Source: Psammoneis japonica (lineage: Eukaryota). Taken from it: DNA of 64,000 bases. The stretch is from contig QPGO01000019.1 of the NCBI GenBank assembly GCA_008632985.1, forward strand, positions 434,001 through 498,000. The letters run 5' to 3'. The notes beneath the pieces were generated by a model that was not told the origin of the DNA, ran no database searches, and was given only the letters and a program-made list of their open reading frames with translations. Positions within the stretch are counted from its first letter, which is position 1. Each line of letters begins with the position of its first letter. Shown piece after piece: positions 1-64,000 of the stretch. The translations under genes were made by a program, and so were the position numbers.

Positions 1-550
1 AGACATCAAGACGACCCCGCAGCTGCGTGCCAAAATCCTGGGGCACGTTTTGCTTAAATGGGCGTTGCTTTAGAAGTGCTCAGAATTGTGGGACAGTCAA
101 TGGCAGCAAGACACCTGCAGAACAACAGCTTTCCAATGGTGTCTTTTTTATTTCCATGCCCCCAGCAGATCCGAATCAGCATTCATGCATCCAAACGACC
201 CCGCAGCTGCGCGCCAAATTCCTGTTGCATTTTGCTCAAATGGGCGTTGCTTTAGAAGTGCCCAGAATTGTGGGACAATCAATGGCAACAATTTTGTCTA
301 CAGAACAAGTGCTTTTCAATGGTGTTGCTTTTGTTTTCATGCCTCAAGCACAACCGAATCAGCGTTCACACATCCAAACGACCCCGCAGTTGCATGCAAA
401 ATTCCTGGCGTGTTTTCATGAACCAGGCGTTGCTCCAGAAGCACCAACAGCTTTGCAACAATCAATGGCGATGCTTTCACTGCATCTACAGAACGAATGC
501 TTTCCAATGGTGTCATTTTGTTTTCACACCTGATGTACATCCGATCTTGT
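1..550. repeat. Tandem repeat, ~183-184 bp unit, about 3 diverged copies (truncated by window start)
   Basis: Anchor ACGACCCCGCAG recurs at 11, 195 and 378; downstream GGCGTTGCT..AGAAG and TT.CAATGGTGT motifs recur with similar spacing. Confidence 0.85.
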
Positions 551-1907
551 GGCTTCCTGCAGGTCGAATGCCAAAGTCAGATGAGCCATTGAAAACACGC
601 TGTTTGACCCAAATGTGAACTTGCTAAACAGCAATTAGATCCAAGCCAACAATGGGAAGAAACCAATCATTTGGAACTTCATTTTGTGGATGGTTTGGTG
701 GTGGCATTGGATTTGGCAGGCTTTTTGCCCAAAGAAGAAAAAACTTCCTCAAACACGCTCGTCCTCTTTTCTGCTTTTTTCCACATTGCTCTTGAGCATG
801 CACAGCTCCCGCAACGTTTCCACATCCAGCTTGCACTTCTTGGATGCTTGCAGCTCAGGGGAGCCGAAGGCCACTCCACTTGATAGATTTGAAAACAAGG
901 ACTCAGCCCCTTTCTGGGCGTCCTCCAAATTCTTCACAAAATCCCTTGACCGACAGTCTCGCTTGCTGATCCATCCAGGTGCCCAACAGCTGCAACTGTG
1001 GTCAGCTCAACGTCACAGCTGCAGGCTGAGTGCTTGCCTCCATTGAAAGGAGCTGGAGGTGTGAGACCAAGCTCCAACTCACACCTCTCGTTTGTTGTTT
1101 TTCTCATCTTGCTGCTGCTTTGTTGCGCTCCTCTTGAGTCTCATCTTTCTTTGCTGCCTGTGCCGAAAGCCATGCTGCATGGAGAGTCTTTGCCAGAACC
1201 TCACATCCCGTTGCGTCCTTGTCAGCTCCTTTCCCCGCCTTTGCATCATGCTTCTTGGCCAAAACACAAATTCTGCGGATGTTTGCTTGGCGAAAATTGC
1301 GAATTTTGCTTTCTGCCTGCTCTGGGGCACTGCAGCCTCTGGCTGGTCCATCAACAGGATCATGGAACAAGCCAAAAACCTCCTGCCATCTTCGATCACT
1401 CTCACCATCTGGCATTGGCAAGTGGGCATTTCGCGTGCTGATCAGCGTCAAAAGATCCCAACACAGCTCTTGGCTGACCTCTTTTGTCAGGTTTGGCAGG
1501 CGCCTCTTTCCAGCCATTGCCCCTCAATGTCAGCCTCCTTTGGGATGTTTGGAACCTCCAACAAAGGTTCTCTGTCAGCCATGTTGTTGCATGCAGAGGG
1601 CTTCACCCCAACAAGTGTCACCTCCCCATCAACACAACCCTCCTCTCCAGCGGCATGCCCAGTTGGTGGAGAGTTTTCATCTCCAACACCAAGTTCATCT
1701 GGGTGCATTAGAGCATCAAGAGCACTGGCGAAGCCACAGGTTGTTTTTTTCTCTGCCATGGTGCTGGTGTCACCGCATCTCATGGCCCGTCGACATCTTT
1801 TTTCTTTTTTGGAGCTGAGGGTTCTCGAACAATTCATGTGAGCATCTTACGAGAGGATTGCGCAGGAGATGTGCCACCGATGTTCCGAGAGAAAATGACT
1901 TCAAGTG

Positions 1908-1994
1908 CTGAAAATCGGCTCACAAGTCATGTGATCGGCAAAATGACGCGACTTCGTTGGACTTCGCACGGCTTCGCGAGGCTGCCCGCCAGCT
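1908..1994 (+). repeat. ~87-bp dispersed direct repeat, copy 1 (copy 2 at 8588-8674)
   Basis: CTGAAAATCGGCT...GAGGCTGCCCGCCAGCT occurs at both sites; most differences are CG/TG/CA changes. Confidence 0.85.
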
Positions 1995-2034
1995 CATTGA
2001 ATCTAATGACCCAAAATGCCTGATGAGCAGAAAA

Positions 2035-2387
2035 TGTCATGAGTTGTCGAAATTGTCGTGAGTTGTCGTGAGTTGTCATGAGTTGTCGTGAGTTGTCGGG
2101 AGTTAAGTGAGAAATGTCGTGAGTTGTCGTGAGTTGTCGGGAGTCAGGTGAGAAATGTCGTGAGTTGTCGGGAGCGCTTGCACATCATGTGCATGCTGCA
2201 AGCAATTAAATTTGACAATTTGTGTCACTTCATCAATGTGCACATCCCAAAGATTTGTCGCGAGTCAAGTGAAATTTGTCGTGAGCAGTCGTGAGTTGTT
2301 GTGAGTTGTTGTGAGTTGTCGTGAGTTGTCGTGAGTTGTCGTAAGTTGTCGTGAGTTGTCATGAGTTGTCGTGAGCTGTCGTGAGTC
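2035..2387. repeat. 10-bp minisatellite (GAGTTGTCGT)n in two arrays (~2035-2172, ~2255-2387)
   Basis: Directly visible tandem units, with CGT/CAT/TGT variants at the CpG. Confidence 0.95.
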
Positions 2388-2604
2388 ACAAGTGCCATTT
2401 AGGAGTCATTGTGCTTTCAGCGATGAGAATGCCTCGCCACATCTTTTTTTTTTAATGTGTGTTTTTAACAACAAATGGAAATTCACACATGTGTGTGTGT
2501 GCTGTGCCATTGGTTTAGCGACAAAACACGACAATTGACGGCGATTGTACATTGTCGAGGGATTGACAATTTTGAAAAGATGGTCTTGAGATGGCGGATT
2601 CGGG

Positions 2605-2779
2605 TGAATGAGACAGGCACATGTGCTCCATGACTGAGTGTGCCCTCTCTGACACATGTGTGTCAACTGACGCGTTGGACACACCGAGAACCGTTGGGTT
2701 TGTCCCGCATCAGCGATGATCGGGTCTCTCCTCGGTTTTCTCACAACCTTTGTCAAGTCATCTCAAGCTAGATCTTGCA
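2605..2779 (+). repeat. 5' LTR
   Basis: Ungapped alignment to 8401-8575, 155/175 identical by manual count. Confidence 0.97.
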
Positions 2780-3109
2780 CTGTAATTGCAGTCATTGTTG
2801 TGGCTTGTTCATTGCATTGTCAGTTTTGTGACAACGCGAAGAGTGCTCGTGCAGAAAATTTCATTCAAAATCGATCAGAATCGCAGCGCAATCATGCTCG
2901 TGAAATTGGCGATTCGGAGCAACGTTTGTTTGAACTCGAAGCTCTTGTTGCTGCTGTTGAATTCGTTCTTGTTTGGTTGTTGATTGTTCTCATTGTGTGG
3001 ATCAATTGGGAGTGCCTTGTTTCATTTATCTTGTGGATCATTGATTGTTTGATTGCTGAAATTGTTCATCGCCATGTGTCAAGAAGCCTTGGAGAAAGCG
3101 TGTGTTGAG

Positions 3110-4230
3110 TGTAAGATGACCAAAATTCGTGGATTCTGAGTTGCAGGAAGTGAAACTCACTCAAACCTTTGATGATGGCACCAAACTCTCAAAAATGTGT
3201 CCTGTTTTTACAGGAGAGCATGGAATTGAATCATCATTGCACGTGGAGGACAGGTTCCGGAAGGTGGCAAGACAACTGAATTGTGACACCGGAACAGAGT
3301 TGTTTGATGCTTTCGAGGATTGTTGTCTCCAAGGTGCTGCAGAGGCAAAATGGCAGAACATTGCAGTGGGCATCCAACAGAATCAATGAATGGCAGCTCG
3401 ATTTGGTCAAGCCATCTCGGCCTGCCATCTGTGCTGCGTGAAACCGACAGCTCGCGACACGATGAAGATGCATTTGCCTGCTTGCAAAAAGCCTCACTCA
3501 GCAGAATCTGAAACTCATGTTGATCGCATGGAAACGTTGTTTCATTGTGCCAACCGTTTGCCTGGAACCGTTCCTGAACTTACAGAGCAGGAGCAGAAAA
3601 ATGTCATCTTTCATGCCTTCCCTTTGACCTGGCAGCAGTCCTGCATTCATGTGGGCAGGAACCTTGTTGCGGATTCTATGGTGGACATTCAAGCCCACAT
3701 GAGCAACAAAAATGGCAACGGAGGGAACTCCAGTGACAAAAAGGGCAACCGTGACAAGAAGGAAAGCAAAGGCCAACCAAAGGCTGGTGATCCGTGTCCG
3801 GTCCTGTGGCACCATGGAAGGCTCACGTGGGGCCAGTGTCATGACAATCTGAACAACCCCAACCATCGTGGGCCTCAAAACGTGGCGGTCAAGGAGGAGG
3901 CCGTGGCGGTGGAGGTCAAGGCGGAGGTTGTTTCCAAGGAGGCCGTGGTCAAGGCCATGGAGGCAGTGGACGCTTTGGTGGTCGTGGCAACCAGAGCCAA
4001 GGAGGTCGTGGTGCCTGTCATGACAACAACAACAACAACAGACATCAGAATGACAATGGCAACCAAGGTGGTGGTCAACACCATCACAATGAAAACAACA
4101 ACCGTGGAGGCCAAGGTCAGGCTGACAGCTGTGCTGCTCAAGCAGACAACATGAACAATGACAACCAGGCTCGAGAAGCTCCTCGTGGTGATGCACACCA
4201 TTTTGACATGATCGGATGAGGCCCTCCACG
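3110..4230 (+). pseudogene. Gypsy gag relic
   Basis: Fragments 3129-3389 and 3390-4154 (CPVFTGEHGIE, FHAFPLTWQQ, knuckle-like CPVLWHHGRLTWGQC); Gly/Arg-rich tract in an adjacent frame; TGA stops and frameshifts. Confidence 0.8.
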
Positions 4231-4519
4231 TTGCGGAGGTGTGATGAGGTTTCAGCCAGATGGGCGGTTTCCTTGGCAGTTCTGAGAAGAAGGAGCTGAA
4301 TGCTCCAGAGCTGAATGCTCCCAATTGCCCATGAGAGAAGCATTTGTTGATGAGAATGATTGTGTTTTGCCTGAATGAAATGATGGATGTTTTGCTTTTG
4401 ACTGTTTTGAAAATCCTGATGAATTGTTGCCTGTTGAATTTGAAAATGATGCAGAAAATTGCGTGAATGAAGAGGGGAGTGTGTTTGATCAAGACGCATT
4501 TGAACACAACATTCCTCTC

Positions 4520-7500
4520 CCCAAAATGAACTCGCAAGTCTCGCGCACCGCGTTGGTCCCATCTACACCACTTGTTGCAAAATCGATTCAACGGCATGAG
4601 TCGAATCGTGTGATGCATGTTTGTTTGATTCTGGAGGATCTCACACTGTGATCTCGTCTCAAGTTTTACCTTGTTGAGCCACACCATCCATTGACGAACA
4701 TGGAGTCCGAGCTTTTCAAACAGTTGCAGGTCCTTTCCAGTCGGGTCGTTGTTGGGCAGCCTTGTCAAGCGACATCGTGTTACCAGAATTCGACAAGACT
4801 CGGAGGATTGACGGCTGTGTGGCTCACGTGTTCGATGCTCTGTGTGCACATGATGTCATTTTGGGTCAAGATTTCTTGGACAAGATTGGCCTCAACTTGA
4901 GTTGCGACACAAAGACGCTGTGATGGCTAGACCGTGTGATCCCAATGAAGGAACCTCGTCATTGGTCCAAGTCCCACAATTGGCGTGTGGCTCTAGACCA
5001 AATGGATGAATTTGATGAAGATTGTGAAGACAAGTTGGACTGCGGACACAACGACGGATGTGATGCCTGCATGCTCGACACCAAGCACAAAGCGACAGGT
5101 CCGGCGGAAGTGGTTCGGACCTCAGACCATCTCACGGAAGAGCAAAAGAAGAAGCTGCCATCAGCATTGGAAAAATGTTCAACCTTGTTTGACGGAACGT
5201 TGGGCCACTGTTCTCATGAAAAGGTGCACCTTGAAGTGGATGAAAATGCTGTTCCATGTCACTCAAAACCGCTTCCTGTTGCTCAAGTTAATGAAGAAGC
5301 GTTCAAAAAGGAGTTGAAACATTTGGTGAATCTCGGCGCACTGCGACCATGTGGACCTGCGGAATGGGCAGCCGGTGCCTTTGTTGCTCCAAAGAAGGAT
5401 GGCTGGGTGCGATGGGCATCCGACTTTCCAGAGCTCAACAAGGTCCTCAAGCAGAAAGTGCATCCTCTGCCAGTTGTTCAAGATGTGCTACAATGGAGAG
5501 CGGGCCACAAATTCTTCACGAAACTGGATCTCACTGTGTTCTACTGCAACTTGGAATTGGACAATGAAAGCAAGGAGCCAGCTACGATTGCAACTCCCTG
5601 CGGAAAGTTTCAGTGCTGTCGCATGGCTGTGGGATTGAAGCCAGCTCCAGACATTGCTCAATCCATCATTGAAAAGATTCTGCATGGTTTGGATGTTGAA
5701 ACTTATGTTGATGACATTGGCGCATTTGACACTGACTTTGATTGCCATCTCTCTTGTCTTGACAAGGTGCCACATCATCTCAAGGAGAATGGTTTGAAAG
5801 CCAATCCCTTGAAATGCGAATGGTGTGTTCAAGAAACCGATTTTCTGGGGCATTGGCTTGCTCCAACTGGCATCAAACCGTGGAAGAAAAAGGTCAAAGC
5901 AATTCTACAAATGCAACCTCCACGGAATGCCACTCAACTTTGATTGTTTCTCAGTGCAGTGACCTGCTGTCGCAATGTGTGGCCTCGCAGTTCTCACCCA
6001 CTTGCACCTCTGACTGAGTTGACAGGCAAAAGTCAGCTCCATTGGACAGAAGCATGTCAGAAAGCATTCAAAGAGATGAAGGCAGCAATGTCGCGGCAGA
6101 AGCATTGATGGCCCATCCCAACCACAACCTGCCATTCCATGTCTGCACCGATGCGTCAGACTGCCAGATGGGTGCTGCCATTGTTCAAGATGGCAAACCT
6201 GTGGCGCATTGGTCTAAGAAGCTCTTGGCGGCTCAACGCAACTGCTCAACAATGGAGAAGGAACTCCTGGCCGTCACCATGTGCTTCAAGGAATTTCGCT
6301 CAATGTCACTCAGTGCTGACATCACGGTTCACATTGATCACAAAAATCTCACCTTTTGCACTTTGAATGCGCAGCGCGTCCTTCGTTGGCAACTGTTCCT
6401 TGAAGATTTCGCGCCCACGTTTGAACATGTCAAAGGCAAGGATCACGTGCTCGCCAATTGTTTTTTGCCTTTGGAGGGGAAGAGACGCGTTCCAGACGCA
6501 GGTGGGAATCCGTGTGACATTGGGCCCATGGAATTCTGTGTGCAAGCTCCGCAGCAAAATCACACGGCAATTAAAATGTCAATGATCGCCAACAGAAAAT
6601 GAGGCAATTTTGCGAACACACAAGCTCACCCATGATCGAAGCACATCATTCATTTTTTGCTTGGCCAGTTGCATTCTTCAGACATTGAAGAATGTAACTG
6701 GTGCATTGTTGTTTCTGTAAATTCGTCACATGAAACGTCTGGGGCTTCGCAAAACAGCGAGTCTGGACAATTTTTTTAAAACACACGTAGAAATGTACGT
6801 GAGAAACACATGACGGATGATGAAAATTGTTTGTGTCACACGTCAGTGCTGCGAGCTGCCACCCAGGGCTGGAACGCGTCAAGAGCCTTGGGCCAAGCAG
6901 TGAACGCAAAGGAAAAATCATTCATTTTAAAAAGTTGGATTCCAGTGAACTGAGCAGGACCGAGGAAGAGGAAGATTTGGAGTTGGGCGCTTGCAGGTTC
7001 AAGTGTTGCCGTGCTCCAGTTGATCCCACTGATGAGTCTCACGCCGCCTCTTCCTCTCTGTTTGACAAGCCCGAATTGTTTGAATGCTTTTTGAATTGCC
7101 CGATGCTGGACAAAATGCCGAATCCTGCCGAGATGCTGAGGATGCAACAGTTCCAGTTTGAAGACCTCCAACTGAACCAGCAGAGACAACAGAATCCGCA
7201 GCAGTTCGTGGTCAAGATTGTGAACCATCGTCCTCTCATTTGTTGTCGTTTGCATCTGAATGATCCACCTGGAGCCTGGAAAATTTGCATTCCTGCTGCG
7301 TTGTTGCCGGATGTTGTTGCATGGCATCATCGCGCATTGGGCCATTGTGGAGTCGTGCGATTGCATGAAAGCATTCGGAATCACATGTGCCACCCCACAT
7401 TGCATCAATGTTGTAATGAATTTGTTTGCAATGCATGTCAACGATTTAAACAACTGGGTTCTGGATGTGGAGAGTTGCCTCAACGTCAAGCGCCGTTAGC

Positions 7501-8290
7501 TCCATGGTCGGAAGCAGCGGTTGATCTCATTGGACCGTGGAAAATGCCAATTCAAGACCAAGAGATTGAACTCAGTGCTCTCACTTGTGTTGATGCTGTC
7601 ACTGGATCAACTGAACTCATGCACATTGACAACAAAACTTCTCAGCAGCATGTGACCAACAAGTTTCGCAATCTTTGGTTGGCTTGTCATCCCAGACCAA
7701 ATTGATGCATCCATGACAATGGTGGAGAATTCAGTGGTTGGGAATTTCAAATGCCACTAAATCAAGCGGGCATTGCTGATGCACCAACAACATCTCGAAA
7801 TCCCACAGCCAACTCTGTTTGTGAACAAATGCACCAAACGGCAGCTGATGTCTTGTGCACTGTGGTTGTCGCTAACCCACCTTTGAATGTTCAACAGGCC
7901 AAGCAGATTGTGGACAATGCCCTTGCCACAGCCTCTTGTGCTTTGCGATGCTCCCACTCAAGGTCGATGGGTGTTTCTGGTGGAGCTCTGGTGTTTCAAC
8001 GTGATGTGATTTTGGACCTGCCTGTTGTCTCCAACCTTGCAACGATTCAAGCAAACCGACAAGTGTTGATCAATGAGAACCTGCGACGACAGAATGCAAA
8101 GCGTCATTCCTGCAATTGTCCAGTTGGTCAAGATGCATTGATCAAGTCGGTGGATCCTTCAAAGTTGGAAGAACAAGCTTGTGGTCCATTTCAAATTGTG
8201 CAAGTCCACACCAACGGGACTGTTTTGGTGCTGTGAGTGCTGCAAGTTGTTGAACGAATTGACACTCATCATGTGGTGCCACGTTAGAGT
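4520..8290 (+). pseudogene. Gypsy pol relic: aspartic protease, RT, RNase H, integrase
   Basis: LFDSGGSH protease motif at ~4625; RT PKKDG, TKLDL, YVDD, FLGH; RNase H TDASD, EKELLA, DHKNL; integrase H..LGH, C..CQ, VDLIGP, DNGGEF, NP.ANS.CE. Confidence 0.95.
6484..6880. mobile_element. 397-bp non-autonomous TIR element (MITE) nested in Gypsy pol
   Basis: Perfect 12-bp TIR GACGCGTTCCAG/CTGGAACGCGTC (imperfect to ~22 bp); 4-bp TSD AAGA at 6480-6483 and 6881-6884; removal restores ...LEGKSLG... in pol. Confidence 0.9.
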
Positions 8291-8388
8291 TGAGGGTTTC
8301 TTCCCAACATCTGGGTTCCCTTCTCCGTGCGCATGTGGTTTGAATTTTAGTCAAGTGGTTCCAATGGTGTGCGTGTTCCCAGCACCAT

Positions 8389-8400
8389 GGAGGGGAAGAG
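8389..8400 (+). other. Polypurine tract
   Basis: GGAGGGGAAGAG directly abuts the 3' LTR. Confidence 0.9.
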
Positions 8401-8575
8401 TGAATGAGACAGGCACATGCACTCTGTGACTGAGTGTGCCCTCTCTGATGTGTGTGTGTTGACTGACGTGTCAGACACACCAAGAGCTGTCAGGTTTGTC
8501 CCGCATCAGTGATGATCGGGTCTCTCCTTGGTTTTCTCACAACCTTTGTCAAGTCATCTCAAGCTAGATCTTGCA
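8401..8575 (+). repeat. 3' LTR
   Basis: Matches the 5' LTR and is followed by TSD TCGGG. Confidence 0.97.
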
Positions 8576-8587
8576 TCGGGAATGTCC

Positions 8588-8674
8588 CTGAAAATCGGCT
8601 CTTACGTCGTGTGATCAGTGAAATGACGTGACTTCATTGGACTTTGCATGGCTTTGCGAGGCTGCCCGCCAGCT
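8588..8674 (+). repeat. ~87-bp dispersed direct repeat, copy 2
   Basis: Matches 1908-1994. Confidence 0.85.
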
Positions 8675-9705
8675 AAATCCGTCAATGGTTTCTCCAAAGT
8701 TGCATGAAAACAAGTCGCACAACTCGGCAAGGACACTCCGCTGGCCAGTGGCTCTCGACAGGCAACAAAATGAAGCAATCTCAAATCGAATTGTGCATCA
8801 CGCTGGCCAAGGAAAAACAACACATTGTTTGTTCATGATCAAAAACAATGCCTGGGTTCTGTTGCGAAATGACTGCTCCGATTGTGTCACCCTTTTACAC
8901 ACTTTGACACCTCTGTGCTTCCACCATGCAAAACTCATCAAACCACAATGAGAAAAAGGCTCCCGTGGCACCACCATTGCATCTCCGTGACTGTGCACAT
9001 GTGGCTCCACCAACCATTCAGGAATGCCAACCATGTGTGGATTGATTGTGCCCCAGCAGAGTTGTTGGTCTGAAGCTTCTAACGAGTCTCTGCCAAACTG
9101 GCAAAGAAATGAGACCAGCATGACCAGATGCATGCATGGCAGTTCTGGACAATGTCACAGAGAAACAGCAGGTGCAGGATCACACCTGGGCTCCATGCAC
9201 TTGCATGGAGCTGTGAGAGCTCTGTGGCCATGCACCACAAAGCCTGAGAAGAAGCCCCCCCCCCCCCCCCGAAGAACCCCAAATGATCAGCACAGACTTG
9301 AGCCCAGCAGATTTGTTTCCTCCTGTGTTTTTGCTTTGGTGTTTTTTAGATGCTCAGACCAAGGAGATGTTGACACATCAACCCACCAAGGAAGGCCCGC
9401 AATCGCCATGTTTTGGTGGCAGAGGCTCTCTGTTCTTTATAAAAGGTTAACTGCACTGTGTCCAGCTAGCCAGAGTGGGGCTAGAGCAGAGCAATCTGTT
9501 CGTTCATTATTTTACACATCACCGTCTGTCCATCCCACCGTTCCACTCATCGGCGTTGCGTCGGCCGGTTGTCGGTTTGGAAGGTTGTCATTTGTCATAA
9601 AGAAAAAGAGAGCACGGGACCAAGGCACAAGCCGTTATTGTTGCTTTCTCTCTTGCTTTCTCTCTACATACCGGTAGTAGTTCGTTGCTTACTATTCTTG
9701 TTGGC

Positions 9706-11130
9706 ATGCCGAAAGAGAACTCCAAGAGTCAGTTCCATTTGTGGAAGTCATCAGCATGTCCATCCAGTGCAAAAGCGATGCTGAAGATTTTTGGGGTCCT
9801 CGCTTTCCTATCGCTTTTCGTTGTCTCTGTGTTGCACGGGATGCTCGAATCGAGAAACATGGGAAGCCCAAATGCAGAGTTCCTCGCGGAGGTTTCTCAA
9901 GACCCCCCAACAATCCCTTTCTACGTTTACCCACTAGAGCAATTTCCCTCGTTTTGGGGTCCAAACAGCACTTGTGACTACTCAGTACTTCGTACCTCAA
10001 AGCTCGACGCTTACGTTCACGCGATTCAAGCCATGAAACGGCATCCCTGGAGGACAATGAACCCTGAGGAAGCACTTGTTGCATTCATACCAATATCGAT
10101 TGACCCTTGGAAACGTGGTCAATGCCCAGGAGTGACGGAAAAGGACATCTTGGAGGAATTACAAAAAGTCATGAAAGAAAGTCCCATTTTTCCAAGCAAG
10201 CGGCACCTCTTTATTGCGCATGATTTTAGAAGTTTTTCGCTGGCCGAGAAGATTACTTATTCCTTGTTCTCGCCAACAAGTCTAATCTGGGGTGGAAGGG
10301 AAGAAGGTATCGGTGACTGCAAGATTTTGATTCCCCACACATCCAACTACGCATCCCTCATGTCGCTGCGCAGCCCAAATGAATGGAGAACTCCCGGATA
10401 TGCTGCTACGACACCACGTCCTTACTCGATCCATATGGTGGGGCAAGTGGACAGCAGAAAAGCGTATAGGGATCGTAAGGCTCTCTTCTTGTCAAACCGG
10501 ACAACCAGTGTCCCGCATTCAATTATTACAACAACCTATGTTCCGGAGGCCCATGATCGGTTTATAGAGACGGATCGGTTTCGATTTTGCACTTCTTCAA
10601 ACGACACCGACAGATGCCTGAGGAAGGAAAACATCGACCGCTTTGAAAGTCAGCAAACACAAGAAATGTCTAATTTTACCCTTGCTCTCAGAGGCGACAA
10701 TTTGAGCTCTGACAGATGGATCAACGGCATGTCAGCTGGGACTGCAATGATCCAAGTTATCAGTAATGACGCAGGATGGAAATGGTTTCCATATCCTTGC
10801 GCCATTCCATGGGAAGATTTTGTTCTTACCATCAATCAGACAGAATTTCGTTCCGATCCAGTCGGTAGCATCAATCGATTGATCTCGCCGAAAAATCTTC
10901 CCGAACAAGAGCTGCTGAAGCTGCAGAGGCAAAGTCTGCATTACGTGTCGGACATTGACTGGACCAGTCATTCCTCACGATCATTGGAGAATCTCCTGAG
11001 AGAAGCCTTCTTCATACCTTGTAGCTCATACGATCCCTTGCCCCCTTTGCGAGAGCAAGCTTGGTGTAACGAAAGTCGCCGACAAGCACGTCAAAGGGCT
11101 AAAGATCAATTGCTACTTGTCACTCCTTAA
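9706..11130 (+). CDS. Exostosin-like glycosyltransferase (GT47), type II membrane protein
   Basis: N-terminal TM; FYVYPL, NPEEA..AFIP, RHLF and S.FTLALRGDNLSSDR..GT..PYP.AIPWEDF match the exostosin pattern. Start is ATG 9706 or 9778. Confidence 0.85.
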   Translation: MPKENSKSQFHLWKSSACPSSAKAMLKIFGVLAFLSLFVVSVLHGMLESRNMGSPNAEFLAEVSQDPPTIPFYVYPLEQFPSFWGPNSTCDYSVLRTSKLDAYVHAIQAMKRHPWRTMNPEEALVAFIPISIDPWKRGQCPGVTEKDILEELQKVMKESPIFPSKRHLFIAHDFRSFSLAEKITYSLFSPTSLIWGGREEGIGDCKILIPHTSNYASLMSLRSPNEWRTPGYAATTPRPYSIHMVGQVDSRKAYRDRKALFLSNRTTSVPHSIITTTYVPEAHDRFIETDRFRFCTSSNDTDRCLRKENIDRFESQQTQEMSNFTLALRGDNLSSDRWINGMSAGTAMIQVISNDAGWKWFPYPCAIPWEDFVLTINQTEFRSDPVGSINRLISPKNLPEQELLKLQRQSLHYVSDIDWTSHSSRSLENLLREAFFIPCSSYDPLPPLREQAWCNESRRQARQRAKDQLLLVTP

Positions 11131-11517
11131 GCAAAAAGAGAGGCACTGATACTCATGCTGAGTGTCGACACGCAATAATACAAATTTCATTTTGAAAGTT
11201 TCTTCAGCTGTAGAAGAAGCTATCCGAGCTGCACCAATGGCGGGCATTCAGGATGAGCAAACCTATACGCCATTGCACACGTTGGAATCAAATCCTGTAT
11301 TTGTCTAGTTTGAAGCTGCGTGGCTTGCAAAGCTACTCAAAAGCGGAAAGGATTATGTCGTTGCTACTATCAAACAGAAATTCCCTATCGAAGCCATTCT
11401 GTCAACACGAAGAGATTGCTTCGTTTGCAGCACTCACCCTTGCCGTCCCCTGTATTGCTAGAAGTAGTATTTTGTTTTACGATACACTAGAGATATTGTG
11501 CATGTGTGAAGGTTTGT

Positions 11518-12951
11518 TTATCTACTCTGCACGTTAGCATCCTCCCGCTCTGGAAAGAGTAATAGGGTACCACCCAGTCGCACATCAAGTCTTCTCTGCA
11601 TGCATTCTCCCGACTGCAGCTCGCATTCGTACTTAACATAACAGCACGAACCGCAATTGTTGTGTATTATAAGCTCTAAACTATCCCTCACGGCAAGAGC
11701 AGTCACAGCGCTCTTTGTAACCAACAGCCTCCGACCCCGCCACAAGAAGTTGGCACCAGCTTACATTCGTTTTGGGCGGCGTTTCGCTTTTAAATGAGAG
11801 GTTCCGTAGAAGGCGTGACATCTATCAAGGTTCCAGGGCTGTGGCAATCGTACAATCTGAGGAGGATCGCGTTTCATTTGAAGCAAGGCCCAGTACACCC
11901 CTTGGTCACCATGAGGGGATTGCAAGATGCCATCTCCTGGATGTCCCCATGGTGAACGAGCGTGTCCTTTATTTGCCTCTTGTTGAGTTGCAAGCGCCGT
12001 CATGAACTGGGCTGGGTAAGGGTCGTTCTTTTGCAGTTCAGCCAAGTTTAATACTACAATGCAACTGCACATATTCCCAGATGCATTTATCTCCTGTCCT
12101 TCATTATGAAGAGGCATTCGATAGAGCCATTTATCTTGCTTTGAGGGCAGCTGAGGGATTAAGCCCGCCGGATCCGTCATGAAGATCATGTCAGTGTCAA
12201 CGACCACCACCGGTTCGTCTCTCCCAGAAAACAAAGGCAATCGGTGAACGAAAAGCTTGAGCGCTCCCCAATTGCCGCTGTGGTGAGTAACGTTGTATTT
12301 CATGCCCTCGGTCTCTGCTGCAAGCCAATCAGAATCGATAACTTGAATAATCACCGTAAATTGAAACTTAGTCTCTTTCAAGACTGCAAACATCTTTTCG
12401 AACAATACCGAGCCGGCCTCATTTGTAAGCAAAACAAGCTCCACGTCCACCGACGACAGAAGCAACATGCTGTTAACCAGCGACCGAACCTCATCAAATA
12501 TGTCGTCGTCGCCTTGAGTTGCATCTTCAATTCCACAAGAAACTACAAATGTTATGCGGCGGTCGCGGTTGCCCAATTGTTTATGAGCAATCTGGCCGTG
12601 TGTTTTCAATGGCTCGTTCATCGTTGAGTAATGATGGAGCTTTACAGGATGTAGCTCGACTTGCGTCGACCACCAGGTGTTGAGCCACTCCAAGCGGTAA
12701 TTCTTATAAAAGTCAAAGAACACCCCAACATTATCTTCAAAGTGTGCGCAGTTGCGATGTAGCATTCCTACGCAGTCGCCTCCATCACATGATGGAGGCC
12801 TTATTGAATCATCTTCCTCGACCAACTCGGTGCGCTGATGCATGCTTTTTTCCAGCTTGGAGAAACTTCCAAGCTGATGATGCACAATGATCGCAACAAC
12901 GCAAAGCAAAGGCAAGCATTTTAAACTCTTTCGGTATGTTTTTGGTGCCAT
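11518..12951 (-). CDS. GT8-like glycosyltransferase (LARGE/xylosyltransferase-like); predicted intron 11681-11764
   Basis: N-terminal TM; HHSG.WGALKL, VVVDTD, GDQG, WN motifs. A GTAAG donor overlaps the ORF stop and an in-phase AG acceptor adds an IIHNN exon. Confidence 0.75.
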
Positions 12952-14069
12952 CCTTCGATTGTGCTGCACTGAGTATTACAAAGAGAATAACGATCAAATC
13001 TGTGGCAAAAATCGTGTGAAAGGGTTGGGCGAAAAGACTCGAATAGAGATGTGGAAAGGTCCAACGAGAGTCGTAAGGGAAACAAAGTCACTGATGGGAC
13101 GATCAGGGACGATGAAAAGAGAAGTGACTCCTGAATGAAATTGATTGCTTCTTTGCTCTTTGCCTCTTTGCTGTACGGAGTTACGACTATGTAGCACAAT
13201 GTGAACTGTAAAAAACGTCCCGAACACCCGTATCGCATTTTTTGTACATCGATATTTAATGATAACGGCTTTTAGCAAATAATTAGGGCATTTTTACAGA
13301 TGTAACCCATACAATTTGTTGTCAAAAATCGATACTTGTAACACAATTAGAAGATTTTTTAATTAAATGTTTCATATTCAAATTAAGACTCAAATTTTGA
13401 TATTACTTTTTCAATTCCGACTGCTTCAATCAATAAACGAGTTCGCATGTTTTATTAAAAGACGTGGCCGGCGTTTCGGTCCATTTTGGCGGCTCCGACA
13501 TTTGAATTTACTTAAAACACCAGACATTTCTATAGGGCTTCAGTTCGTAGAGCAATAAATACGTAGACTGGTACAAATTCTACAGCAGGAGTCATGTGCA
13601 GTCATTTTACATACCAATCATTCAGACATTCACTATATATTTAAATACAAAGTATGCAGTTTGTAATAGTCTATTTTGCACATTGTGCTAGTCGTAGCCT
13701 CATACAGACGCGACGCGATACACCAAACCACGCCACGCCGCAGTACCGTAAATTACCGGACAGTACGCACGACGGTATGTACTTTATGTAGGGCCCTACT
13801 GTACGGTACTTCAGTCGTATGTACGACTGCATGCTCACCTACCGTGGCGTTGTGGACGTTCAACGGAAATTACTAAGAGAGGGCAGGTTGTTTTTCGATG
13901 ATAGTGAGGTCTAAACCGAAAAATGATATGATACATATATTAAGATTTTTAGCTTTGTGATAAACTTTATTTACATACGCAGGCGATAGTAAAAGATTTC
14001 ATGAATAATTAATATATTAGTACTTGAAATTAGTATATTAAAATTTCGAATTTTCAATTTGTACGAGCG

Positions 14070-17000
14070 ACAACTGCTTCTTTTCTCACCACCTCGCATC
14101 TCGCACACCAACAACACAATGCACTCTCCTCAGACACTGGCAATTGGGCAAGCAATGGGGAGATGGGGAAGAGGCAGTGCCCACCCATCAGAGGGGGGGG
14201 GCATCATGTTTGTTGGCTGTGGTGCCCTCGCACACTCCTCTCTGGTGCTCTTTTGTTTTGCACAAGAAAAGCAGCAAAAGCAGTGCACACGAGCTTTCCT
14301 GCAATGTCGCTGAATGCCATGTGAGGATCCCAGTTTCTGCAATTCTCCTGAGTGCTCCCCACACAGGTGTCACTGTGCACAATGTGAGCCAAGTGCTGCT
14401 GAGGTTCTTTCTGTGAAAGCGAGGTCACCAGTGCCAAAACATCTTTTTTTTGTCAGCCAAAAATGTGATGTGAAACAAGCTGGCATGTTTGTTCATGCAA
14501 AAAATGGTTTTTTGGGGCACTTGGTGGGAAAGGTGTGCCAAAAACTTGATCTCCCCACCTTGCCCTGAAAAGAGAGTTTGTTCTGCCCTTTGCAAGTCAC
14601 ACGCGTCACATGCTTGCTCGCATGCTCTGCAGCTTCCATTGTGCAGCACTGGGCAATGCCACAATTTTCAACTTAGATGAACCTCTGAGACCATTAAAAA
14701 TTCTCATCACTTTTTGTGCACAAAAGGCCATTTGGGGTGCCACTTTGCCAACACTCTGCAGTGCAATGTTGTTCTTGTTTGGACCTCCAAGCTTCAGCAC
14801 AAAAAATGGCTTCAAGCATGCTCAAAAGCATCAAGTGCATTTTTTATCTTGAGCAATGCATGCATTGCTTGTTACCTTGCTGCAAAGAATCTTGTTGTTG
14901 TGGAGCCACTTCTGGCCCACACACTTTTCATTGCTGCAACAAAGTTCTTGCACATTTTCAGCATTTGAAAATGATGACAACAGAGCTGCCACTTCGGCTG
15001 CTGCCCTCAAGATGACTTCTGGCAGAACAAAGCATTCCAGCACAATCTCAAGCATTGTTTCTTCAAGTCCTGCAGTTGCTGGCTGGACTCTGAGGTTCAG
15101 GCTTTTGCAAGCACATGCTTTGCCTGAGAAGAGAGCGCACATGCTGTGCAATGTGTTGCAGATGTGCCCTGGTGTGTTCACCCATGCCCATGCACTCAAG
15201 GCTTTGCACAAGACTCAACTCATCTCTTTTTTTTCAGACTGAAACAATGCCACCTAAAAAGCTTCAATTCCTCACACAAAAGAGATGCAAAAATTCTCTG
15301 TTTTCCTCTGCCTGTTCAGTGATGCAGACCAGGCCGCACACATCTGTCGACCAACAAAACACAAATTGTGCTTGCCTCCCTCCTCCACATTTTTTGCATC
15401 TTGCAATGCAGCAGCTCTCACAGCTTTCTTCCACTGGGGCATCTCCTTCTCCAGGTGACTCCATCCCCTCCCCACCTGCAAGCAAACATGCTCTTGTCAC
15501 TTGCCAAGGAGCATGTGGAAGACCACATCTGGCATGCATGCTGCTGCCCTGCATGACCAGGTGGCACACCCACTCCTGGGTGGGATGCATTTCAGTTGAG
15601 AACAACCAACAAGGAGGAGGGTGGCTCTTGAAAAGAAGTTTCTGTGTCATTTTGCAACTGCCATGATGTGCTTGGTGGCTGCCAGTTCCTTGTCCACTGC
15701 CGTTCCTGCAGTCTGCATTCACATCTCCTTGAAACAGCAGTCTCAAATCAAAGTTGTGCAATGGCACTGACTCACAAGACAGCAAGAGAATGTTCAAAAC
15801 AAGCAAAAAACTGATTGTTTGTTGTGCGGTGGAGATCCTGTGTGACCATCTTTCTTGTCCCGAAATCAAAGATTGCACACCAAAGTTTGCTTTGACACAA
15901 CAATCTGTTTCTGTCACAGACATTGAAATGTTGAGAGCTGACCACTTGAGTCAGGCTGCTGGTCGAATTGAAGAAGAAAAGATTCCAGCTGTCCAGTGAG
16001 AGCTTTGACTTTTTGGAGATGTGATCTCAGCCATTGTGCAGTTGCACAATTCATCAAGCTGGCATGGAAATGAGAGAGGTGCCAATCATCTTTCATTGGT
16101 TTTGTGAGCCAATCTAAAGAGCTGCTCTTACAGAGAGATCCTTGCATTGGAGAACAGCACAGAATCAACCTGCTTCTTGGGGTTCAATGTTGCTGTTTGT
16201 GATTGTTGACCTGTGATGCTGCCAACTTTGATTGTCCATGCACACATCAGGTGCTTCACAGACTGCAAAGAGAGCAAAAATCCAATCTGCAGTGTCAAGA
16301 AGCCAGCTGTGCATTGTTTGGTGTTTGTCCAAACTTTGTTCTCATTTGATTTCTGGAAGACAAAACCTCACACCAACCATGATGCCTCTCTTTCCAACCT
16401 CTTGGTGTCACACACAGCAATGAAGAAATGTCATCTCATGTGAAGCCTTCCTCGTTGGACCTTGGAAACATTGCTTGTGTTCATTGGTGATTGCCGCCCC
16501 ACAGCAGAAAAAATGCAAGCCCACTTTGGAGCCATGTTTTGTCCTCTCCAAAGCCTTGGGCTCCACTTGCTTGCCCCTTTTTGTCAGGAGATGCTTGAGA
16601 GGAGTGTTTGGAACATTCTCTGGAAGGGGGCATGCAGGGGCTGACGACTCCACCACTGCAATGGTGCCTTGTTCCAAGGTGGTGGCCATTGTCATTTTTT
16701 GGTTTCTGGACAAAGGCTTTGGTGCTTTGCATGCAAAAAAAAATTGTCGCAGGGAGAATGGTGCGCAACATCATGGTTGCATCACAACTGTGAAATTGTT
16801 TTGCAGGATTTGGTCACAATGAATTGCATGTGTGCAATTGTGGTGCAATCAGCTGTGGATGATGCCTCCAAACAGAGGTGTGTTTTTGTCATGTCCCCTC
16901 TCCTTTGAATGCATTGCAGCAGGAAGCAAGAGGAGAGTCTGATGTGTGATTCATGCACATTCAAAGTGCAAGCTGCACAAGCTCTTTTGTTTGCAAACTC

Positions 17001-18560
17001 TGGTTTGCAGCCAGCTGGGAGACTCCAATGCTGCTTGGCAAACCTGTTTGCAAGCACATTTTGCAAACATTTTGCAAACCAAAGAATGAACCCAGTTTGC
17101 AAACTTCTTTGGCAAACTGCAAACACTGCTGTGAAGTCAAGCCCCATGTGCCAGCACCAGCCAAAACCTTTTTTCTCAGTTGAAAATTTGATGTGTGCTC
17201 AGCTGGCACATTTGTTCATGCAAGAAACAGTTTTTGTGAGGCACATGGGAAAGGTGTGCCAAGAGCTTGATCTTCCCACCTTGCTCTGAAAAGAGTTTTG
17301 CCCTGCCATGTGCAGGTTGTGTGCCTTGCTGCTTGCTCATGTGCCGCTGTTGCTTCCATTGTGTGGCAACTGGCAATGCTGCGTTGTCATCAATGCTGTT
17401 GCAGACAGCACAAGGTGTGCAATGCAGCATTTTCGACTTGGAGAAACCACTGAGATTGTTGCTGCAATGTGGGCTTTGCAGGGCTGCCATCATGCAAATG
17501 TCCTCAAGACTTTCTGCATGCCAAAGGCCGCTTGGGTGCTTGCCAACCTTCATGCTCATGTTTGGAGCTCCAAGCTTCAACACAAAAAACAGCATCAAGC
17601 ATGCTCAGAAATGCCAAGTGTGTTGTTCTTTATCTCCAAATGCATGTGCTGTTGCCTTGCTGTGAAATTGAAGATGGCAACAGAGCTCTCACTGGCTGCT
17701 GCTCTCCAGACAACTCCTGGAGCAAAGCACACTGGCGCAGTCTTAAGTGCTGGTGTTTTTAAGTCCTGCATCAACTGGCTGGACTCCAAGAAGGGTCAGA
17801 GGCTTTTGCAAGCATGCTTTGCCTGACATGAGAGCACACACTGTGTGCAATCCATTGCTGAAGGTGTGCCCTGGTTTCAACCATACACTCAAGGCTCTGG
17901 ACAAAAACTCATCTCCCTTTTTCCAGACTGAAACAATGCCACCAAAAAGGTTTCAATTCCTCACACAAAAGAGGCAAAGACTCTCCATTTTTCTCTGCCT
18001 GCCTGATGATGATGCAGACCAGGACAGACAAATCTGCTGTCAACCAAAAAAACAAATGTCTGTGCAATCTGGCAGCAATTTGCCTTCCTCCTGAACATTT
18101 TTTGCATCTTGCAATGCAGCAGCTCTCTCAGCTTTGGCATCTCCTTCTCCACATGGATCCTTTCAAAACTGCAAGCAAATGCATTGTCACTTAAATTGGA
18201 GCATGTGTGGAGGCGCAGACCTTGCGTGGCATGTCTGCTGGTGCCCTGCATGACCAGGTGGCACACCTGCTTCTGGGTGGGATGCAGTTCATTTTAGAAT
18301 GACCAACAAGGATGGCGGCTCTTGGCAGCAAATGTTCTGACATTTTGCAACAGCCATGATGTGCCTGGTGGCCAGGAGTTCCTTGTCCACCACCACGCCA
18401 ACAGTCTGCTTCACGTCTCCTGGGAACAGTCTCAAATAAAACAAGTTGTGCAATGGCAATGACTCGCAGGACAGCAAGAGAACCTTCAAAGCTTGCACAA
18501 AACTGATCTCTAAAAATGATTTTCGGAGGCTGTGAGAACCCATGTGGGCCTGCGGAGACA
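14070..18560. repeat. TpA- and CpG-depleted repeat block 2 with a diverged ~1.35-kb direct duplication (~14470-15815 vs ~17195-18510)
   Basis: Shared anchors TTTGTTCATGCAA..GGAAAGGTGTGCCAA, CAGACTGAAACAATGCCACC, GACAGCAAGAGAA at ~2.7 kb offset. No recognisable protein. Confidence 0.85.
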
Positions 18561-18776
18561 CGCGATTGTACTGTGGAGAACTTTGTAACCCTCATGGTTG
18601 TCTTGAAAACAAAGATTGTGCGTAAAAAGTCCAGTTTGACATAATAAGGTTTTATTAACAATAATTTCAACAGAATTCTAATAAAGAAACCAAGTTACAC
18701 GCAATACAACTTCGCCGCACACGTCGCTAGTCCCTCGATTATTTGGTTTCTTGTTGACGCGCATCACAAACAATCA

Positions 18777-21700
18777 CTACCACCCATGTCCATGATTGTC
18801 GAGGTTCTCCTTTCGGACGTGCTCAACCAAATTCCTGTAGAAATCTTGCTCAAACAATGTTTTGTTCAAGACACTCTCCACGTCTTCCAGTTGAACTCCA
18901 ATGTGAATTGGTTTTGAATATAGGTCGTTATTGGCAGCATTCGTTGAGAGGTCCACGGTGGGACCTTCTAAAGGGTTTGAGCTCAACAATAGCCCAGCAT
19001 CTATAAGCATTTGAACAAGGTTCTGAAAATCATGCAGGGAGAGCTCAGCGTCGTACACGGGGTATTGATTACCAATAAAGCAGTACCTCTTGAGTTCGCC
19101 GAGAGTAAACACCTTCCATGCTGGGCCCACTTGACTCAATGCAACGGCAACACAAAGGACGACCTTGGCCATTTGAGGCAAATCATTGATGAGCTTAGCG
19201 TACTTTTTGACGGTCTCCCTGTTTGCCATCATCATGTGCTTCATTGTGACAATAGGAGCATCTATCTCTTTGGATTTCGCCTCTTCGGCATTCAAAGACG
19301 CGTAGCATTTGGACACGGCACTGCTTGCGAGATCCAACACTTTGCGAGCATCGCCATCAGAGACAGCAACCTTGGAGGCGGCAAACGCAATCGCCTTGGG
19401 ATCGACAATCGTTTTCCCAATCCGCTGCTCCACAATGTCGATTAGGTCGTCCTTGTCGTAGGTTTTGAAGACTAGGGTCTTTGGCGTCTGCACAGCGGAA
19501 TCAAAAGCGTACTCATTAGACAAAGATTGCAACACAACAGATTCCAAAGCACCGTACTCATACCTGTCCTAGCTGGCTTAAGCGCCTTGCCTTTAAGTTT
19601 CCGACCGAATTCGAAATACCAATCACACCAAACGAGTAGTCGTCGAGTGATGCCCAAAGAAAGAGCTTTTCGATCAGCTTCTCGCAGGCAGTCTTACTAA
19701 CTCCTTTTCTATCGCTGAGGAGCAAGTCAATCTCGTCAATAACAAGGACAAGCAGACGCGATCTTCCCCCGCTGGTTTTCTTCACCTGCCTTTCAATGCT
19801 AGAAATGTTAGGATTTGTCGCCTTCAATTCCAGACTCTCGCCAAGCTTCCTAACCAAATCCTTCGTACTATCCGTCGATTGGATATGAGCTCCATTGATG
19901 AAACAAAACGTCGGCGTATCCGGCTTTTTCCCCGTACGCGACGACGTGTTTGCACTTGTTTCGTCCTTCTGACGTTGACAGCACCATGTCACAGCCGTCG
20001 TCTTGCCCGTTCCAGGGGACCCACAGACGTAAAGCGAAGCGGCTTCTCCTTTCTTTCCGCCGTGCGCCCCGGAGGACTTGACGACAGCACCAACGAATCG
20101 CTCAATTTCTCCTAGCTGTTGTCCAAAGGATGAGCTAGGCGAAGAAGCCGCAAGGTCGTCGATCTCATCCGAAGTCTGTTGAAGAACCGTGATGCAGCGT
20201 TGCAACTTCTTTCCAATCGTTGTTTCTCGTTCCGGAGTCTTCAGCGAAGACGACGATTTCGGCCTCTTTCGCCCATTGGCGGGACGTTTTGTTTCTCGTG
20301 TTCCCGGACGGCCCTTTGGAGATTCGTCTGCGGGTGCACGAGCCCTCTTCTTCGTCTTGGCATCCTCTGCATTGGAAGGAGGTGCCTTCGATGCGTTAAA
20401 ATCATTTCTCGTTCTCCTTAATCGTTTCGAGCTCTGACGTGACTCGAGTTCCTTACGGTATGCATCGTCGCCTTTCCACCCAAAATGTTCGACTGCGAAA
20501 TTTTTCACACTCCACTCATCCTTGAAATAATCCTTACCGGGCAAACCGCCGTCTGAGGGCTTTCTTCCACCTGGCATTATGTAGTAATACGGAACTAAAC
20601 CACTTCCGGTAATCCAATAGAAACCTACGTACTGCAACTTGTCCCATACGGAGGACCAATAATCGTTTGCCTTGATGGGTGAGCCGATAGACTGCAACTT
20701 GTTCGACATGACAGAAAGTCGGTCTTTCATGGGAGTGTTGTGGTCGATATCTAAATCACCGTCGTTGGATTCGTTCTCAACATGTGCATTTGGCATTTGC
20801 GCTTGCTCTGACGCTTCCTCTGGCCATGATCCATCGTCGGCACTACCGTCATTCTCGAACCCCGCGTCCTTTTCCGTTGTCGCAATGTTGGCACTGGCGG
20901 GCACGCATCCCGGCTCTTTGGCGTCGACCTTGGAGTCCGTCTCCGTAACAGACGTGTCGGCTTCTGCGTTGGCGTCCAATGTACCATTAAGGTCAGTGCT
21001 AGTCTCAGGATTCGACTCAGTTTCTCCCGCGTCCCCTTGGGCAGAACGTTTCTCTTCTGACATGGAGTTTCCAAAAAGCCTTTTTCCGACTCGCTCATTC
21101 CCCGTCAAGGGCGTGTCCTGATCGGCACCCGAATAAGCAAGGGCGAGATGGGCGCTGTCGGGCGATTCACCACCAGTCAACAGCTGCGGAGAGTACGTCA
21201 TGTTCTCCATCTTTTGCTTAATGGCGCTAGTGTCCGAGTCAGATCCACCTGGAGTCTGTTCGTAACCATTGGATCGTCTCCAGTGTTCCTTGTCAAAGTC
21301 GCTCGCGCCACTGGCCGGGCTGAGATTCCCTGGGTCGGCTTGAGTGAGAATCTGACCATCGCGGTCATTCGCATAGTCGTCACCCGTAGACTCCCCATCC
21401 GAATCGATCGCCTTGTCTTCGGCTTCAGGCTGGGTAAGCGGGACGATCTCCATTTTGTCGCCAGCTGTAGCATCAGCCGGTTCTTCCTCTTCTTTTTCAA
21501 TTTCCATTTCGTCGTCGTGATCCTCGACAACTACTAGTCGTCCAGTCTTTCCGTCCTCGCCCACATTATCCGCTTTACCTTGTTTCATTTCCACAGTTGG
21601 GCTTTGCGGCGCCTTCTCGGGAGTCGCCTCACAGGTGGAGCGCGTGACTAGGGTGGCGGCCGCCACACTCTCATCCGCAACACTACCATTATCCTTGGTT

Positions 21701-24019
21701 TGCTGCTGCTGAACCCGCGTCTGTTGCGGCGCGGGCTTGTATGTGACGGGGGTGGCGCTTGTGCTGGACGTGTCGAGCGGAGGATCCGTGTCCTTGCATT
21801 CTTGTGCCTCACTGTGTACAAAAGGGAGCAATGTAAAGTGAGACAACAATCAACGACGCAATTCACAAAAATGACCAAAGTACCACTCACAATGTGTCCA
21901 ACTCGGGGCAGGTGCAAAGATACAATTCCAGCTTGAGCCGTTCCGATTCCGTGACTTGAGAAAAGTTGCAGTTGCTCGGCAATCCAAACCGCGCCAAATA
22001 AAAGATCAAACCATGATCAAGGGACTCAAACGCGTTCGCGCCCATAATCATATTGCGGTCCTTGCCCTTTAGCACGACCCCCGGCAAAAGATAATAACTA
22101 CCAGTGTACCGAAACCCAAGTTTATTGAGGGTCCTCCACGCTTCAGTGTGAGAAATAGGGTCCCGACCTTCTTCTGGGATTTCATCTAGCTGCTTGAGCC
22201 GAGGAGCAATGCTGTAGCGAATCCACGTGCGCACCTGCTCCAGTTTCAACGGCTCAAGACTCGTCTTGATGCTCCAAGTGTTGTTGGATCCCAACGCGTT
22301 GGTACCCAAGCCATACGCACAAAGATACCGACGGAGCTCTTGACCGTTTCGAAAGCCGTCCTTTCCAAACCTGGTTTCCTCGGCTTGTTCGGGAAGGCAG
22401 AACCGGCCATTATTCTTGGAAGAGAACTTGAGTTCCTGGCGCAGAATGTCCCAAACTTCCCTAGAAAAGCTGGGAATAGCATAGCCCAAATCAACCGACT
22501 CGCTGGCATCGTCCTCTGATTCGGCCTCCTGTTTCTTTTGACGATGGCTTGAGCGTTCTGTCGTCTTGTTTGTCTCGGCTGCTTTCTTCGTCTCAGAACG
22601 CTCGACTTTGTTGGTCACGTCCTTGAGCTTGCGCTTGGCCGGCCTCTTGGATACTTCCTCCTCGGAAGCCTTCTTTTTCGTCAGAGCTCTCTTTGACACT
22701 GGAGCCTTCTTCTTTGTAGGAGCCTTTTTGGATGCGGCCACCGTTGTAGTCTTTGCGGTCGTGTTTGCGTCGGCCTTCTTGTTCCTTCCTCGCTGCGGCG
22801 CAGGCTTTGACGCGTCATTATTCGTGGCTCCTTTCGTAAGTTCATCGGCCTTGAATGCTGCAGCCGCTTTTGTCGTCTTGGAAGCTGCAGCTGTCTTTTT
22901 AGGCTTTCCGCGCTTTGGTACCTGTGCTTGTGACTCTTGATTCTGAGCAGTAGCTTTAGCCGTCTTTGTAGGCTTGGCTGCGGCTGTCTTGTGTTTCCTT
23001 CCGCGCGTTACGACCTGAAACTGTGGTTCTGGGGCTAGTACAGCCTTGGCTTTCGGTTTCTCGGTAACCTCGTCCGCGACAATAGGCTCTGGCGCCATAT
23101 CTTCGTCATGGGGTTCCTCGGTAAGCTCGTTGGCAACAATGGGTTCTGGTACCTTGGCGTTCTTTCGAGTCTCGTTGGATACAGCAAGAGAGGCTTCTTT
23201 AGCCGTCTTTGCTGCAGCTTTCTTGTTTTTCCTTCCGCGTGTTTGTACCCGAAACTGCGGTTCTGCGGGTAGTACAGGCTTGGCTTGAGGTTTCTCGGTA
23301 ACCTCGCCCGCAACGATAGGCTCTGGCGCCATATCGTTCTCATGGGTCTCGTTGGAGGATGCCGGAAGAGAGGCATATTCACTGGTAACAATGGGTTCTG
23401 GAACCTTGGCGTTGATCCGTTTGTTGGAGTATGCCGGACGAGAGGCATATTCTTTGGTAACAACGGGTTCGAGTGCCTTGGTGGTAGAGTTTTCTTGAGA
23501 CTTGTGAACCGGGAGAGAGGCATATTCCTTCGCCACAATGACTTCTGGTACCATATCGTTCGACTCGTTGGACGGAAGAGTGGCAACGTTGGTTTCTTGG
23601 CAAAATACCATAACACCTGGTTCCATAGTATCGTCAGGACAGCATAAACTCAAAATATCCTTGACTTCGTCCAGAGCCTTTTGCCACGCTGCGTGGTCTT
23701 TATAACGCTCCGTCATTTCCCCCAAATGCTCATAAAAGTCCTTGACATGAGATGGATCACAGAGGTGATTGGGCTTTCGGTCTGGACCCAACAAAAAGGC
23801 GACACGTTGGACCTTGCGCCGCGGAGTCATCATACATGCAAGAGCGAGGCCCTGTCGGACGCCAACCTTCATGTACTTTCCATACAACTGCTGAATCTCG
23901 TCATAGGACTTGCCCACAATAGCAGGCCACCATAAATCATCCTTATGATCAATTTTGACAAAGCAGAGAGACGAACCGAGTCGTTCAATCAACGACACCG
24001 CGTCTGCACAAGATGACAT
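18777..24019 (-). CDS. CDC6: Cdc6/ORC1-family AAA+ replication licensing factor with a long N-terminal extension (~1695 aa); introns 21812-21890 and 19488-19563
   Basis: LYVCGSPGTGKT Walker A, VLVIDEIDLL Walker B, IGISNS, F.TY, GDARKVLD, C-terminal winged-helix-like region. Both introns are GT-AG and join three ORFs in phase. N-terminal WWPAIV motif. Confidence 0.8.
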
Positions 24020-24406
24020 GGTGTGCGGCTGTTTTCTGAAGAAAAAGTGAGACGAGTGATGAGGGGAAAATCAGAGCCGCGCCATTTTTTCGGTCGTTAT
24101 TTCTACAGGCGAATGTAGCATGTCGTTTTGTACTGAAAAAATCCTGTAGAATGTACGTGACTGCACACGAGCTCTAAGGTATGATACTCCGACCTCGTGC
24201 TGGCTTTCTGGCATGCGTGCGTCCAGGCGATCGCGCACGCGAGGCGAGGAGGGCAGGATACATAGGAGTCGAAATTATCGTTACAGCGCATCCGTCCGAA
24301 CACGATAGATGTAAGCTCGTTTTGAATTTTCTCGCATCGCAGCAACGGTCAAAAATACCGGTACCGCGACCTGCGCCATGGCGGCTCTCTAATCATTCTC
24401 AACATC

Positions 24407-25870
24407 ATGTATGCACCAACAGCATCGGCACAGCCACTCTTGTCGTCACCTGTAGCTGCAGTGTTTCCAGAACTTGCTTGGAATCCTTTGGTGGCAACCA
24501 AGTGTGGATTGAACGAATTGAAAAGACAGCACTGCGATCTACCGACTATTCAAAAGAGTATATACACGTGTTGTTAAAATTGTTGGGACAAGCCTCGAGT
24601 AGGTGAGAAAGAAAAAAATGGAATGAGAAACGATAAAGAGTGTTGAGCGTCTCTCTGATTTTTTTTGTTTCTCATTGTTGTATACAGTCCATCGTGTCGT
24701 GTATCCAAACTCACCTCCCCATCAAATGAAAAGGAGGCACTCGGCCTCTTTTACGTGGACTCTGTTGGAGTGATCACACACTATGCCATTTACAAATTAC
24801 TGGAATTCTCGAGAAATGAAAACAAATCCAGAGCACTTTTTGAGGACGTTACGGCTACACAACTGCAACCCCTCGTGTTTGTACTGGACTGGGACGGCGA
24901 TTTGTACGCTCAACAGGGTGCCGCACTGTGTCTGGCGCATTTGCTACCAGCAACAATACAATCCAACAACAATAATCATGATGCTTCCACTGCAATAGTA
25001 CTACAACAGACACTTTCTTGGATTGCCATGCAATGCATGTCTTCCAATACGATTGAATTGGCCATGCCCGCCTTGTGGATATTTATGGATGATTCATTCG
25101 CACGGCGTGTGTTTGGAGAGTGTGGTGGAATTGGATGTTTGGCAGCCGCCTTGCAGCAGCAATCCAATACACAAATTTTATATGAAGCAACCTATTGTTT
25201 GTGGCGTCTGTCATTGGATTTATTGTCATCTACTATTCAAACAAGATTTGCACGAGACGGTGCGATACCCGCCTTGGTGGAAATGGTCGTTTCGGCACCA
25301 CGGGAAAAAGTCGTGCGGGTCGCCTTGGCAGCTCTTGTGGAATTGGCAACTTGCAGCATGTTATTCATTACTATAATGCTCGAGTGTGATTTGTTGTTGA
25401 CTTTGAATCATTACGTAAAGGAACAACATTACTGGAAAGATGTTGACATGGTCAATGATTTAAAGACCTTGCACAAGTTGTTGCATCAACACGACAAGGA
25501 AACGAGTAATGATTGGGATATTTACGTGGCACAAGTTGAATCCGGTCAATTGGAATGGGGCTCCATTCATACAAGCAAGTTTATCCAACAACACATAAAG
25601 CAATTTGAACAAGATGAGTTTGCATTGGTCAAGAAACTCATCCAAATCATTGTCGTGACTACAAATAATGACGACGACACCATTGCCATTGCGTGTTTTG
25701 ATCTTGGAGAATTTGTACGGCATTATCCCAATGGTCGATCCATTGTCAAAACCTTGGGCGGAAAAAAAGCCGTCATGCAACACTTAAATCATGACGATCC
25801 CGAGGTGCAACGGCACGCACTCCAAGCCACATCGAAAATTTTAATCAAAAATTGGGAAGGAATACGGTAA
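24407..25870 (+). CDS. V-type H+-ATPase subunit H; intron ~24603-24688; exon 1 start uncertain (apparent frameshift)
   Basis: REKVVRV, LEWGSIHTSKF, IACFDLGEFVRHYPNGR, GGK..VM, V..HAL.A.SK are characteristic of subunit H. Confidence 0.9.
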
Positions 25871-26014
25871 TAATAGAGCAGGAAATAAATGCTAGCTAAA
25901 TGGCGATGCTGCTATAGCAGAGTAGTTGTTGGACAAAAGTGTTGTGATCCTTGTAAGTTGAAAGATCGTGCTTGCGAGAGACTTGATTATTCTCAGAAAC
26001 ACCATTACCACACG

Positions 26015-26864
26015 CTATGGTATCATCAAGGCTCCCAAGACGAAAATAGGAGTTGCAAATGGTCCCAGCACTCCCTTGATTAGACCAATTACTTTTCCAA
26101 TAGCTCCCCAAACCACATGTACCCCCTCCATAATGACGCCCGTAACATCTTGACGCAGTTTTCGTCTCGCGGCGCTGACTAGCTCGTCGTACGCTGTGCG
26201 CTTCGTTTCATCCGACAATAACGAGGCGGATTCTTCCACAGCCACAAAGGCTTCTTGGGCTCTGCCGTCTAAATTCTTATCGGGATGCACCGCAAGTGCT
26301 CGATTTCGGTAGGCACGACGAATCTTTTTGGTCGATACGTGAAACAATCGAATCGGTCCTCCGAATTGCCTTCCAAACAAAACACGGTCCAAACTTGATT
26401 TCCTTATTGAGCAATCCCAACACGGCATAATGACGTTCGGCTTGGGCATATTTGAGTATTTTCTTGACGAGTTTGGTGTCTTTTTTCTTTTGACGCTTTG
26501 CCTTTTTTCGTGCTTGGTTGTCTAGTTTTTGGAGTTGGGCTTCGATTTGTGCCTCTCGTTCCAACCGTGCACGTTCTTTTTTCTCTTCTTCGAGTCGAGC
26601 CGCAGTATTGGCAGCCTCTTGTGCTTTGTCATCTGTCGTGTAATAGCCATTTTCATGTTGTGCGTATTGTTGGTTCATGCGCTCTTCGTCTCGTAATATT
26701 TCATCCACGTATTCTTGACCGTAATCATCACTGGCGAATGAAATTGTAAATAATAGACAAAACGTCAAAACCCAAAAAAGAAACAATTCTGAAAAACGTA
26801 TTCTCCACGAACGTTGTGGTTGTCTCATTGTGCCTTTTAAAAAACTCCTTGTATATTGTTGCAT
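26015..26864 (-). CDS. DnaJ-domain membrane protein, split by an apparent frameshift near 26385
   Basis: HYAVLGL in one frame; IRRAYR.RAL.VHPDKN...AF...R.AYD in another; hydrophobic N- and C-terminal segments. Confidence 0.8.
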
Positions 26865-27196
26865 GGACAAATCATGGAAAGAAGCACACTATGTTGGAAA
26901 CATCATGATGTGATTTTCGGTTGCGAAATGAACTTCCACGTGGAGGAAGGGGCAAAGCATTCCGTCCGAGCTGCTGTCCGCTGATGTTTTTGAATTTGCC
27001 ACACTTTGTCTACTCTTAGCTACTCTAGAGTAGAGCTCTACTCTAGCTAGAGCCAAGTTACCGGTAGCTACTCTAGCATCCGCTCGCATAGCAGCGGTGG
27101 CGACAACATTTGCGCAAGTGGAAATGATTGCATTGGCCTGGCACAATTGGCGAAAGCTCAGCTTCTTCTTCTTCTTTCTTCCACTGTTCCTTGGAG

Positions 27197-28840
27197 TCAT
27201 TCGACCAAACCAGCACGTAGCAGCTTTTCCTTAGTCGACAAGGGCTCGTGGCTCCCGTCAACATCACTCAGGATGACCTCGGTCAACGGCAAAGGGTCGC
27301 CGTATCGACAATGGTTCTGAATGCGGGAGAACGACGCAAACCTGTTTTGTTCTTCCTCCTGACGAACGCGTTCTTCATCCGCTACCACATCAATGCACAT
27401 TCTCTTTCTTGTTGGAGCAATGCTCTTCTTGAGCTTTCCTTCGGTCTTTCCCCCGCATTTCCCAGGCGTGCTTTCTCGCTTTCTCTTCACTGCTTCGTTC
27501 ACCTCAGACTCCAGAGACTCACCGACTGAAAATCCCATGTCAAGAAACTCCTCCTCAGAAAGATCGCTTCTTGCGGACAGCTTGTGCAGCCACGTTACCA
27601 CGCAAGTTATACGACCGGGTTCAATTTCACGATGGGAAAGATATGCGACATTCTTCTTTGGAAAATGAACCAAAACATGGAGACAGAGCCCATCACACAA
27701 AATGGAGTAGAGAACTTCCGGAAGTTGCTTGTCCTTGTTGAGTAACAAAATAGATCTGGCGAGCGATTCTGCAACAAGTTGAGACTTGCAGTCCATTGCT
27801 GAGTATTTCAATTTCAATGCTTGTTTCATTTCGACATGGTACGACGAATACAAAAAAGCGTCGGTTGCATTGCTTTGTAGAGCTTTCCTGCAAACAGCAA
27901 TGTCGCTTTTGACTGAAAGCTGTGCTGGTACTCCTGATCCCTTGCTATTCTCAATTTTGCCTTGTTCGGCCAAGTACTCGTTGCACACTTCAACCATAAC
28001 AACCACCGGACTCATTCCAATAACATCGGTCACTCTCAAATCACCATTATCTCCATCCAACTGGCGTACAAGTTCACCTAGCCAGTGAGAGAACAGAGCT
28101 TGGACATCCAACTCTGCAAACTTTCCCGGTCGCAAAATTTGCTGAATCATTTCCAGTCGCAAGGCGTGGCCTGTAAGGTCTTCGTCGTCGGCTATCTTCA
28201 AAACAGTGCAAAGGCTCTCGTCGATACGACATGGATCCCCTTCGAGGACCCGTGATGACGACGGAGAGAACACCGGATTTTCTCCAAAAGAAAATCTCTT
28301 ACATTCGATTTGCGTTTGACCTTTGGCGAACATCATAAAGTGGACGGAATCGCCCTGTAATTGACTAATAATTGATCTCGTACTAAACAGAGCATTTGTC
28401 GTAAGAGTTTCATAAGACTGTTGCATTCCATACGTTGCATAGGAGCTCGGATCGAGAGCTCTCGGCAATGTGTATACTTCCGCATTCAGCGATTGTGCAA
28501 TCAGCACATCAATATCTCGCGGACTGATGCTGGTAAGCGTGTAAATATCGGAGAGTTTCATTTGGGCTCGATCGCAAACATGATCTTTTAAGAGGCCGGC
28601 ATGGACTGTCCCGGTATTAATTGCGTCGAGAAATCTTTCTTCAGTTACTTCCGGATTTCTCGAATCAAGATATTGTGCCAAATCATCCTTGGTTATCTCC
28701 TCTCGGATACTCTCTGGAAGCTTGTCGAAATAATAGTTCACCTTTTCGCCGTGTACCTTGGGAGGCAGGAGGTCCAACAGCACTGAGGAGGGCCTGAACT
28801 TTCCTGATGAAGCGTTGCTGAGCGCCGCCGGTTGACTCAT
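27197..28840 (-). CDS. Intronless 547-aa protein with a putative PD-(D/E)xK nuclease-like domain
   Basis: Long ORF with normal Tyr/TA content; KSDIAV...HVEMK...QLVAE...SILCDG pattern. Confidence 0.65.
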   Translation of the reverse strand: MSQPAALSNASSGKFRPSSVLLDLLPPKVHGEKVNYYFDKLPESIREEITKDDLAQYLDSRNPEVTEERFLDAINTGTVHAGLLKDHVCDRAQMKLSDIYTLTSISPRDIDVLIAQSLNAEVYTLPRALDPSSYATYGMQQSYETLTTNALFSTRSIISQLQGDSVHFMMFAKGQTQIECKRFSFGENPVFSPSSSRVLEGDPCRIDESLCTVLKIADDEDLTGHALRLEMIQQILRPGKFAELDVQALFSHWLGELVRQLDGDNGDLRVTDVIGMSPVVVMVEVCNEYLAEQGKIENSKGSGVPAQLSVKSDIAVCRKALQSNATDAFLYSSYHVEMKQALKLKYSAMDCKSQLVAESLARSILLLNKDKQLPEVLYSILCDGLCLHVLVHFPKKNVAYLSHREIEPGRITCVVTWLHKLSARSDLSEEEFLDMGFSVGESLESEVNEAVKRKRESTPGKCGGKTEGKLKKSIAPTRKRMCIDVVADEERVRQEEEQNRFASFSRIQNHCRYGDPLPLTEVILSDVDGSHEPLSTKEKLLRAGLVE

Positions 28841-29129
28841 TTGCGAGTTGCACTTGCTATAGCGTCCTTGGGAGGCGAGCGAAGCTAAGGAAGCGCAGTA
28901 TGCGGGTTGCGCTCTAGCTAGTGGTTATGACATGGTACTTTATTTTGCCCTTACGATGATACGTGACGGACGGTGACGGTGAAATAGAGCAAAACAGCAA
29001 ACTTTGAACGAATCTGTACTGTATCTCGTCTCGAGAGCGCGCGGTCTCGTCTGTCCGATGATGTGTGGAGGGAAAGAGGCGAGCCGAGGGGGGGCAGTGG
29101 ATAGATGGTGGATGGTGGACGGTGGAAAA

Positions 29130-32100
29130 AAGGGAGGGACATGTGAGACAACACAGGATGAAAGTGCAAACAATGAAGATGCAGATTGAAGTTGTGACTG
29201 CTGATCCTTGCCCGGTCATTTTCCTTGGCGCAGCTGGCAGGGACAGTCGACCCTCATTTGAGAAACAGGATTTGAGCAACCCAATGCTCTGGTGGCAATG
29301 TCACCAAAGGCATGGTCAGTGTGGAACAAAGTCAATCAATTGCAAGGTCATTTGGAGCCCAAGAATGACACCTGGTTTCAGCTCAGTGTGCACTCCGCCA
29401 ACAAAATCTGTGCCTCATGATTGTCGACTGTGCACGATCTGTCCAGCCAGTGGCCGCAATTTGTTTGGAGGGGCCAAGTGAAACTGAGTGCAGCTGATGT
29501 GGAAAATTGACCGGGGAATCAACTTTGCTCTTTTTGCACTTCACTCAAATGTGTTCCACAGGTTGTCCTCCAATTGGTTTTTTGACAAGCCGGTGCAGCG
29601 GCGCACAAGGCACCACTCCACCAGCAATCATTTGAGGTTGCGTGTGCACCATTTGAGAAGGCAAGGAGTCATCACAAGACCGCTGCCAGGAAAAATCATT
29701 GGCTTGTTCACAGGACAAATTTTGTTGTGATGGTGGGCCGGGCATTGTCATCTTTGTGAAGAAGCAGCTGTTGGAGATGGCACCCTTGGTGTGCACCCAG
29801 AGCTCTCAGCTTGAGACACTTTCCATTGTGACATCCCAAATGCTTGGATGATTTTCCCAGAGGTGAAACAGAATTTGTGTGCCAGTGCTTGTTGATGTCA
29901 ATGAAAGACAATGTGTTGAACTGTGTTGGTTGTCACACACCAACAATCTTTTTCATCAGACAAATGAGCACAACAAAAGATCAAGATTGAGGTTGTTGTC
30001 ATCTGCTGATTTCCTGCAACCTTGGATTTGCCATGAGTTTGCATGTGAGTTTGGCACCCACAATTTGTCCACAGCAAATGGCAACTCGTCTTGTCCGGGA
30101 GCATCCCTCTTGCTCAATCACAAAGTGTGCTGGACATGCAACACAACATGAATTTTCCATGTGCTTGTTTGTGAGCCCCTTGGTGACCTGAGGTTCCATT
30201 GCTTCATCTTCATTTGTCTGTGTGTTTTGTGAAGCATGTCTGTGCCATCTGCAGCTGCACCAACTGCCTCATCCACCGTGACCAGCCAGCATCTTCCATT
30301 GGACAAATGGAGTGCAAATGAATCAAGCCAATGACTGTTTTCATTGTCATTGCACATGAGAATTGCTGGTGTCCTTTTGCTCTGGCAACACAAACACCTT
30401 GTTCTTTCACCATTTTGTTGAGCTTCCCATGATGAGAATGAGGATTTTGACAGTGTGATTCACTGCATCCATGTTCTGACAGAAACAAGCCCTGGATTCT
30501 GCTGCCTCCAGTCTCACAACAGACTCCGCCTTCCACTTTTTGGAAAGAAATTAATTCCCCTTGACATTCTCAGGTTTGAACTTGAACGGTGCCTTCTTTT
30601 TTTCTTGAACCACCAAATCTGGCTGGTCATCATTCTGCTGGAAATTGCAGAGGTGGAAAATCACCAAGCCATGGAGTGCCAAGTGTGCCCATTTTCAAAA
30701 CTCTTTTAAAGCCCTGCAGTTGTCTCTGACCAGCTTGGCAATGGACCTTGCTCAGAGGCAAGAGCTCAGCGTGACAGCAGCAGAAATCACCAAAGTGCTG
30801 ATGAAGCAAGCCCGATGCCCAAGCCAGCAGCTCTTGGAACAACTTTAGAACAACAGAGAAAACTTGTGATGCCCTGCAATCCAAAAGCACAACAGCAACT
30901 CCAACAATGAGAGCGTGCTTTGCAGTTGCTTCCCACCAGTTTTCACAATGGATCACACTCAAAGACAAGAACACAGGGTGATTGCTGCAGTCCTCAACCA
31001 CCAAAATGGGAATGAAGCCAGCCCAATGCCCAAGCCAGCAGCTCTTGGGACAACTTTGAAACAACAGATGATTGACATCTGTGGCTCCAACAATGAGAAG
31101 ATGCAAGTTGCTCACACGCACAGCTCAGGAACACATCAATTTGCACATGCACAACACTCTGTGCAAATCCACACAAAAGTCACTGCTGTCACAGCAGGTC
31201 TGCACAATCCCTGCATTGGGCTTTCCAACAAAAAAATCACTTGAGGCATTCACAGAACAAAGAGGTGAAGGCATGACGATTTGATTTTTCAGGATTTTCT
31301 GCTGTGCGAGAAACGTGCAGTGCACTGCATGCCTCATTGTCAAAAATCAGCGACATGACGGTGGTGCGTTGTCGCAATGATGGCAATGACAGCAACGTGT
31401 CCGAGAGTCATTTGTCATTGCAGACATTTGGTTTGTTGAAAGTTCAAGAATGTGTTCAGTCATGAAAGTCCCCATGAGCAACCTCCATTCAAAAGCAAAA
31501 CTTTTCACTGATGAGGAGCTCTGTTCACAACCATCATTTTATGAACTCAATTGTCGAACGATTGTGAGTTTGTCCAGGGGACTTTCTTTACATGTGTGTG
31601 TTCTTCACAGTGCCATTGATTGACGTGTCAAGTGCCTGTTGCCAAGTCATCCTCTGTCAGCATCTGAAAATTACCATCGTCATCATTGGCGTTGAGAATG
31701 GCAATTTGTTGTGCAAATCACAGTCAATTGCACGGCTGTTGTCTGTCCAACATTGCACTTCTGTGTGCAACTCATGTGCGTGCCTTAAAAAAGATTCTAC
31801 AATGAGTCATTCTAAGGTCAAAATGATGACTTTCAATTTGTTCATTGTGACAGGGATTCACTTAAAAGGCAGCACAATTGCTCAATGAAGATTCTACAGT
31901 GCACTGTTCTCACATCAAAATGACTTTAAGCTCAGACATCATGACAAGCACTCACTTTAAAAAGGGCAGTGCTGACTCAAGTTTGTGTGTGCAAAACTTC
32001 ATTGGTCCCACAAAGCTTTCACAGGACAGCTGATGTGAGAGACTTGCTTGGGAGATTAAGACACCTTCCAATGGTTCCCCCAAATGACCAATGCATTGCC

Positions 32101-35030
32101 ATTGTGACAACCAGTCAGCTCTCACTTCATCTGATGGTTGAGTGTCGACAATTGGTTGTTTGTCAGATTGTCGCCAAAACAAATTTCACATTCATGGAAA
32201 AATCGGCACACCTCCATTGGGGTTGCTTTACGTTGTCCTCCATTGCTTGCACAACACATCCATTGTCAACTCATCACATGTGCATGACATTGCTGTCAAC
32301 GTGCCAGAAAAACGCGTGCAGCACCACACTGTGTTGTCTGCTCTGCTGCTGGGTGCAGTCGAGCTCACTCTGTCAGCACAAGCAAACACAGCATGCCTTG
32401 CTTGCATGGAAACATTGCAGCACTGCAAGGACAGCAAAGAGGCTGAACAAGAAGCCAGCACACCAGGCATTTGTTCCCACACAACACCGCACTGCATTTT
32501 CTTCTCCATGGTCTCATGAGTTTGTCTCATGCTTTGCATGTGCCCAACTGGGCCAGCCAGCATGGTGCTGTCAACACATCCAAAGTTGAGCTCAAGAAGC
32601 AAAGCAAAGTGCTCTTTACCAAGAAATGGATCACTGCAGGTTTGGAAGAGGAGATGCAACAGCACACTCCTTCCAACGAGGAGACAAGACACGAGAGAGA
32701 CAACAAGCGTTACAAGCAAGCCTCTTTGAGCACAAGGCTGGTGCACAGCTGTTTCCTCAAAGCCAAGTGTTTGCAAGTCACATGCAGCTTGTGCAGACAG
32801 CAAGGGAATTTCTGGAGATGCAGGGAGCAGTGGGAATGCAAGAACAGAAAAGTGTGTGCTGCAGCCAAGAGTTTGGAGATGGCCCATTGTTGAGAAGGAG
32901 ATGCACGGTGTGACAGGTGCTGCCAAAGCAATTGGTGGACAGGCAATTCCACTCAAAATCAGCAGATGGGAAGAGGGCAGACAGAGATGACAGGGTGTGG
33001 AGAAAGGCAGAGCAGGAGACATCAGAGTGGTGAAGGTCGGAGGAGGAGAACCAGGGAGGTTTGGTGGGTTGAGAGAGCAGGCGGAGGAAATTGCAGAGCC
33101 AAAGAGAAAGTGATGGGCAAAGAAGCTGAGACCACCAAGGTGATCAACAGCAAAAGGAAGAAGGAAGATGCTGTCATTGTTGAGCAAAGCAAAAATGAGG
33201 GATCCATCAGCAGAGGAAGCAGAGGGGGCCAAGAAACTTTGATCTCACACCACTCAAATGGTGTGCTTCAGTTAAAATGAGGGAAGTGGGAGCAGGCAGA
33301 CCAGGAGGAGGGTGAGAAGGAGCTTGGGGTGTGCAGTGACATAAACTGCAATGCAGTGATGGCAGGAAAAAGTGGAGAGAGAAGTGGGAGGTGGGACAGA
33401 AATGCCAACATCAGTGGGGTGAAGGAGCAGGCAGGTGGGGAGCAAGTTTGCAGGCTCAAGGTGCACGTCATTGGAAGAGTGGCAGAGCTGGGCAAGGTGT
33501 CCCAAGGTCTGGGCTGCAATGAAGAGGGTGTCACAAAGACCATTGGAAAGCTTGGACTTGTGAGTGCAAAGGCAAGAGAAGGTGTGATCACTGCATGTGC
33601 CAAGGGTGGCATGGCTGCAAGGACGGGGTGTGCCAATGAGGAAAGGGGGGAGGATGGGAAGAAGAAGCTTGCATTGGGCGGTGACAATGCAGGCATCAGA
33701 AGCAAGGCAGGAGCTCTGGAAGCAATGGGAAAGGGAGCGAAGAGGAAGGCTGGCAAACAGAGACAGCAGCAAAGGCAGGGAGACTTGCGCGCTGGAAGGA
33801 GCACTGGCAAGAGCAGAGGCAACGACTTGCTGACATGAGCTTCCCCACGTGGAGACAGGAGGTGCTCTCAGTGCATGACATCATGCAAAGGTGGGTTTTC
33901 TGTTCACAGCATTGGTGGTGTGCAAGGGATTTTTGAAGCAAGTTTCCACTGTGTGCAAAGAGAGTGCTGGGCTGGCCAGCAAGAGCAGCTCACACAGCTC
34001 CGCTGCAGAGAGAGAGAGAGTTGGACAAAGGAAGAACATCCAATCTGGCAGCTCCAACCTTGGCTGCTCTTGTTTGTCATGCTTGATGGAGAGCACTGGC
34101 TCTGTTCATTCAAGAGAGAGAGAGAGAGAGAGAGCAGAGCAGAGCTTCGACCTCCACTTGACTGCAACTGAATGGGCGCTGGACAACAGGCTGTTGTTGT
34201 GTGCACACATCATGCTGCTGTGCAGATGCATTGTTGGCGCGCAGCCACCAGAGCAGCCACTCCTTTCTGTTGGGTTGCACTGGCCACCAAGCAGCAGCAG
34301 AGGTGGGTTTCCACCATGACACTCACTTCTGAGAATTGTTTTTTTTTTCCTTGTGCCAAATGATTGATGTGATTGTTGAGCAGCGTCATGGCGGAAAGCT
34401 GCGCTTTTTACAGAGATTGGCAGCCGTTGCCCCATCAGCACATGTGGGCCAAAAAGTGTCACTTGAAGCTTGTTTGAATGTGCAGCTTTCATGGTGATGT
34501 GGTGGCCCTGGCAAATGGGTTGCCAGAATGCACACATGTGCTGTTTGGGGGTGTTCTGAGAGGCAGGTCAAAAAACAACACACAGAGTGTGCGAGCTGTG
34601 GGGCTGGAGAAAATGTGCAAAAAAGTTGTTTTTAAAAAATTGGAGCTCTCAACTGCAAGATCTGTTGTCAGCAAAAGCAATGTTGTTTTGTGCATTCCTG
34701 GTTTTGCATTTGAAATCTGTGGTCCTTGGGTGACGTGACTGCAGCCCGCATCATCTTGACTGCTGGCCTTGGAATTTTTGGAGGTCTTGCTTGTTCTCTT
34801 CTCACTGGTGTTTCGATTTTTTTGTTTTGACTGGAATGATGAGTTGTCATTGACACAATTGATTTTCCTGCATTTGGGCACTGGGCTTTCAGATTCAGGA
34901 TGTTGTTGTCGTCGTTTCGTTTTTTGCAGCACGAATGCAGCTTTGGCGCTGCCGCCCGCCAGTTTTGTGAGTCAGAAGATCGAATCATCATCGATCTTCA
35001 TCATAATCTCGTTTGATGATGCTGTTTCGT
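29130..35030 (-). mobile_element. TpA/CpG-depleted block 3; possible decayed non-LTR retrotransposon
   Basis: Composition is clear. Minus-strand GHQG (~30180) and SKHLG (~29835) may be RT G.RQG and KYLG after back-mutation, which is weak. ~50-bp repeat at 30810/31021; (GA)n at ~34007 and ~34112. Confidence 0.45.
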
Positions 35031-35339
35031 GGTGGCGCTTTAATATTTAAAAATCTTTCAAACACGACTCGGAAAAAGGTATAAATCACTAAGTGTCTGA
35101 AGATATGAATATTGAAAGGCTTAAGTGACGTCCACATCACTCTTCATCTGCCAGAAGTTTCGGAGGTGAGGTGGTTGAAGTTTACCAGGTAAGCACATTA
35201 TTACGGACGGGCAGGAGGTACCATAGGTAGGTGCACTGGTAGGCTGATCATCCTTCTCTCAGCCTCTCATTACCATATCTTTCTCCCTAACATGCGATTC
35301 CATTGAGAGACCAAAGGGATTGCATTGGTAGAGTACGGA

Positions 35340-37281
35340 ATGGAAGACGAAATCAGGAGATCCGTTGTCATCAACATTGATGATGATCATGGTGCTTCTC
35401 GGAGCACTCGAAGATTCTCATCGTCTAGACGAAGCGGCGGACCATCGTTTCACAGCCTGTCTCAGTCGAACCAAGGGTCATTTTCGAGGATGGCACTCTT
35501 TGATCATCCCTCCGACGACAACTTTGTGGGGGGTGAGGCGAGAGACGCTAGTGATGATGTCATTGGCTCTTCTTCTGCATCAGCTGGCTTTGACGATCAA
35601 CTGCTCAAGCGGGTGGTGGCTGATTGTGGCCAGGTACGTTAAGTTTGTGTCTGGGTGGAATGCTGAACTGTTGCTGAGCTAAAGTATCTCATTCTTATTC
35701 TGTTGCTCTTATCCCTCTTACGGTAAAAGTGGGCCGCCGGCATTGTTTATGTCCAATTGTGGGTCTTGAATGAAGACAAGAATCGCTTGGTGCGACCCGA
35801 GGCGGGATGGTGGTTGGACGATGTCTTTCACGCTTGTCCAGCAGAGTGTGATGATGACGACTGCAAAAGCAGCCGTCGTGATGCTTGCCAGTTGTGTCGC
35901 TTGGTGGATCCCACTCATCCGAGATATGTGGCTGCAAAACCGCTGCCGATTGGTGTAGGCGTGGCCGGGATTCTCTGGGCGTCCGCGGCTCAGGGCCTCA
36001 AACAGAGGAATAATCATGAAGATCATCGTCATCAGAGTCGCATCGTTTGGAGAGATATCCAACAGCTAGCTAACGATCCAGACCAACCCTACGACGAACG
36101 GCTTCAGCTTATGGCTCAATGCGGCTTTGGTATGGCTGGTGCCGTGCCCTTTTCTGTCATGGGAGAAGAAGGCATTGTAGTCTGTATGACTAGAAGCTCC
36201 GATCAAGTCAACATGGACCGCCTTTGCAGTCCTACCAATGAAGCATACCTCTTTAGTTGTGCCCAACTCATTGGATCCGCCTTTGTCTTTCGAGCGCCGC
36301 GTCGTGAGGTAGTCCGTGAACGCAAGGAGGAAACAAGAGCCACCTTGAGAAGAGTTCGTCTTAAACTCGTAGCCTTGAGAGCATTTGGTGTGGATTTGGT
36401 GGAATACTGCAAAGCCAACGAGGAGAAAAATGCCCAAATGCAACGTCGTCGCAGCAGCATCAAGGCCAATCATAGAAGCTCCTTCACGATGGGAAACGAA
36501 AACTTTATGGAAGAAAAGCCCACAAAGTCGATGTGTCAATCGTCTTGCGTGGATGCTCTTTGTTGTTTGCCCGGTATTATGCCTTCGTCCTCCCAGATTA
36601 CCCAAAAGGTGTCGGCAAGTCTCAAGAAGTTCAAAGGAGCTGGAGTCCAGCCACCTCCAGCAATGAGTTGGGAGCAGACAGCTTGGACTTTTATGGGATG
36701 TCTCTTAACTCTCATGATGCTAACTTCGCTTCACAAGCATTTGAACGAGACCCATGGTCGCGACCACGGCATTGCCTTACCGTAAGTACTGCAGAATCCA
36801 CAATGATAGCTTTTGACCTTATGCTATAGTCCGCTCATCATGCGCATATCTTTGCCACTAATCTCTTTGTTACCGCGGAACGTGCAGTCCCTTTGGCGCC
36901 TTTTGTACGTTGCTGTACGGCTTGACGGCCGCTCCAGCCTCGCAGCCCCGCAACGCCATGCTTGGTCAAATCTTGTCGTTACTCGTGGGGTATTCATTCG
37001 CCCGAATGGATGGGTTGGAAAATTGGCTAAAACAATCCTTGTCGACAAGCATTGTGATTGCTGGCATGGTCAAGCTCGGTATTACGCATCCTCCCGCAGG
37101 TGCCTCGGCATTGTTGTTTTCGACGGGCACGCACAGTTGGTGGAAAATGCTGTACTTTCTGATTGCTAATGTCTTGGCGATTTTGGCGGCAACCATTATT
37201 CAAAACTTTTCCAATCGACGACAATATCCCACGTACTGGGGCCTTCGAGAGATCAAAGAATTTTCAATTAGCATCAAATAG
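35340..37281 (+). CDS. HPP-family membrane protein, 3 exons (~35340-35633, ~35729-36781, ~36888-37281)
   Basis: LYGLTAAPASQPRN and ITHPPAGASA motifs; GT donors at 35634 and 36782. Confidence 0.85.
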
Positions 37282-38039
37282 TTGGTAGGTGGTCAGTATT
37301 GGATCATGAACCACCATGTAGTCATGATTATTGATTTGCGACAAAGCAATGATGTATGCATGGAACAAGAAGGCCGACGATTAGCTATTAATCGACAGTT
37401 TTAGAGAATGATTGAGATTACCTTATCATCGCAGGATTATTGTTAGGGTTTTTGTTGTATCAACCCAACAAACGGACAGCATCTGTGACTCGGTAGATGG
37501 GGCTAATTATCATCCTCATCAGATTCGCATAAAGCCTGGAATTGCACAATAGCATGGGAAGCAAGCACTGTCATCGGTCACAGTACGAGATTTCACGACT
37601 GTCTTCTTTCCGGAGTTAGTGAAAAGATTGAAACTCATCTTTCAACTTACTAGTTCCTACTTTCCGCCGTACCAAAGGCTCTTTCACAGTGCAAAACATA
37701 CTCGGCATCAACATTTTCCATCGGCATTTTGAAATCGTCATTGCTGATCAATTTGAGGGGAATCGAAAAATTCAGCTCACTTTTTGCTTTTTATTCGGGC
37801 TGCTCACAGAAGCTTCATCGTGTCGCCTGGCTACTTGTATTTTGAGAAAACGCCGCGTACATCGTCTCCTTGCGAACACGCTTCGCATCCGCACCGACAG
37901 TGCTCAGCCTTCAATCTTTCATCTGACGTGTCGTTGCAACCAATCGAACCTGCCTCCACCATTGGGGTGCCCACTGCACTCACTGGCTGACTTGGGCAAT
38001 TTAGAATTTACTCCAAGGGGGCTTTCTCATCAAGTCTAA

Positions 38040-39290
38040 AATTGATGTTTTCACTTTGGTTCAACAGTTTCTCTGGTTGCCTTAAAGAGCACATGCCGCA
38101 AAGGATGAGGTGCATGTGCTGATGTCCAAATGACTGGCTTTCACATTTCCAAACACCTGGAGTGGAACAGATCTTTTGGCACTGTGCAACATTGCCAGTG
38201 TTGCCTCCCCCCAAACCCTGGGTGACTGTCAACTCCCAGCCTGTGGTGGAGTTTGCATTGCAGCAGTGACGATGAGTGCAGCACAACTTGTTGTCACTTG
38301 CTTGGCTGGCAATTGCAAGCACAAGTGCAAGCAATCATCCCACCATTGATGCCAGGGGCACTTTGCCTTTGAAGCATCACCATGTCAGCCAGCCCAAGGG
38401 GGTTGGTGGCTGCAACCCCAAATGGCACCTGTCTCGTCATGATCCAGCTGGGGGGGGATTGATTGATTGATTGATTGACTGCATCTGGGATCATGCAGGC
38501 TGCCCAGAAACTTTGAGAGTGCATCAAGTGAATGTGGCAATGGAGTTTACAAAATGATCTTGACAGATGAAAGGAAGAGTGAAAACAAGTGCCTCATGTT
38601 GGGCACCAAACAAAGCCATCAGAGTTTTCTCTCTTTCTTGACCTTTGCTGCTGTGCCAAAAATCAAGAAGCATGCCTGAAGCAGCTGGGGGGGAGAGGCA
38701 CTTGGCACTCCAGTCACACTTCTCATTTGAAAGACATCAAGTCAGTTGAAGGCTCGTCACTCCAACATGGTTCAAGCAAGAAGATGCTGCTGCTGGAGCT
38801 GTTGTTTTTTCATTTGTTGGGCACTCTGCTTTGTTGAGAGTGTTCTCCAAGCAACAGCGTGTGTCTCTGGCACCACACTGAGGAGAATCATGAGATTTTT
38901 TAAAAGCATGCCATTGATTTTGAGCATCATTGCACATGCCAAGGGCACCCTGTGCTGTTGAAATTCTGTGCAACTGTTCCAGAGCAGCAATTGTGCGCGT
39001 GCTGCTGCTTGTTCTTGTTCGCCCCCAAAGTTCTGGCACCACACTGAGGAGAATCATGAGATTTTTTAAAAGCATGCCATTGATTTTGAGCATAATTGCA
39101 CATGCCAAGGGCACCCTGTGCTGTTGCACTTCTGTGCAACTGTTCCAGAGCAATTGTGTGCGTGCTGCTGTTTGTTCTTGTTCACCCCGCCCAAAGTTTG
39201 TCGCACTTTTGCCCCTTGACAACCAGACTTGAGGAGAGCAAATTTCTGAGGAGTTGCATCTTCTACATCCCCACAAGACTTTGCAGCTAG
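38040..39290. repeat. TpA/CpG-depleted block 4 with a near-identical 166-bp tandem duplication (~38867-39190)
   Basis: CTGGCACCACACTGAGGAGAATCATGAG... recurs 166 bp apart. Confidence 0.85.
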
Positions 39291-39561
39291 AACAGCATCC
39301 CTCGAGACTTGTCAGTCAATGCCATTGTGAAGTCGATTCGTGTGCTCCTCCACCAGCCATGGTGACGAGAGAACTTGTTTCCTCGAGACAACAGATGGGT
39401 CGGACAGACGGCGATGGACCAGGAACAGAAAAATCTGAGTGAGATTTTGCGGCGTTCACACGTTGAACATCCACGCCATGGCGATCTTGTTGCTCATTTT
39501 CGCTTGCTGCCGAGTGGAAGACTTGCAAAACTGATTGGTATCTATCAACCATCTCTTTACT

Positions 39562-40801
39562 ATGACGGGGATTTGTGTGAAAATCCTTGCGATGTTGCTA
39601 GTCTGTCTATCACTCCTCGAGGGCGGCCGCTGCCAATCTGCAGTGAGGATTAGAGAGGTTATCGAGACGAAGCTTGAAGAGCAGCACACTGCGTCGCCGT
39701 CATGCGCTTCTGAAAACGAGGGTAAACGTGCTGCGGAACAAAGCTCCGATGGGTCACCATTGAATTCTTCTGAGAGCGAAGACACGAGGGAACAGTACGG
39801 CTTTGAAGAAATCTATCATCAGGTGTCACCGGCTGTGGCGAGTCTCACAACGTACACGCCTCAGAAGCAGATTATGAGACGGTGGGTGGCACAATTGAGC
39901 GGACAGATCGTACTTGTAGCCAGCCAGGCAAGTGCAGTTTTGTGGGATGATCAAGGGCACATTGTCACCAATCGACATTGCTGCTACGAGGGGCGACAAA
40001 GGGCGATTCGCTTTACCGTCCGTTTTCCCAATGTTCCGTATCATCTCATTGCCGAGTATGTTGGATCGGACGAACAATATGATGTGTGTGTAGCTTCCAA
40101 AGCCTTTGGAGTTGGGCTCCTCGAAAGATTTGCAGATTGGTGAATCATGCATGGCGGTGGGAAACCCCCATGGCTTATCGGGAACGTTCACAACAGGGGT
40201 AATCAGTTCTTTGGAAGAAAGTGTACGATTCGATGGTAAGCACAGTTGACACGAGCAACCTTTTGAATATGGCGTTTCTGAATATGTTCATGCTAAACTG
40301 CTCTCCTTGTTTCGTTCTCACTCGTTCAAACCAAGCTTGGATCGGTCCTGGGAGCAGCGGCAGTCCCTGATGGATAGTGGTGGGCGATTGATTGGGCTCA
40401 TTTATGCTCAAGTCAAAGACAGCGGTGGTGGAATGAATTTGGCGGTTCCTGTGGATATCGTTAATAGGATTGTGACGCAACTTATTCGAGATGGCAGGGC
40501 GACCAAGCCGGTCATTGGTGTGTATGGGATAGGGTGGGAAGTGCAGGAAGCGATTGAAGCGGACAAGCTTCAAAAGTTTGATGGAGCTGTCATCACGGAC
40601 GTGGTACCAGGGACCCCAGCAGACGAGGCAGGTTTGGTTGGTTGGAACTTATCTGGGGGATATTTAGATATTGGCCACGTGATTGTTGGGGCCGATGGCA
40701 AACAAGTTCGCCGAGAGACCGACTTGTTGAGCGTCTTGCATGCCAAGCAACCTGGGGATGTCATTGAACTTTCTGTAAAGACTTCAGGAATGACGAGTTG
40801 A
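39562..40801 (+). pseudogene. Deg/HtrA trypsin-like serine protease with PDZ domain, frame-disrupted
   Basis: HIVTNRH, D..YDV, GNPHGLSGTFTTGVISS, SGGRLIG, V.PGTPADEAGL. Segments lie in different frames; introns or assembly errors are not excluded. Confidence 0.75.
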
Positions 40802-41195
40802 ACATTACGGTCTTTTCTGTCGACGTTACGAGTGAGAAAGAGTGCGCTATGCGCTTTTGGGAATGGGGAGCACTTCTAAAGAAGTTGGGACAGGGAAAAA
40901 CAGTACCAGTATTTGCGAATTACTGGTAGATAAATTTTCATGTACAATTGCTACTTGTGCAATAATTATCGCACAGTAGATACTTTGTCATTGCGCTCTG
41001 CTAGACGTGTCACGTGCGAATTCTACCTTTCGCAGGCCTTTCGCAGGTGTGAGGCGATTTGGAAACAAGCTTGGGAGAGGAAATAACTTTCTCGAGAGAG
41101 CAGTTAGCTAGGACTCAGTAAATAAAGTGATTACAGTAGAAGAATACAATTCTCTATTAATGTGCATACTGTTGCGCCACACAAGCGCAATCTCC

Positions 41196-43697
41196 TCATA
41201 CTGCATACAGCCCATCATCCACTCGGTAGTTTCGAGTCGTCGGATGAGATCGTCGAACCGGAGCACTGTTGCGAGGCGTCGTTGGTGCCCTTGGCGTAGA
41301 ACTACGAGACGATGCTCGTGGCGTCGACCTACGGGACGACGACGATGATGATGCCCTTGGCGTAGAGGATGCCCTTGGTGATCGGGTCGGCTTGGGTGAA
41401 AAGGGTGACTTGTTGCTCTTGTTGCGCGGCCAAAAGCTCGAACAGATACACAAAATCATAAGTATAAAGACAAAGAGCAATCCGCCAGCCCACGCCCACG
41501 ACGCTGTCGTCCACTTGTCGGGATGATCGACAAAGACATCGACGAGTGGATCAAAAAAGTTCTGTTGCAAATTGTTCAACAATCCAGAAGAATCCGCCAG
41601 AAAACCACCATCGGGTATCAACGAGTCGGAACAACCCGGCGACGTGTCGTTGGGATCAAAGCATTCACACGTCGGTCGCTGGACACCGTCCACGACGGCA
41701 TTGTAATTGCACGTGCCACGACCAGCACAGGAAAAAGGGCAAAAGAGCGCTGGGCACGCACTGGATAAGCGTGGACAAGTGATGGTGATTGGAAGTCCTC
41801 CCAAAGGACCAACCTGGACGCTTAACTCTTCAAAGTCCCTGCTGCAAGTCAACCACGCTCCCCGAATGTTCACCTTCAATCCCTCGCCCAATACACAGGC
41901 CGTTTCATAACACTCGGAACGGCCACCAAAGGCGCTCGTTTCAAAGCATTTGCTATTGTCTCCATAAGAGCCCGATAACAACGAATCGGGCTTGTTGTCT
42001 GGATTGTTACAGGCAAGCTGCTCTGCCGACAACCCGTCAAAGGGCGATCCATACACGGGACAATAATCCGCTTGGCGGGGACCGCCCTTGGTAATGCCAT
42101 TGGTAAAGTACTGAAATTGTTGGTCGGGATAACGCCGTGGCAAGACCAAATCGTAATCCACCACCGTACAAGACATTTTGTGCGTCAAATCGGACGAACA
42201 CCCCTTTTTGCCACCCTCGTTGCAAAAGTAGCCGCGGGCATAACCGGGAACGCCCGGCTTGTCGCCCTTGACCAGACACGACGATTTCACAAAGTCACAG
42301 CCAGCACCCAATCCCCATGGCGAGTGCTCGCCCATGGTGTAATTGGCCTTGTACCAACCCGAGTCTTCCATTAATGCCAGCGTTAAAAAGGACAAGTGAT
42401 TGGTCGTGACGGAAATGACTCCCGAAAGCGCCTCGGGATAATAGAGTCGCTCATCCCAATGATCCCCCGTACACGAATTGGCCCCCGTCGGTTGGTTCTC
42501 GAGCTGTGCACCCGCAAGGGATTGACAATTGAATTGATTGCGCGCCACGGTACGAACCTTGGGCGTGACAATGCTGGCATAGCGTTGTCCATTCTCGGCT
42601 AGAAAAAACTTCATGGTGTTTTCATCGGGCAAAATCAAATTGGTGCGGGTCGAGCCATCGACGCACGTGACACTCGACGTCGAAAAGGGACGGGGTGTGC
42701 GTGGCCTGCCCGTTTCGGGGTCCCAAAAGAAACGATAGGAATTGGATGACATGCCGAGAACCTAATAGTTTTGAAAAAAATTGAGGAAAAAGTTAAAACA
42801 AGAACACAAAGACAGTCACTCAATTGCATCAAACACAAAACATCCTTACATGAGCCGCTTCATGGATTGCGACATCGACATTGTCGGATATCACTGCATC
42901 AGTTGCCGTTCCACCCGTTAATTCGATCTGATTTAAACAGAAATTAATTGCTCCCGCAATGGGTCGATCAAATTGATCACTGAAAAAAGAGTGAGAATTA
43001 CACACAAAGTAGGAATACATTGAAAACACACTTTTTTTGTTACTCACAAATTACACGCCACAGCCACCGCTAGGGTACTGCCGGAACAATAGGTTGTCGA
43101 TGGGGTCCCACTGACGTACAACAACAAATCCGTCTTGTCCACACCGTCCGTCACGTGAAAATTGGGAACTTCGGTAAAATCCCGGTCACCACAATACGCT
43201 CGGTTGGTCAATTCCGACGTGGCAATTTTGAGCTTACCGGCAATGGGAACGACACTCAGTGCCTTGCTCCAAAAGTCCCGGGTTCTCGGCAAAATTTCGG
43301 TCTTGATAAAATCAATTTTATTCGCATTTTCACTGGTCCGAGAGGCATCGAGGGCGTCCGTGTAAAAGGAAATTCGAATCGGTTGAAACAAATCTGTGGT
43401 GGTAGTAGTATTTTGTAATTTTCTGCCACTTTCCGAGTAGGGATGATTTTCATACTCGATATAATGATTGCCAATGCCCGTTTGGTAGCGTTCCATTCGT
43501 TCTTCCGCTTCGGAAATGGCTCTGCGAGTCTGGGAATTCGATGGACCGTAAATGCGTGAAATCACGTGTTGACGGCGTTGTTGTTGTGTATTAGTAGTAG
43601 CATCATCCTTATTGTCTCGTCTTATAGAGGATGCCATGCTTGTTTCGAGAAGCGTCGACGGTAGTAGAAGCGACAATATCAACAACCTCGCCATCAT
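41196..43697 (-). CDS. Leishmanolysin-like metallopeptidase (M8); introns 42980-43047 and 42762-42849
   Basis: Signal peptide, DQFDRP, HEAAH|VLG, HWDER, TLALMEDSGWY, WG.GAGC.F, DYCP, C-terminal TM; splice phases are consistent. Confidence 0.93.
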
Positions 43698-44139
43698 GGT
43701 GTGTTTCAAAAATGGCCTTGTAAATTTTGCACGAGCGAGCAATGTGATGAATGCTGACTGAGACTGTTCCAACACGGCATTTCCACGGTACAGTATCGGT
43801 TGATGCAAAAATGAGCTTATTAGTGAGTAGAGCTAATAATGAAAAAGGATCATATAAGATGTATATATTCTTTTATAATATCAATTTCCATATTAATTTG
43901 GTACGGAGTTGCACAACGGACGGATCTCGTTATGTGTCACACGATTATTTATGGCGCAGCCCGTTGAAAATTTGAATCTGAACATTTAGATACGAATGCG
44001 AGTATAACCCCTAGCGAATCGGGAGTCATTCTGAATCATTTGAAATTTCATCGAGATTGTATACAATGAATACCAAATTTTGGACATGCACGATTTGGTG
44101 CGTGACACGGTCATTTCCTGCCAAAAAATTCAAATGAGA

Positions 44140-45640
44140 AATCATTGAGACAAACCCTTTTTGTGTGCTCCAACTTGCTCAAGTGGCAAGAAGAGCCAAC
44201 ACAAAAAGAGTAGCACCAGGAAAGCAAAATGCAAGCTCAGCTCATTCACCACCACAGGAGATGGCATTTTGAAAAATTGTCTAAAGTCTAAAACAACTGT
44301 TGAAAACTCGGTTGCTGGGTGCTGAGATTTGGCCTTGAGTTCAGCGCGTGCCTCGAGCAAAGACAGACGTCCACTGCAAATTTATGCACAAATGTGCCAA
44401 AAGGAGACCCAGATTTTTGGACATGTTTGGCAAAAGGAGACCCAGATTTTTGGACATGTTTGGGACATGCCTGGGCACAAGAAGGTCAGAGCAAGAAGTG
44501 GCGGAGTTTTTCTTGTGTGCCAAATGCCTCTGAAAAAGAAAAAATTTTGAGCAGCTCTCATTCCCTCTCTCAGCAACACATCATTTTTGTTGCTCTTACA
44601 CAGGGAGGGAGAGCTCCTTGAGGGAGATGTTCAGAGTGGCTGTTTTGTCCTCTCTGTTTTTGGATTCTCACTTTTTTGCTTTTTCACAAGTTTGGTTGTG
44701 TTTTTTTCAGTTGCTTGTCTTTTCTTTGGCTGTGTGGGCACTCACTCTTTTGTGTTGTTCTCTTTTTTTTGTTGCACTCACAAGCTGTTTGACATGACTG
44801 ACCCCTTCACAAACTGATCTGCAAGTGCTGAAAGTCGGTTCCCACAGGCGGCTCGACAAGATCTCGAGCACTTCAACTTCAGTGTGGAACCAATGACAGA
44901 GAACACCAATGTGTTTCGTGTGTGGAGGCCGACATCTTTGCCATTTTTGTGAACTTGAGGCATGCTTGATTGACTCTGTTGACAATTGAGGAAGAAATTG
45001 TGCCATCTTTCACATCAGAAAAGGCTTTGGACTTGACAGCAGCAGGTGCATGAACGTTCTTGCACCCAAACACATTGCACTGAATTTCTTTCAAAATCTC
45101 TTGGATTGGAATCAGGTTTTTGGGCTGAACTCACAAGCTGTTTGAGACAACAAAGATGTCATTTGAGCTGTGCTTTGTTTGGAAAAAGTGAGTGTGCAGC
45201 TTCTTCCAATGGCTTTTTTTTGTTGCTCAAACAACGTGTGTCGCAGCTTCAAAATCAAGTTGAGTTTGGCATCTCTTCAACATTCTCCTCTCAAAAAGGC
45301 AAGGGGCTTCTTTGGCCTTTGCCAGCAGACACTGCCAATGGCACAGCCAGGCATGCACATTGTGGCAAGCTCTAGAGTGAGAGGAGGAGAGGCTTCTTTT
45401 TTGTGGCGACTGCCTCTGTCATTCTCGATGACACATGTGTGGAGTTTGTTGGTGATGGTGTTGATGCACTTGGTGCAATGTGTGCTTTTCCCTGCGTCTT
45501 TTGAGTGGCCTGCCTTGTCACAAAAAGAGCAGTGCCAATCATGAGGTTCTTACAGACACCAAGTTTTCTACTTTGGGTGCCATGTTACAGTGTCATCGCA
45601 CCGGCGCGTTGAGGCAGGAGGTGGTGCCGTTGCGTGCATG
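44140..45640. repeat. TpA/CpG-depleted block 5, with a 33-bp tandem duplication at ~44398-44463
   Basis: Composition; CAAAAGGAGACCCAGATTTTTGGACATGTTTGG twice. Confidence 0.8.
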
Positions 45641-45861
45641 CAGCATACCGTACCGTACCGTACCGTACCTCTCTAGAGTAGAGAGAGAACAGAGGGCTGT
45701 TCGTTTTCGCGCTGGTCATCGAACAATGTTCGGGTCATCTGGGGCTTAATTCCCATCGTCACAATTGAATGACTTTTGACCCATCGCAACATTGTTATTT
45801 TCATTTTATTTCTTTATGTGGCTATGTTTTCTCATCACAATTTTGATTGCAGGTTCCCGCA

Positions 45862-48800
45862 ATGGTCCAAGCTCAACGGTCCGGCGCTGTGTCTCTGTTG
45901 TTAGGTATTATTATGGCTTTCACAGCCGGCGCGGGTTCGTCACCAGTGTATGTCGGAGTCTACAATCAAGAAGGCTTTGGCGACAGGAACGGTGCAGAAA
46001 GGCCGTGTGACGATGAAGTAAAGAATATTATGTCCATCGTTCAGCACTTTGTTGATACAGATGAACAATTTGCTGACATTGTTGTGGATGGTTCCATCAC
46101 AGCGTTTGACGACCCTGCTCTTGCTTCAAAGCTGGATAGTCTCGCTCTTTTCATCATGCCAAAACTTGAAACTTACGACCTCAACGACATCGATGGGTGG
46201 GGGGATACGTCAAGGTCGATTTTGAGATCATATGTACAAAATGGCGGCACACTAATGATATCAATGGCAACTATGGCACCGCAGTTCTTGAATTCCATAT
46301 TTGGGTGGGATGTGAGCGAGTCTGGCCAATGCAAAGGGGCGCAAACGTCGCTAGTGGTGTCAAATGCGGAAGGTACTGCATTCCAAGATGGCCCATCCCC
46401 GCTTTCCTGCCTCACTGCCACGAGACCTTTTAACTGCGGTACAGTCACTTGTATGCCGATGTATGGAACTCCAAGCTATAATTTTGTTTCAATGATTCCT
46501 TTCGGATCGGGTGTGATAATATCATTCAGCTGGAGTTTCTTCAAGAGTGGATATGCGGCAGCAACACCACTAGGCATGCACGAGAACTGCGCATATAGAA
46601 CGAGAACGTGGGCAACCGAGATTTTTCCTCGGACTATTCTATACGCCCAATCACTTGCCGTGTCTGTTACACCTCCAACGAATTCGCCAACCAGGCCAAC
46701 GGATGCTCCCACGTCGCTCAGTTCTGGATGTACTGACGTTCTAAAGGGATGGCATGATGCGGGTGGAGAGCAGTACAACTGTGAGTGGTACGGAACGGCA
46801 GATAATTGTGAGCAGTACGGCGACTTGTTCAGAAATGTTGGATTGACCGCAAACGAAGTGTGCTGTGCTTGTGGTGGTGGACGCGTTGTCGGGGAGACCG
46901 AGTCTCCAACTCAAGGGCGGCTTCCGACGCCAAAGCCAACTCGGCCTCCCTCTGAAACTCCTACTCCAGCTCCTTTGCCGACTCCGCCTCCATCTCCGTC
47001 ACCTAGTCGAACTCCCACGCCGCCACCAACGCTGCCGCCAACTCCTGAGCCAACACCAATACCGAGCAACGAACCTACTCCACCACCTACTCTAGTGCCG
47101 ACTCCACCACCAACTCCCAAGCCATCTTCGACCCCAACCAGTATGCCCACACCAATTTCAACAGCGTTGCCGACTTCAAGTCCGTCGCCAGCTCCAACTT
47201 CCTCGCCTACGAAAAAACCCACAGAGAAACCGACAGTGGCACCCACTGCAGGTCTAACTGCACCGCCAACCAATCGACCGACCCCTGAGCCAACGCTCCC
47301 ACCGAGCAACGAACCTACTATGCCACCTACGCCTACACCACCACCTACTGCAGTGCCGACTCAACCACCAACTCTCAAGCCATCTTCAACCCCAACCGGT
47401 ATGCCGACACGAATTTCAACAGCGTTGCCGACTTCAAGTCCGTCGCCGCGTCCAATTTTCTCGCCTACGAAAATACCCACAGAGAAACCGACCGTGGCAC
47501 CCACTACAGATCTAACCGTACCGCCAACCAATCGGCCAACTCCTGAGCCAGCGTCATCATCTACGAGTGAGACAACAATAGCACAAACATTGACGCCAAC
47601 AAAAAATCCATCCTCAACTCCCACTGCGCATCCGGTCGAGAACGCTACACGAATGCCATCACGGGAACCGACAGTGCCTCCCACCCCTGCTCCTTTAGCT
47701 AGTTCACCCCCAATGATCACCATATCCCCGGCTTTACGCACAACTATTAGGCCAACGTCACTAATGACGATTGCTCCTTCCAAGGATACCGCGATAGTTT
47801 GTGGCAAGTGTAAGCGAAACGGGTGTTTTGAAGCTGTGACCAATGATAACTTGTCAAAATGCTTAAAATTTGAATGCTCGTCGAGGATCAATTGCCCTAG
47901 CTACCAGGACCTTCAGAAAGCCGACAATGACAAAACAGTTCCGACTGAACTCCTTGGGACTGGTCGGGGGTGCTCTGCCAACAGCGATTGCATTTCAAAC
48001 ACGTGTCGAAACGGTGCTTGTATGGCGTCTTCTGACTGCTATCCAGTTAAACACAAATATGGTAGACCGTTTGACACCAACAGTATCAATGTGGTGTTTG
48101 TGGCGTCTGCATTCAGCAAAAGCACAATTGATGCATGGCGAACTCAGGTCGACAGTACCTACCGGTTCTTTAGAAGATTCAACATGTTTTCTGATCAAGT
48201 GGAATCACTCAATATCTTTTATGTCGATCCGATTCTTTCATCTGACGGCGAATCGCTCTCATTCTGTAACTTTGGTTGTAACGGTATTGCTCGACTGCTC
48301 TGTTGTGATGTCAACCAAGTACACAGCTTGGCCAGTAAATGTTTCCCCGTTGGTTCGAACGTCCAAACCGTGGTGGTTCACAACTCTCCCACCTATGGCG
48401 GAGCAGGATACACCGAGGCAAATATTGCAGCAATCTCTATGCATGCAGCATCACCTTTTGTTGCCGTGCATGAGCTTGGTCACTCGCTATTTGAATTGGC
48501 TGATGAATACTCTTATGGTAATGGCAATGATTCCGAGCCAAACTGTGACGCTACTGGAAGTTGCGACAAGTGGTCAGATCTTATTGGAAGAAAGAATACT
48601 CCCGCTGGTTACGAAACCGTAAGATGTATTCCAGGTTGTGGGGGGAACAAGTACTACGTTGGAACCAATTCCTTCATGGATGATTTTATGAAGCCAGTTG
48701 GAGCTGTTAATGATCGTTTTACTTGCTGCACTTATCTTGCCTTGACAAAAAGTATGCCTTCTTACTGTCTTGTGTTTGATACTTCGCCTGGCTACCTGCT

Positions 48801-49299
48801 ACAATACTGCCAAACTAATGATTACCAGCGATATGGAGCTTCAAATTATGACACTGAAGATCTTATGGCCATCCCTGGCTATACGAGCCAAGACAAAGCA
48901 ACTGCCAAGTATAGACGGGTATCGAGTCCGGTTCTAGTAACCATCACCCCAAAAGTGAAACGGATGGGTAAGACGGTCTTCAGGGCAAAGAAGACCACAT
49001 TGACAACGGGCATGTTCCCTATATCTCAGATTGAGGGTGATTTTTCAAGTCCTAAGGAGGCCCACAGAATGGGAGCCGAATCTATACTAAAAGTCATGAT
49101 CATATATCGAACCGGGAAGGAGACACTGCTCTTTTCGCTTAACACCACGATCGAAGTGCCATTTCCTGACCCAGACGACAAAACTTCACCACGAGACAAG
49201 CTTCTTCGTGTCTCTGAGAAGGCCACAGCAATTGAATTGGTCGTGGATACGAAAGGTCGGGCATTGAAAAAGATTCGCACAAAACTAATGAATGTGTAA
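45862..49299 (+). CDS. Secreted/surface protein with Pro/Thr mucin-like stalk and peptidase M64 (IgA peptidase-like) zincin domain
   Basis: Signal-like N-terminus; Cys-rich module (C.WY...CCACGGG); PT repeats; YGGAG and HELGHSLFELADEY. Confidence 0.85.
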   Translation: MVQAQRSGAVSLLLGIIMAFTAGAGSSPVYVGVYNQEGFGDRNGAERPCDDEVKNIMSIVQHFVDTDEQFADIVVDGSITAFDDPALASKLDSLALFIMPKLETYDLNDIDGWGDTSRSILRSYVQNGGTLMISMATMAPQFLNSIFGWDVSESGQCKGAQTSLVVSNAEGTAFQDGPSPLSCLTATRPFNCGTVTCMPMYGTPSYNFVSMIPFGSGVIISFSWSFFKSGYAAATPLGMHENCAYRTRTWATEIFPRTILYAQSLAVSVTPPTNSPTRPTDAPTSLSSGCTDVLKGWHDAGGEQYNCEWYGTADNCEQYGDLFRNVGLTANEVCCACGGGRVVGETESPTQGRLPTPKPTRPPSETPTPAPLPTPPPSPSPSRTPTPPPTLPPTPEPTPIPSNEPTPPPTLVPTPPPTPKPSSTPTSMPTPISTALPTSSPSPAPTSSPTKKPTEKPTVAPTAGLTAPPTNRPTPEPTLPPSNEPTMPPTPTPPPTAVPTQPPTLKPSSTPTGMPTRISTALPTSSPSPRPIFSPTKIPTEKPTVAPTTDLTVPPTNRPTPEPASSSTSETTIAQTLTPTKNPSSTPTAHPVENATRMPSREPTVPPTPAPLASSPPMITISPALRTTIRPTSLMTIAPSKDTAIVCGKCKRNGCFEAVTNDNLSKCLKFECSSRINCPSYQDLQKADNDKTVPTELLGTGRGCSANSDCISNTCRNGACMASSDCYPVKHKYGRPFDTNSINVVFVASAFSKSTIDAWRTQVDSTYRFFRRFNMFSDQVESLNIFYVDPILSSDGESLSFCNFGCNGIARLLCCDVNQVHSLASKCFPVGSNVQTVVVHNSPTYGGAGYTEANIAAISMHAASPFVAVHELGHSLFELADEYSYGNGNDSEPNCDATGSCDKWSDLIGRKNTPAGYETVRCIPGCGGNKYYVGTNSFMDDFMKPVGAVNDRFTCCTYLALTKSMPSYCLVFDTSPGYLLQYCQTNDYQRYGASNYDTEDLMAIPGYTSQDKATAKYRRVSSPVLVTITPKVKRMGKTVFRAKKTTLTTGMFPISQIEGDFSSPKEAHRMGAESILKVMIIYRTGKETLLFSLNTTIEVPFPDPDDKTSPRDKLLRVSEKATAIELVVDTKGRALKKIRTKLMNV

Positions 49300-50367
49300 G
49301 CCCATCTGTGGTTTCCTCTCATCCAATAGTTTAACCCTGTTGATCAAGTCCAGAGAAACGATAAGAGTACATTGAAGTGTGCGGATTGAGTGCTCGCATG
49401 ATTGGAGGGTGGACGATATAGAGTACCGGTACACATTCATCGAAACTGAAGAAGACTTGGAGCGTTCGTTGATGGCATCCACGGTATTGTAAATTGTTAC
49501 CCCATGCAGGATAGACATGGACGATTAACGATTACCTGAAGAAATGAAACTTCCACCTGGACGACCTCGCGCACGCGTTGCGTGAAAGACACACGAACTT
49601 CTTTCCTTTTGCGTCGCTCGTCACATTAGCGGTGGACCCAGAACTCTCGGTAAGGATACAACAATCGGAAGGACGAAGAGGAGTCCAAGGCATTCTTTGC
49701 CTCGAGCTTTTCCTCAACACTCACACTTTTCCTTTTGTTTATCATCTCAAGAGGTTCCTTGTAGAAATACACAGGAGTGCTCAAACTAGGTGGTTCCTCC
49801 CACACACCTTCGGAACAAAACGTGGAAGAAAGGTCATTTGGCAAAAGCAGCTGGGCAATCTTGCACAAACATCGATGATTCCCATCCCGAGGGAGGGTTG
49901 AACTCAAGTAGGTTAAGTTTGTCCGTTTCTCAACAAGCAAACTTATTTCGACAAAGGGTCTTTTCTTGAAGAATATTTCGTGCATGGCTTGGAGGTCTTT
50001 CATGGGTTCTACTTTGCGTTCACCCGAAAATTGGCATGGTCGGTACAACTCATTGAGTACCGCCAATCGGAAGCTTCTAATTCCATATATTTTCAACATT
50101 TGTCCGGCTTTTGAACGCTTCGTTGAAATCCATGTATAGCGTCTAAAACTGATGCACCTTTCATCGCTTCTCACTGTTGCTGGGGTTTAGAGACTCCCTC
50201 ATCCTACAATACAAAAGAACTGTAATTACTTTTTCGACAATGGCAACCATCAAGCTAGTGCCGAGCCTTGACGTCTTCGTCCCGGTGGTCGCATCTTTCC
50301 GGTTGCTCTTTCAAGCTGTCACTTCGTGTGTGATTGAGCAACCCCAGGCCTGAGGCTCGCTTTGCCC

Positions 50368-51290
50368 CTAGGGTGCTGCTGCTTCGTTATTAAAGCTGCA
50401 GGCATACTTAACTTGCTCCACTTGAAATCGTTCCATCAAGACGTCCTGGATATGATAGCCATATTCGTTTGACATTATTTTGAGGGCAATTCGAACGTCA
50501 CGTTCGTTCACCTTGGCCAATCGTTCCCACCAAAACAAGCTGTCCTGATCATGTTCTTCCGTCCTTCCATTGCTATTTATAGTTTGGTTCATCGATTAGA
50601 GAACTGTCCGCAGTGTATCCAGGTTGGGGCACGGTTCCCCAAGATAAACTTCTAAACACAAGTCCCATGTGTGGATTGGATCGGTCGACAAATCCTCGAT
50701 CGAAACACGCCAAGCTGCTTGCTGCGAAACAAACGAGTTGCGATTGTGATCCAATGATGGAGTGCAAGGGAACCATACACTTGGCTGCTGATATTCTCAT
50801 AATGACGGTAGTCGCATTCAGTTCCATCGCCAAGGAAATCTAAGCTCTCCCACCCGTCAATCATTTTCAGCAAAAAACCCGCAAAATGTGGCATCGATTT
50901 TCAGCGCGCAAGACGAGACTTCACCGTACTGTAGATAGAGGTTCACGGACCAAGTGGACCACTTTTTCAACCCTCAATGCAAAGAGACTTTCTTTTTTGA
51001 CTTTCTGTCGAAATGCGTGAAAATGTTCCACCCAAACCGATTCAAGCAATTACAAACAAACGTTGTGCCACTGCGCCCCACACCGGCAATCAGTAGAGGT
51101 CTATCTTCAGCGTCCGTCTGGTCGGCAAGACTGTAGCTATGAAAGACAAGGTCGTCGAATAAAATGAAATATCGCGAAATCGGGTTCTGTTGTGGTACTC
51201 TTTCAGATTTATTTGTAAAGCTGCGAATCCAATTGCTTGCTCGCCTCTGAGTGTACCTATAGAACAAAGTACCAAGGTACCTCTCAACTC
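50368..51290 (-). pseudogene. Sulfotransferase-like gene, fragmented
   Basis: LLIAGVGRSGTT (PAPS loop), VHLVREPL, ALHHW and C-terminal EYGY spread over several frames. Confidence 0.65.
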
Positions 51291-52078
51291 ATCATCTTTC
51301 TCGTCTTTGTCTGATCTGGAACAAAAAAGGAAAAGGGGATCTTGAATACCGTAAGGTTACAGTATCGTTCGCCGGGAGCGGGCGACAAGCGACACAACGG
51401 TACAAACCGATAATCATAATCACACTGCACTGTAAAACGGCTACTGTACATACAGTGTAGAGAGTAAAGGTATGTAGAGGTACAAGCTTACTGCTTTTCG
51501 TACCGACCCCAGTAGCATTCTACGTTACGTACCAGAATTTTTAATTATTTATATAGTCATTCATATATCATTACGAATTGACAGCCACCGGGTTTTTCGC
51601 ACGCGACACCACCACGATGACACGTTCCGTCGAACGAGTTCGGGCCCACCCTGAATAGTTACCAAGCCATTTGGGTACAGCTATATCAATGAGGTACTTG
51701 CGGATCATATATGTCTCATTGGCTTGGTAATTCTTGGTGGTTGACAAATAAACGACGGCAAAGGATTCACGTGTTGTTTTGTCGTGCTTTGGCGTCAAGA
51801 GCCAGGTTAGTCGAGTTAATCCTCGTAGAAAACCTACGTAGGCCTACTCTGAGCCACAAGCGCGCGTAATAAGCTTGTAATGATCGTTATTAAATATTTT
51901 TCGATTATACGTACACTTTAGTCGTACCGGTACATTCGTTTTTGTCACTGAAACGGACAACACTCGTAATTAAGTAACGAATATCAATTGAAACTTGAAA
52001 CCAACAAACTCACAACTCACAGTGCATCATGCATCATGGGCCGCATCAACACGCTCGTTTACACAATATTCCACCACA

Positions 52079-54626
52079 ATGATTTCCGTGAAAAGGAGAA
52101 ATGCAGAAAGAGATATTCGTAAGAAGCAGTTGTTGACACTGGTTTCGTTTAGCGCCATCATGGCATGCTGCAATCTGGTACCCAGCTTCTTCCTTTCAGT
52201 TCTCGAGGAGTTTCCTGCCGGCATCTTTCCCCTAGTATGGACGTCCTGGATACTTGCACCCATCTGAATAAGTATGCAGAGGCCATTCAGCCTCTTCCAG
52301 ACAATGGAACGGGGCTTCAAAATGTCCTCCACGGCTGCGGAGATACAGATCTTGCGGTCGATGAGATTCAACTGCACGTTATCGGGTGGCGAAGAGCTCA
52401 ATCTCTTCGGATTCTTCTCGAGCAGCTCTCTTACGCCAACTACAGTGGCTGGACAATACGTGTACCACTTTATATACATGTGGACGGAGAGAGTGATGAA
52501 CAAACTCGGAAACTCGTAGAAACTTTTAATTGGACCCATGGCCCTACGCATATCGATATCAGACAGAAGAATGTCGGTCTTCGAAACATGTGGCTTGATT
52601 CCCTCGGACCAGCTGCGCGTGCATCTGGAAACAATACGCTCCTCGTCGTCTTTGAAGACGACATGCGTGTTTCCACGTCGTATTTCCAATGGCTGTTGAA
52701 GGTTGTCTATGAGTATGGGCGAAACAGATACTGTCGTGATTCTAATCTTGTCGGATACTCGCTGAGTCCTATCCGGGTAGAAGAAATGAGAACTCCTTTT
52801 ACTCGTTGGAATGCTAGTGAGGCTCTTGGAATGTGTGGTGATGATGATGTTCGTCATCTAGCTTATCTTTCCGTGCTTCCCTCCAGCTGGGGAGCTGCAT
52901 ATTGGAGTGATCAGTGGACTGAGTTTGCCAAGTTTGTAGAGTTTCGGATGCAATCTCCATTTTATGACGTGAAAGCTGAAGAATCAGTTCAACTTGTTAA
53001 CTACGATGACCTCCAATTGACTCCCAAAGAACTCTATATCCCGGATGCTCGCAGCAATGTCTGGCCCAGGAGTTGGAAGCGTTTCATGGTTGATTTCATG
53101 TACGCTCGGGGTCTAGTCATGCTTTACCCTAATCTGCCTAACGAACATGGTCTCGCCACAACTCTATGCGCGCAAGGTGAACATGTGAGCAACAACACAG
53201 GAGCTGAGGTAAATCCTCGAGTCGCTGAACTGTTCATGGATCACATGACAAGCCTAACGGACCTAGGACATCTTCCCCGTTATAGTGATTTGGCTGTCCT
53301 TGGACTACATCTCCAGCCCACTACCCGGGAACGCATTGTATCGGATGGTGCCAAGTTTTTGATGGGCATCACTTCCAAATGTAAACTTTGTAGCTCGTTG
53401 GTACAGGTTTGGAAAAGGCCAGACATGACGCTCAGACAAGATCAGAACGAGATTCCGATTATTTGCGCCCCCGACTTGTACACACCGTCAGCTTTCGCAG
53501 CAGCGCAGAATCGCCATCGACCCGAAACTGATTCACGTTACTTGCTCTTTGAGCCTCAATATGGCGGCAATAACCAGTTTTATGCACTTGTTGAGGCATA
53601 TTTCTTGGCTCGGGCCCTGGACCGGCGGCTCGTCCTGCCACCCATCTTTCTTCCGAGAGTAAGCCAGATTGACAGTTCAAATTTGAAAATCGAAAATTGT
53701 TCTGCCATGGAAGATTTCTTTGAAGTTTCCGAAGCTGCCAACTGGCTCCCACAAGATCGACGACTCGATGCCGGTGCTCCACCATTGAGAAACATTGGAT
53801 TTGGCGAATTTCTGACTGAGAATACCATAGTTTCGCGTCTCCTCCGAATGACACGTGTTGCTATGTTTGACAAAACTTCTCGGACACTTACAAAGGTACT
53901 GAATCACGGGGACAGCGAGAATGAAATGGCAATGATCGATCTGCAACATCTTTTGATCCTGCAGGAAGCAGTGTTGAGCATGTGCAGCATATGCTCGGTG
54001 GTTGCAATGACGAAGTTCTCGCTTTTGAAGGTACATTCTATTCTCATATAATTGACGTGGACGCGAGAAAGTTAATGCCAGAAGTGATGCCCCTTAGCCA
54101 AACTGCAAATTACATTTACCAACGGGTGAAATCCAAGGTCTTCAGAGAACTGGAGACAAGGAGATTTGGCTGCTTTCATGTCCGACTGGGTGACTTCATC
54201 CCAATGTGCAGCACTATAGACGTTGCCAACGGAAATTCAAGTGTCAAAATACCACAACCATGGGTCAATATTGTGAAAGAATTCTCTTGCAAAGTCACAT
54301 CGGAACAACTGAGTTTTGCCATTTCACGGTACGGAGGTCCAGCGTTTGTCATGACGAATGACGCGGGAGCACTGTCGGAAATATTAGGAAACTTGCCCGT
54401 AAAGTCTGTTTCGTCCGCGTGGGTAAATCAAGCAGTCTCAACGTTGCTGCCCACAAACACAAAAGCTAATGATCTTGAAGTTTTCTCTTTGATCGTGGAG
54501 CAACAGCTCTGTGCAGACGCCGAGGTGTCTTTTTTGAATAAGTTCAGTACTGTCAGCGCGAGGGTCATCAGTTTACGACGGGGCAAAGGGTATAGGTACT
54601 GGAGACAGAATGAGTCGCGCAGCTAG
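52079..54626 (+). CDS. GT-A glycosyltransferase fused to an O-fucosyltransferase-like domain; two apparent frameshifts (~52200, ~53970)
   Basis: N-terminal TM; VVFEDD..VS, SSWG, SWKRF; then G.NNQ, L.RRLVLPP, HVRLGDF, VEQQLC..A...STVS. Confidence 0.7.
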
Positions 54627-55238
54627 ACTCCTATGGCGAGCCAAGCTTGTTCATTTTACGAATAGTGAAAGTTCAGATTTTGTTAAACTTCATTTTAACA
54701 TCAAAAGCTGTGTGTTTCTTTAAAAGGATGCTCTCCAGGTCACCAGCAATTGACGTTGTTCCAATCTGATACTGTAGGTGGTCTTTCACACGCCCTCTAG
54801 CTAATGCTGGCGATCGATTGTGTCGAATCCATGGTTCGTTACTGACACCACCCAGTCTATGTGATGTTCGAAGCAAATGAGCATTACGAAAACAAGATAT
54901 TGCTTACCAAGCAAAGGTTGTAGATGCCATGCAAAGGTAATAGACAAAACTGTAAATGCTAAGAAATAAGGTAAACAGAAGATCATCTCTCGTTTCGTGA
55001 ATCGTTGTAGACTTGTCGGCAACGCGGTGAGGCGTCTTCAATCGTGCGCCACGCCGGAATGCTGCAGACCACAAATAGCGGCCCATTTCGGAACGGACTG
55101 AACGAATTTTTGTTCTTGTTGATATGTGGAGACTGCCACAGATGCGGACCGAGCCAATGAGAATTTTCAAGCCACAATGGGAATCTCGAATCTCCCTTTG
55201 TCGATACCTGGAGCGGTTCTCTCCGATACAAATTCATA

Positions 55239-58106
55239 CTATGTTTTCCGCCTTCTTCTCACAAGCGTCGCTGTCGCTCGCTTCATTCTTAGCTCGACGT
55301 CTGAATGATCCACCGCAACCAAGGATGATTCAACACCAGCTTCTGATTCAATCTGGTGGCCGACGCTTTCGATTTCGCTCGTTTTGTCAAGCTGACTAGA
55401 CTCTTCGGACTCTGTCACGCTCACCGCTTGAACACTGCTAGCCTCTGTGTCTTTGAAGAAATCGGGTGGAGCATCCTCCAACTCCAACTGAGGATGGTGA
55501 ATTCTCATATCCACCAACATGGACGCAATCATGATGTCTTTGTTAGCAAAGGCCTTGTTGTCCATGTCGTCGTTGTCGTCATCGTCTTGTCTGTCTCCAT
55601 CCGCATCAGCATTGTTCATCAGTCCTTGTCGTATCCGTGCCGACAGTCGACGCACTGGCGTAAATACAACTTTTTGCCGATACCTCCAAAGCAAAAACAC
55701 CACACACGCTCCCACAAGGCTCCCCAATGACACCACGATAATCTTGACCACACGACTCATTCCAGAACGTTGGTTGGTGAAATTCTCGGGTGACGCATAG
55801 TAATAATCCGACAAGAGGGGCGACGCCGAATCCGCCACCTCGTCATGAAACAACTGTGCCGCAACTTGATCCTCGGAATAAATATCTCCACACGGACCCA
55901 ACGTGGTTCCGGTAATATTGGTGACGTTGCAAAGACACTCACCCGTGGCGTAATCACAAACACCATTGGTTCCCAAACAATCGCGTCGACAATAAAAGGT
56001 GGGACAGACGCGTCGTGGATCGGGACAAATCACCGTGTCGTCGCTATTGTCCAGTGACAATTGTTGTCGAGCAAAATGACACTTTTGCCATGTCCGTCGT
56101 CCCGTTTTGATTCTCAACGAGCGGTCCTTCATGACACAGGCAATGGGGAGACAAAGTGCAAGAGTATCGTCATTGACAATGCCCGTGACACACCGTGAAT
56201 TCTTGACTCCAAACTCTTCCGCCTCGTGTACCCTCAGGAATTCTTGATTTTCGGCAATCTTGCACAGGCCATTGGCAAAACCCGTGTACACGGGACAATA
56301 ATCCATGAGCGGCTCGGTTCCACCAATGCGAGCGTTTTCCTCAAAGTATTGAAACGGCACTGGCAGATCCTCCTCATGCATAGTCAAGGAGCAGACAGCT
56401 TTGCGTTGCAAATCCGCCGAACAGCCATTGAGTTCCAAGAGCGTTCCTCGTTGCTGTGCCGACACACCCTTGCTACAGAAAAAGGGCCTATTGTCCAGAG
56501 ACACTTTTTCATTTTCAGAAATGCACGGTTCGTTCACAAACTCACACCCGGCCCGTCGTCCCCATCCCGACGAGAATTGTGCACGTTCCAAATCCACTTG
56601 ATACCATCCCGAATCGGCAAAGAGTGCCAACGTCATGGGGGATATACGAAAGGAATACGGCACCTCATCGACGAGCGCACTCATCAGGTCCGTTCGTAAT
56701 ACGCGTCGTTCCCAATGATTCCCAATGCAATTCTCATCGGAACTTTCCAATTCCGCACCCGACAGCGACGGACAATCAAAGTGATTGCGTGCAACTTGAC
56801 GAACCGATGGTGTGACAATTTCCGCAACACGGACACCACCACGGACGTTTCGGAATTGCAATACATTAGAAGAGGGTAATGGCACGAATTCCGTTCGATT
56901 GTTTTGTTCGTTGGGTGATGGTCCCGTGCAATTCACCTCCACGTCCAATACATCTCCCGTGGTTTCGTCTCGTGGTGTCATGGGCGTACCATCGGCATGA
57001 CGAAAGTAGGCAAAACTCTGTGCATTAAATCCCAAGGCATGACCAATCTCATGCATGACAGTCACGACATGACGATTAATTCTGGAAAAGAAAAAATCCG
57101 GATCGATACACAAGTGTAGCATGGCTGCCGTGGGACGGTCGTATTGATCCGTGGCGCAATACGCGGCCGATGCCACGGCACTGGGATCAAGACACGGTGG
57201 CAAGTGACTCCACCATGCCAAATGTGGACTGTTCTCACCACGGTCACCCACCAATCCCGGTAACCGTGGTAACGATTCTTCTTGGAATTGTGCCTCGTCC
57301 GGCAAGACAAAGCCCAGCGACAAGTACAAAATCAAATCCGTTTCGGGAATGCCCTTGACAAAGTGTGTCGGCGGTATCTCGACAACACCACCGCATGTGC
57401 GATTGTCATGGAGTTGATTGGGATCAATCGTCAAATTGCCAAGAACGGGAATCACACGTAAAGCCGAACTCCACGCCAACATGGCGGGACTTAGGATTTG
57501 TTCCAACAAGGTCAAGCGTTCGTGTTCTTTTAAAAATTCTCCATCTTGCGACAAGATGGCTCGAATCCGAATCGGTTGATAGGCAGTGGATATGGATGTA
57601 GTCGTCTCATTGTTGTTGTTATTGTTGTTGCTGGGTGTGGATGATGTAACGACGGACGTGCTATTTTCGGTGGAGTTGGTGGAATTGTTGTATTCCACCT
57701 CGGTGGTTAAATTGTATCCGTTGGCTTCTCCGGGTAATTCATCCTGAGGGAATTCTTCTTCTTCCAATTGTGTTGTTGTATTTTTATTACTGAATTCTGT
57801 TGTTGTTGTTGTTGTATTTTTATTACTGAATTCTGTTGTTGTTGTTGTTAGTTTTCGTGTGTTGATCGTATCCACCATCCATCCCCAATCCTTGTGGTGT
57901 TGCAACAGGCTGCGCTGCTGCCGTTGTTGTTCCTGTTGCTGTTCTTGTGTTTCAGGCAGATAAAACTTGCTGTGTTTCAGCGGTCGATTGTACTTTAACG
58001 GGCGAGTGGTCGGTTTGACACGGTGTTGTGGAATGGTGGCATGGGTATTATTTGATGCTAGCAACAACAAACCGAGCCAAGCACGACGGCGACGGAGCTG
58101 CGCCAT
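55239..58106 (-). CDS. Leishmanolysin-like metallopeptidase (M8), single exon, TM-anchored
   Basis: DQYDRP, HEIGHALGF, HWERR, TLALFADSGWY, WGRRAGCEF, DYCP, TM segment. Confidence 0.93.
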   Translation of the reverse strand: MAQLRRRRAWLGLLLLASNNTHATIPQHRVKPTTRPLKYNRPLKHSKFYLPETQEQQQEQQRQQRSLLQHHKDWGWMVDTINTRKLTTTTTEFSNKNTTTTTTEFSNKNTTTQLEEEEFPQDELPGEANGYNLTTEVEYNNSTNSTENSTSVVTSSTPSNNNNNNNETTTSISTAYQPIRIRAILSQDGEFLKEHERLTLLEQILSPAMLAWSSALRVIPVLGNLTIDPNQLHDNRTCGGVVEIPPTHFVKGIPETDLILYLSLGFVLPDEAQFQEESLPRLPGLVGDRGENSPHLAWWSHLPPCLDPSAVASAAYCATDQYDRPTAAMLHLCIDPDFFFSRINRHVVTVMHEIGHALGFNAQSFAYFRHADGTPMTPRDETTGDVLDVEVNCTGPSPNEQNNRTEFVPLPSSNVLQFRNVRGGVRVAEIVTPSVRQVARNHFDCPSLSGAELESSDENCIGNHWERRVLRTDLMSALVDEVPYSFRISPMTLALFADSGWYQVDLERAQFSSGWGRRAGCEFVNEPCISENEKVSLDNRPFFCSKGVSAQQRGTLLELNGCSADLQRKAVCSLTMHEEDLPVPFQYFEENARIGGTEPLMDYCPVYTGFANGLCKIAENQEFLRVHEAEEFGVKNSRCVTGIVNDDTLALCLPIACVMKDRSLRIKTGRRTWQKCHFARQQLSLDNSDDTVICPDPRRVCPTFYCRRDCLGTNGVCDYATGECLCNVTNITGTTLGPCGDIYSEDQVAAQLFHDEVADSASPLLSDYYYASPENFTNQRSGMSRVVKIIVVSLGSLVGACVVFLLWRYRQKVVFTPVRRLSARIRQGLMNNADADGDRQDDDDNDDMDNKAFANKDIMIASMLVDMRIHHPQLELEDAPPDFFKDTEASSVQAVSVTESEESSQLDKTSEIESVGHQIESEAGVESSLVAVDHSDVELRMKRATATLVRRRRKT

Positions 58107-58289
58107 GGTGTTCTTATTTATTGCGTTGTGGTTGTGTATGTGTTGTGTCGTGTGTGTTGCTCACGTCAGAAGATCCGGATTGAAACATTCATACATCTTC
58201 GTGATCTAATAAATTTAATTGAATAAATAAGACGCATATGTCATTATGTCCGTTGAATGTCCGTTGAATGGTTAAGATGAAACTTTGTA

Positions 58290-61200
58290 TATAAGCATTC
58301 AGCATCACAACAACAAAGCTCGTCCACACGACATGCCAAAGACAATCAAACAAACAACACCACTGTCATTGAATTGTGATTTGTGTTCCTTCTCATGTTT
58401 TTGCTCTGTTCATGCAATCTTGTGCATCACAAGGGGGATCCATGAAACTCCCATCTCCAGCAGAGTTGCAGGAATTCCTGAATTTCAATTGACGGCTCAA
58501 GCCCTGCTCAAAAATTCTGTCAATCTGCCTCGCAACAATTCAGAGTTGAGCCGCTCGAGAACAATGCTAAGGACAAAAGTGCCAAGAAGGTCAGAATGAG
58601 AGAATGGCCTTGGCAGAACCCTTCCAGTTGGAGGAAGAGGAGTGCCAGGCACAGCTGTGAAAAAACACAACAAAACAATGGTGCTTTTGACTGCTCAGCG
58701 TGTGGGGCAGCGACACAACTGAGGCTCTTGTTGGTCTGACAGAATGTGCTGAAAAGGAGCTGGTGGCAAAAAAACAACACTTCCTGCTTGCTGTCATCTA
58801 AACAGCTGAAAATGAGTCTTTGTGAAAAAACTGCTGCTGCAGGGGCCAACAAACACATGAGTCATGACGGTTGGTGCTGCGCAAGCTTGCTTTTTTGCCA
58901 CAGCCCCCATCAGAGTTGTGCAACGTGTGCCAGAACTTGCAATCTTTCACTCAATCATTAAAGTGCACAATTGCAATTCTGCAGCTAGCTGCACTGTCCA
59001 ATGAGCTGGGTGGTCCAGCCAAAAAAAAGCCATCAAGTTGTTTTGGCACAGCTTGTGTGTCTCAACAAGGTGCTTGATGATCACAGTGTGTGCCCCTCAT
59101 TGGCTTGGCAATTCTTTGTGGTTGACAAGTGAACAACAGAAACCAATTTGTGTGCTGTTTTGTCACACTTTGGTGTCAAGAGCTGCGCCTTGGTCAAGTC
59201 AGCCCTCTCTCCCACAGAAAACCTGATGGCAAGACTGGGCCAAACATCTCATGATTTTACAATTTTCCTGTGCTTTGCCCACGTCATTTTGTGGTGCCTC
59301 TGAGACCCCCCAAACACTTGCAAGTGTGTCCAGCCCACATCAGGGCAGTTGGATCTCTGCACGCTGTGAGCTGCACTTGCCAACCTCCTTCAAACACCAG
59401 TTGTTGGATTTGGCAAAATGTTGTCATTGTTGTTTGACAGACCCCACACCATTTGTTGCCAAACTTGCACCACTTCTTGGCTTGTGGCAGGTGAGCCATG
59501 ACTTTCCAGGAAATGCTGATGATTGGCACATTTGACTGGCTGTTGACACACATTGGCAGTTGCTGTGTGCCAAAAATTGTGCACAGTCACAACTGCCTGT
59601 CATCCCATGCACTCTGTGATGTCTTGCAAAACAGCAAAAGCTTGACGTCTGTCAACAAAAATTCATTTTGGCAAACACTGTGCACATTCAGTGCAGTGCA
59701 TCCTTTTTTCAAAACACTGTGAGCTCCCAAAAGATTGACCTTGGTGTCCCAATGATCCACCCTCAAGAAAATTGCCAGCCCATCCTCAAAAAGATCTCAA
59801 ACACCAGCAGCACCTTGTGATGCATGACCAGATGGAGTCACTGTCCAGGTCACTGTCACAACACCTGTGCTTGCAATCTTGTCTTTGTGGTTTCAGAGGC
59901 CACACAAATGGTTGCACTTGCTGCATTGTTTGCCTGTGCTCCCAGTGGCAGTGTCATCATCATTGTCAATTTCCAAATCTGGGTTCAGGCTCATTGTGAT
60001 CTGGGGAGCAGCATCAGAGCTGACATCTGGAGGCTGGGAACAGACTGGTCACAGCAACAGGGGCCCAAATCCATGAATGTCCTCCCACTGGCAGACAACC
60101 AGACCCCAGTCTGCCCCAACATGTGCAAGCATGAGCACAAAAATTTGTTTTTGTAACAAATCAGGATGATTTGTCACAAATCACACCCATTTTTGATGAA
60201 TGGGTGAAATTTGCAAACAAGTGAATGTCCAAGTTTGCAAAGTGAGATCTTGTCAACCAGCCAGCATGGTGAAATTCAACAAGTTCACAGCACCTGCATG
60301 AAATGTTCAATTTGACAGCAGCCATCCAAAGCACATCTTCTGTGATGAAGTGCTGCCATGAAATCTCACATTCAACAATGAAAAGAATTCTGTGCGTGGG
60401 TTTTCATCTGCCAAATTGCCATCAAGCCCAGTTCACAGATCTTGGCACAGCTCACCATGTGGTCTCCCTTGTCACCCAAGTTGTCAAGTCATCCTCCCAC
60501 TTAATTTTCATGGCTGGCTGCAATTGTTCCACACAAATCTTCTAGTTGGCCAAGTCATTCACTCACAATGTCTCATTTGACCCACATGACTGGCTCTCCT
60601 TGAAGAACTTGTTGGCTCTTGGTGACCATCTCTTGCTCTTCCTTGGCATCTTGCATTGTCTCCTGCACCTGCACTCTCCTTTGCTGGGCTTGAGTTGCTT
60701 GGCACAAAGTGCTTGAGTCATCTTGCACACTTTCTCTTTTCTTTGCAACAGCCTCCTTTTCCACATGACCCTTTGCAGGTGATGCTCTCAAGCTTGTTCA
60801 CAACACTCGTCAGAGCTGAGAGTTGCTCTTTTGTCTTGTCACACCCCTGTGTCATCAGAAATGGCAACGCTGCTGGTGTCAGTTTCACATGTCACTTGAC
60901 ATCAATTCTTCATCAAAACTTGCAGCAAAGCTTGTCTTTGCAAAGCATGCCTGTTTTCTCTGGTTGTTGCTTTTGCACCAAAAGCATGAGTGTGACACCC
61001 TGGAAATCTTCTTCTTTGACATGATCTCTCACCTTGATGATGCATCTGCCAGCTTTTTGATCATCAGCCATTCACTTGCTTGGGTTGGTCTGTCTCTGAG
61101 CCACTGTCACAATGTTTGATCATTGTTTTTTGTGTTGTGTGTTTGCCAGCACTCAGCGGCACAGATTCAAAATTGTTCCCCTGAATTTCAAAAACATTTT

Positions 61201-63830
61201 GACCATTTGTCATCACTGCATGTGTGAACGACAACACAAGTGCAAGAGTCTGGTGGCCTTGCACCTTCTGTGCATCATGTGCAAAGAGAGTTGCCACCAG
61301 AGGCAACTTTGTGTTCCCTGCGGTGATTGGTTGGACAAAGCAGCCTCTTCTTCATCACCAGCAGAGTCTTCAGAATCATTGGAAGAGGGGCCTGATGCTT
61401 GTTCCTCTGTGCCGCCATTTTCAACCCGAGTCAAAAGGGAGTTGTCATGGCACTTGGGAGATTTCTCCACACCGCCTCCTGTGGGGCATGCAAATGTCAC
61501 CTTGTCAACATCAATCAACATGATGAAAGCAAAAATGGGCAGGGTGAAGTTTGCACAGAAGTCTTGCAGAAAGGACAAAAGAATTGCAGTGGAAGTCACC
61601 TCACACAATGGACCAAGTGGAGCTGTGGGAACTCACCCTGTGTCAACATTTCTTGGACTTTGCCAAAGCCAAAAAAGTCAACAGGCAGAAAATTCATGCA
61701 GAAGTGTTGAAGAGAGGACAAACAAATTGCAACACAAGTTGCTTCATGTGATGAACCAAGTGGATTTATGGTTGCCTTGCTCTGGGCATTGCAGAGAGGG
61801 TGGCATCAATGGAGAACTCATCATTGGCTGGATTGTGGGCAGAGTCATGACTGTGTTGTTGGGATGGTGCCAGGCAACTTGTGGCCAAAGTGACCAGCAG
61901 TGGTGGAGTCAGGGTTGGTGCTGGTTCTGCACTTCCAGAGAGGGCATTGTCAATGGGGAGCCATTGTTGGGCAGATTGTGGGCTGAGTTGTGGTTGAGTT
62001 GTTGTGGTGGCACACCAGGCAACTTGTGGCCAAAGTGATCAGCAAAGGTGATCCTCTTGGCAGTGGCACCACATTGAAGTGCCCCCCCCCCCCCCCNNNN
62101 NNNCCCGCCAGTTCCTGGCAAGGCTGAGACAGATGGCATCCCCTCTTGTGTGAGGGGATGCACGCCATTTTGTCATGGTCCTTCTTCTTGTGGGTCTGAG
62201 CGCTGGTGCCAAATTTAGGATGGGTGTGTTTCTTGTGGGTCCAGACAATGCTGGCAAAGGCACATCTTGGGGAGCACCTCCCATCCGCAGCTCCATGCAT
62301 TGGGCCCCGCCCAAAGACTGCACTGATGATCGTTGGTTGTGTCGTGCATGGCAATGTGGCACTTGAGAGTCTGGCTGTTGTTGACAAGCTGGGAGCTGGC
62401 CACATGAGACAGGCAAATTATGATGGATGTTCTGGGCAACACAAGCCTTGCCAGCAAATCAAGGTCCCTGCTCCATGCAGTGATCTCTCTGCTGCTGTTG
62501 CACTGCTTGGAGAGGTTTGAAAGTGGCCTCCTTGTTTTGATGTGTGCCAGCCAGCAGTTTGGCAATCCCACTCCTTTCTTTGCTGTTTGCAAACCAAGTT
62601 CTGAAAGCAATTGTCCTTTGCTGTTGTGGCATGGCAGCCATGTCTTCAGTCCATTCAAAAGCAATGAACTCCACAAAGTGTTGTCTTGTTTTCCCCAGGT
62701 TGCCCCAGGTGGGCGCAGCTGCGATGTGGCGCCAACCTTGGCCAACCCTTGTTCCCTTCTGCCACACTTGACAGTGTGCTGGAAGCTGGAAGTGTGGGTT
62801 AGCTGGCACCAGTCTGGCTGGCAAAGGAGTGACAGCACTTTAAAACAAGACTTTTTTGTGCCCCTGCACTGCACATTGCACTCAAGTCCAAAGTCAGGGG
62901 CCTCATGTGCACCAGTGAGAAGCTCCTGTTGCTTGCAAAGCACACTGCAGAGCACCTGTTCAGAGAAGGACAAGCTGCTTGAGCTGACTGACAGTGGCTT
63001 GGGCAGTCTTTTGGTTGTGTGCTTGGTGTGTCTTGCATGTGTGTGGTGGTGGGGCAACAGTTGTCAAGCGATGCTTGCAAGCAGTGTTCGGCATTTTCTA
63101 GATTGCTGCCTGGAGCTTTAAAAAAATGGACCGCCAGCTCATCTTGATCAACTTGGCTCTTCATTTCATCACTCAGCTCAGCAGTGGACAGACAACAGAT
63201 GCAAGCACACAAAAGCTTTGCCTGCTCTCAAAAACTGCCTGCGTGCATCGTGTCTGTGCTGGCACAGCACAGTCCTTCCATTTGCCAGCTTTTGCCTGCA
63301 ATGTGTCACAGCTGTTTCATGTCATTTTGACAACAAGCAGGCAGCACTGGGCCGATCATTGCCAACAGCTCTTTGTTTCTTTGTTTGTTTGTTGTGGGTC
63401 ATTTGTTTGATGCACCGAGGTGCGCGGCCTCTCCAAGCAAGTGGCTTCACAACCCATCATTTCCCAGCTTGCTGGTGTCAAGCACATGTGTGATCTGTGT
63501 GTGGAAAAAGGGAGGGATTCAAGCCCTCAACCTTGACGCCTGTTGTTGCACCAGGTTGTGTGAGGAACAACACATGAGATTTGGGCTGGGGTTTCTGCCT
63601 GCCCACCCACCCATTTTTTTTTGCCTGGACAGGAGGTGGCTCAAAATTGTTTTGTTCTCAGCCAAGTTTTGTGAAAGACAAAAGACTTCTGATGCCAAAC
63701 AGTGGCACTCTGTTCATCTCTGCTTGTTGACTTGCCTGGCAAACCTTCTTGGACCTGACATCGCCAGCAAATGTCTGTCGCCCGCTGTTGGCGACGACGA
63801 ACAGCGTAAATGTCATGCCTCGCATTTTTT
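58290..63830. mobile_element. TpA/CpG-depleted block 6; possible non-LTR RT relic on the minus strand at ~59300-59800
   Basis: Composition is clear. GHQG, KFG.K.CGV and TCKCLG (possibly YKYLG) occur in RT order. ~144-bp tandem duplication at ~61793-62038; N gap at 62097-62103. Confidence 0.5.
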
Positions 63831-64000
63831 ATTGCCATCTACATACTGTGGCGCCACTTTATCAACATTGGGGTTAATGTTCCACGGTTCGTTAGCTTTT
63901 TATATTTTAAAATTGATGATTCTTTTTCTTCATTTTAATGTTTTTGAAGAACACTGAATTACTTGCAGTATCGTGAGATGACATATGCGTAGAATGTTCG

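Follow-up and report, generated by a model that had tools for sequence, protein, structure and literature searches.

To our knowledge, no natural A:T to G:C mutator of chromosomal DNA with a constant dinucleotide target was known until April 2026. The closest described system is that of Bigelowiella natans, in whose integrated viral DNA a hypermutation of A:T>G:C type was reported at TpA only, with an ADAT2-like deaminase as its proposed agent (main text of Mettrop et al., bioRxiv 10.64898/2026.01.13.699255). Two viral inserts followed in mutation-accumulation lines had acquired 231 mutations, of which 230 were A>G or T>C, all of them at TpA; the rate was about 6e-7 per site per generation, de novo mutation ran ~1000-fold over background, in some lines only, and the target was single-copy (10.64898/2026.01.13.699255). 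The first-pass annotation of the locus described here knew of no comparable system in the literature, a position overtaken by this 2026 preprint.

RIP, which operates in Neurospora and other fungi, is likewise a host-driven, saturating transition hypermutation disabling mobile or duplicated DNA. It changes C to T (CpA>TpA in Neurospora), yields AT-rich, TpA-rich DNA and makes TAA/TAG stops. Deaminase-based mutational restriction of retroelements is also the principle of ADAR and APOBEC3. ADAR acts on an RNA substrate, where a 3' G is preferred, and its A>G changes form runs coordinated by strand; APOBEC3 converts C to U on one cDNA strand, as opposed to the TpA changes on both strands encountered here. 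The ADAT2/TadA family (amphioxus BjADAT2/3 and engineered adenine base editors) provides the only known protein chemistry that makes a DNA adenine read as G. In its natural TadA/ADAT substrates, U precedes the edited A. A link of RIP to DNMT4/RID was reported (PMC9998398), and BjADAT2 was reported to deaminate DNA cytosine as well, with DNA preferences for GAA and TCG and for hairpin loops (PMC10354150).

The window, i.e. the whole stretch of 64,000 nucleotides of Psammoneis japonica DNA analysed here, contains at 2605-8575 a Gypsy element that is a complete LTR retrotransposon: its LTRs measure 175 nt, its target duplication 5 bp, and it carries reverse transcriptase, RNase H and integrase domains. 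All Ty3/Gypsy hallmarks were present (TG..CA ends of the LTRs, target site duplication or TSD, polypurine tract and the order RT-RNase H-integrase), and the TSD was intact, both copies reading TCGGG. The nearest relatives are diatom elements (Cylindrotheca, Nitzschia, Ditylum) with 40-64% identity. The parts of the element are:

2600-2604, plus strand: TSD TCGGG, left copy, read from the sequence
2605-2779, plus strand: 5' LTR, 175 nt with TG...CA ends, from self-BLAST, reading of ends and flanks, and alignment of the pair
3390-4154, plus strand: gag-like ORF piece ending at TGA, without Pfam match and called gag-like from its position only
4924-5943, plus strand: reverse transcriptase (PF00078, E 1.3e-15) in an ORF piece ending at TGA, conserved Tyr changed to His/Cys
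6018-6602, plus strand: RNase H piece (PF17917, PF17919) in a different frame, ending at TGA
6824-8236, plus strand: integrase region interrupted by a single in-frame TGA (7703-7705), with a weak Integrase_H2C2 match (E 5.4e-05)
8389-8400, plus strand: polypurine tract abutting the 3' LTR on its 5' side, read from the sequence, its role suggested by its position
8401-8575, plus strand: 3' LTR, from alignment with the 5' LTR
8576-8580, plus strand: TSD TCGGG, right copy, read from the sequence

TpA was nearly absent from this element (34 TA in 5,971 bp, observed/expected ratio 0.09; TG 1.68, CA 1.58) next to normal genes, as the first-pass annotation had noticed: in the window's five stretches that bear genes, TA ratios were 0.55-0.67 and CG ratios 0.93-1.10. 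A set of 78 related Gypsy loci taken from metagenomes served for comparison. These contained 54.9 +/- 13.4 TA per kb (minimum 29.8) versus 5.7 in the element, and none of them was TpA-poor (0 of 78, lowest TA ratio 0.43). The low-TpA pattern extended beyond the element, over the whole of 1-9390 and five further blocks (ratios are observed/expected, and no strand is assigned):

1-9390: block 1, older DNA, itself low in TpA, with the Gypsy element nested in it (TA 0.12 in 1-2604, 0.10 in 8576-9390)
14104-18504: block 2, low TpA/CpG (TA 0.05, CG 0.13), with LTR-like direct repeats, its right edge being a repeat end
29106-34907: block 3, low TpA/CpG (TA 0.05, CG 0.23), unclassified, without Pfam domain
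37951-39328: block 4, low TpA/CpG (TA 0.11, CG 0.15), unclassified, from composition
44112-45542: block 5, low TpA/CpG (TA 0.06, CG 0.25), unclassified, from composition
58296-63776: block 6, low TpA/CpG (TA 0.04, CG 0.14), unclassified, from composition, with 7 N at 62097-62103

Taken together, the blocks (27,505 bp) displayed ratios of 0.07 for TA, 0.32 for CG and 1.74 for TG/CA, versus 0.59, 1.01 and 1.17 in the pooled gene stretches (34,805 bp). Near-complete depletion of TA (0.04-0.12) and depletion of CpG (0.13-0.62) were common to all six, and a TA-like depletion was displayed neither by AA/TT and AT nor by other dinucleotides. GC content was about equal in blocks (0.45-0.50) and genes (0.45-0.48), and TAA/TAG were lost in the blocks. 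The direction is thus opposite to that of RIP, in agreement with the first-pass annotation: RIP gains TpA and TAA/TAG, whereas here both are removed at constant GC.

The pattern is confined to these six sharp-edged blocks, lying between gene stretches of normal composition, and one of them is a proven LTR retrotransposon insertion. Edges were sharp to ~10 bp and one coincided with a repeat end at 18504-18507. Repeats and composition suggest that the other five blocks are transposons as well. In block 2, direct repeats (14426-15815 and 17155-18507) shared 77.5% identity and differed by 32 TG/CA doublets. A Pfam search of 147 stop-to-stop ORFs from the other low-TpA DNA (147 of the 150 ORFs of at least 75 aa, three overlapping the N run being left out) returned no family below E 0.001 and 5 chance-level matches. 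A tblastx comparison of the blocks with the 78 related Gypsy loci gave no match, and a search for terminal inverted repeats found none.

Polarity of the change was first of all apparent in the proteins, from 471 pol columns conserved among the 78 relatives, which are 39-59% identical to the element. Tyr was kept in only 2 of 23 conserved Tyr columns (8 His, 9 Cys) and non-Tyr residues at 328 of 448; the relatives kept a mean fraction of 0.88 of the same Tyr columns (minimum 0.65). Residue shares in the five pol/gag ORF pieces were 0.2% for Tyr, 4.6% for Cys and 4.7% for His. Among 141 polarised replacements, 43 were TA>TG/CA and 17 CG>TG/CA, while only three transitions of the A>G/T>C type fell outside TpA (2 A>G, 1 T>C). 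Both strand products were frequent (24 TA>TG versus 18 TA>CA), and 15 of the 18 first-position replacements of A>G type were preceded by T. The motifs quoted in the first-pass annotation (KVHPL, GHKFF, TPCGK, FQCCR, FLGHW, AHWSK, RNCST, FEHVKG and WHH..LGH) were all found in the translation; its reading of TPCGK as Tyr>Cys failed, however, this column being Phe in 85% of the relatives.

A control at the DNA level came from a homologous fragment of ~170 nt that escaped mutation:

51657-51824, plus strand: unmutated homologue of the block-6 segment 59028-59207, in a normal intergenic stretch

Between this fragment and its counterpart in the block, 12 TA>TG/CA and 7 CG>TG/CA changes were counted and none in the reverse direction. 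Transposon DNA has undergone polarised TA>TG/CA mutation. No TA-bearing master copy of the Gypsy family was seen. The real and polarised nature of the change, the enrichment of A>G at TpA over other contexts (43 inside versus 3 outside) and a strand-symmetric, near-saturating action had all been put forward from a first look at the sequence and were borne out by these counts.

The timing of the mutations was given by the LTR pair. Its two members differed by 20 transitions and no transversion in 175 nt, and were 100% identical in a purine/pyrimidine alphabet. The differences comprised 7 TG/CA doublets, 5 CG-versus-TG/CA singles, with CG in the 5' LTR every time, and 1 other (a non-YpR transition). 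Since the pair displays 20 transitions including 7 TG/CA doublets, the changes occurred later than the existence of two LTR copies. Such doublets amounted to 56 in 10 in-block repeat pairs and to 0 in 2 gene-internal repeat pairs, whose repeats of 150-230 nt were untouched.

These data also bear on a purely compositional reading, in which avoidance of UpA and CpG by the elements themselves or by a donor genome, as is common among RNA viruses, takes the place of hypermutation. Many viruses and transcripts do contain little UpA and CpG, and the host genes themselves have a TA ratio of about 0.6. Yet conserved Tyr of catalytic domains were replaced, TGA stops and frameshifts interrupt the reading frame, the two LTRs of a single insertion disagree at precisely these sites and TpA-poor relatives are lacking among the 78 loci, which leaves this reading barely credible.

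Loss of TpA followed the order TAT>TAC>TAG>TAA and the surviving TpA obeyed a half-site rule: a multiplicative half-site model (chi2 4.5, 6 df) gave hazards of 2.71 for T, 1.65 for C, 0.78 for G and 0.28 for A. ATAT was observed 0 times versus 179 expected, and TTAA 60 times versus 120. Strand-coordinated clusters of TG/CA products were absent from the 6 blocks (runs-test z of -1.8 to +1.0); TG/CA order was random, each TpA having been hit independently on either strand. ADAR-type editing fixed by retrotransposition was rejected in view of the absence of runs, the 3' order T>C>G>A and the 7 TG/CA doublets by which the LTRs differ, since changes made in RNA would leave the two LTRs identical upon insertion. 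Polymerase eta changes A to G at both TA and AA, with TAA as a hotspot. A WA>WG repair of this type, one of the candidates of the first-pass annotation, had to be abandoned, AA being undepleted (AA/TT ratio of 1.26 in blocks versus 1.17 in genes) and TAA being the least mutated triplet, with the lowest hazard (0.28).

Deamination of 5mC at CpG accounts for that part of the pattern which consists of CG>TG/CA changes. TA>TG/CA is beyond its reach, as had been argued from the start, and in the young Gypsy element the loss of TpA (0.09) is far ahead of that of CpG (0.61). Loss of CpG to TpG/CpA in the blocks is best read as a parallel, ordinary decay of methylated CpG. This second process is considered methylation-linked and distinct because relatives displayed CpG loss without TpA loss: L022 is CpG-poor and TpA-normal (TA 0.81, CG 0.27), and L044 and L069 likewise showed CpG decay alone. 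CpG spacing in block 1 revealed no periodicity. A bolder idea is that a single ADAT2-like enzyme might deaminate the A of TpA as well as the C of CpG.

Whether the letters themselves can be trusted was addressed with public reads. Word-based contigs of run X1, at a depth of about 57-65, reproduced block 2: one match of 2,735 bp contained 3 differences, and one of 1,741 bp likewise 3. Of two further runs, X2 covered 12 of 30 bins and X3 yielded no coverage. An assembly or consensus artefact, named beforehand as a possible refutation, is thereby disfavoured, these contigs (~60x) being TpA-free too, X1 possibly representing the same sample as the assembly. A more specific version would have modified bases (e.g. 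6mA, hmU, 5mC) miscalled by a long-read basecaller or polisher in a true sequence containing TA and CG. The platform and library type of the supporting run are not on record, it comes from the same sample as the best-matching data set, and block 6 contains a 7-N gap. Still, the X1 contigs match block 2 closely, which noisy long reads would be unlikely to yield; miscalls are not expected to create evolutionarily consistent LTR doublets, TGA stops and frameshifts; and Tyr-free reverse transcriptases of other families are encoded on unrelated public contigs. Miscalling is accordingly very improbable.

We consider it highly probable, from the sequence evidence above, that a DNA-level process turning TpA into TpG/CpA acts on transposon-derived DNA in this diatom-affiliated genome. 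Within the inserted DNA it acts up to the edges and halts there, is active once both LTR copies exist and strikes each TpA independently on either strand, with 5'-TAY-3' (5'-RTA-3' on the other strand) as preferred site. Its polarity, its preference for this dinucleotide and certain neighbours, its timing after the duplication, its restriction to inserts and its lack of strand-coordinated clusters are shown by the counts above. Near-saturation of TpA would be reached sooner than CpG decay in the same DNA, a rate estimated from one LTR pair. Tyr codons would be lost to Cys/His, Ile/Met codons after T would become Val, GTA/CTA codons would be removed and TATA- and AATAAA-type signals would presumably disappear too; by this loss of codons and signals the element would be disabled, its GC content unaltered.

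The comparison with B. natans is close. According to the main text of the preprint, both cases display TpA>TpG and TpA>CpA transitions, with A:T>G:C changes limited to TpA and occurring on both strands, and both are restricted to foreign or inserted DNA, adjoining host DNA being normal and the affected tracts TpA-poor and CpA+TpG-rich. Low-TpA coding sequences of B. natans are moreover reported as enriched for reverse transcriptase and DDE domains. As far as sequence can tell, the signature is the same TpA-only A:T>G:C hypermutation. The organisms are distant, a chlorarachniophyte (Rhizaria) versus a diatom-affiliated stramenopile. Depletion is partial in B. natans (Rho TpA of 0.45 for the NCLDV insert) and near-complete here (0.04-0.12); the rate was measured in live lines there, whereas a signature is deduced from sequence here. 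CpG loss is strong in the present blocks (CG ratio 0.13-0.62), in contrast to the B. natans tracts, reported without elevated G:C>A:T, and the main text of the preprint makes no mention of CpG, flanking context or diatoms. The TAT>TAC>TAG>TAA rule and the timing by the LTR pair are new here. A literature search, within coverage outside subscription journals, turned up no description of TpA hypermutation for diatoms.

In principle, editing could precede integration: retrotransposon cDNA, in the cytoplasm or the nucleus, would be attacked on both strands, following APOBEC3-like logic at TpA, inserted already mutated and remain unchanged thereafter. This would explain why the edges match the element exactly with the TSD untouched, and would account for the LTR differences and for saturation in a young element. 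It is nevertheless improbable, as the same signature marks the older DNA on both sides of the Gypsy insert and is shared by four blocks without LTR structure or RT, and as the CpG decay within the same blocks is chromosomal. Intermediate Tyr loss in Tyr-poor database proteins (P0136 keeps 3 of 11 Tyr, P0121 4 of 11) is as expected from a cumulative process, and vegetatively growing B. natans, according to the preprint, acquires the signature de novo in viral DNA that is chromosomal and single-copy.

The host is presumed to be the agent, performing hypermutation as a defence. Targeting may proceed via silent chromatin or small RNA and not via repeat homology. Repeat targeting is a conjecture of the first-pass annotation: block 2 was approximately single-copy in run X1 (at a likeness of at least 85%), like the target in B. 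natans, and the Gypsy family was high-copy in the reads (depth 2,000-38,000 versus about 60).

Attack on A and attack on T leave identical traces because TpA is its own complement. As to chemistry, we tentatively favour enzymatic deamination of adenine to hypoxanthine by an ADAT2/TadA-like enzyme, to which we give somewhat less than an even chance. The amphioxus ADAT2, the sole one reported to deaminate DNA adenine, prefers GAA, versus TAY here, and no deaminase domain was found among the window's host ORFs scanned. A thymine-directed route is rather unlikely: a TET/JBP-type oxidase would turn the T of 5'-RTA-3' in silenced DNA into 5-hydroxymethyl- or 5-formyluracil, which would mispair with G and give T>C. 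All counts fit T>C in RTA equally with A>G in TAY, 5-formyluracil mispairs with G and the hydroxymethyluracil of dinoflagellates favours TpA. On the other hand, near-saturation demands a highly efficient miscoding lesion, and the literature search gave no such bases or enzymes in diatoms, titles on 5-hydroxymethyluracil being all from dinoflagellates.

Extending adenine deamination further, one may picture an ancient defence across the SAR supergroup or wider, in which a signal (chromatin or small RNA) that also brings CpG methylation guides a 5'-TAY DNA adenine deaminase to transposons and viral DNA under silencing. Tyr codons, promoters and polyadenylation signals would be gone before ordinary substitutions accumulate, and the system would be the main killer of mobile DNA in this diatom lineage, in place of a RIP-like C>T process; this broad version is doubtful.

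Occurrence of the signature in a diatom-affiliated genome would take it beyond one species, into an ecologically major group with genetically tractable members, and would add LTR retrotransposons to integrated viruses in its target range. The TAT>TAC>TAG>TAA order offers a rule with which the de novo mutations of B. natans and candidate enzymes can be compared. Should a naturally occurring DNA adenine deaminase directed to double strands or chromatin be involved, it would constitute a new class of defence, of interest for base editing. Elements with normal GC and long ORFs escape repeat finders based on GC or stop codons, and gene callers output Tyr-free 'proteins' from them; nine Tyr-poor or Tyr-free proteins were located in public databases.

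Six stretches of the window (1-9000, 14-18 kb, 29-35 kb, 38-39 kb, 44-45 kb and 58-64 kb) displayed TpA observed/expected ratios of 0.01-0.15 in 1-kb windows, together with TG and CA raised to 1.5-2.1 and reduced CpG. Two-state segmentation of YpR dinucleotides placed the edges of the corresponding blocks as follows.

9390/9398: right edge of block 1 (1-9390)
14104-18504: block 2
29106-34907: block 3
37951-39328: block 4
44112-45542: block 5
58296-63776: block 6

Since the segmentation scored TA and CG jointly, 1-9390 was broken into sub-blocks where CpG survives. Edges were abrupt: at the right side of block 2, two TA were counted in 18251-18500 versus 15 in 18501-18750 (250-bp bins). A gap of seven N (62097-62103) lies within block 6.

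Dinucleotide composition (observed/expected) of the Gypsy element, the other low-TpA DNA and the gene stretches
Gypsy element, 2605-8575 (34 TA in 5,971 bp): TA 0.09, CG 0.61, TG 1.68, CA 1.58; GC 0.483
Other low-TpA DNA in the window: TA 0.04-0.12, CG 0.13-0.62, TG 1.51-2.00, CA 1.46-1.88; GC 0.446-0.498
Five gene stretches: TA 0.55-0.67, CG 0.93-1.10, TG 1.09-1.23, CA 1.16-1.28; GC 0.449-0.484

The first-pass annotation had described TpA as nearly gone from the Gypsy element and normal in neighbouring genes, which these ratios bear out (0.09 versus 0.55-0.67). As the GC ranges show, GC content is equal inside and outside the blocks. TpA loss also depleted TAA and TAG in the blocks: both strands together contained 129 TAA, 63 TAG and 1,383 TGA triplets, compared with 686, 538 and 1,320 in the gene stretches.

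The interval 2605-8575, singled out in that annotation, proved to be precisely one complete LTR retrotransposon insertion. Self-comparison of the window yielded direct repeats 2604-2779/8400-8575, refined by base-level reading; a perfect 5-bp duplication (TCGGG) flanks both LTRs and a purine tract precedes the 3' LTR.

2605-2779: 5' LTR, 175 nt, TG...CA ends
4924-5943: reverse transcriptase (Pfam)
6018-6602: RNase H (Pfam)
6824-7705: integrase zinc-binding domain (Pfam)
8401-8575: 3' LTR, 175 nt, TG...CA ends

The coding pieces occupy three frames, each terminated by TGA; among named elements, the closest relatives come from Cylindrotheca, Nitzschia and Ditylum. The insertion is nested within older, likewise TpA-poor DNA. 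To its left, this older DNA carries tandem arrays (1-544 and 2024-2413) whose units share about 79% DNA identity (278/351 and 278/352 aligned) and 90-94% in a purine/pyrimidine alphabet; their divergence is therefore largely by transitions. Of the host genes, two are leishmanolysin-like (peptidase M8), one long ORF matches peptidase M64, and others are Cdc6/ORC-like, V-ATPase H, DnaJ, HPP and PDZ ORFs; no deaminase or DNA-modifying enzyme was among these listed genes of the 64-kb window.

41199-43832 (-): leishmanolysin-like
55242-58160 (-): leishmanolysin-like
45847-49296 (+): ORF matching peptidase M64

Named best matches of the V-ATPase H ORF (36-41% identity) and of a leishmanolysin-like ORF (45-55%) were diatoms only, and by such protein similarity the host is diatom-affiliated.

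The direction of change was apparent at the protein level. Among 120 database homologues of the reverse transcriptase piece, ten tyrosine columns were conserved (mean retention 88%); the element retains two of them, the others reading His (3), Cys (3), Leu (1) and Phe (1). The comparison was extended to reverse transcriptase, RNase H and integrase of 78 related loci from metagenomes (471 conserved columns). Only 2/23 conserved Tyr were kept (8 His, 9 Cys, 2 Phe, 1 Leu, 1 Trp), compared with 328/448 other conserved residues; the same Tyr columns were retained in the relatives at a mean of 0.88 and a minimum of 0.65. Conserved Ile was kept in 9/24 columns (10 replaced by Val) and Met in 4/10 (4 by Val). 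The 141 replacements were classed by the one-base step that could lead to them from any of the consensus residue's codons, TA paths being prioritised where several were possible.

Classes of the 141 replacements
TA>TG: 24
TA>CA: 18
Double TA change: 1
CG>CA: 14
CG>TG: 3
Other transitions: 11, including 2 A>G and 1 T>C outside TpA
Transversions: 36
Multi-step: 34

With this prioritisation, 43 changes were of TA type versus 2 A>G and 1 T>C elsewhere, the enrichment at TpA that the annotation had called for. T preceded 15 of the 18 replacements requiring A>G at codon position 1, in line with its suggestion of ATG to GTG changes after T, and 24 TA>TG versus 18 TA>CA agree with its strand-symmetric process. 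Transversions and multi-step changes are those expected between families only 39-59% identical.

A DNA comparison gave the same polarity. When the window was recoded to purines and pyrimidines, which makes transitions invisible, segment 59028-59207 of block 6 matched 51657-51824 in an ordinary TA-rich intergenic stretch. Over an aligned core of 187 positions, the latter copy had 15 TA and 9 CG, versus 0 and 1 in block 6. Twelve TA sites read TG (7) or CA (5) in block 6 and seven CG sites read CA (5) or TG (2); no site of this core showed the reverse direction (TG or CA outside, TA or CG in block 6). The other 33 mismatches were mixed. Either copies that are short or isolated are spared, or host DNA was once captured by the block 6 element.

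The LTRs provided the timing, the two LTRs of one insertion being identical at origin. They differed at 20/175 positions, all by transitions, and were 100% identical over 181 nt in the purine/pyrimidine alphabet. Fourteen differences formed seven adjacent doublets, TG in one copy and CA in the other. Such a doublet represents an ancestral TA (or CG) resolved oppositely in the two LTRs, so both events postdate LTR separation. Most doublets probably descend from TA, because no CpG is missing from the 5' LTR in comparison with the 3' LTR: in five further differences CG was always in the 5' LTR and TG or CA always in the 3' LTR, the last difference lying elsewhere. This 5-of-5 asymmetry weakly hints that CpG decay proceeds unequally in the two LTRs of an element. 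No single TA-versus-TG/CA differences were left between the LTRs; TpA loss was therefore complete in both, bar one shared CTAG, with CpG loss partial and other substitutions nearly nil. The process at TpA thus acted after LTR duplication and was fast relative to CpG decay and background substitution. Editing of the cDNA before integration is a weaker rival reading for the Gypsy element. Ten repeat pairs inside blocks displayed 56 TG/CA doublets in 2,252 aligned nt, and two pairs inside host genes none in 381 aligned nt, though these had 59 mismatches. A 166-bp tandem duplication in block 4 (38866-39198; 96% identical, 158/164 aligned) also had no doublet and is therefore younger than TpA loss there.

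TpA and CpG loss coincided in their blocks and in the block edges. In the young Gypsy element about 85% of TpA has gone but only about 40% of CpG, and older blocks have lost both. None of the 78 relatives had a TA ratio below 0.43, and several were CpG-poor but TpA-normal (TA/CG 0.81/0.27 in L022, 0.74/0.45 in L044 and 0.64/0.37 in L069); CpG decay that spares TpA is therefore common among other hosts. Including L033 and L058, these metagenome contigs ranged from 0.27 to 0.56 for CpG and from 0.64 to 0.96 for TpA. We read the two losses as separate processes to which the same silenced DNA is subject. CpG methylation of diatom transposons is known, and diatoms carry DNMT4 enzymes related to fungal RID (PMC9998398).

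TpA surviving in the blocks was a non-random sample by context.

Fraction of TpA kept in blocks relative to gene DNA
TTAA: 0.54
CTAA/TTAG: 0.38
CTAG: 0.20
GTAA/TTAC: 0.155
GTAC: 0.029
ATAC/GTAT: 0.006
ATAT: 0 of 218

A half-site model, in which the loss hazard of each strand's A depends solely on its 3' neighbour, fitted the ten contexts (chi2 4.5 on 6 df) with hazards of 2.71 (T), 1.65 (C), 0.78 (G) and 0.28 (A). When only the Gypsy element was fitted, against a baseline of the 78 relatives, they were 3.02, 1.21, 0.68 and 0.66, and ATAN was absent among its 34 surviving TA. This makes 5'-TAY-3' the target, which is the same as 5'-RTA-3' should T be the base attacked. The adenine-directed mutator proposed at first pass stands as regards A:T>G:C change at TpA; as to the base attacked, every count is matched just as closely by a thymine-directed route, where oxidised thymine would miscode as C in RTA. 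TG and CA followed one another at random along each block (runs-test z -1.8 to +1.0), events occurring site by site and not processively along one strand. AA/TT was not depleted in the blocks, which contradicts the earlier polymerase-eta candidate; ADAR-type editing, intrinsic composition and artefact were likewise contradicted. The process is DNA-level, limited to inserts and two-stranded, with a one-sided neighbour preference.

Word-based contigs from X1, a public sequencing run containing 72% of sampled words of 5000-14999, were compared over 1-20000. Contigs of depth 57-65 matched 13676-15416, 15390-18124 and 18098-20000 with 3, 3 and 0 differences; the TpA-free block 2 sequence is thus present in reads at single-copy depth. 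This support comes from a run that may be the assembly's own source and whose platform and library type are not on record. Polishing error is excluded by these contigs, and long-read basecalling error by inference only. Gypsy family depth reached 2,000-38,000, and copies differed mostly by transitions (736 transition versus 201 transversion places), TG/CA doublets among them. Summed contig depth was 18,800-38,400 over 6004-7337 (RNase H/early integrase) and 1,900-3,100 elsewhere in the element, single-copy depth being about 60; this segment is common to many more copies or families.

The Tyr>Cys/His signature was also encountered in 4/120 reverse transcriptase homologues (Tyr kept: P0181 0/10, P0183 1/11, P0136 3/11, P0121 4/11). 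An exhaustive search of 1.84 billion representatives returned, among the best 150, five with less than 1% Tyr and 8-10% Cys+His (P0249, P0297, P0370, P0352 and P0359). P0249 has no Tyr in 699 residues and displays Cys or His at 10/10 conserved Tyr positions. Tyr-poor proteins are only 38-55% identical to the Gypsy element, so several families are affected; these nine gene-caller 'proteins' of other Gypsy families are presumably products of the same process.

Polarity, LTR timing and specificity uphold the core claim of the first-pass annotation, TpA to TpG/CpA mutation of transposon DNA. Its authoring reader knew of no described system like it; a precedent exists in a preprint on Bigelowiella natans (bioRxiv 10.64898/2026.01.13.699255, 14 April 2026). 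Of 302 nuclear point mutations in 15 mutation-accumulation lines, 231 lay within two regions of integrated viral DNA, namely a giant-virus insert of 186 kb, present in single copy, and a virophage insert of 25 kb; 230/231 were A>G or T>C, every one of them at TpA, and the rate was about 6e-7 per site and generation. This rate is about 1000-fold above the remaining genome, with mutations in only 11/15 lines. The preprint further reports 324 TpA-poor coding sequences in which reverse transcriptase and DDE domains are over-represented, as well as 124 clusters of windows poor in TpA and rich in CpA+TpG; its authors proposed an ADAT2-like DNA adenine deaminase. Its main text makes no mention of CpG, flanking context or diatoms, and a literature search outside subscription journals returned no report of a TpA hypermutation signature in diatoms. 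This kind of process was first described in 2026, and the window belongs to a different major lineage; what its 64 kb add is that an LTR retrotransposon can be hit to saturation, a timing based on LTRs, CpG decay in the same blocks and the TAY neighbour rule.

We infer an enzymatic process directed by the host. Most likely, an ADAT2/TadA-like enzyme would deaminate adenine to hypoxanthine; natural substrates of these enzymes carry U 5' of the edited A. Amphioxus ADAT2, in a paper cited by the preprint, is reported to deaminate DNA at GAA and TCG, preferring hairpin loops, which does not match the TAY of the blocks (PMC10354150). Targeting would be steered by silent chromatin or small RNA and not by repeat homology, since the B. 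natans target is single-copy and the short homologous fragment in open DNA escaped. At the codon level, the Gypsy element loses Tyr, Ile and Met through missense change. TATA and AATAAA signals would also be lost from it; one such change, AATAAA>AGTGAA, was seen between 51657-51824 and 59028-59207.

Follow-up and report, generated by a model that had tools for sequence, protein, structure and literature searches.

The two long terminal repeats (LTRs) of a Ty3/gypsy retrotransposon in the 64-kb window, which is the whole stretch of DNA that was analyzed, have diverged in a way that is probably explained by a region-targeted mutator of chromosomal DNA. This mutator converts TpA to TpG or CpA and, together with CpG decay, has acted independently on each LTR.

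The LTRs are located at 2605–2779 and 8401–8575 of the forward strand. They align without gaps at an offset of 5796 and differ at 20 of their 175 bp. All 20 differences are transitions, with no transversions and no indels, and recoding of both LTRs into purines and pyrimidines gives identical strings. Seven doublets read TG in one LTR and CA in the other (LTR positions 20–21, 25–26, 49–50, 51–52, 60–61, 72–73, and 91–92). At five further sites (positions 69, 82, 88, 110, and 129) CG is opposed to TG or CA, and the CG member is found in the 5′ LTR at all five. The remaining difference, an A/G at position 86, is the only one of the 20 that lies outside CG/TG/CA sites. The ungapped alignment thereby reproduced exactly what the initial annotation had read from the pair, namely 20 differences, transitions throughout, and seven TG/CA swaps at these positions. 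BLAST and a repeat search of the 64-kb window recovered the same pair. A third LTR copy was sought in the window, also with the purine/pyrimidine alphabet, and none was found; a YR-degenerate LTR pattern had no matches in metagenome contigs. At an assumed transition share of 2/3, the chance of 20 transitions out of 20 is 3e-4, and at least seven adjacent pairs among 20 random sites in 175 would occur with a probability of 0.0017. A chance origin of the pattern is thus unlikely, with the LTR letters taken as assembled. One TA, which lies within CTAG, survives in both LTRs. Sites with TA in one LTR and TG or CA in the other are absent from the 175-bp pair, and about three of them would be expected, assuming 90% loss and some 15 original TA, which counts against the TpA reading.

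The sequence from 2605 to 8575 is a copy of a Ty3/gypsy (Metaviridae-type) LTR retrotransposon that derives from a single insertion with an intact 5-bp duplication. The target-site duplication TCGGG was read directly on both sides and is identical in its left (2600–2604) and right (8576–8580) copies; given these matching duplications, recombination between two insertions was set aside as the origin of the LTR pair. The 5′ LTR has TG...CA termini and keeps eight of eight scorable CpGs (CpG O/E 0.69, TpA O/E 0.10). The 3′ LTR has lost five CpGs that are kept by the 5′ LTR (CpG O/E 0.28, TpA O/E 0.09) and is directly preceded by the polypurine tract GGAGGGGAAGAG (8389–8400, read directly). All of these features, like the coding regions, lie on the forward strand. 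The internal region (2780–8388, TpA O/E 0.08, CpG O/E 0.62) harbors a gag-like ORF, protease, reverse transcriptase, RNase H, and integrase, and is interrupted by two frame changes plus stops. The Pfam families RVT_1, RT_RNaseH, and Integrase_H2C2 follow each other in this order, which is identical in full-length homologs, and pol shares up to 61–63% identity with diatom-type gypsy pol proteins. The reverse transcriptase ORF (4924–5943, RVT_1) retains the YVDD motif, while its other conserved tyrosines are now mostly His or Cys. The RNase H ORF (6018–6602, RT_RNaseH) lies in a different reading frame from the reverse transcriptase. The integrase region (6824–8236) consists of two ORFs in one frame, with Integrase_H2C2 at 6824–7705, and the ORFs are separated by a TGA (7703–7705) at which homologs carry Arg. 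Overall, pol contains two stops of the CGA-to-TGA type and two frame breaks.

The pol alignment is broken at 6484–6860 by a stretch on the forward strand that corresponds to sequence of very high copy number in run X1. Its summed word depth in that run is 48,711–99,622, compared to 2,000–4,000 across the rest of the element, and the alignment of run X1 to the element shows contig loose ends at 6483/6484 and 6650. The stretch is also less depleted than its host element (TpA O/E 0.21 and CpG O/E 0.95 versus 0.07–0.08 and 0.53–0.61, respectively). It is probably a nested, younger insertion.

The depletion extends beyond the element. A 500-bp profile of the window reveals six sharply bounded blocks in which TpA and CpG are both depleted and TpG/CpA is enriched. 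TpA O/E is 0.0–0.24 in the blocks, with values up to 0.31 in the second, and CpG O/E falls to 0.0–0.3, compared to 0.4–1.2 (TpA) and 0.8–1.6 (CpG) elsewhere. In absolute counts, 151 TA are found in 28,005 bp inside the blocks versus 1,423 in 35,495 bp outside. CpA and TpG are enriched 1.6–1.9-fold, and the TpA O/E of the element is about 0.09. The first block (1–9500) contains the element with both flanks and has a TpA O/E of 0.00–0.24 throughout, which rises to 0.52 at 9501. The second (14000–18500, TpA 0.00–0.31, CpG 0.07–0.33) carries old diverged repeats that show 8, 8, and 3 TG/CA swaps. Three further blocks were delimited by the profile at 29000–35000, 38000–39500, and 44000–45500, and the last block spans 58500–63500 (TpA 0.00–0.12, CpG 0.00–0.30). 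The gene-bearing stretches between the blocks have a normal composition. Pfam assigned no family to 20 ORFs from the blocks other than the gypsy-bearing one, and an Rfam search of the 64-kb window gave no matches. The element and its flanks are depleted as one block. A short repeat illustrates the difference between depleted and normal blocks. Its copy in the last depleted block (59010–59240, forward strand) reads TG or CA where its partner in a normal block (51640–51860) reads TA or CG, with class counts of CA/TA 2, TA/TG 3, CA/CG 3, CG/TG 2, and CA/TG 3; TA and CG are confined to the normal-block copy. This normal-block copy of a repeat of about 120 bp is untouched, which suggests that homology alone may be no trigger here.

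The direction of the change can be read from the protein. TA loss is mutational and proceeds from TA to TG/CA. Among 22 conserved Tyr columns in pol, two are kept, nine have become CAY (His), and nine TGY (Cys). By comparison, 28 pol homologs keep Tyr in 18–25 of 24–25 columns, with at most one Tyr-to-His/Cys change each. Conserved pol columns are changed in 158 cases, and in 76 of these a single transition would restore the conserved residue. The 76 comprise 25 TA>TG, 19 TA>CA, 14 CG>CA, 8 CG>TG, and 10 other replacements, which amounts to 44 of the TA type versus 22 of the CG type. At Arg columns, 18 codons are still CGN, and 12 others are products of CpG decay. In total, about 90% of TA sites and about 40% of CpGs have been lost from the element copy.

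The TpA process acts on both strands about equally, as illustrated by the 25 TG and 19 CA outcomes in pol. Strand-wise tracts of either outcome were not found by a runs test (28 runs versus 22.6 expected). The flanking bases matter, and the preferred target is the adenine in T-A-Y. TA survival inside versus outside the blocks is 0.03–0.06 in RTAY and 0.26–0.57 in YTAR; this contrast sets transposon blocks against genic ones, which may have started from a different composition. At half-sites, the T-A-Y strand was mutated in 18 of 23 cases (p=0.011), while the symmetric RTAY sites are split 9:9.

These observations can be combined into a course of events. The Ty3/gypsy element would have inserted once, into a transposon island in the genome of a diatom-like eukaryote with few introns. 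A first process would then have converted TpA to TpG or CpA (A:T to G:C) to near saturation, with a preference for the adenine in T-A-Y, and a second, slower process would have converted CpG to TpG or CpA, for which deamination of methylated cytosine is the simplest cause. TA and CG are palindromic, and an event on the top strand would yield one product and an event on the bottom strand the other. The LTRs would have been identical at insertion and mutated independently afterward, and a doubly mutated site would appear as TG/TG, CA/CA, or TG/CA. The seven swaps probably stem mostly from TA and in about one case from CG, with the ancestral state of five of the sites inferred. The proposal that the swaps arose from palindromic TA or CG on opposite strands after integration holds up well, with both strands equally affected, the target-site duplication intact, and one of 20 differences off-site. 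With two dinucleotide processes acting on the LTRs, their 11% divergence reflects the mutator and not time. LTR dating is accordingly invalid here, as had been claimed, and 19 of the 20 differences fall at CG/TG/CA sites. The mutator enzyme may be an adenine deaminase that acts on DNA and produces hypoxanthine, which is read as G. Its targeting may follow silent chromatin, and the CpG component would be methylation decay.

The same DNA-level process at TpA could rest on another chemistry, in which a modified thymine (for example an oxidised one such as 5-hydroxymethyl- or 5-formyluracil) mispairs with G. Other protists have enzymes that oxidise thymine, and hydroxymethyluracil with a bias toward TpA is known among them. 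A T-to-C change on one strand looks the same as an A-to-G change on the opposite strand, and the sequence fits both chemistries. The flank rule takes its simple form, T-A-Y, on the adenine strand, but it reads R-T-A for a thymine model, which is equally possible. We regard thymine modification as rather unlikely, although it would leave the regional TpA process itself as described.

An assembly or polishing artefact was weighed next. The family has 30–50 copies, and the LTRs could have been filled from other copies, or modified bases could have been misread. The family is highly repeated, with a summed depth of 2,000–4,000 versus about 70 for single-copy sequence, and run X1 contains only 0.55 of the words sampled from 1500–9500. 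At some places every aligned contig differs from the window, among the matches listed; at 3103–3104 and 7608–7609 these contigs all carry the doublet opposite to that of the window. Together with the word share of 0.55, the opposite doublets imply a family history beyond one TA ancestor per site. In the single-copy depleted flanks, however, contigs of run X1 with a word depth of 53–68 differ from the window by 0 and 1 letters, and one of them extends from inside the 3′ LTR (8546) across the target-site duplication. Misreading of modified bases by Nanopore sequencing was set aside, as these k-mer contigs reproduce the depleted flanks. Furthermore, 562 aligned contigs are at least 99% alike, and a gap of 7 N at 62097–62103 suggests a scaffold from accurate reads. 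Run X2 contributed three contigs that aligned to the element and run X3 none. Even mosaic LTRs would still show the mutator, since 1,294 transitions versus 302 transversions separate the window from the family copies in the aligned contigs. The block-wise TpA loss and the tyrosine result are independent of the LTR pair altogether. An artefact is therefore improbable as the source of the pattern.

Methyl-CpG decay alone would require that all seven swap sites began as CpGs and were deaminated on one strand in one LTR and on the other strand in its partner. The five sites with CG against TG or CA and three CpGs common to both LTRs fit this explanation, as do the depletion of CpG in the same blocks and the 12 decay products at Arg codons. 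CpG methylation of transposons is known in diatoms, as reported in the available text of PMC9998398. The LTR counts can be compared directly with a CpG-only model. The 15 sites fall into three CG/CG, five with CG in the 5′ LTR only, none with CG in the 3′ LTR only, and seven swaps. A hand-computed chi-square for a symmetric model with the three visible classes, which disregards the LTR asymmetry, does not firmly reject CpG decay (p about 0.08), but the fit is poor when the 5-to-0 asymmetry is included (p about 0.01, G=6.65). With the CpG rate of 0.40 taken from the coding region, at least seven swaps in 15 sites have a probability of 1.3e-4. CpG decay also leaves unexplained the TpA O/E of 0.09, the change of 18 of 22 tyrosines to His or Cys, and the 44 TA-type replacements.

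Another family copy provides a view of the ancestral letters. Record 8 of run X2, which has a loose end before 2689, reads TA at LTR positions 60–61 and 72–73, both of which are swap sites, and methyl-CpG decay alone does not account for this. It also reads TA at three places where the LTRs of the window read TG/TG, CA/CA, and CG/TG. Among the matches listed, TA at swap sites occurs in this one contig and at two of the seven sites. Relative to the 5′ LTR, eight of its 10 transitions correspond to C:G to T:A, and this record may have acquired C-to-T mutations of its own. LTR positions 69–70 hold a different dinucleotide in each of the three copies (CG, TG, and TA), which takes two steps whatever the ancestor was. 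Related elements show that the two losses are separable. Some of their metagenome loci have a CpG O/E of 0.26–0.36 yet retain a TpA O/E of 0.59–0.79. Across 77 related gypsy loci from metagenomes, TpA O/E is 0.25–0.85 versus 0.09 in the element of the window, although the search relied on intact peptide motifs that would miss mutated copies, which makes this weak evidence of absence. As far as testable, an ancestral CG at all seven swap sites, which the initial annotation had named as the outcome that would speak against a TpA mutator, is contradicted by the independent TpA loss, the poor CpG-only fit, and the TA at positions 60–61 and 72–73. CpG decay as the sole cause is hence quite improbable.

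Editing before integration, either by ADAR/ADAT-like A-to-I conversion of the transcript or by APOBEC-like deamination of the cDNA, is very improbable: retroelements do pass through RNA and single-stranded DNA, and the U-A preference resembles that of ADAR and ADAT targets in the available text of a recent preprint (bioRxiv 10.64898/2026.01.13.699255), but editing of the transcript predicts a single direction and the same letters in both LTRs, whereas TG and CA outcomes are balanced (25:19) without runs, the LTRs differ in both directions, and depletion also extends to the flanks outside the element, to the nested insert, and to a repeat that is not an LTR. The earlier view that chromosomal DNA was changed, rather than RNA by an ADAR-type enzyme, is borne out by the flanks that are depleted as one block, by the effect on both strands, and by the LTRs that differ both ways.

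The chromosomal TpA mutator that we favor has its closest counterpart in Bigelowiella natans. According to the available text of the preprint by Mettrop et al. (bioRxiv 10.64898/2026.01.13.699255), giant-virus and virophage sequences integrated in this alga undergo de novo TpA-to-TpG/CpA hypermutation, at a rate about 1000-fold above background. As far as described there, both systems convert A:T to G:C on TpA, with TpG or CpA as the product depending on the strand. In both, the changes are restricted to clusters of mobile or foreign DNA, and genes are spared in the window. Long-term TpA depletion with enrichment of CpA and TpG is likewise shared, and in both cases the chromosome is edited and not the RNA. 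Low-TpA genes of B. natans are described as enriched in reverse-transcriptase and DDE domains, which is matched by the gypsy pol in the depleted block of the window. The systems differ in intensity, with a TpA O/E of 0.0–0.2 throughout the blocks of the window versus 0.45 in the B. natans virus region given in that text, and in their targets, which are LTR retrotransposons and unrecognisable repeat islands here versus viral DNA there. CpG is lost in the same blocks here, whereas the term "CpG" is absent from the preprint text that was available, and the T-A-Y preference has no stated equivalent that was found in it. The hosts differ as well, that of the window being intron-poor. The V-ATPase H of the window shares 36–41% identity with any database protein; the database search returned diatom proteins as its best matches and none from a chlorarachniophyte.

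Fungal RIP, which depends on RID/DNMT4-type enzymes, resembles the process in several respects: it acts at the DNA level, is restricted to transitions and specific to a dinucleotide, and affects both strands of mobile DNA. In both cases coding capacity is destroyed and LTR dating is invalidated. RIP is triggered by sequence duplication, but it needs longer repeats than the short one of which an untouched copy lies in the window. It converts C:G to T:A, and Neurospora makes TpA from CpA. This polarity is also given in the available text of PMC2621366. The process described here runs opposite to it, as TpA is destroyed and G:C is gained, with the 1.6–1.9-fold rise of CpA/TpG and the direction taken from the Tyr codons. 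Diatoms carry RID-related DNMT4 enzymes, whose function is given as unknown in the available text of PMC9998398. Methyl-CpG deamination in vertebrates, plants, and diatoms likewise turns CpG into TpG/CpA on both strands and is stronger in older repeats, but unlike there, TpA is also lost here. ADAR/APOBEC editing of animal retroelements similarly leaves clustered transitions of a single kind between copies, and ADAR favors U before the edited A (bioRxiv 10.64898/2026.01.13.699255, available text). Such editing acts on RNA or single-stranded cDNA in one direction before integration, whereas here both strands, each LTR independently, and the flanks are affected.

In the literature, TpA-directed hypermutation was found in one 2026 preprint on one chlorarachniophyte (bioRxiv 10.64898/2026.01.13.699255). 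Were the process at work in a second, seemingly unrelated host, with a signature that is far stronger and close to saturation, it could no longer be regarded as a peculiarity of one alga. In such genomes, LTR-divergence dating and repeat landscapes based on Kimura distances would be wrong; here the divergence is inflated roughly 20-fold (20 versus 1 differences). Gene finders are expected to report long false ORFs in repeat islands from which TAA and TAG have vanished, and transposon proteins in which Tyr has turned into His or Cys will escape homology searches. The LTR pair represents a natural experiment, identical at time zero and in the same chromatin, which yields the strand symmetry, the T-A-Y rule, and a measure of how fast TA is lost relative to CG, and the T-A-Y rule provides a handle toward finding the enzyme. 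More tentatively, and with somewhat less than even confidence, the process may defend the genome as a mirror image of fungal RIP. A DNA adenine deaminase that is specific for T-A-Y and targeted through chromatin would then erase nearly every TpA in the islands while an insertion is still young, beside or coupled to CpG deamination, and the Bigelowiella system would be SAR-wide and a main shaper of repeat composition and apparent transposon ages.

The repeats at 2605–2779 and 8401–8575 are true LTRs, since they carry TG...CA termini, are bordered by identical 5-bp target-site duplications (TCGGG, 2600–2604 and 8576–8580), and are accompanied by a polypurine tract at 8389–8400. The interior contains RVT_1, RT_RNaseH, and Integrase_H2C2 domains in Ty3/gypsy order, and it is most closely related to gypsy pol proteins (up to 61–63% identity), the named ones coming from the diatoms Mayamaea and Chaetoceros. 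The copy is dead; its RT, RNase H, and integrase occupy three frames, and two stops in pol stand at positions that are arginine in homologs.

Re-alignment confirms what the initial annotation had described: the LTRs align without gaps (offset 5796), and the 20 of 175 positions that differ are all transitions. The same pair was recovered by repeat search and BLAST. Seven adjacent doublets (LTR positions 20–21, 25–26, 49–50, 51–52, 60–61, 72–73, and 91–92) are swaps, in which TG in one LTR faces CA in the other. Five sites oppose CG to TG/CA (69, 82, 88, 110, and 129), the 5′ LTR being the CG-keeping copy at all five, and a single A/G difference lies at 86. In a purine/pyrimidine alphabet both LTRs are identical, and no third LTR copy was found within the window even when this alphabet was used. 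The probability of 20/20 transitions is 3e-4, assuming a transition share of 2/3, and that of at least seven adjacent pairs when 20 of 175 sites are drawn at random is 0.0017. An 87-bp direct repeat on both sides of the insertion (1908–1994 and 8588–8674, 86% identity) indicates that the element landed within an older repeat whose period is ~700 bp; its two copies differ by 10 transitions (seven CG-type, one TA-type, and two forming one TG/CA swap) and two transversions. Directly upstream of the 5′ LTR, a minisatellite of ~10-bp units (GTCGTGAGTT-like, 2030–2390) retains its CpGs (O/E about 1.1) and is depleted in TpA.

The window is a mosaic of six sharply bounded depleted blocks (1–9500, 14000–18500, 29000–35000, 38000–39500, 44000–45500, and 58500–63500) and gene-bearing stretches between them. 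The blocks show a TpA O/E of 0.00–0.24, a CpG O/E of 0.00 to about 1.0, and TpG and CpA values of up to 1.6–1.9, whereas TpA is mostly 0.4–0.9 (range 0.27–1.21) and CpG 0.8–1.6 in the gene-bearing stretches. In counts, 28,005 bp of blocks contain 151 TA and 547 CG, compared to 1,423 and 2,016 in the 35,495 bp outside. The first block harbors the gypsy copy and both its flanks. The element has lost nearly all of its TpA (O/E 0.09) and retains part of its CpG (0.61), and blocks that look older hold little of either; TA is therefore lost faster. On both strands of the blocks, several frames contain long open stretches, for example at 3498–4562 (−), 3875–4855 (−), 32228–33244 (−), and 61100–62038 (+). 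None of them has a Pfam match; they are the expected by-products of the loss of TAA/TAG stops and would be mis-annotated by gene-calling software. The last block also contains a scaffold gap of 7 N (62097–62103).

The window further carries many uninterrupted ORFs of 400–1150 aa, among which are V-ATPase subunit H, leishmanolysins, an M64 peptidase, and an AAA protein. For the V-ATPase H ORF the best matches are from diatoms, yet at only 36–41% identity (pennate versus centric diatom, 61%). Together, the long ORFs and these matches mark the host as an intron-poor eukaryote, neither animal nor plant, with diatoms as its nearest relatives in the databases. Two or three M8 leishmanolysin genes and the 1150-aa ORF with the M64 domain are clustered in normal blocks (41196–43832, 55239–58160, and 45847–49299). 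An internal tandem repeat of the M64 ORF (47038–47555) shows an ordinary substitution pattern without swaps. Five long normal-block ORFs of 352–632 aa (9601–11130, 11761–12975, 27197–28924, 35727–36785, and 52153–54051) belong to no Pfam family.

The direction of the loss was read from four pol ORF pieces of the window copy aligned to 28 full-length homologs. At 22 conserved tyrosine columns, the window copy keeps two tyrosines and shows CAY (His) at nine and TGY (Cys) at nine; each homolog retains tyrosine at 18–25 of 24–25 columns, with 0–1 Tyr-to-His/Cys change. Across the 597 conserved columns covered, the copy differs at 158, and 76 of these are single-transition replacements (TA>TG 25, TA>CA 19, CG>CA 14, CG>TG 8, other 10). 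The other 82, which are more than one transition away, reflect ordinary family divergence. Among arginine columns, CGN is retained in 18 and replaced by CpG-decay products in 12, and the pol columns have lost about 0.90 of their TA sites and 0.40 of their CG sites. By these alignments, TA loss is mutational and runs from TA to TG/CA. Nearly all of it probably postdates the last transposition, because a copy with such tyrosine losses would be unable to make its own enzymes. One copy of a short repeat lies in a normal block (51640–51860) and another in a depleted block (59010–59240); TA and CG occur in the former only, and the latter has TG or CA opposite. Among 77 related gypsy loci from metagenomes, found with intact peptide motifs in a scan that cannot show the process to be absent elsewhere, TpA O/E ranges over 0.25–0.85, so that TA loss does not characterize the family. 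Several of these loci combine a CpG O/E of 0.26–0.36 with normal TpA; the TA and CpG losses are therefore separable.

Both strands are affected. In the pol columns, TG and CA arise about equally often (25 versus 19) and form no strand-wise runs (28 runs versus 22.6 ± 3.2 expected). Surviving TAs have a strong flank bias: survival, taken per kb in blocks relative to normal blocks, which is an imperfect control for starting composition, is 0.03–0.06 for RTAY, 0.03–0.16 for contexts with one good strand, and 0.26–0.57 for YTAR. Flanks were scored as purine/pyrimidine only, a class that transitions cannot alter. At half-sites the inferred mutation lies on the T-A-Y strand in 18/23 cases (p=0.011); at symmetric RTAY sites the two strands share the hits 9:9.

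The swaps had been ascribed to ancestral TA or CG, resolved on opposite strands of chromosomal DNA after integration. Were all seven CG, the LTR CpG classes (3 CG/CG, 5 CG in the 5′ LTR only, 0 in the 3′ LTR only, and 7 swaps) would have to fit a CpG-only ancestor; this model is rejected even with a free decay rate per LTR (G=6.65, chi-square p=0.0099, bootstrap p=0.008). If CpG decayed at the rate of 0.40 seen in the coding region, at least seven swaps among 15 visible sites would have P=1.3e-4, and about one swap would be expected to derive from CpG. A contig of the public sequencing run X2 (record 8, depth 66.5), which represents another copy of the family, matches 2689–2779, and its loose end aligns with 2659–2688 with 10 transitions and one transversion. 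It carries TA at the swap sites 60–61 and 72–73, so that TA is seen at 2/7 swap sites in one contig, and at three further places where the window LTRs have TG/TG, CA/CA, and CG/TG. The four clean TA sites thus yielded two swaps and two same-direction outcomes, as near-saturating independent hits predict. The contig itself may have undergone C-to-T mutation; at LTR position 69–70 the three copies read CG, TG, and TA. No LTR site has TA in one LTR and TG/CA in the other, though a few are expected. Of the seven swap sites, six lie between symmetric flanks (RTAY or YTAR type), for which either outcome is equally likely; this is weak evidence (one-sided p=0.06, hand-computed). It is fairly probable that most of the seven swaps were TA, and very probable that at least some were.

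The family was further compared with run X1 (140.7 Mb of k-mer contigs). It is abundant, with a summed depth of 2,000–4,000 over the interior and 4,597 matched contigs. Relative to the window, its copies show A>G 294 times, T>C 299 times, C>T 359 times, and G>A 342 times, with 302 transversions in all; the whole family therefore bears the marks of the same transition process. X1 contains only 0.55 of the words sampled from 1500–9500. At 3103–3104 (window TG, contigs CA) and 7608–7609 (window CA, contigs TG), every matched X1 contig among the matches listed (8–9 and 14) has the opposite doublet, which needs either two steps in the window copy or amplification of a founder that was mutated beforehand.

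The process shown here is chromosomal, block-wise, two-stranded, and transition-only, prefers T-A-Y at TpA, and is accompanied by CpG loss. Adenine in T-A-Y would be deaminated to hypoxanthine in DNA and then read as G. Adenine deamination in DNA is also hypothesized by the authors of a preprint on Bigelowiella natans, who point to an ADAT2-like protein (10.64898/2026.01.13.699255). Alternatively, a modified thymine may mispair with G, which yields the same letters. Platform misreading of modified bases is unlikely because X1 contigs (word depth 53–68) reproduce the single-copy flanks, with one other letter at 1803–2092 and none at 8546–9000, a match that begins within the 3′ LTR and crosses the target-site duplication. 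Fungal RIP is a functional analog with the opposite polarity, so the process does not belong to it. ADAR-/APOBEC-type editing is excluded by the strand symmetry and the differences between LTRs, which also support the chromosomal reading of the initial annotation. Alongside adenine deamination, the CpG part would most simply be decay of methylated cytosine, a mark of diatom transposons (PMC9998398).

Targeting by silent chromatin rather than homology is suggested, because the short-repeat copy in the normal block is untouched and a near single-copy flank (8789–9500, depth about 100) is depleted. Within the element, the stretch 6484–6860 breaks the pol alignment and reaches a summed X1 word depth of 48,711–99,622 (about 70 for single copy), and numerous contigs have loose ends at 6483/6484 and 6650. 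The stretch probably represents a nested element of high copy number or a satellite and looks like a younger insertion. It is less depleted than its host element (TpA 0.21 and CpG 0.95 versus 0.07–0.08 and 0.53–0.61; Fisher p=0.018), which fits a process acting continually in place.

The closest match is the TpA hypermutation of B. natans (10.64898/2026.01.13.699255). There, 230/231 mutations in two integrated viral regions of mutation-accumulation lines are A>G or T>C, all of those on TpA, at about 6e-7 per site per generation, and the genome contains 124 clusters of TpA-poor, CpA+TpG-rich windows. The signature is common to both cases, whereas the window differs from the B. natans case as described in host, strength, target, accompanying CpG loss, and flank rule; its target is an LTR retrotransposon, and the two LTRs serve to time the process. 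In the text of the preprint, the words CpG, LTR, retrotransposon, diatom, and stramenopile are absent, and no report of the signature in diatoms or other stramenopiles was found in the open-access literature. TpA hypermutation itself is a recently described kind of process, of which the retrotransposon case is a further member. It extends the process to a second lineage and to retrotransposons and supplies a flank rule. It also demonstrates concretely the failure of the LTR clock, bearing out the earlier view that LTR dating is invalid here, with 20 differences against about one from ordinary divergence.

Follow-up and report, generated by a model that had tools for sequence, protein, structure and literature searches.

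RIP, known from Neurospora and other ascomycetes, is repeat-directed, acts at the level of DNA and on both strands, causes dinucleotide-biased transitions and kills transposons; it turns CpA into TpA and enriches the latter. Hypermutation restricted to TpA has so far been published only for the chlorarachniophyte Bigelowiella natans, where integrated sequences of giant viruses and virophages are its targets (Mettrop et al. 2026, bioRxiv 10.64898/2026.01.13.699255). According to the account in that preprint, either strand can be hit, every change lies at TpA, and nearly all are A to G or T to C transitions; they are confined to foreign or repeat-like DNA, some lines show a measured, ongoing elevation of the rate by about 1000-fold, and clusters poor in TpA and rich in CpA and TpG are the long-term footprint. 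The preprint proposes ADAT2/ADAT3 as the candidate family and stops short of identifying the enzyme; its main text contains neither the words context, flanking and trinucleotide nor any flank data. Furthermore, the ADAT2/ADAT3 of amphioxus was described as a natural tRNA adenosine deaminase making A:T to G:C changes in DNA, with 5'-GAA-3' as the adenine context and 5'-TCG-3' as the cytosine context of its ADAT2, BjADAT2 (PMC10354150). Among engineered enzymes, a passage of one review states that the A48E variant of TadA-8e edits adenine in the YAC context, where a pyrimidine precedes and C follows the adenine (PMC13109818).

Here, we analysed a window of 64,000 nt (the whole stretch examined) from Psammoneis japonica, contig QPGO01000019.1, positions 434,001-498,000. 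HMM segmentation delineated six TA-erased blocks (Table 1), with observed/expected (o/e) ratios of 0.05-0.11 for TA and 1.5-1.9 for CA/TG, while the genes between the blocks had a TA o/e of 0.55-0.67. In the pooled blocks TA, CG and CA/TG o/e were 0.07, 0.32 and 1.74, against 0.59, 1.02 and 1.18 in the normal DNA of the window, the base composition being the same in both. The composition of the blocks fits a pure conversion of TA to TG/CA, with no excess of transversions alongside the transitions, and the latter were confined to TpA and yielded TpG or CpA, the pattern of TpA-specific A:T to G:C hypermutation. CpG loss has a different course: in old blocks CG o/e had fallen to 0.13-0.25, whereas in block 1 TA was already erased at a CG o/e of 0.4-1.1. 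This loss was quicker where a pyrimidine, C as well as T, preceded the CpG than where a purine did; the decay of CpG to CA/TG, possibly by deamination of 5-methylcytosine, appears as a second, superimposed process.

Compared with B. natans, a chlorarachniophyte with viral targets, the affected DNA in this diatom-like stramenopile consists of a Gypsy element and of repeat islands that are not identifiable. The erasure is far more complete, with a TA o/e down to 0.05 versus a Rho of 0.45 given for the B. natans viral region, and the superimposed CpG decay is unlike the B. natans account. The likeness to RIP covers all the properties listed above except the direction, which is opposite: TpA is depleted, CpA and TpG are enriched, and the target is A:T, not C:G.

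Table 1. Features of the analysed window, in window coordinates; T/A flank denotes a 5' T or a 3' A.
Feature	Positions	Strand	Description
Block 1	1..9397	+	Younger TA-erased block around high-copy Gypsy; 60 TpA kept; CpG partly lost (o/e 0.4-1.1)
Broken Gypsy pol, protease to integrase	4379..8281	+	tblastn of 60 homologues; Pfam RVT_1, Integrase_H2C2
Surviving TAT, YVDD tyrosine	5704..5706	+	TTAT context; Tyr in 92% of 60 aligned homologues
Block 2	14103..18510	.	14 surviving TpA, 13 with T/A flank; direct repeat pair inside
Focal block	29103..34909	.	HMM segmentation; gene-free island between two ORFs; 21 TpA
Survivor cluster	31540..32057	.	11 of the 21 focal TpA; TTA, CTA or TAA type contexts, no RTAY
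TA-erased block	37946..39333	.	10 surviving TpA, 8 with T/A flank
TA-erased block	44109..45550	.	6 surviving TpA, 4 with T/A flank
TA-erased block	58293..63778	.	15 surviving TpA, 12 with T/A flank

The focal block had a TA o/e of 0.05, 76 CpG (CG o/e 0.23) and a GC content of 0.48, with CA and TG at o/e 1.88 and 1.70 and balanced between strands (648 CA versus 639 TG). Four of its ORFs matched no Pfam family at E <= 0.01, and the sole match of 20 further ORFs at E <= 0.1 was ELFV_dehydrog at a chance-level E of 0.055; no Rfam family, tandem array or retroelement signature was found in the block, and homology in a purine/pyrimidine alphabet was not above the reversed control.

A preliminary description of the region between 29130 and 34930 (5801 bases) had estimated that about twenty TAs remain, nearly all in TTAA, TTAC, TTAG, TTAT, CTAA or ATAA, with GTAC, ATAT and GTAT apparently absent. 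The exact count is 21 TpA, comprising nine TTAA, six TTAC, two CTAC and one each of TTAG, TTAT, CTAA and ATAA; the three classes said to be missing indeed have no occurrence, and the six named classes account for 19 survivors, the remaining two being CTAC. A 5' T or a 3' A was present on 19 of the 21, against 610 of 1446 TpA of normal window DNA (binomial p = 5.7e-6), and TTAA made up 9 of 21 against 77 of 1446 (p = 5.6e-7), while no focal survivor was of RTAY type (462 of 1446 in normal window DNA). The bias noted earlier for block 2 was recovered as well. Within the survivor cluster, two diverged units of about 97 bases each have kept CTAC and TTAA at matching positions.

To normalise survival per NTAN class, ancestral TA counts were modelled from the composition of two independent references, the normal DNA of the window and 78 related intact Gypsy loci. 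The flank data comprise 126 surviving TpA, all from this single window of a single genome. Survival was far from uniform across classes, with chi-square values of 197 (window reference) and 171 (Gypsy reference) at 9 degrees of freedom for all six blocks, and the focal block taken by itself gave 82-83 (df 9, p about 1e-14), so that the earlier proposal of a dependence on flanking bases holds under both references, as it does in each of the six blocks. The ranking of classes was the same with either. Survival under the window and the Gypsy reference, respectively, was 0.53 and 0.38 for TTAA, 0.41 and 0.21 for CTAA, 0.16 and 0.13 for CTAG, 0.145 and 0.12 for GTAA, 0.087 and 0.05 for CTAC, 0.08 and 0.05 for ATAA, 0.02 and 0.02 for GTAC, 0.02 and 0.01 for ATAG, 0.006 and 0.005 for ATAC, and 0 in both cases for ATAT. 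TTAA is the second-rarest class of the window reference (the rarest, CTAG, has 62 occurrences); among the survivors it is one of the two commonest (30 of 126), along with CTAA/TTAG (31 of 126). Bootstrapping over 73 segments gave a survival of 0.25 (0.19-0.31) for YTAR, 0.065 (0.047-0.086) for mixed sites and 0.009 (0.002-0.018) for RTAY; by simple arithmetic, the value for mixed sites is near the 0.047 predicted for independent half-sites.

These data are described by a strand-local rule, under which A to G change at 5'-TA-N proceeds at a rate set by the base directly 3' of the adenine on its own strand, T being the fastest, followed by C, G and A (fitted rates 2.9, 1.9, 1.0 and 0.4), with extra protection by an A at +2 following a purine. 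With the combined reference, -lnL was 6578.8 for the uniform model, 6560.8 for the far flank, 6505.2 for the whole site and 6467.0 for the adjacent flank; adding the far flank to the latter gave 6465.2, and thus the far-side base (-2) adds nothing (lnL gain of 1.9 for 3 extra parameters). It should be added that block 1 alone, with the window-only reference, preferred the whole-site model (2481.6 versus 2487.8), and that in the focal block alone the three models were inseparable (1263.6, 1265.4 and 1266.6). At the extremes of the rule, 24 TYTARA hexamers were observed against 28.5 expected, and 4 sites with both half-sites TA-Y (RTAY) against 453.9. The products are asymmetric too: R-TA-RA sites gained CA (0.296) over TG (0.026) and Y-TA-Y sites TG (0.262) over CA (0.078), with an asymmetry of about 2:1 in both directions in block 1 alone under the Gypsy reference. 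In old blocks, the "TA-derived TG gain" came out negative for one class, a sign of some misfit of the reference. The base pair that changes is the one beside the sensitive flank, which places the effect in the half-site and not in the duplex as a whole. The earlier wording that TTA and TAA resist was borne out and is incomplete, and the effect is more than one of A-tracts, because C-TA/TA-G also protects; overall, the preliminary interpretation is partly supported.

The ancestry of the survivors was assessed on the broken Gypsy pol, which served as the anchor for ancestral codons. The element is high-copy, with a depth of up to 39086 against about 60 (contigs of one run). The YVDD tyrosine, which the preliminary description had placed in a surviving TTAT, was found there (translation ETYVDDIG). 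All ten surviving TAs within codons encode the most frequent residue of the homologues, which in two cases is a mere plurality (Leu, 0.39 and 0.45); since they stand in conserved Gypsy codons, the survivors are ancestral and not new. The 24 conserved tyrosine positions now read His (10), Cys (10), Tyr (2), Leu (1) and Phe (1). Less in line with the rule, tyrosines after a purine gave His and Cys at 7:2 where 1:1 was expected, and the relation of product to preceding base had p = 0.07. Conserved valine had become alanine at 7 of 25 positions, versus 5 of 62 for leucine to serine or proline.

Repeat copies bear on the timing. The direct repeat pair of block 2 (14426-15815 and 17155-18507) is 74-77% identical in three BLAST segments, and an LTR-like pair has seven CA-versus-TG dinucleotide differences, which show that mutation acted after integration. 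In total, 34 sites in repeat pairs were discordant for CA/TG, and the 20 with agreeing flanks comprised 6 R_Y, 10 mixed and 4 Y_R; where TA was kept in one copy, the change obeyed the rule at all four informative sites. Moreover, a fragment at 51600-51900 is free of the mutation, and its counterpart at 58980-59280 has undergone 11 TA to CA/TG changes. At least one surviving TA may be new, the one at 39093, which corresponds to TC in its tandem sister copy (a C/A transversion).

Taken together, the focal block is probably the end state of a context-dependent TpA to TpG/CpA hypermutation of silent repeat DNA, with CpG decay superimposed. A mutator would convert A:T to G:C at TpA on both strands of such DNA, handling each strand separately and acting quickest on the adenine of 5'-T-A-N-3' with T or C as N; a G in this place would slow it about 2-3 times and an A about 7 times, with a further shield from A at +2 following a purine. 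As a result, RTAY would be wiped out, mixed sites would lose the base pair adjoining the sensitising pyrimidine/purine flank, and palindromic TYTARA would be practically immune, leaving the survivors first perceived as resistant TTA and TAA. Chemically, an enzyme with silenced repeats as its target would most likely flip the adenine and deaminate it to the C-pairing base hypoxanthine, the 3' neighbour acting via the enzyme pocket or via stacking on the target base. The sequence by itself is compatible with enzyme read-out, base stacking and context-dependent repair as the source of the flank effect.

The strongest alternative to this reading is a lesion at all TpA, with context-dependent repair, or the stacking of bases and how readily they flip within purine runs, deciding which lesions become mutations. 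The protective contexts put the target adenine in a purine run (TA-A-A, TA-G-A), where stacking is strong, and an effect local to the half-site is expected of repair and stacking alike; the sequence offers nothing to set it apart from direct read-out, but the 100-fold range and near immunity of TYTARA seem large for stacking alone, and we regard it as rather unlikely. Excision of the adenine at TpA by a glycosylase or depurinating enzyme, with a Rev1-type polymerase placing C opposite the abasic site, would give the same transition and strand symmetry, and under this C-insertion rule adenine loss alone would be mutagenic. Abasic sites, however, usually leave a broader spectrum than transitions free of a transversion excess, which makes this route improbable. 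About as improbable is thymine as the target, read as R-T-A, for instance by a hydroxylase whose product, 5-hydroxymethyluracil or a J-like base, mispairs with G. TpA is self-complementary, so that T to C with a purine on its 5' side is the same as A to G with a pyrimidine on its 3' side, and the data do not distinguish the strands. We know of no simple chemistry that makes T C-like, 5-hydroxymethyluracil is weakly mutagenic, and the base J of trypanosomatid telomeres sits in T-T-A, a context that is resistant here; we give this reading marginally less credence than excision.

The errors of a pol eta-like polymerase during repair synthesis also include A to G at TA, but its motif is WA, and here TpA and CpG alone are depleted; the other half of the motif, AA/TT, has an o/e of 1.26 in blocks versus 1.17 in normal DNA, so that the comparison with pol eta suggested earlier yields no fit and such an origin is very unlikely. 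Still less credible is the absence of any context preference, with survivors reflecting ancestral composition or later new TAs (for example by C to T at TCA). The survivor at 39093 may be a new TA, and for the focal block, where no relative was identifiable, TTAA-rich ancestors are conceivable site by site. Against this, the two references agree in ranking, TTAA is rare in the reference and common among survivors, and the in-codon survivors encode the commonest residue. TA density in older blocks was not above that of the young block, and TTAA retention, 0.59 in older blocks and 0.32 in the young one as measured against different references, is no lower with age, which fits resistance and not late arrival; for this window, the reading would require both references to misrepresent the ancestors at least 50-fold. 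ADAR-type editing of transposon transcripts, fixed by reverse transcription, would leave its A to G changes on just the transcribed strand and before integration, and ADAR prefers a 3' G, opposite to the T and C favoured here. CA and TG are equal, as are His and Cys, the LTR-like copies diverged after integration by their seven differences, and the focal block lacks a retroelement signature; despite the 5' U preference of ADAR mentioned in the discussion of the B. natans preprint (bioRxiv 10.64898/2026.01.13.699255), this is the least plausible candidate.

Among DNA-active deaminases, BjADAT2, the one natural ADAT2 with demonstrated DNA editing, does not fit: the 5' base here must be T, a 3' A makes the most resistant half-site, and CpG is lost not only after T. 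The preliminary description had also suggested a comparison with TadA: the YAC context of TadA-8e A48E, as given in the one review passage, overlaps the favoured T-A-C, and the fit is only partial: T at +1 is no worse than C here, and both strands of ordinary duplex DNA are affected, while TadA editors are engineered, work on Cas9-exposed single-stranded DNA and have no TpA restriction.

As anticipated in the preliminary description, the flank preference is usable as a signature for comparing mechanisms. The rule, strand-local with protection by A at +2, makes an anonymous footprint a testable fingerprint for finding the mutator; it speaks against pol eta, against ADAR and against an activity of the BjADAT2 kind, and it is checkable on the de novo mutations of the B. 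natans lines. It explains why the blocks never reach zero TA, and it predicts that among the codons of a transposon Tyr and GTA-Val are the first to go and the Leu codons TTA and CTA last longer. As TAA and TAG vanish, long spurious ORFs fill the blocks, which is of use for annotation. Tentatively, diatoms may carry a repeat-directed enzyme that converts duplex-DNA adenine at 5'-T-A-Y-3' one strand at a time, its order T > C > G > A at +1 and immunity of TYTARA having no known match among characterised deaminases, polymerases or glycosylases; natural A-to-G editors of double-stranded DNA would thereby gain a new class, and the genome a defence mirroring RIP.

Borders of the TA-erased blocks were set by two-state segmentation of the window, and the focal block delimited in this way showed o/e ratios of 0.05 for TA, 0.23 for CG, 1.88 for CA and 1.70 for TG, with a GC content of 0.48. 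Between the six blocks lies gene DNA with TA o/e of 0.55-0.67 and CG o/e of about 1. Base composition is equal inside and outside the blocks: TA and CG are the only losses and CA/TG the gains, with AA/TT showing no depletion (o/e 1.26 in blocks vs 1.17 in normal DNA). The products are strand-symmetric (CA 648 vs TG 639 in the focal block; His 10 vs Cys 10 at the conserved Tyr codons of the block 1 Gypsy). Within the focal block, one strand is strongly purine-rich at 33001-34000 (GC skew 0.39, AT skew 0.32) and (GA)n runs occur near 34005-34140; block 6 contains a 7-N run at 62097. In the gene islands, peptidase M8 (leishmanolysin-like) is represented by three ORFs or fragments and peptidase M64 by a domain in one ORF; every named relative of the V-ATPase H gene was a diatom (Detonula, Cyclotella, Leptocylindrus, Attheya, Fistulifera, Thalassiosira and others), at identities of up to 41%.

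TA-erased blocks and peptidase ORFs of the gene islands, in window coordinates
Feature	Position	Strand	Basis
TA-erased block (block 1)	1-9397		two-state segmentation
TA-erased block (block 2)	14103-18510		two-state segmentation
TA-erased block (focal)	29103-34909		two-state segmentation
TA-erased block	37946-39333		two-state segmentation
TA-erased block	44109-45550		two-state segmentation
TA-erased block (block 6)	58293-63778		two-state segmentation
Peptidase ORF (M8 x3, M64 x1, listed jointly)	41196-42761	-	
Peptidase ORF (as above)	43044-43832	-	
Peptidase ORF (as above)	55239-58160	-	
Peptidase ORF (as above)	45847-49299	+	

The preliminary description had estimated about twenty surviving TAs at 29130-34930; the exact count was 21 TpA (TTAA 9, TTAC 6, CTAC 2, and one each of TTAG, TTAT, CTAA and ATAA), and GTAC, ATAT and GTAT, described as seemingly absent, indeed counted 0 each. 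A 5' T or a 3' A flanked 19/21 survivors of the focal block (binomial p = 5.7e-6), 99/126 in all blocks and 610/1446 TpA in normal DNA. In the same order, RTAY (R, purine; Y, pyrimidine) made up 0/21, 4/126 and 462/1446, and YTAR 11/21, 70/126 and 241/1446. Block 2 had been said to share this bias, which it did (13/14 survivors), and the Gypsy YVDD tyrosine is retained, as described, in a TTAT context (TAT codon at 5704, block 1).

Survival was normalised for ancestral frequency. For each flank pair, expected ancestral TA was calculated as the sum of TA, CG, CA and TG cores multiplied by the TA share with the same flanks in unmutated DNA; this sum is conserved, because all four cores finish as CA or TG. 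Two references were used: normal window DNA and, from metagenomes, 78 intact loci of related Gypsy elements (TA o/e 0.46-1.08), none of which was a TA-erased copy. Since the search patterns contained a tyrosine, these loci are biased to intact copies and therefore serve as a reference and not as a replicate. The ranking of NTAN classes was identical with both references, and uniform survival, which the preliminary description had named as the result that would speak against a flank preference, was rejected with either (chi-square 197 and 171 for window and Gypsy references, df 9; 82-83 for the focal block alone). Bootstrapping over 73 segments of 400 bases gave survival of 0.25 (0.19-0.31) for YTAR, 0.065 (0.047-0.086) for mixed sites and 0.009 (0.002-0.018) for RTAY.

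Normalised survival of TpA by flanking bases
Class	Window reference	Gypsy reference
TTAA	0.53	0.38
CTAA/TTAG	0.41	0.21
CTAG	0.16	0.13
GTAA/TTAC	0.145	0.12
CTAC/GTAG	0.087	0.05
ATAA/TTAT	0.08	0.05
GTAC	0.02	0.02
ATAG/CTAT	0.02	0.01
ATAC/GTAT	0.006	0.005
ATAT	0	0

When sites were read as half-sites (5'-TA-N on one strand), the second base after the target adenine also influenced survival, which was 0.44 for TAAA, 0.38 for TAGA, 0.23 for TAAG, about 0.14 for TAAC and TAAT, 0.09 for TACA, 0.009 for TATT and 0 for TATA. Sites with TA-R-A on both strands (TYTARA) were 24 against 28.5 expected, those with a pyrimidine 3' of A on both strands 4 against 453.9. The flank works on the base pair adjoining it: at R-TA-RA sites the gain was 0.296 for CA vs 0.026 for TG, and at Y-TA-Y sites 0.262 for TG vs 0.078 for CA. 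For block 1 taken by itself, where CpG loss is small and the Gypsy reference is matched, this product bias came to about 2:1 either way; in the old blocks, one class of the product-gain test shows reference misfit.

TpA and CpG rates that vary with the flanks were modelled by likelihood, using the combined reference. The -lnL was 6578.8 for a uniform rate, 6560.8 for a rate set by the far flank, 6505.2 for a whole-site rate with products 1:1 and 6467.0 for a rate that depends on the base directly 3' of the adenine itself; addition of the far flank to the latter yielded 6465.2, which does not merit three more parameters. Relative rates fitted at +1 were T 2.89, C 1.93, G 0.96 and A 0.40. By arithmetic from the bootstrap values, independent half-sites predict a mixed-site survival of 0.047, close to that found. 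For block 1 alone with the window-only reference the whole-site model was preferred, and for the focal block alone the models were not separable by likelihood. CpG loss was itself context-dependent across all blocks, with fitted rates of 0.5-0.8 after C/T vs 0.25-0.5 after A/G.

Survivors could instead have been created later by C-to-T changes at TCA/CCA. Codons of block 1's broken Gypsy pol (4379-8281), which was compared by alignment with 60 of 120 listed homologues, bear on this. All ten surviving in-codon TAs lie in codons for the residue most frequent among the homologues (Leu as TTA/CTA at 8, Tyr at 2), which is evidence against such later creation; at two of the ten this residue was a mere plurality (Leu, 0.39 and 0.45). 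TA density in the older blocks is not above that of the young block, and TTAA survival was 0.59 in older blocks vs 0.32 in the young block, with references that differ. Both fit resistance and not late arrival; the survivor at 39093 looks new. Tyr is shared by at least 60% of the homologues at 24 positions, and there the element now encodes His (CAY) 10, Cys (TGY) 10, Tyr 2, Leu 1 and Phe 1. The other frequent changes (Val to Ala 7, Arg to His 5, Met to Val 5, Ile to Val 4, Arg to Gln 4, Leu to Ser 3) are those that TA or CG loss would predict. After a pyrimidine, Cys exceeded His 8:3, matching the rule that the adenine's own 3' base sets the A-to-G rate (T > C > G > A), and after a purine His exceeded Cys 7:2, where the rule expected 1:1 (pyrimidine/purine contrast, Fisher p = 0.07).

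Mutation acts on DNA after integration, on both strands, and is restricted to the blocks. The LTR-like pair of block 1 (about 2600-2780 and 8400-8575) differs at seven dinucleotides, CA vs TG, and its copies therefore mutated independently after integration. An unmutated fragment in normal DNA (51600-51900) is homologous to 58980-59280 in block 6, from which it is separated by 11 TA to CA/TG and 9 CG to CA/TG changes, with one TTAA and one TTAG among the mutated sites. Where one member of a repeat pair is still TA, the change obeyed the rule at all four informative sites; discordant CA/TG sites of three repeat pairs, a comparison of low power, comprised 6 R_Y, 10 mixed and 4 Y_R among the 20/34 with agreeing flanks. 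Three block 1 stretches (1774-2937, 4533-4833 and 6370-6928) have TA o/e of 0.15-0.17 and CpG o/e of about 1.0, hence TA erasure outpaces CpG decay and can be separated from it.

Contigs of the sequencing run were aligned to 1-20000 at 80% likeness. They identified the block 1 Gypsy as a family of very high copy number (contig depth reaching 39086 vs about 60) and revealed 1557 variant places, of which 1234 are transitions. Named relatives of the Gypsy pol were from Mayamaea and Chaetoceros, and together with the V-ATPase H relatives they mark the source as diatom-like; tblastn of the 60 homologues against the whole window gave no match outside block 1. One contig joins 2798 to 8542, omitting 5743 bases with ends TG..CA, the usual ends of LTR elements; elsewhere in the sequencing data there seems to be a form that lacks the internal Gypsy part. 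The stretch 12674-14007 is rich in both TA and CG (TA o/e reaching 1.2; contig depth 434-566 vs about 60-130 around) and shows no TA erasure, despite being repeated in the genome. A search of it for terminal repeats brought up none of note, and a repeat search of two TA-rich stretches nothing notable. In the focal block, Pfam matched one of 20 scanned ORFs weakly, at chance level (ELFV_dehydrog, E 0.055), and none of four others; Rfam gave no match and Tandem Repeats Finder no tandem array. Compared in a purine/pyrimidine alphabet against the 78 Gypsy loci and all other window DNA, the focal block reached a top score of 67.9 (reversed control 69.9), with no homology detectable. What points to a putative transposon origin of the focal block is solely its likeness to the other blocks.

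The change is from TA to TG or CA, with a strand-local preference for T-A-Y. Pol eta, a candidate of the preliminary description, has the motif WA, which is not what the blocks display, as AA is untouched in them. ADAR prefers a 3' G, opposite to the flank rule. According to PMC10354150, GAA and TCG are the contexts favoured by a natural ADAT2 with demonstrated DNA-editing activity, and an enzyme of this BjADAT2 type conflicts with TA-A being the most resistant context in the blocks. The proposed comparison with TadA held in part: a variant with YAC context, as described in the corresponding passages of PMC13109818, overlaps the preference at T-A-C, and the overlap ends there. Deamination of adenine to hypoxanthine would be the simplest A-to-G route, and was also proposed in the Bigelowiella natans preprint text (Mettrop et al., bioRxiv 10.64898/2026.01.13.699255). 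The same contexts might otherwise arise if context-dependent repair or stacking took the place of an enzyme's read-out, if adenine were excised and C then inserted, or if a modification were directed at the thymine, the preference being then read as R-T-A.

TpA erasure has been published only for B. natans, in that preprint, whose main text lacks the words context, flanking and trinucleotide; a full-text literature search found no description for diatoms. The present analysis supplies the two-reference normalisation, the +2 effect, TYTARA immunity, product asymmetry, codon anchors and the BjADAT2 comparison. Long overlapping ORFs without family match occur on both strands in all blocks, e.g. 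at 32228-33244 (-) and 33268-33880 (both strands), because TAA and TAG stops were erased. Such ORFs are mechanical, and could be mistaken for genes.
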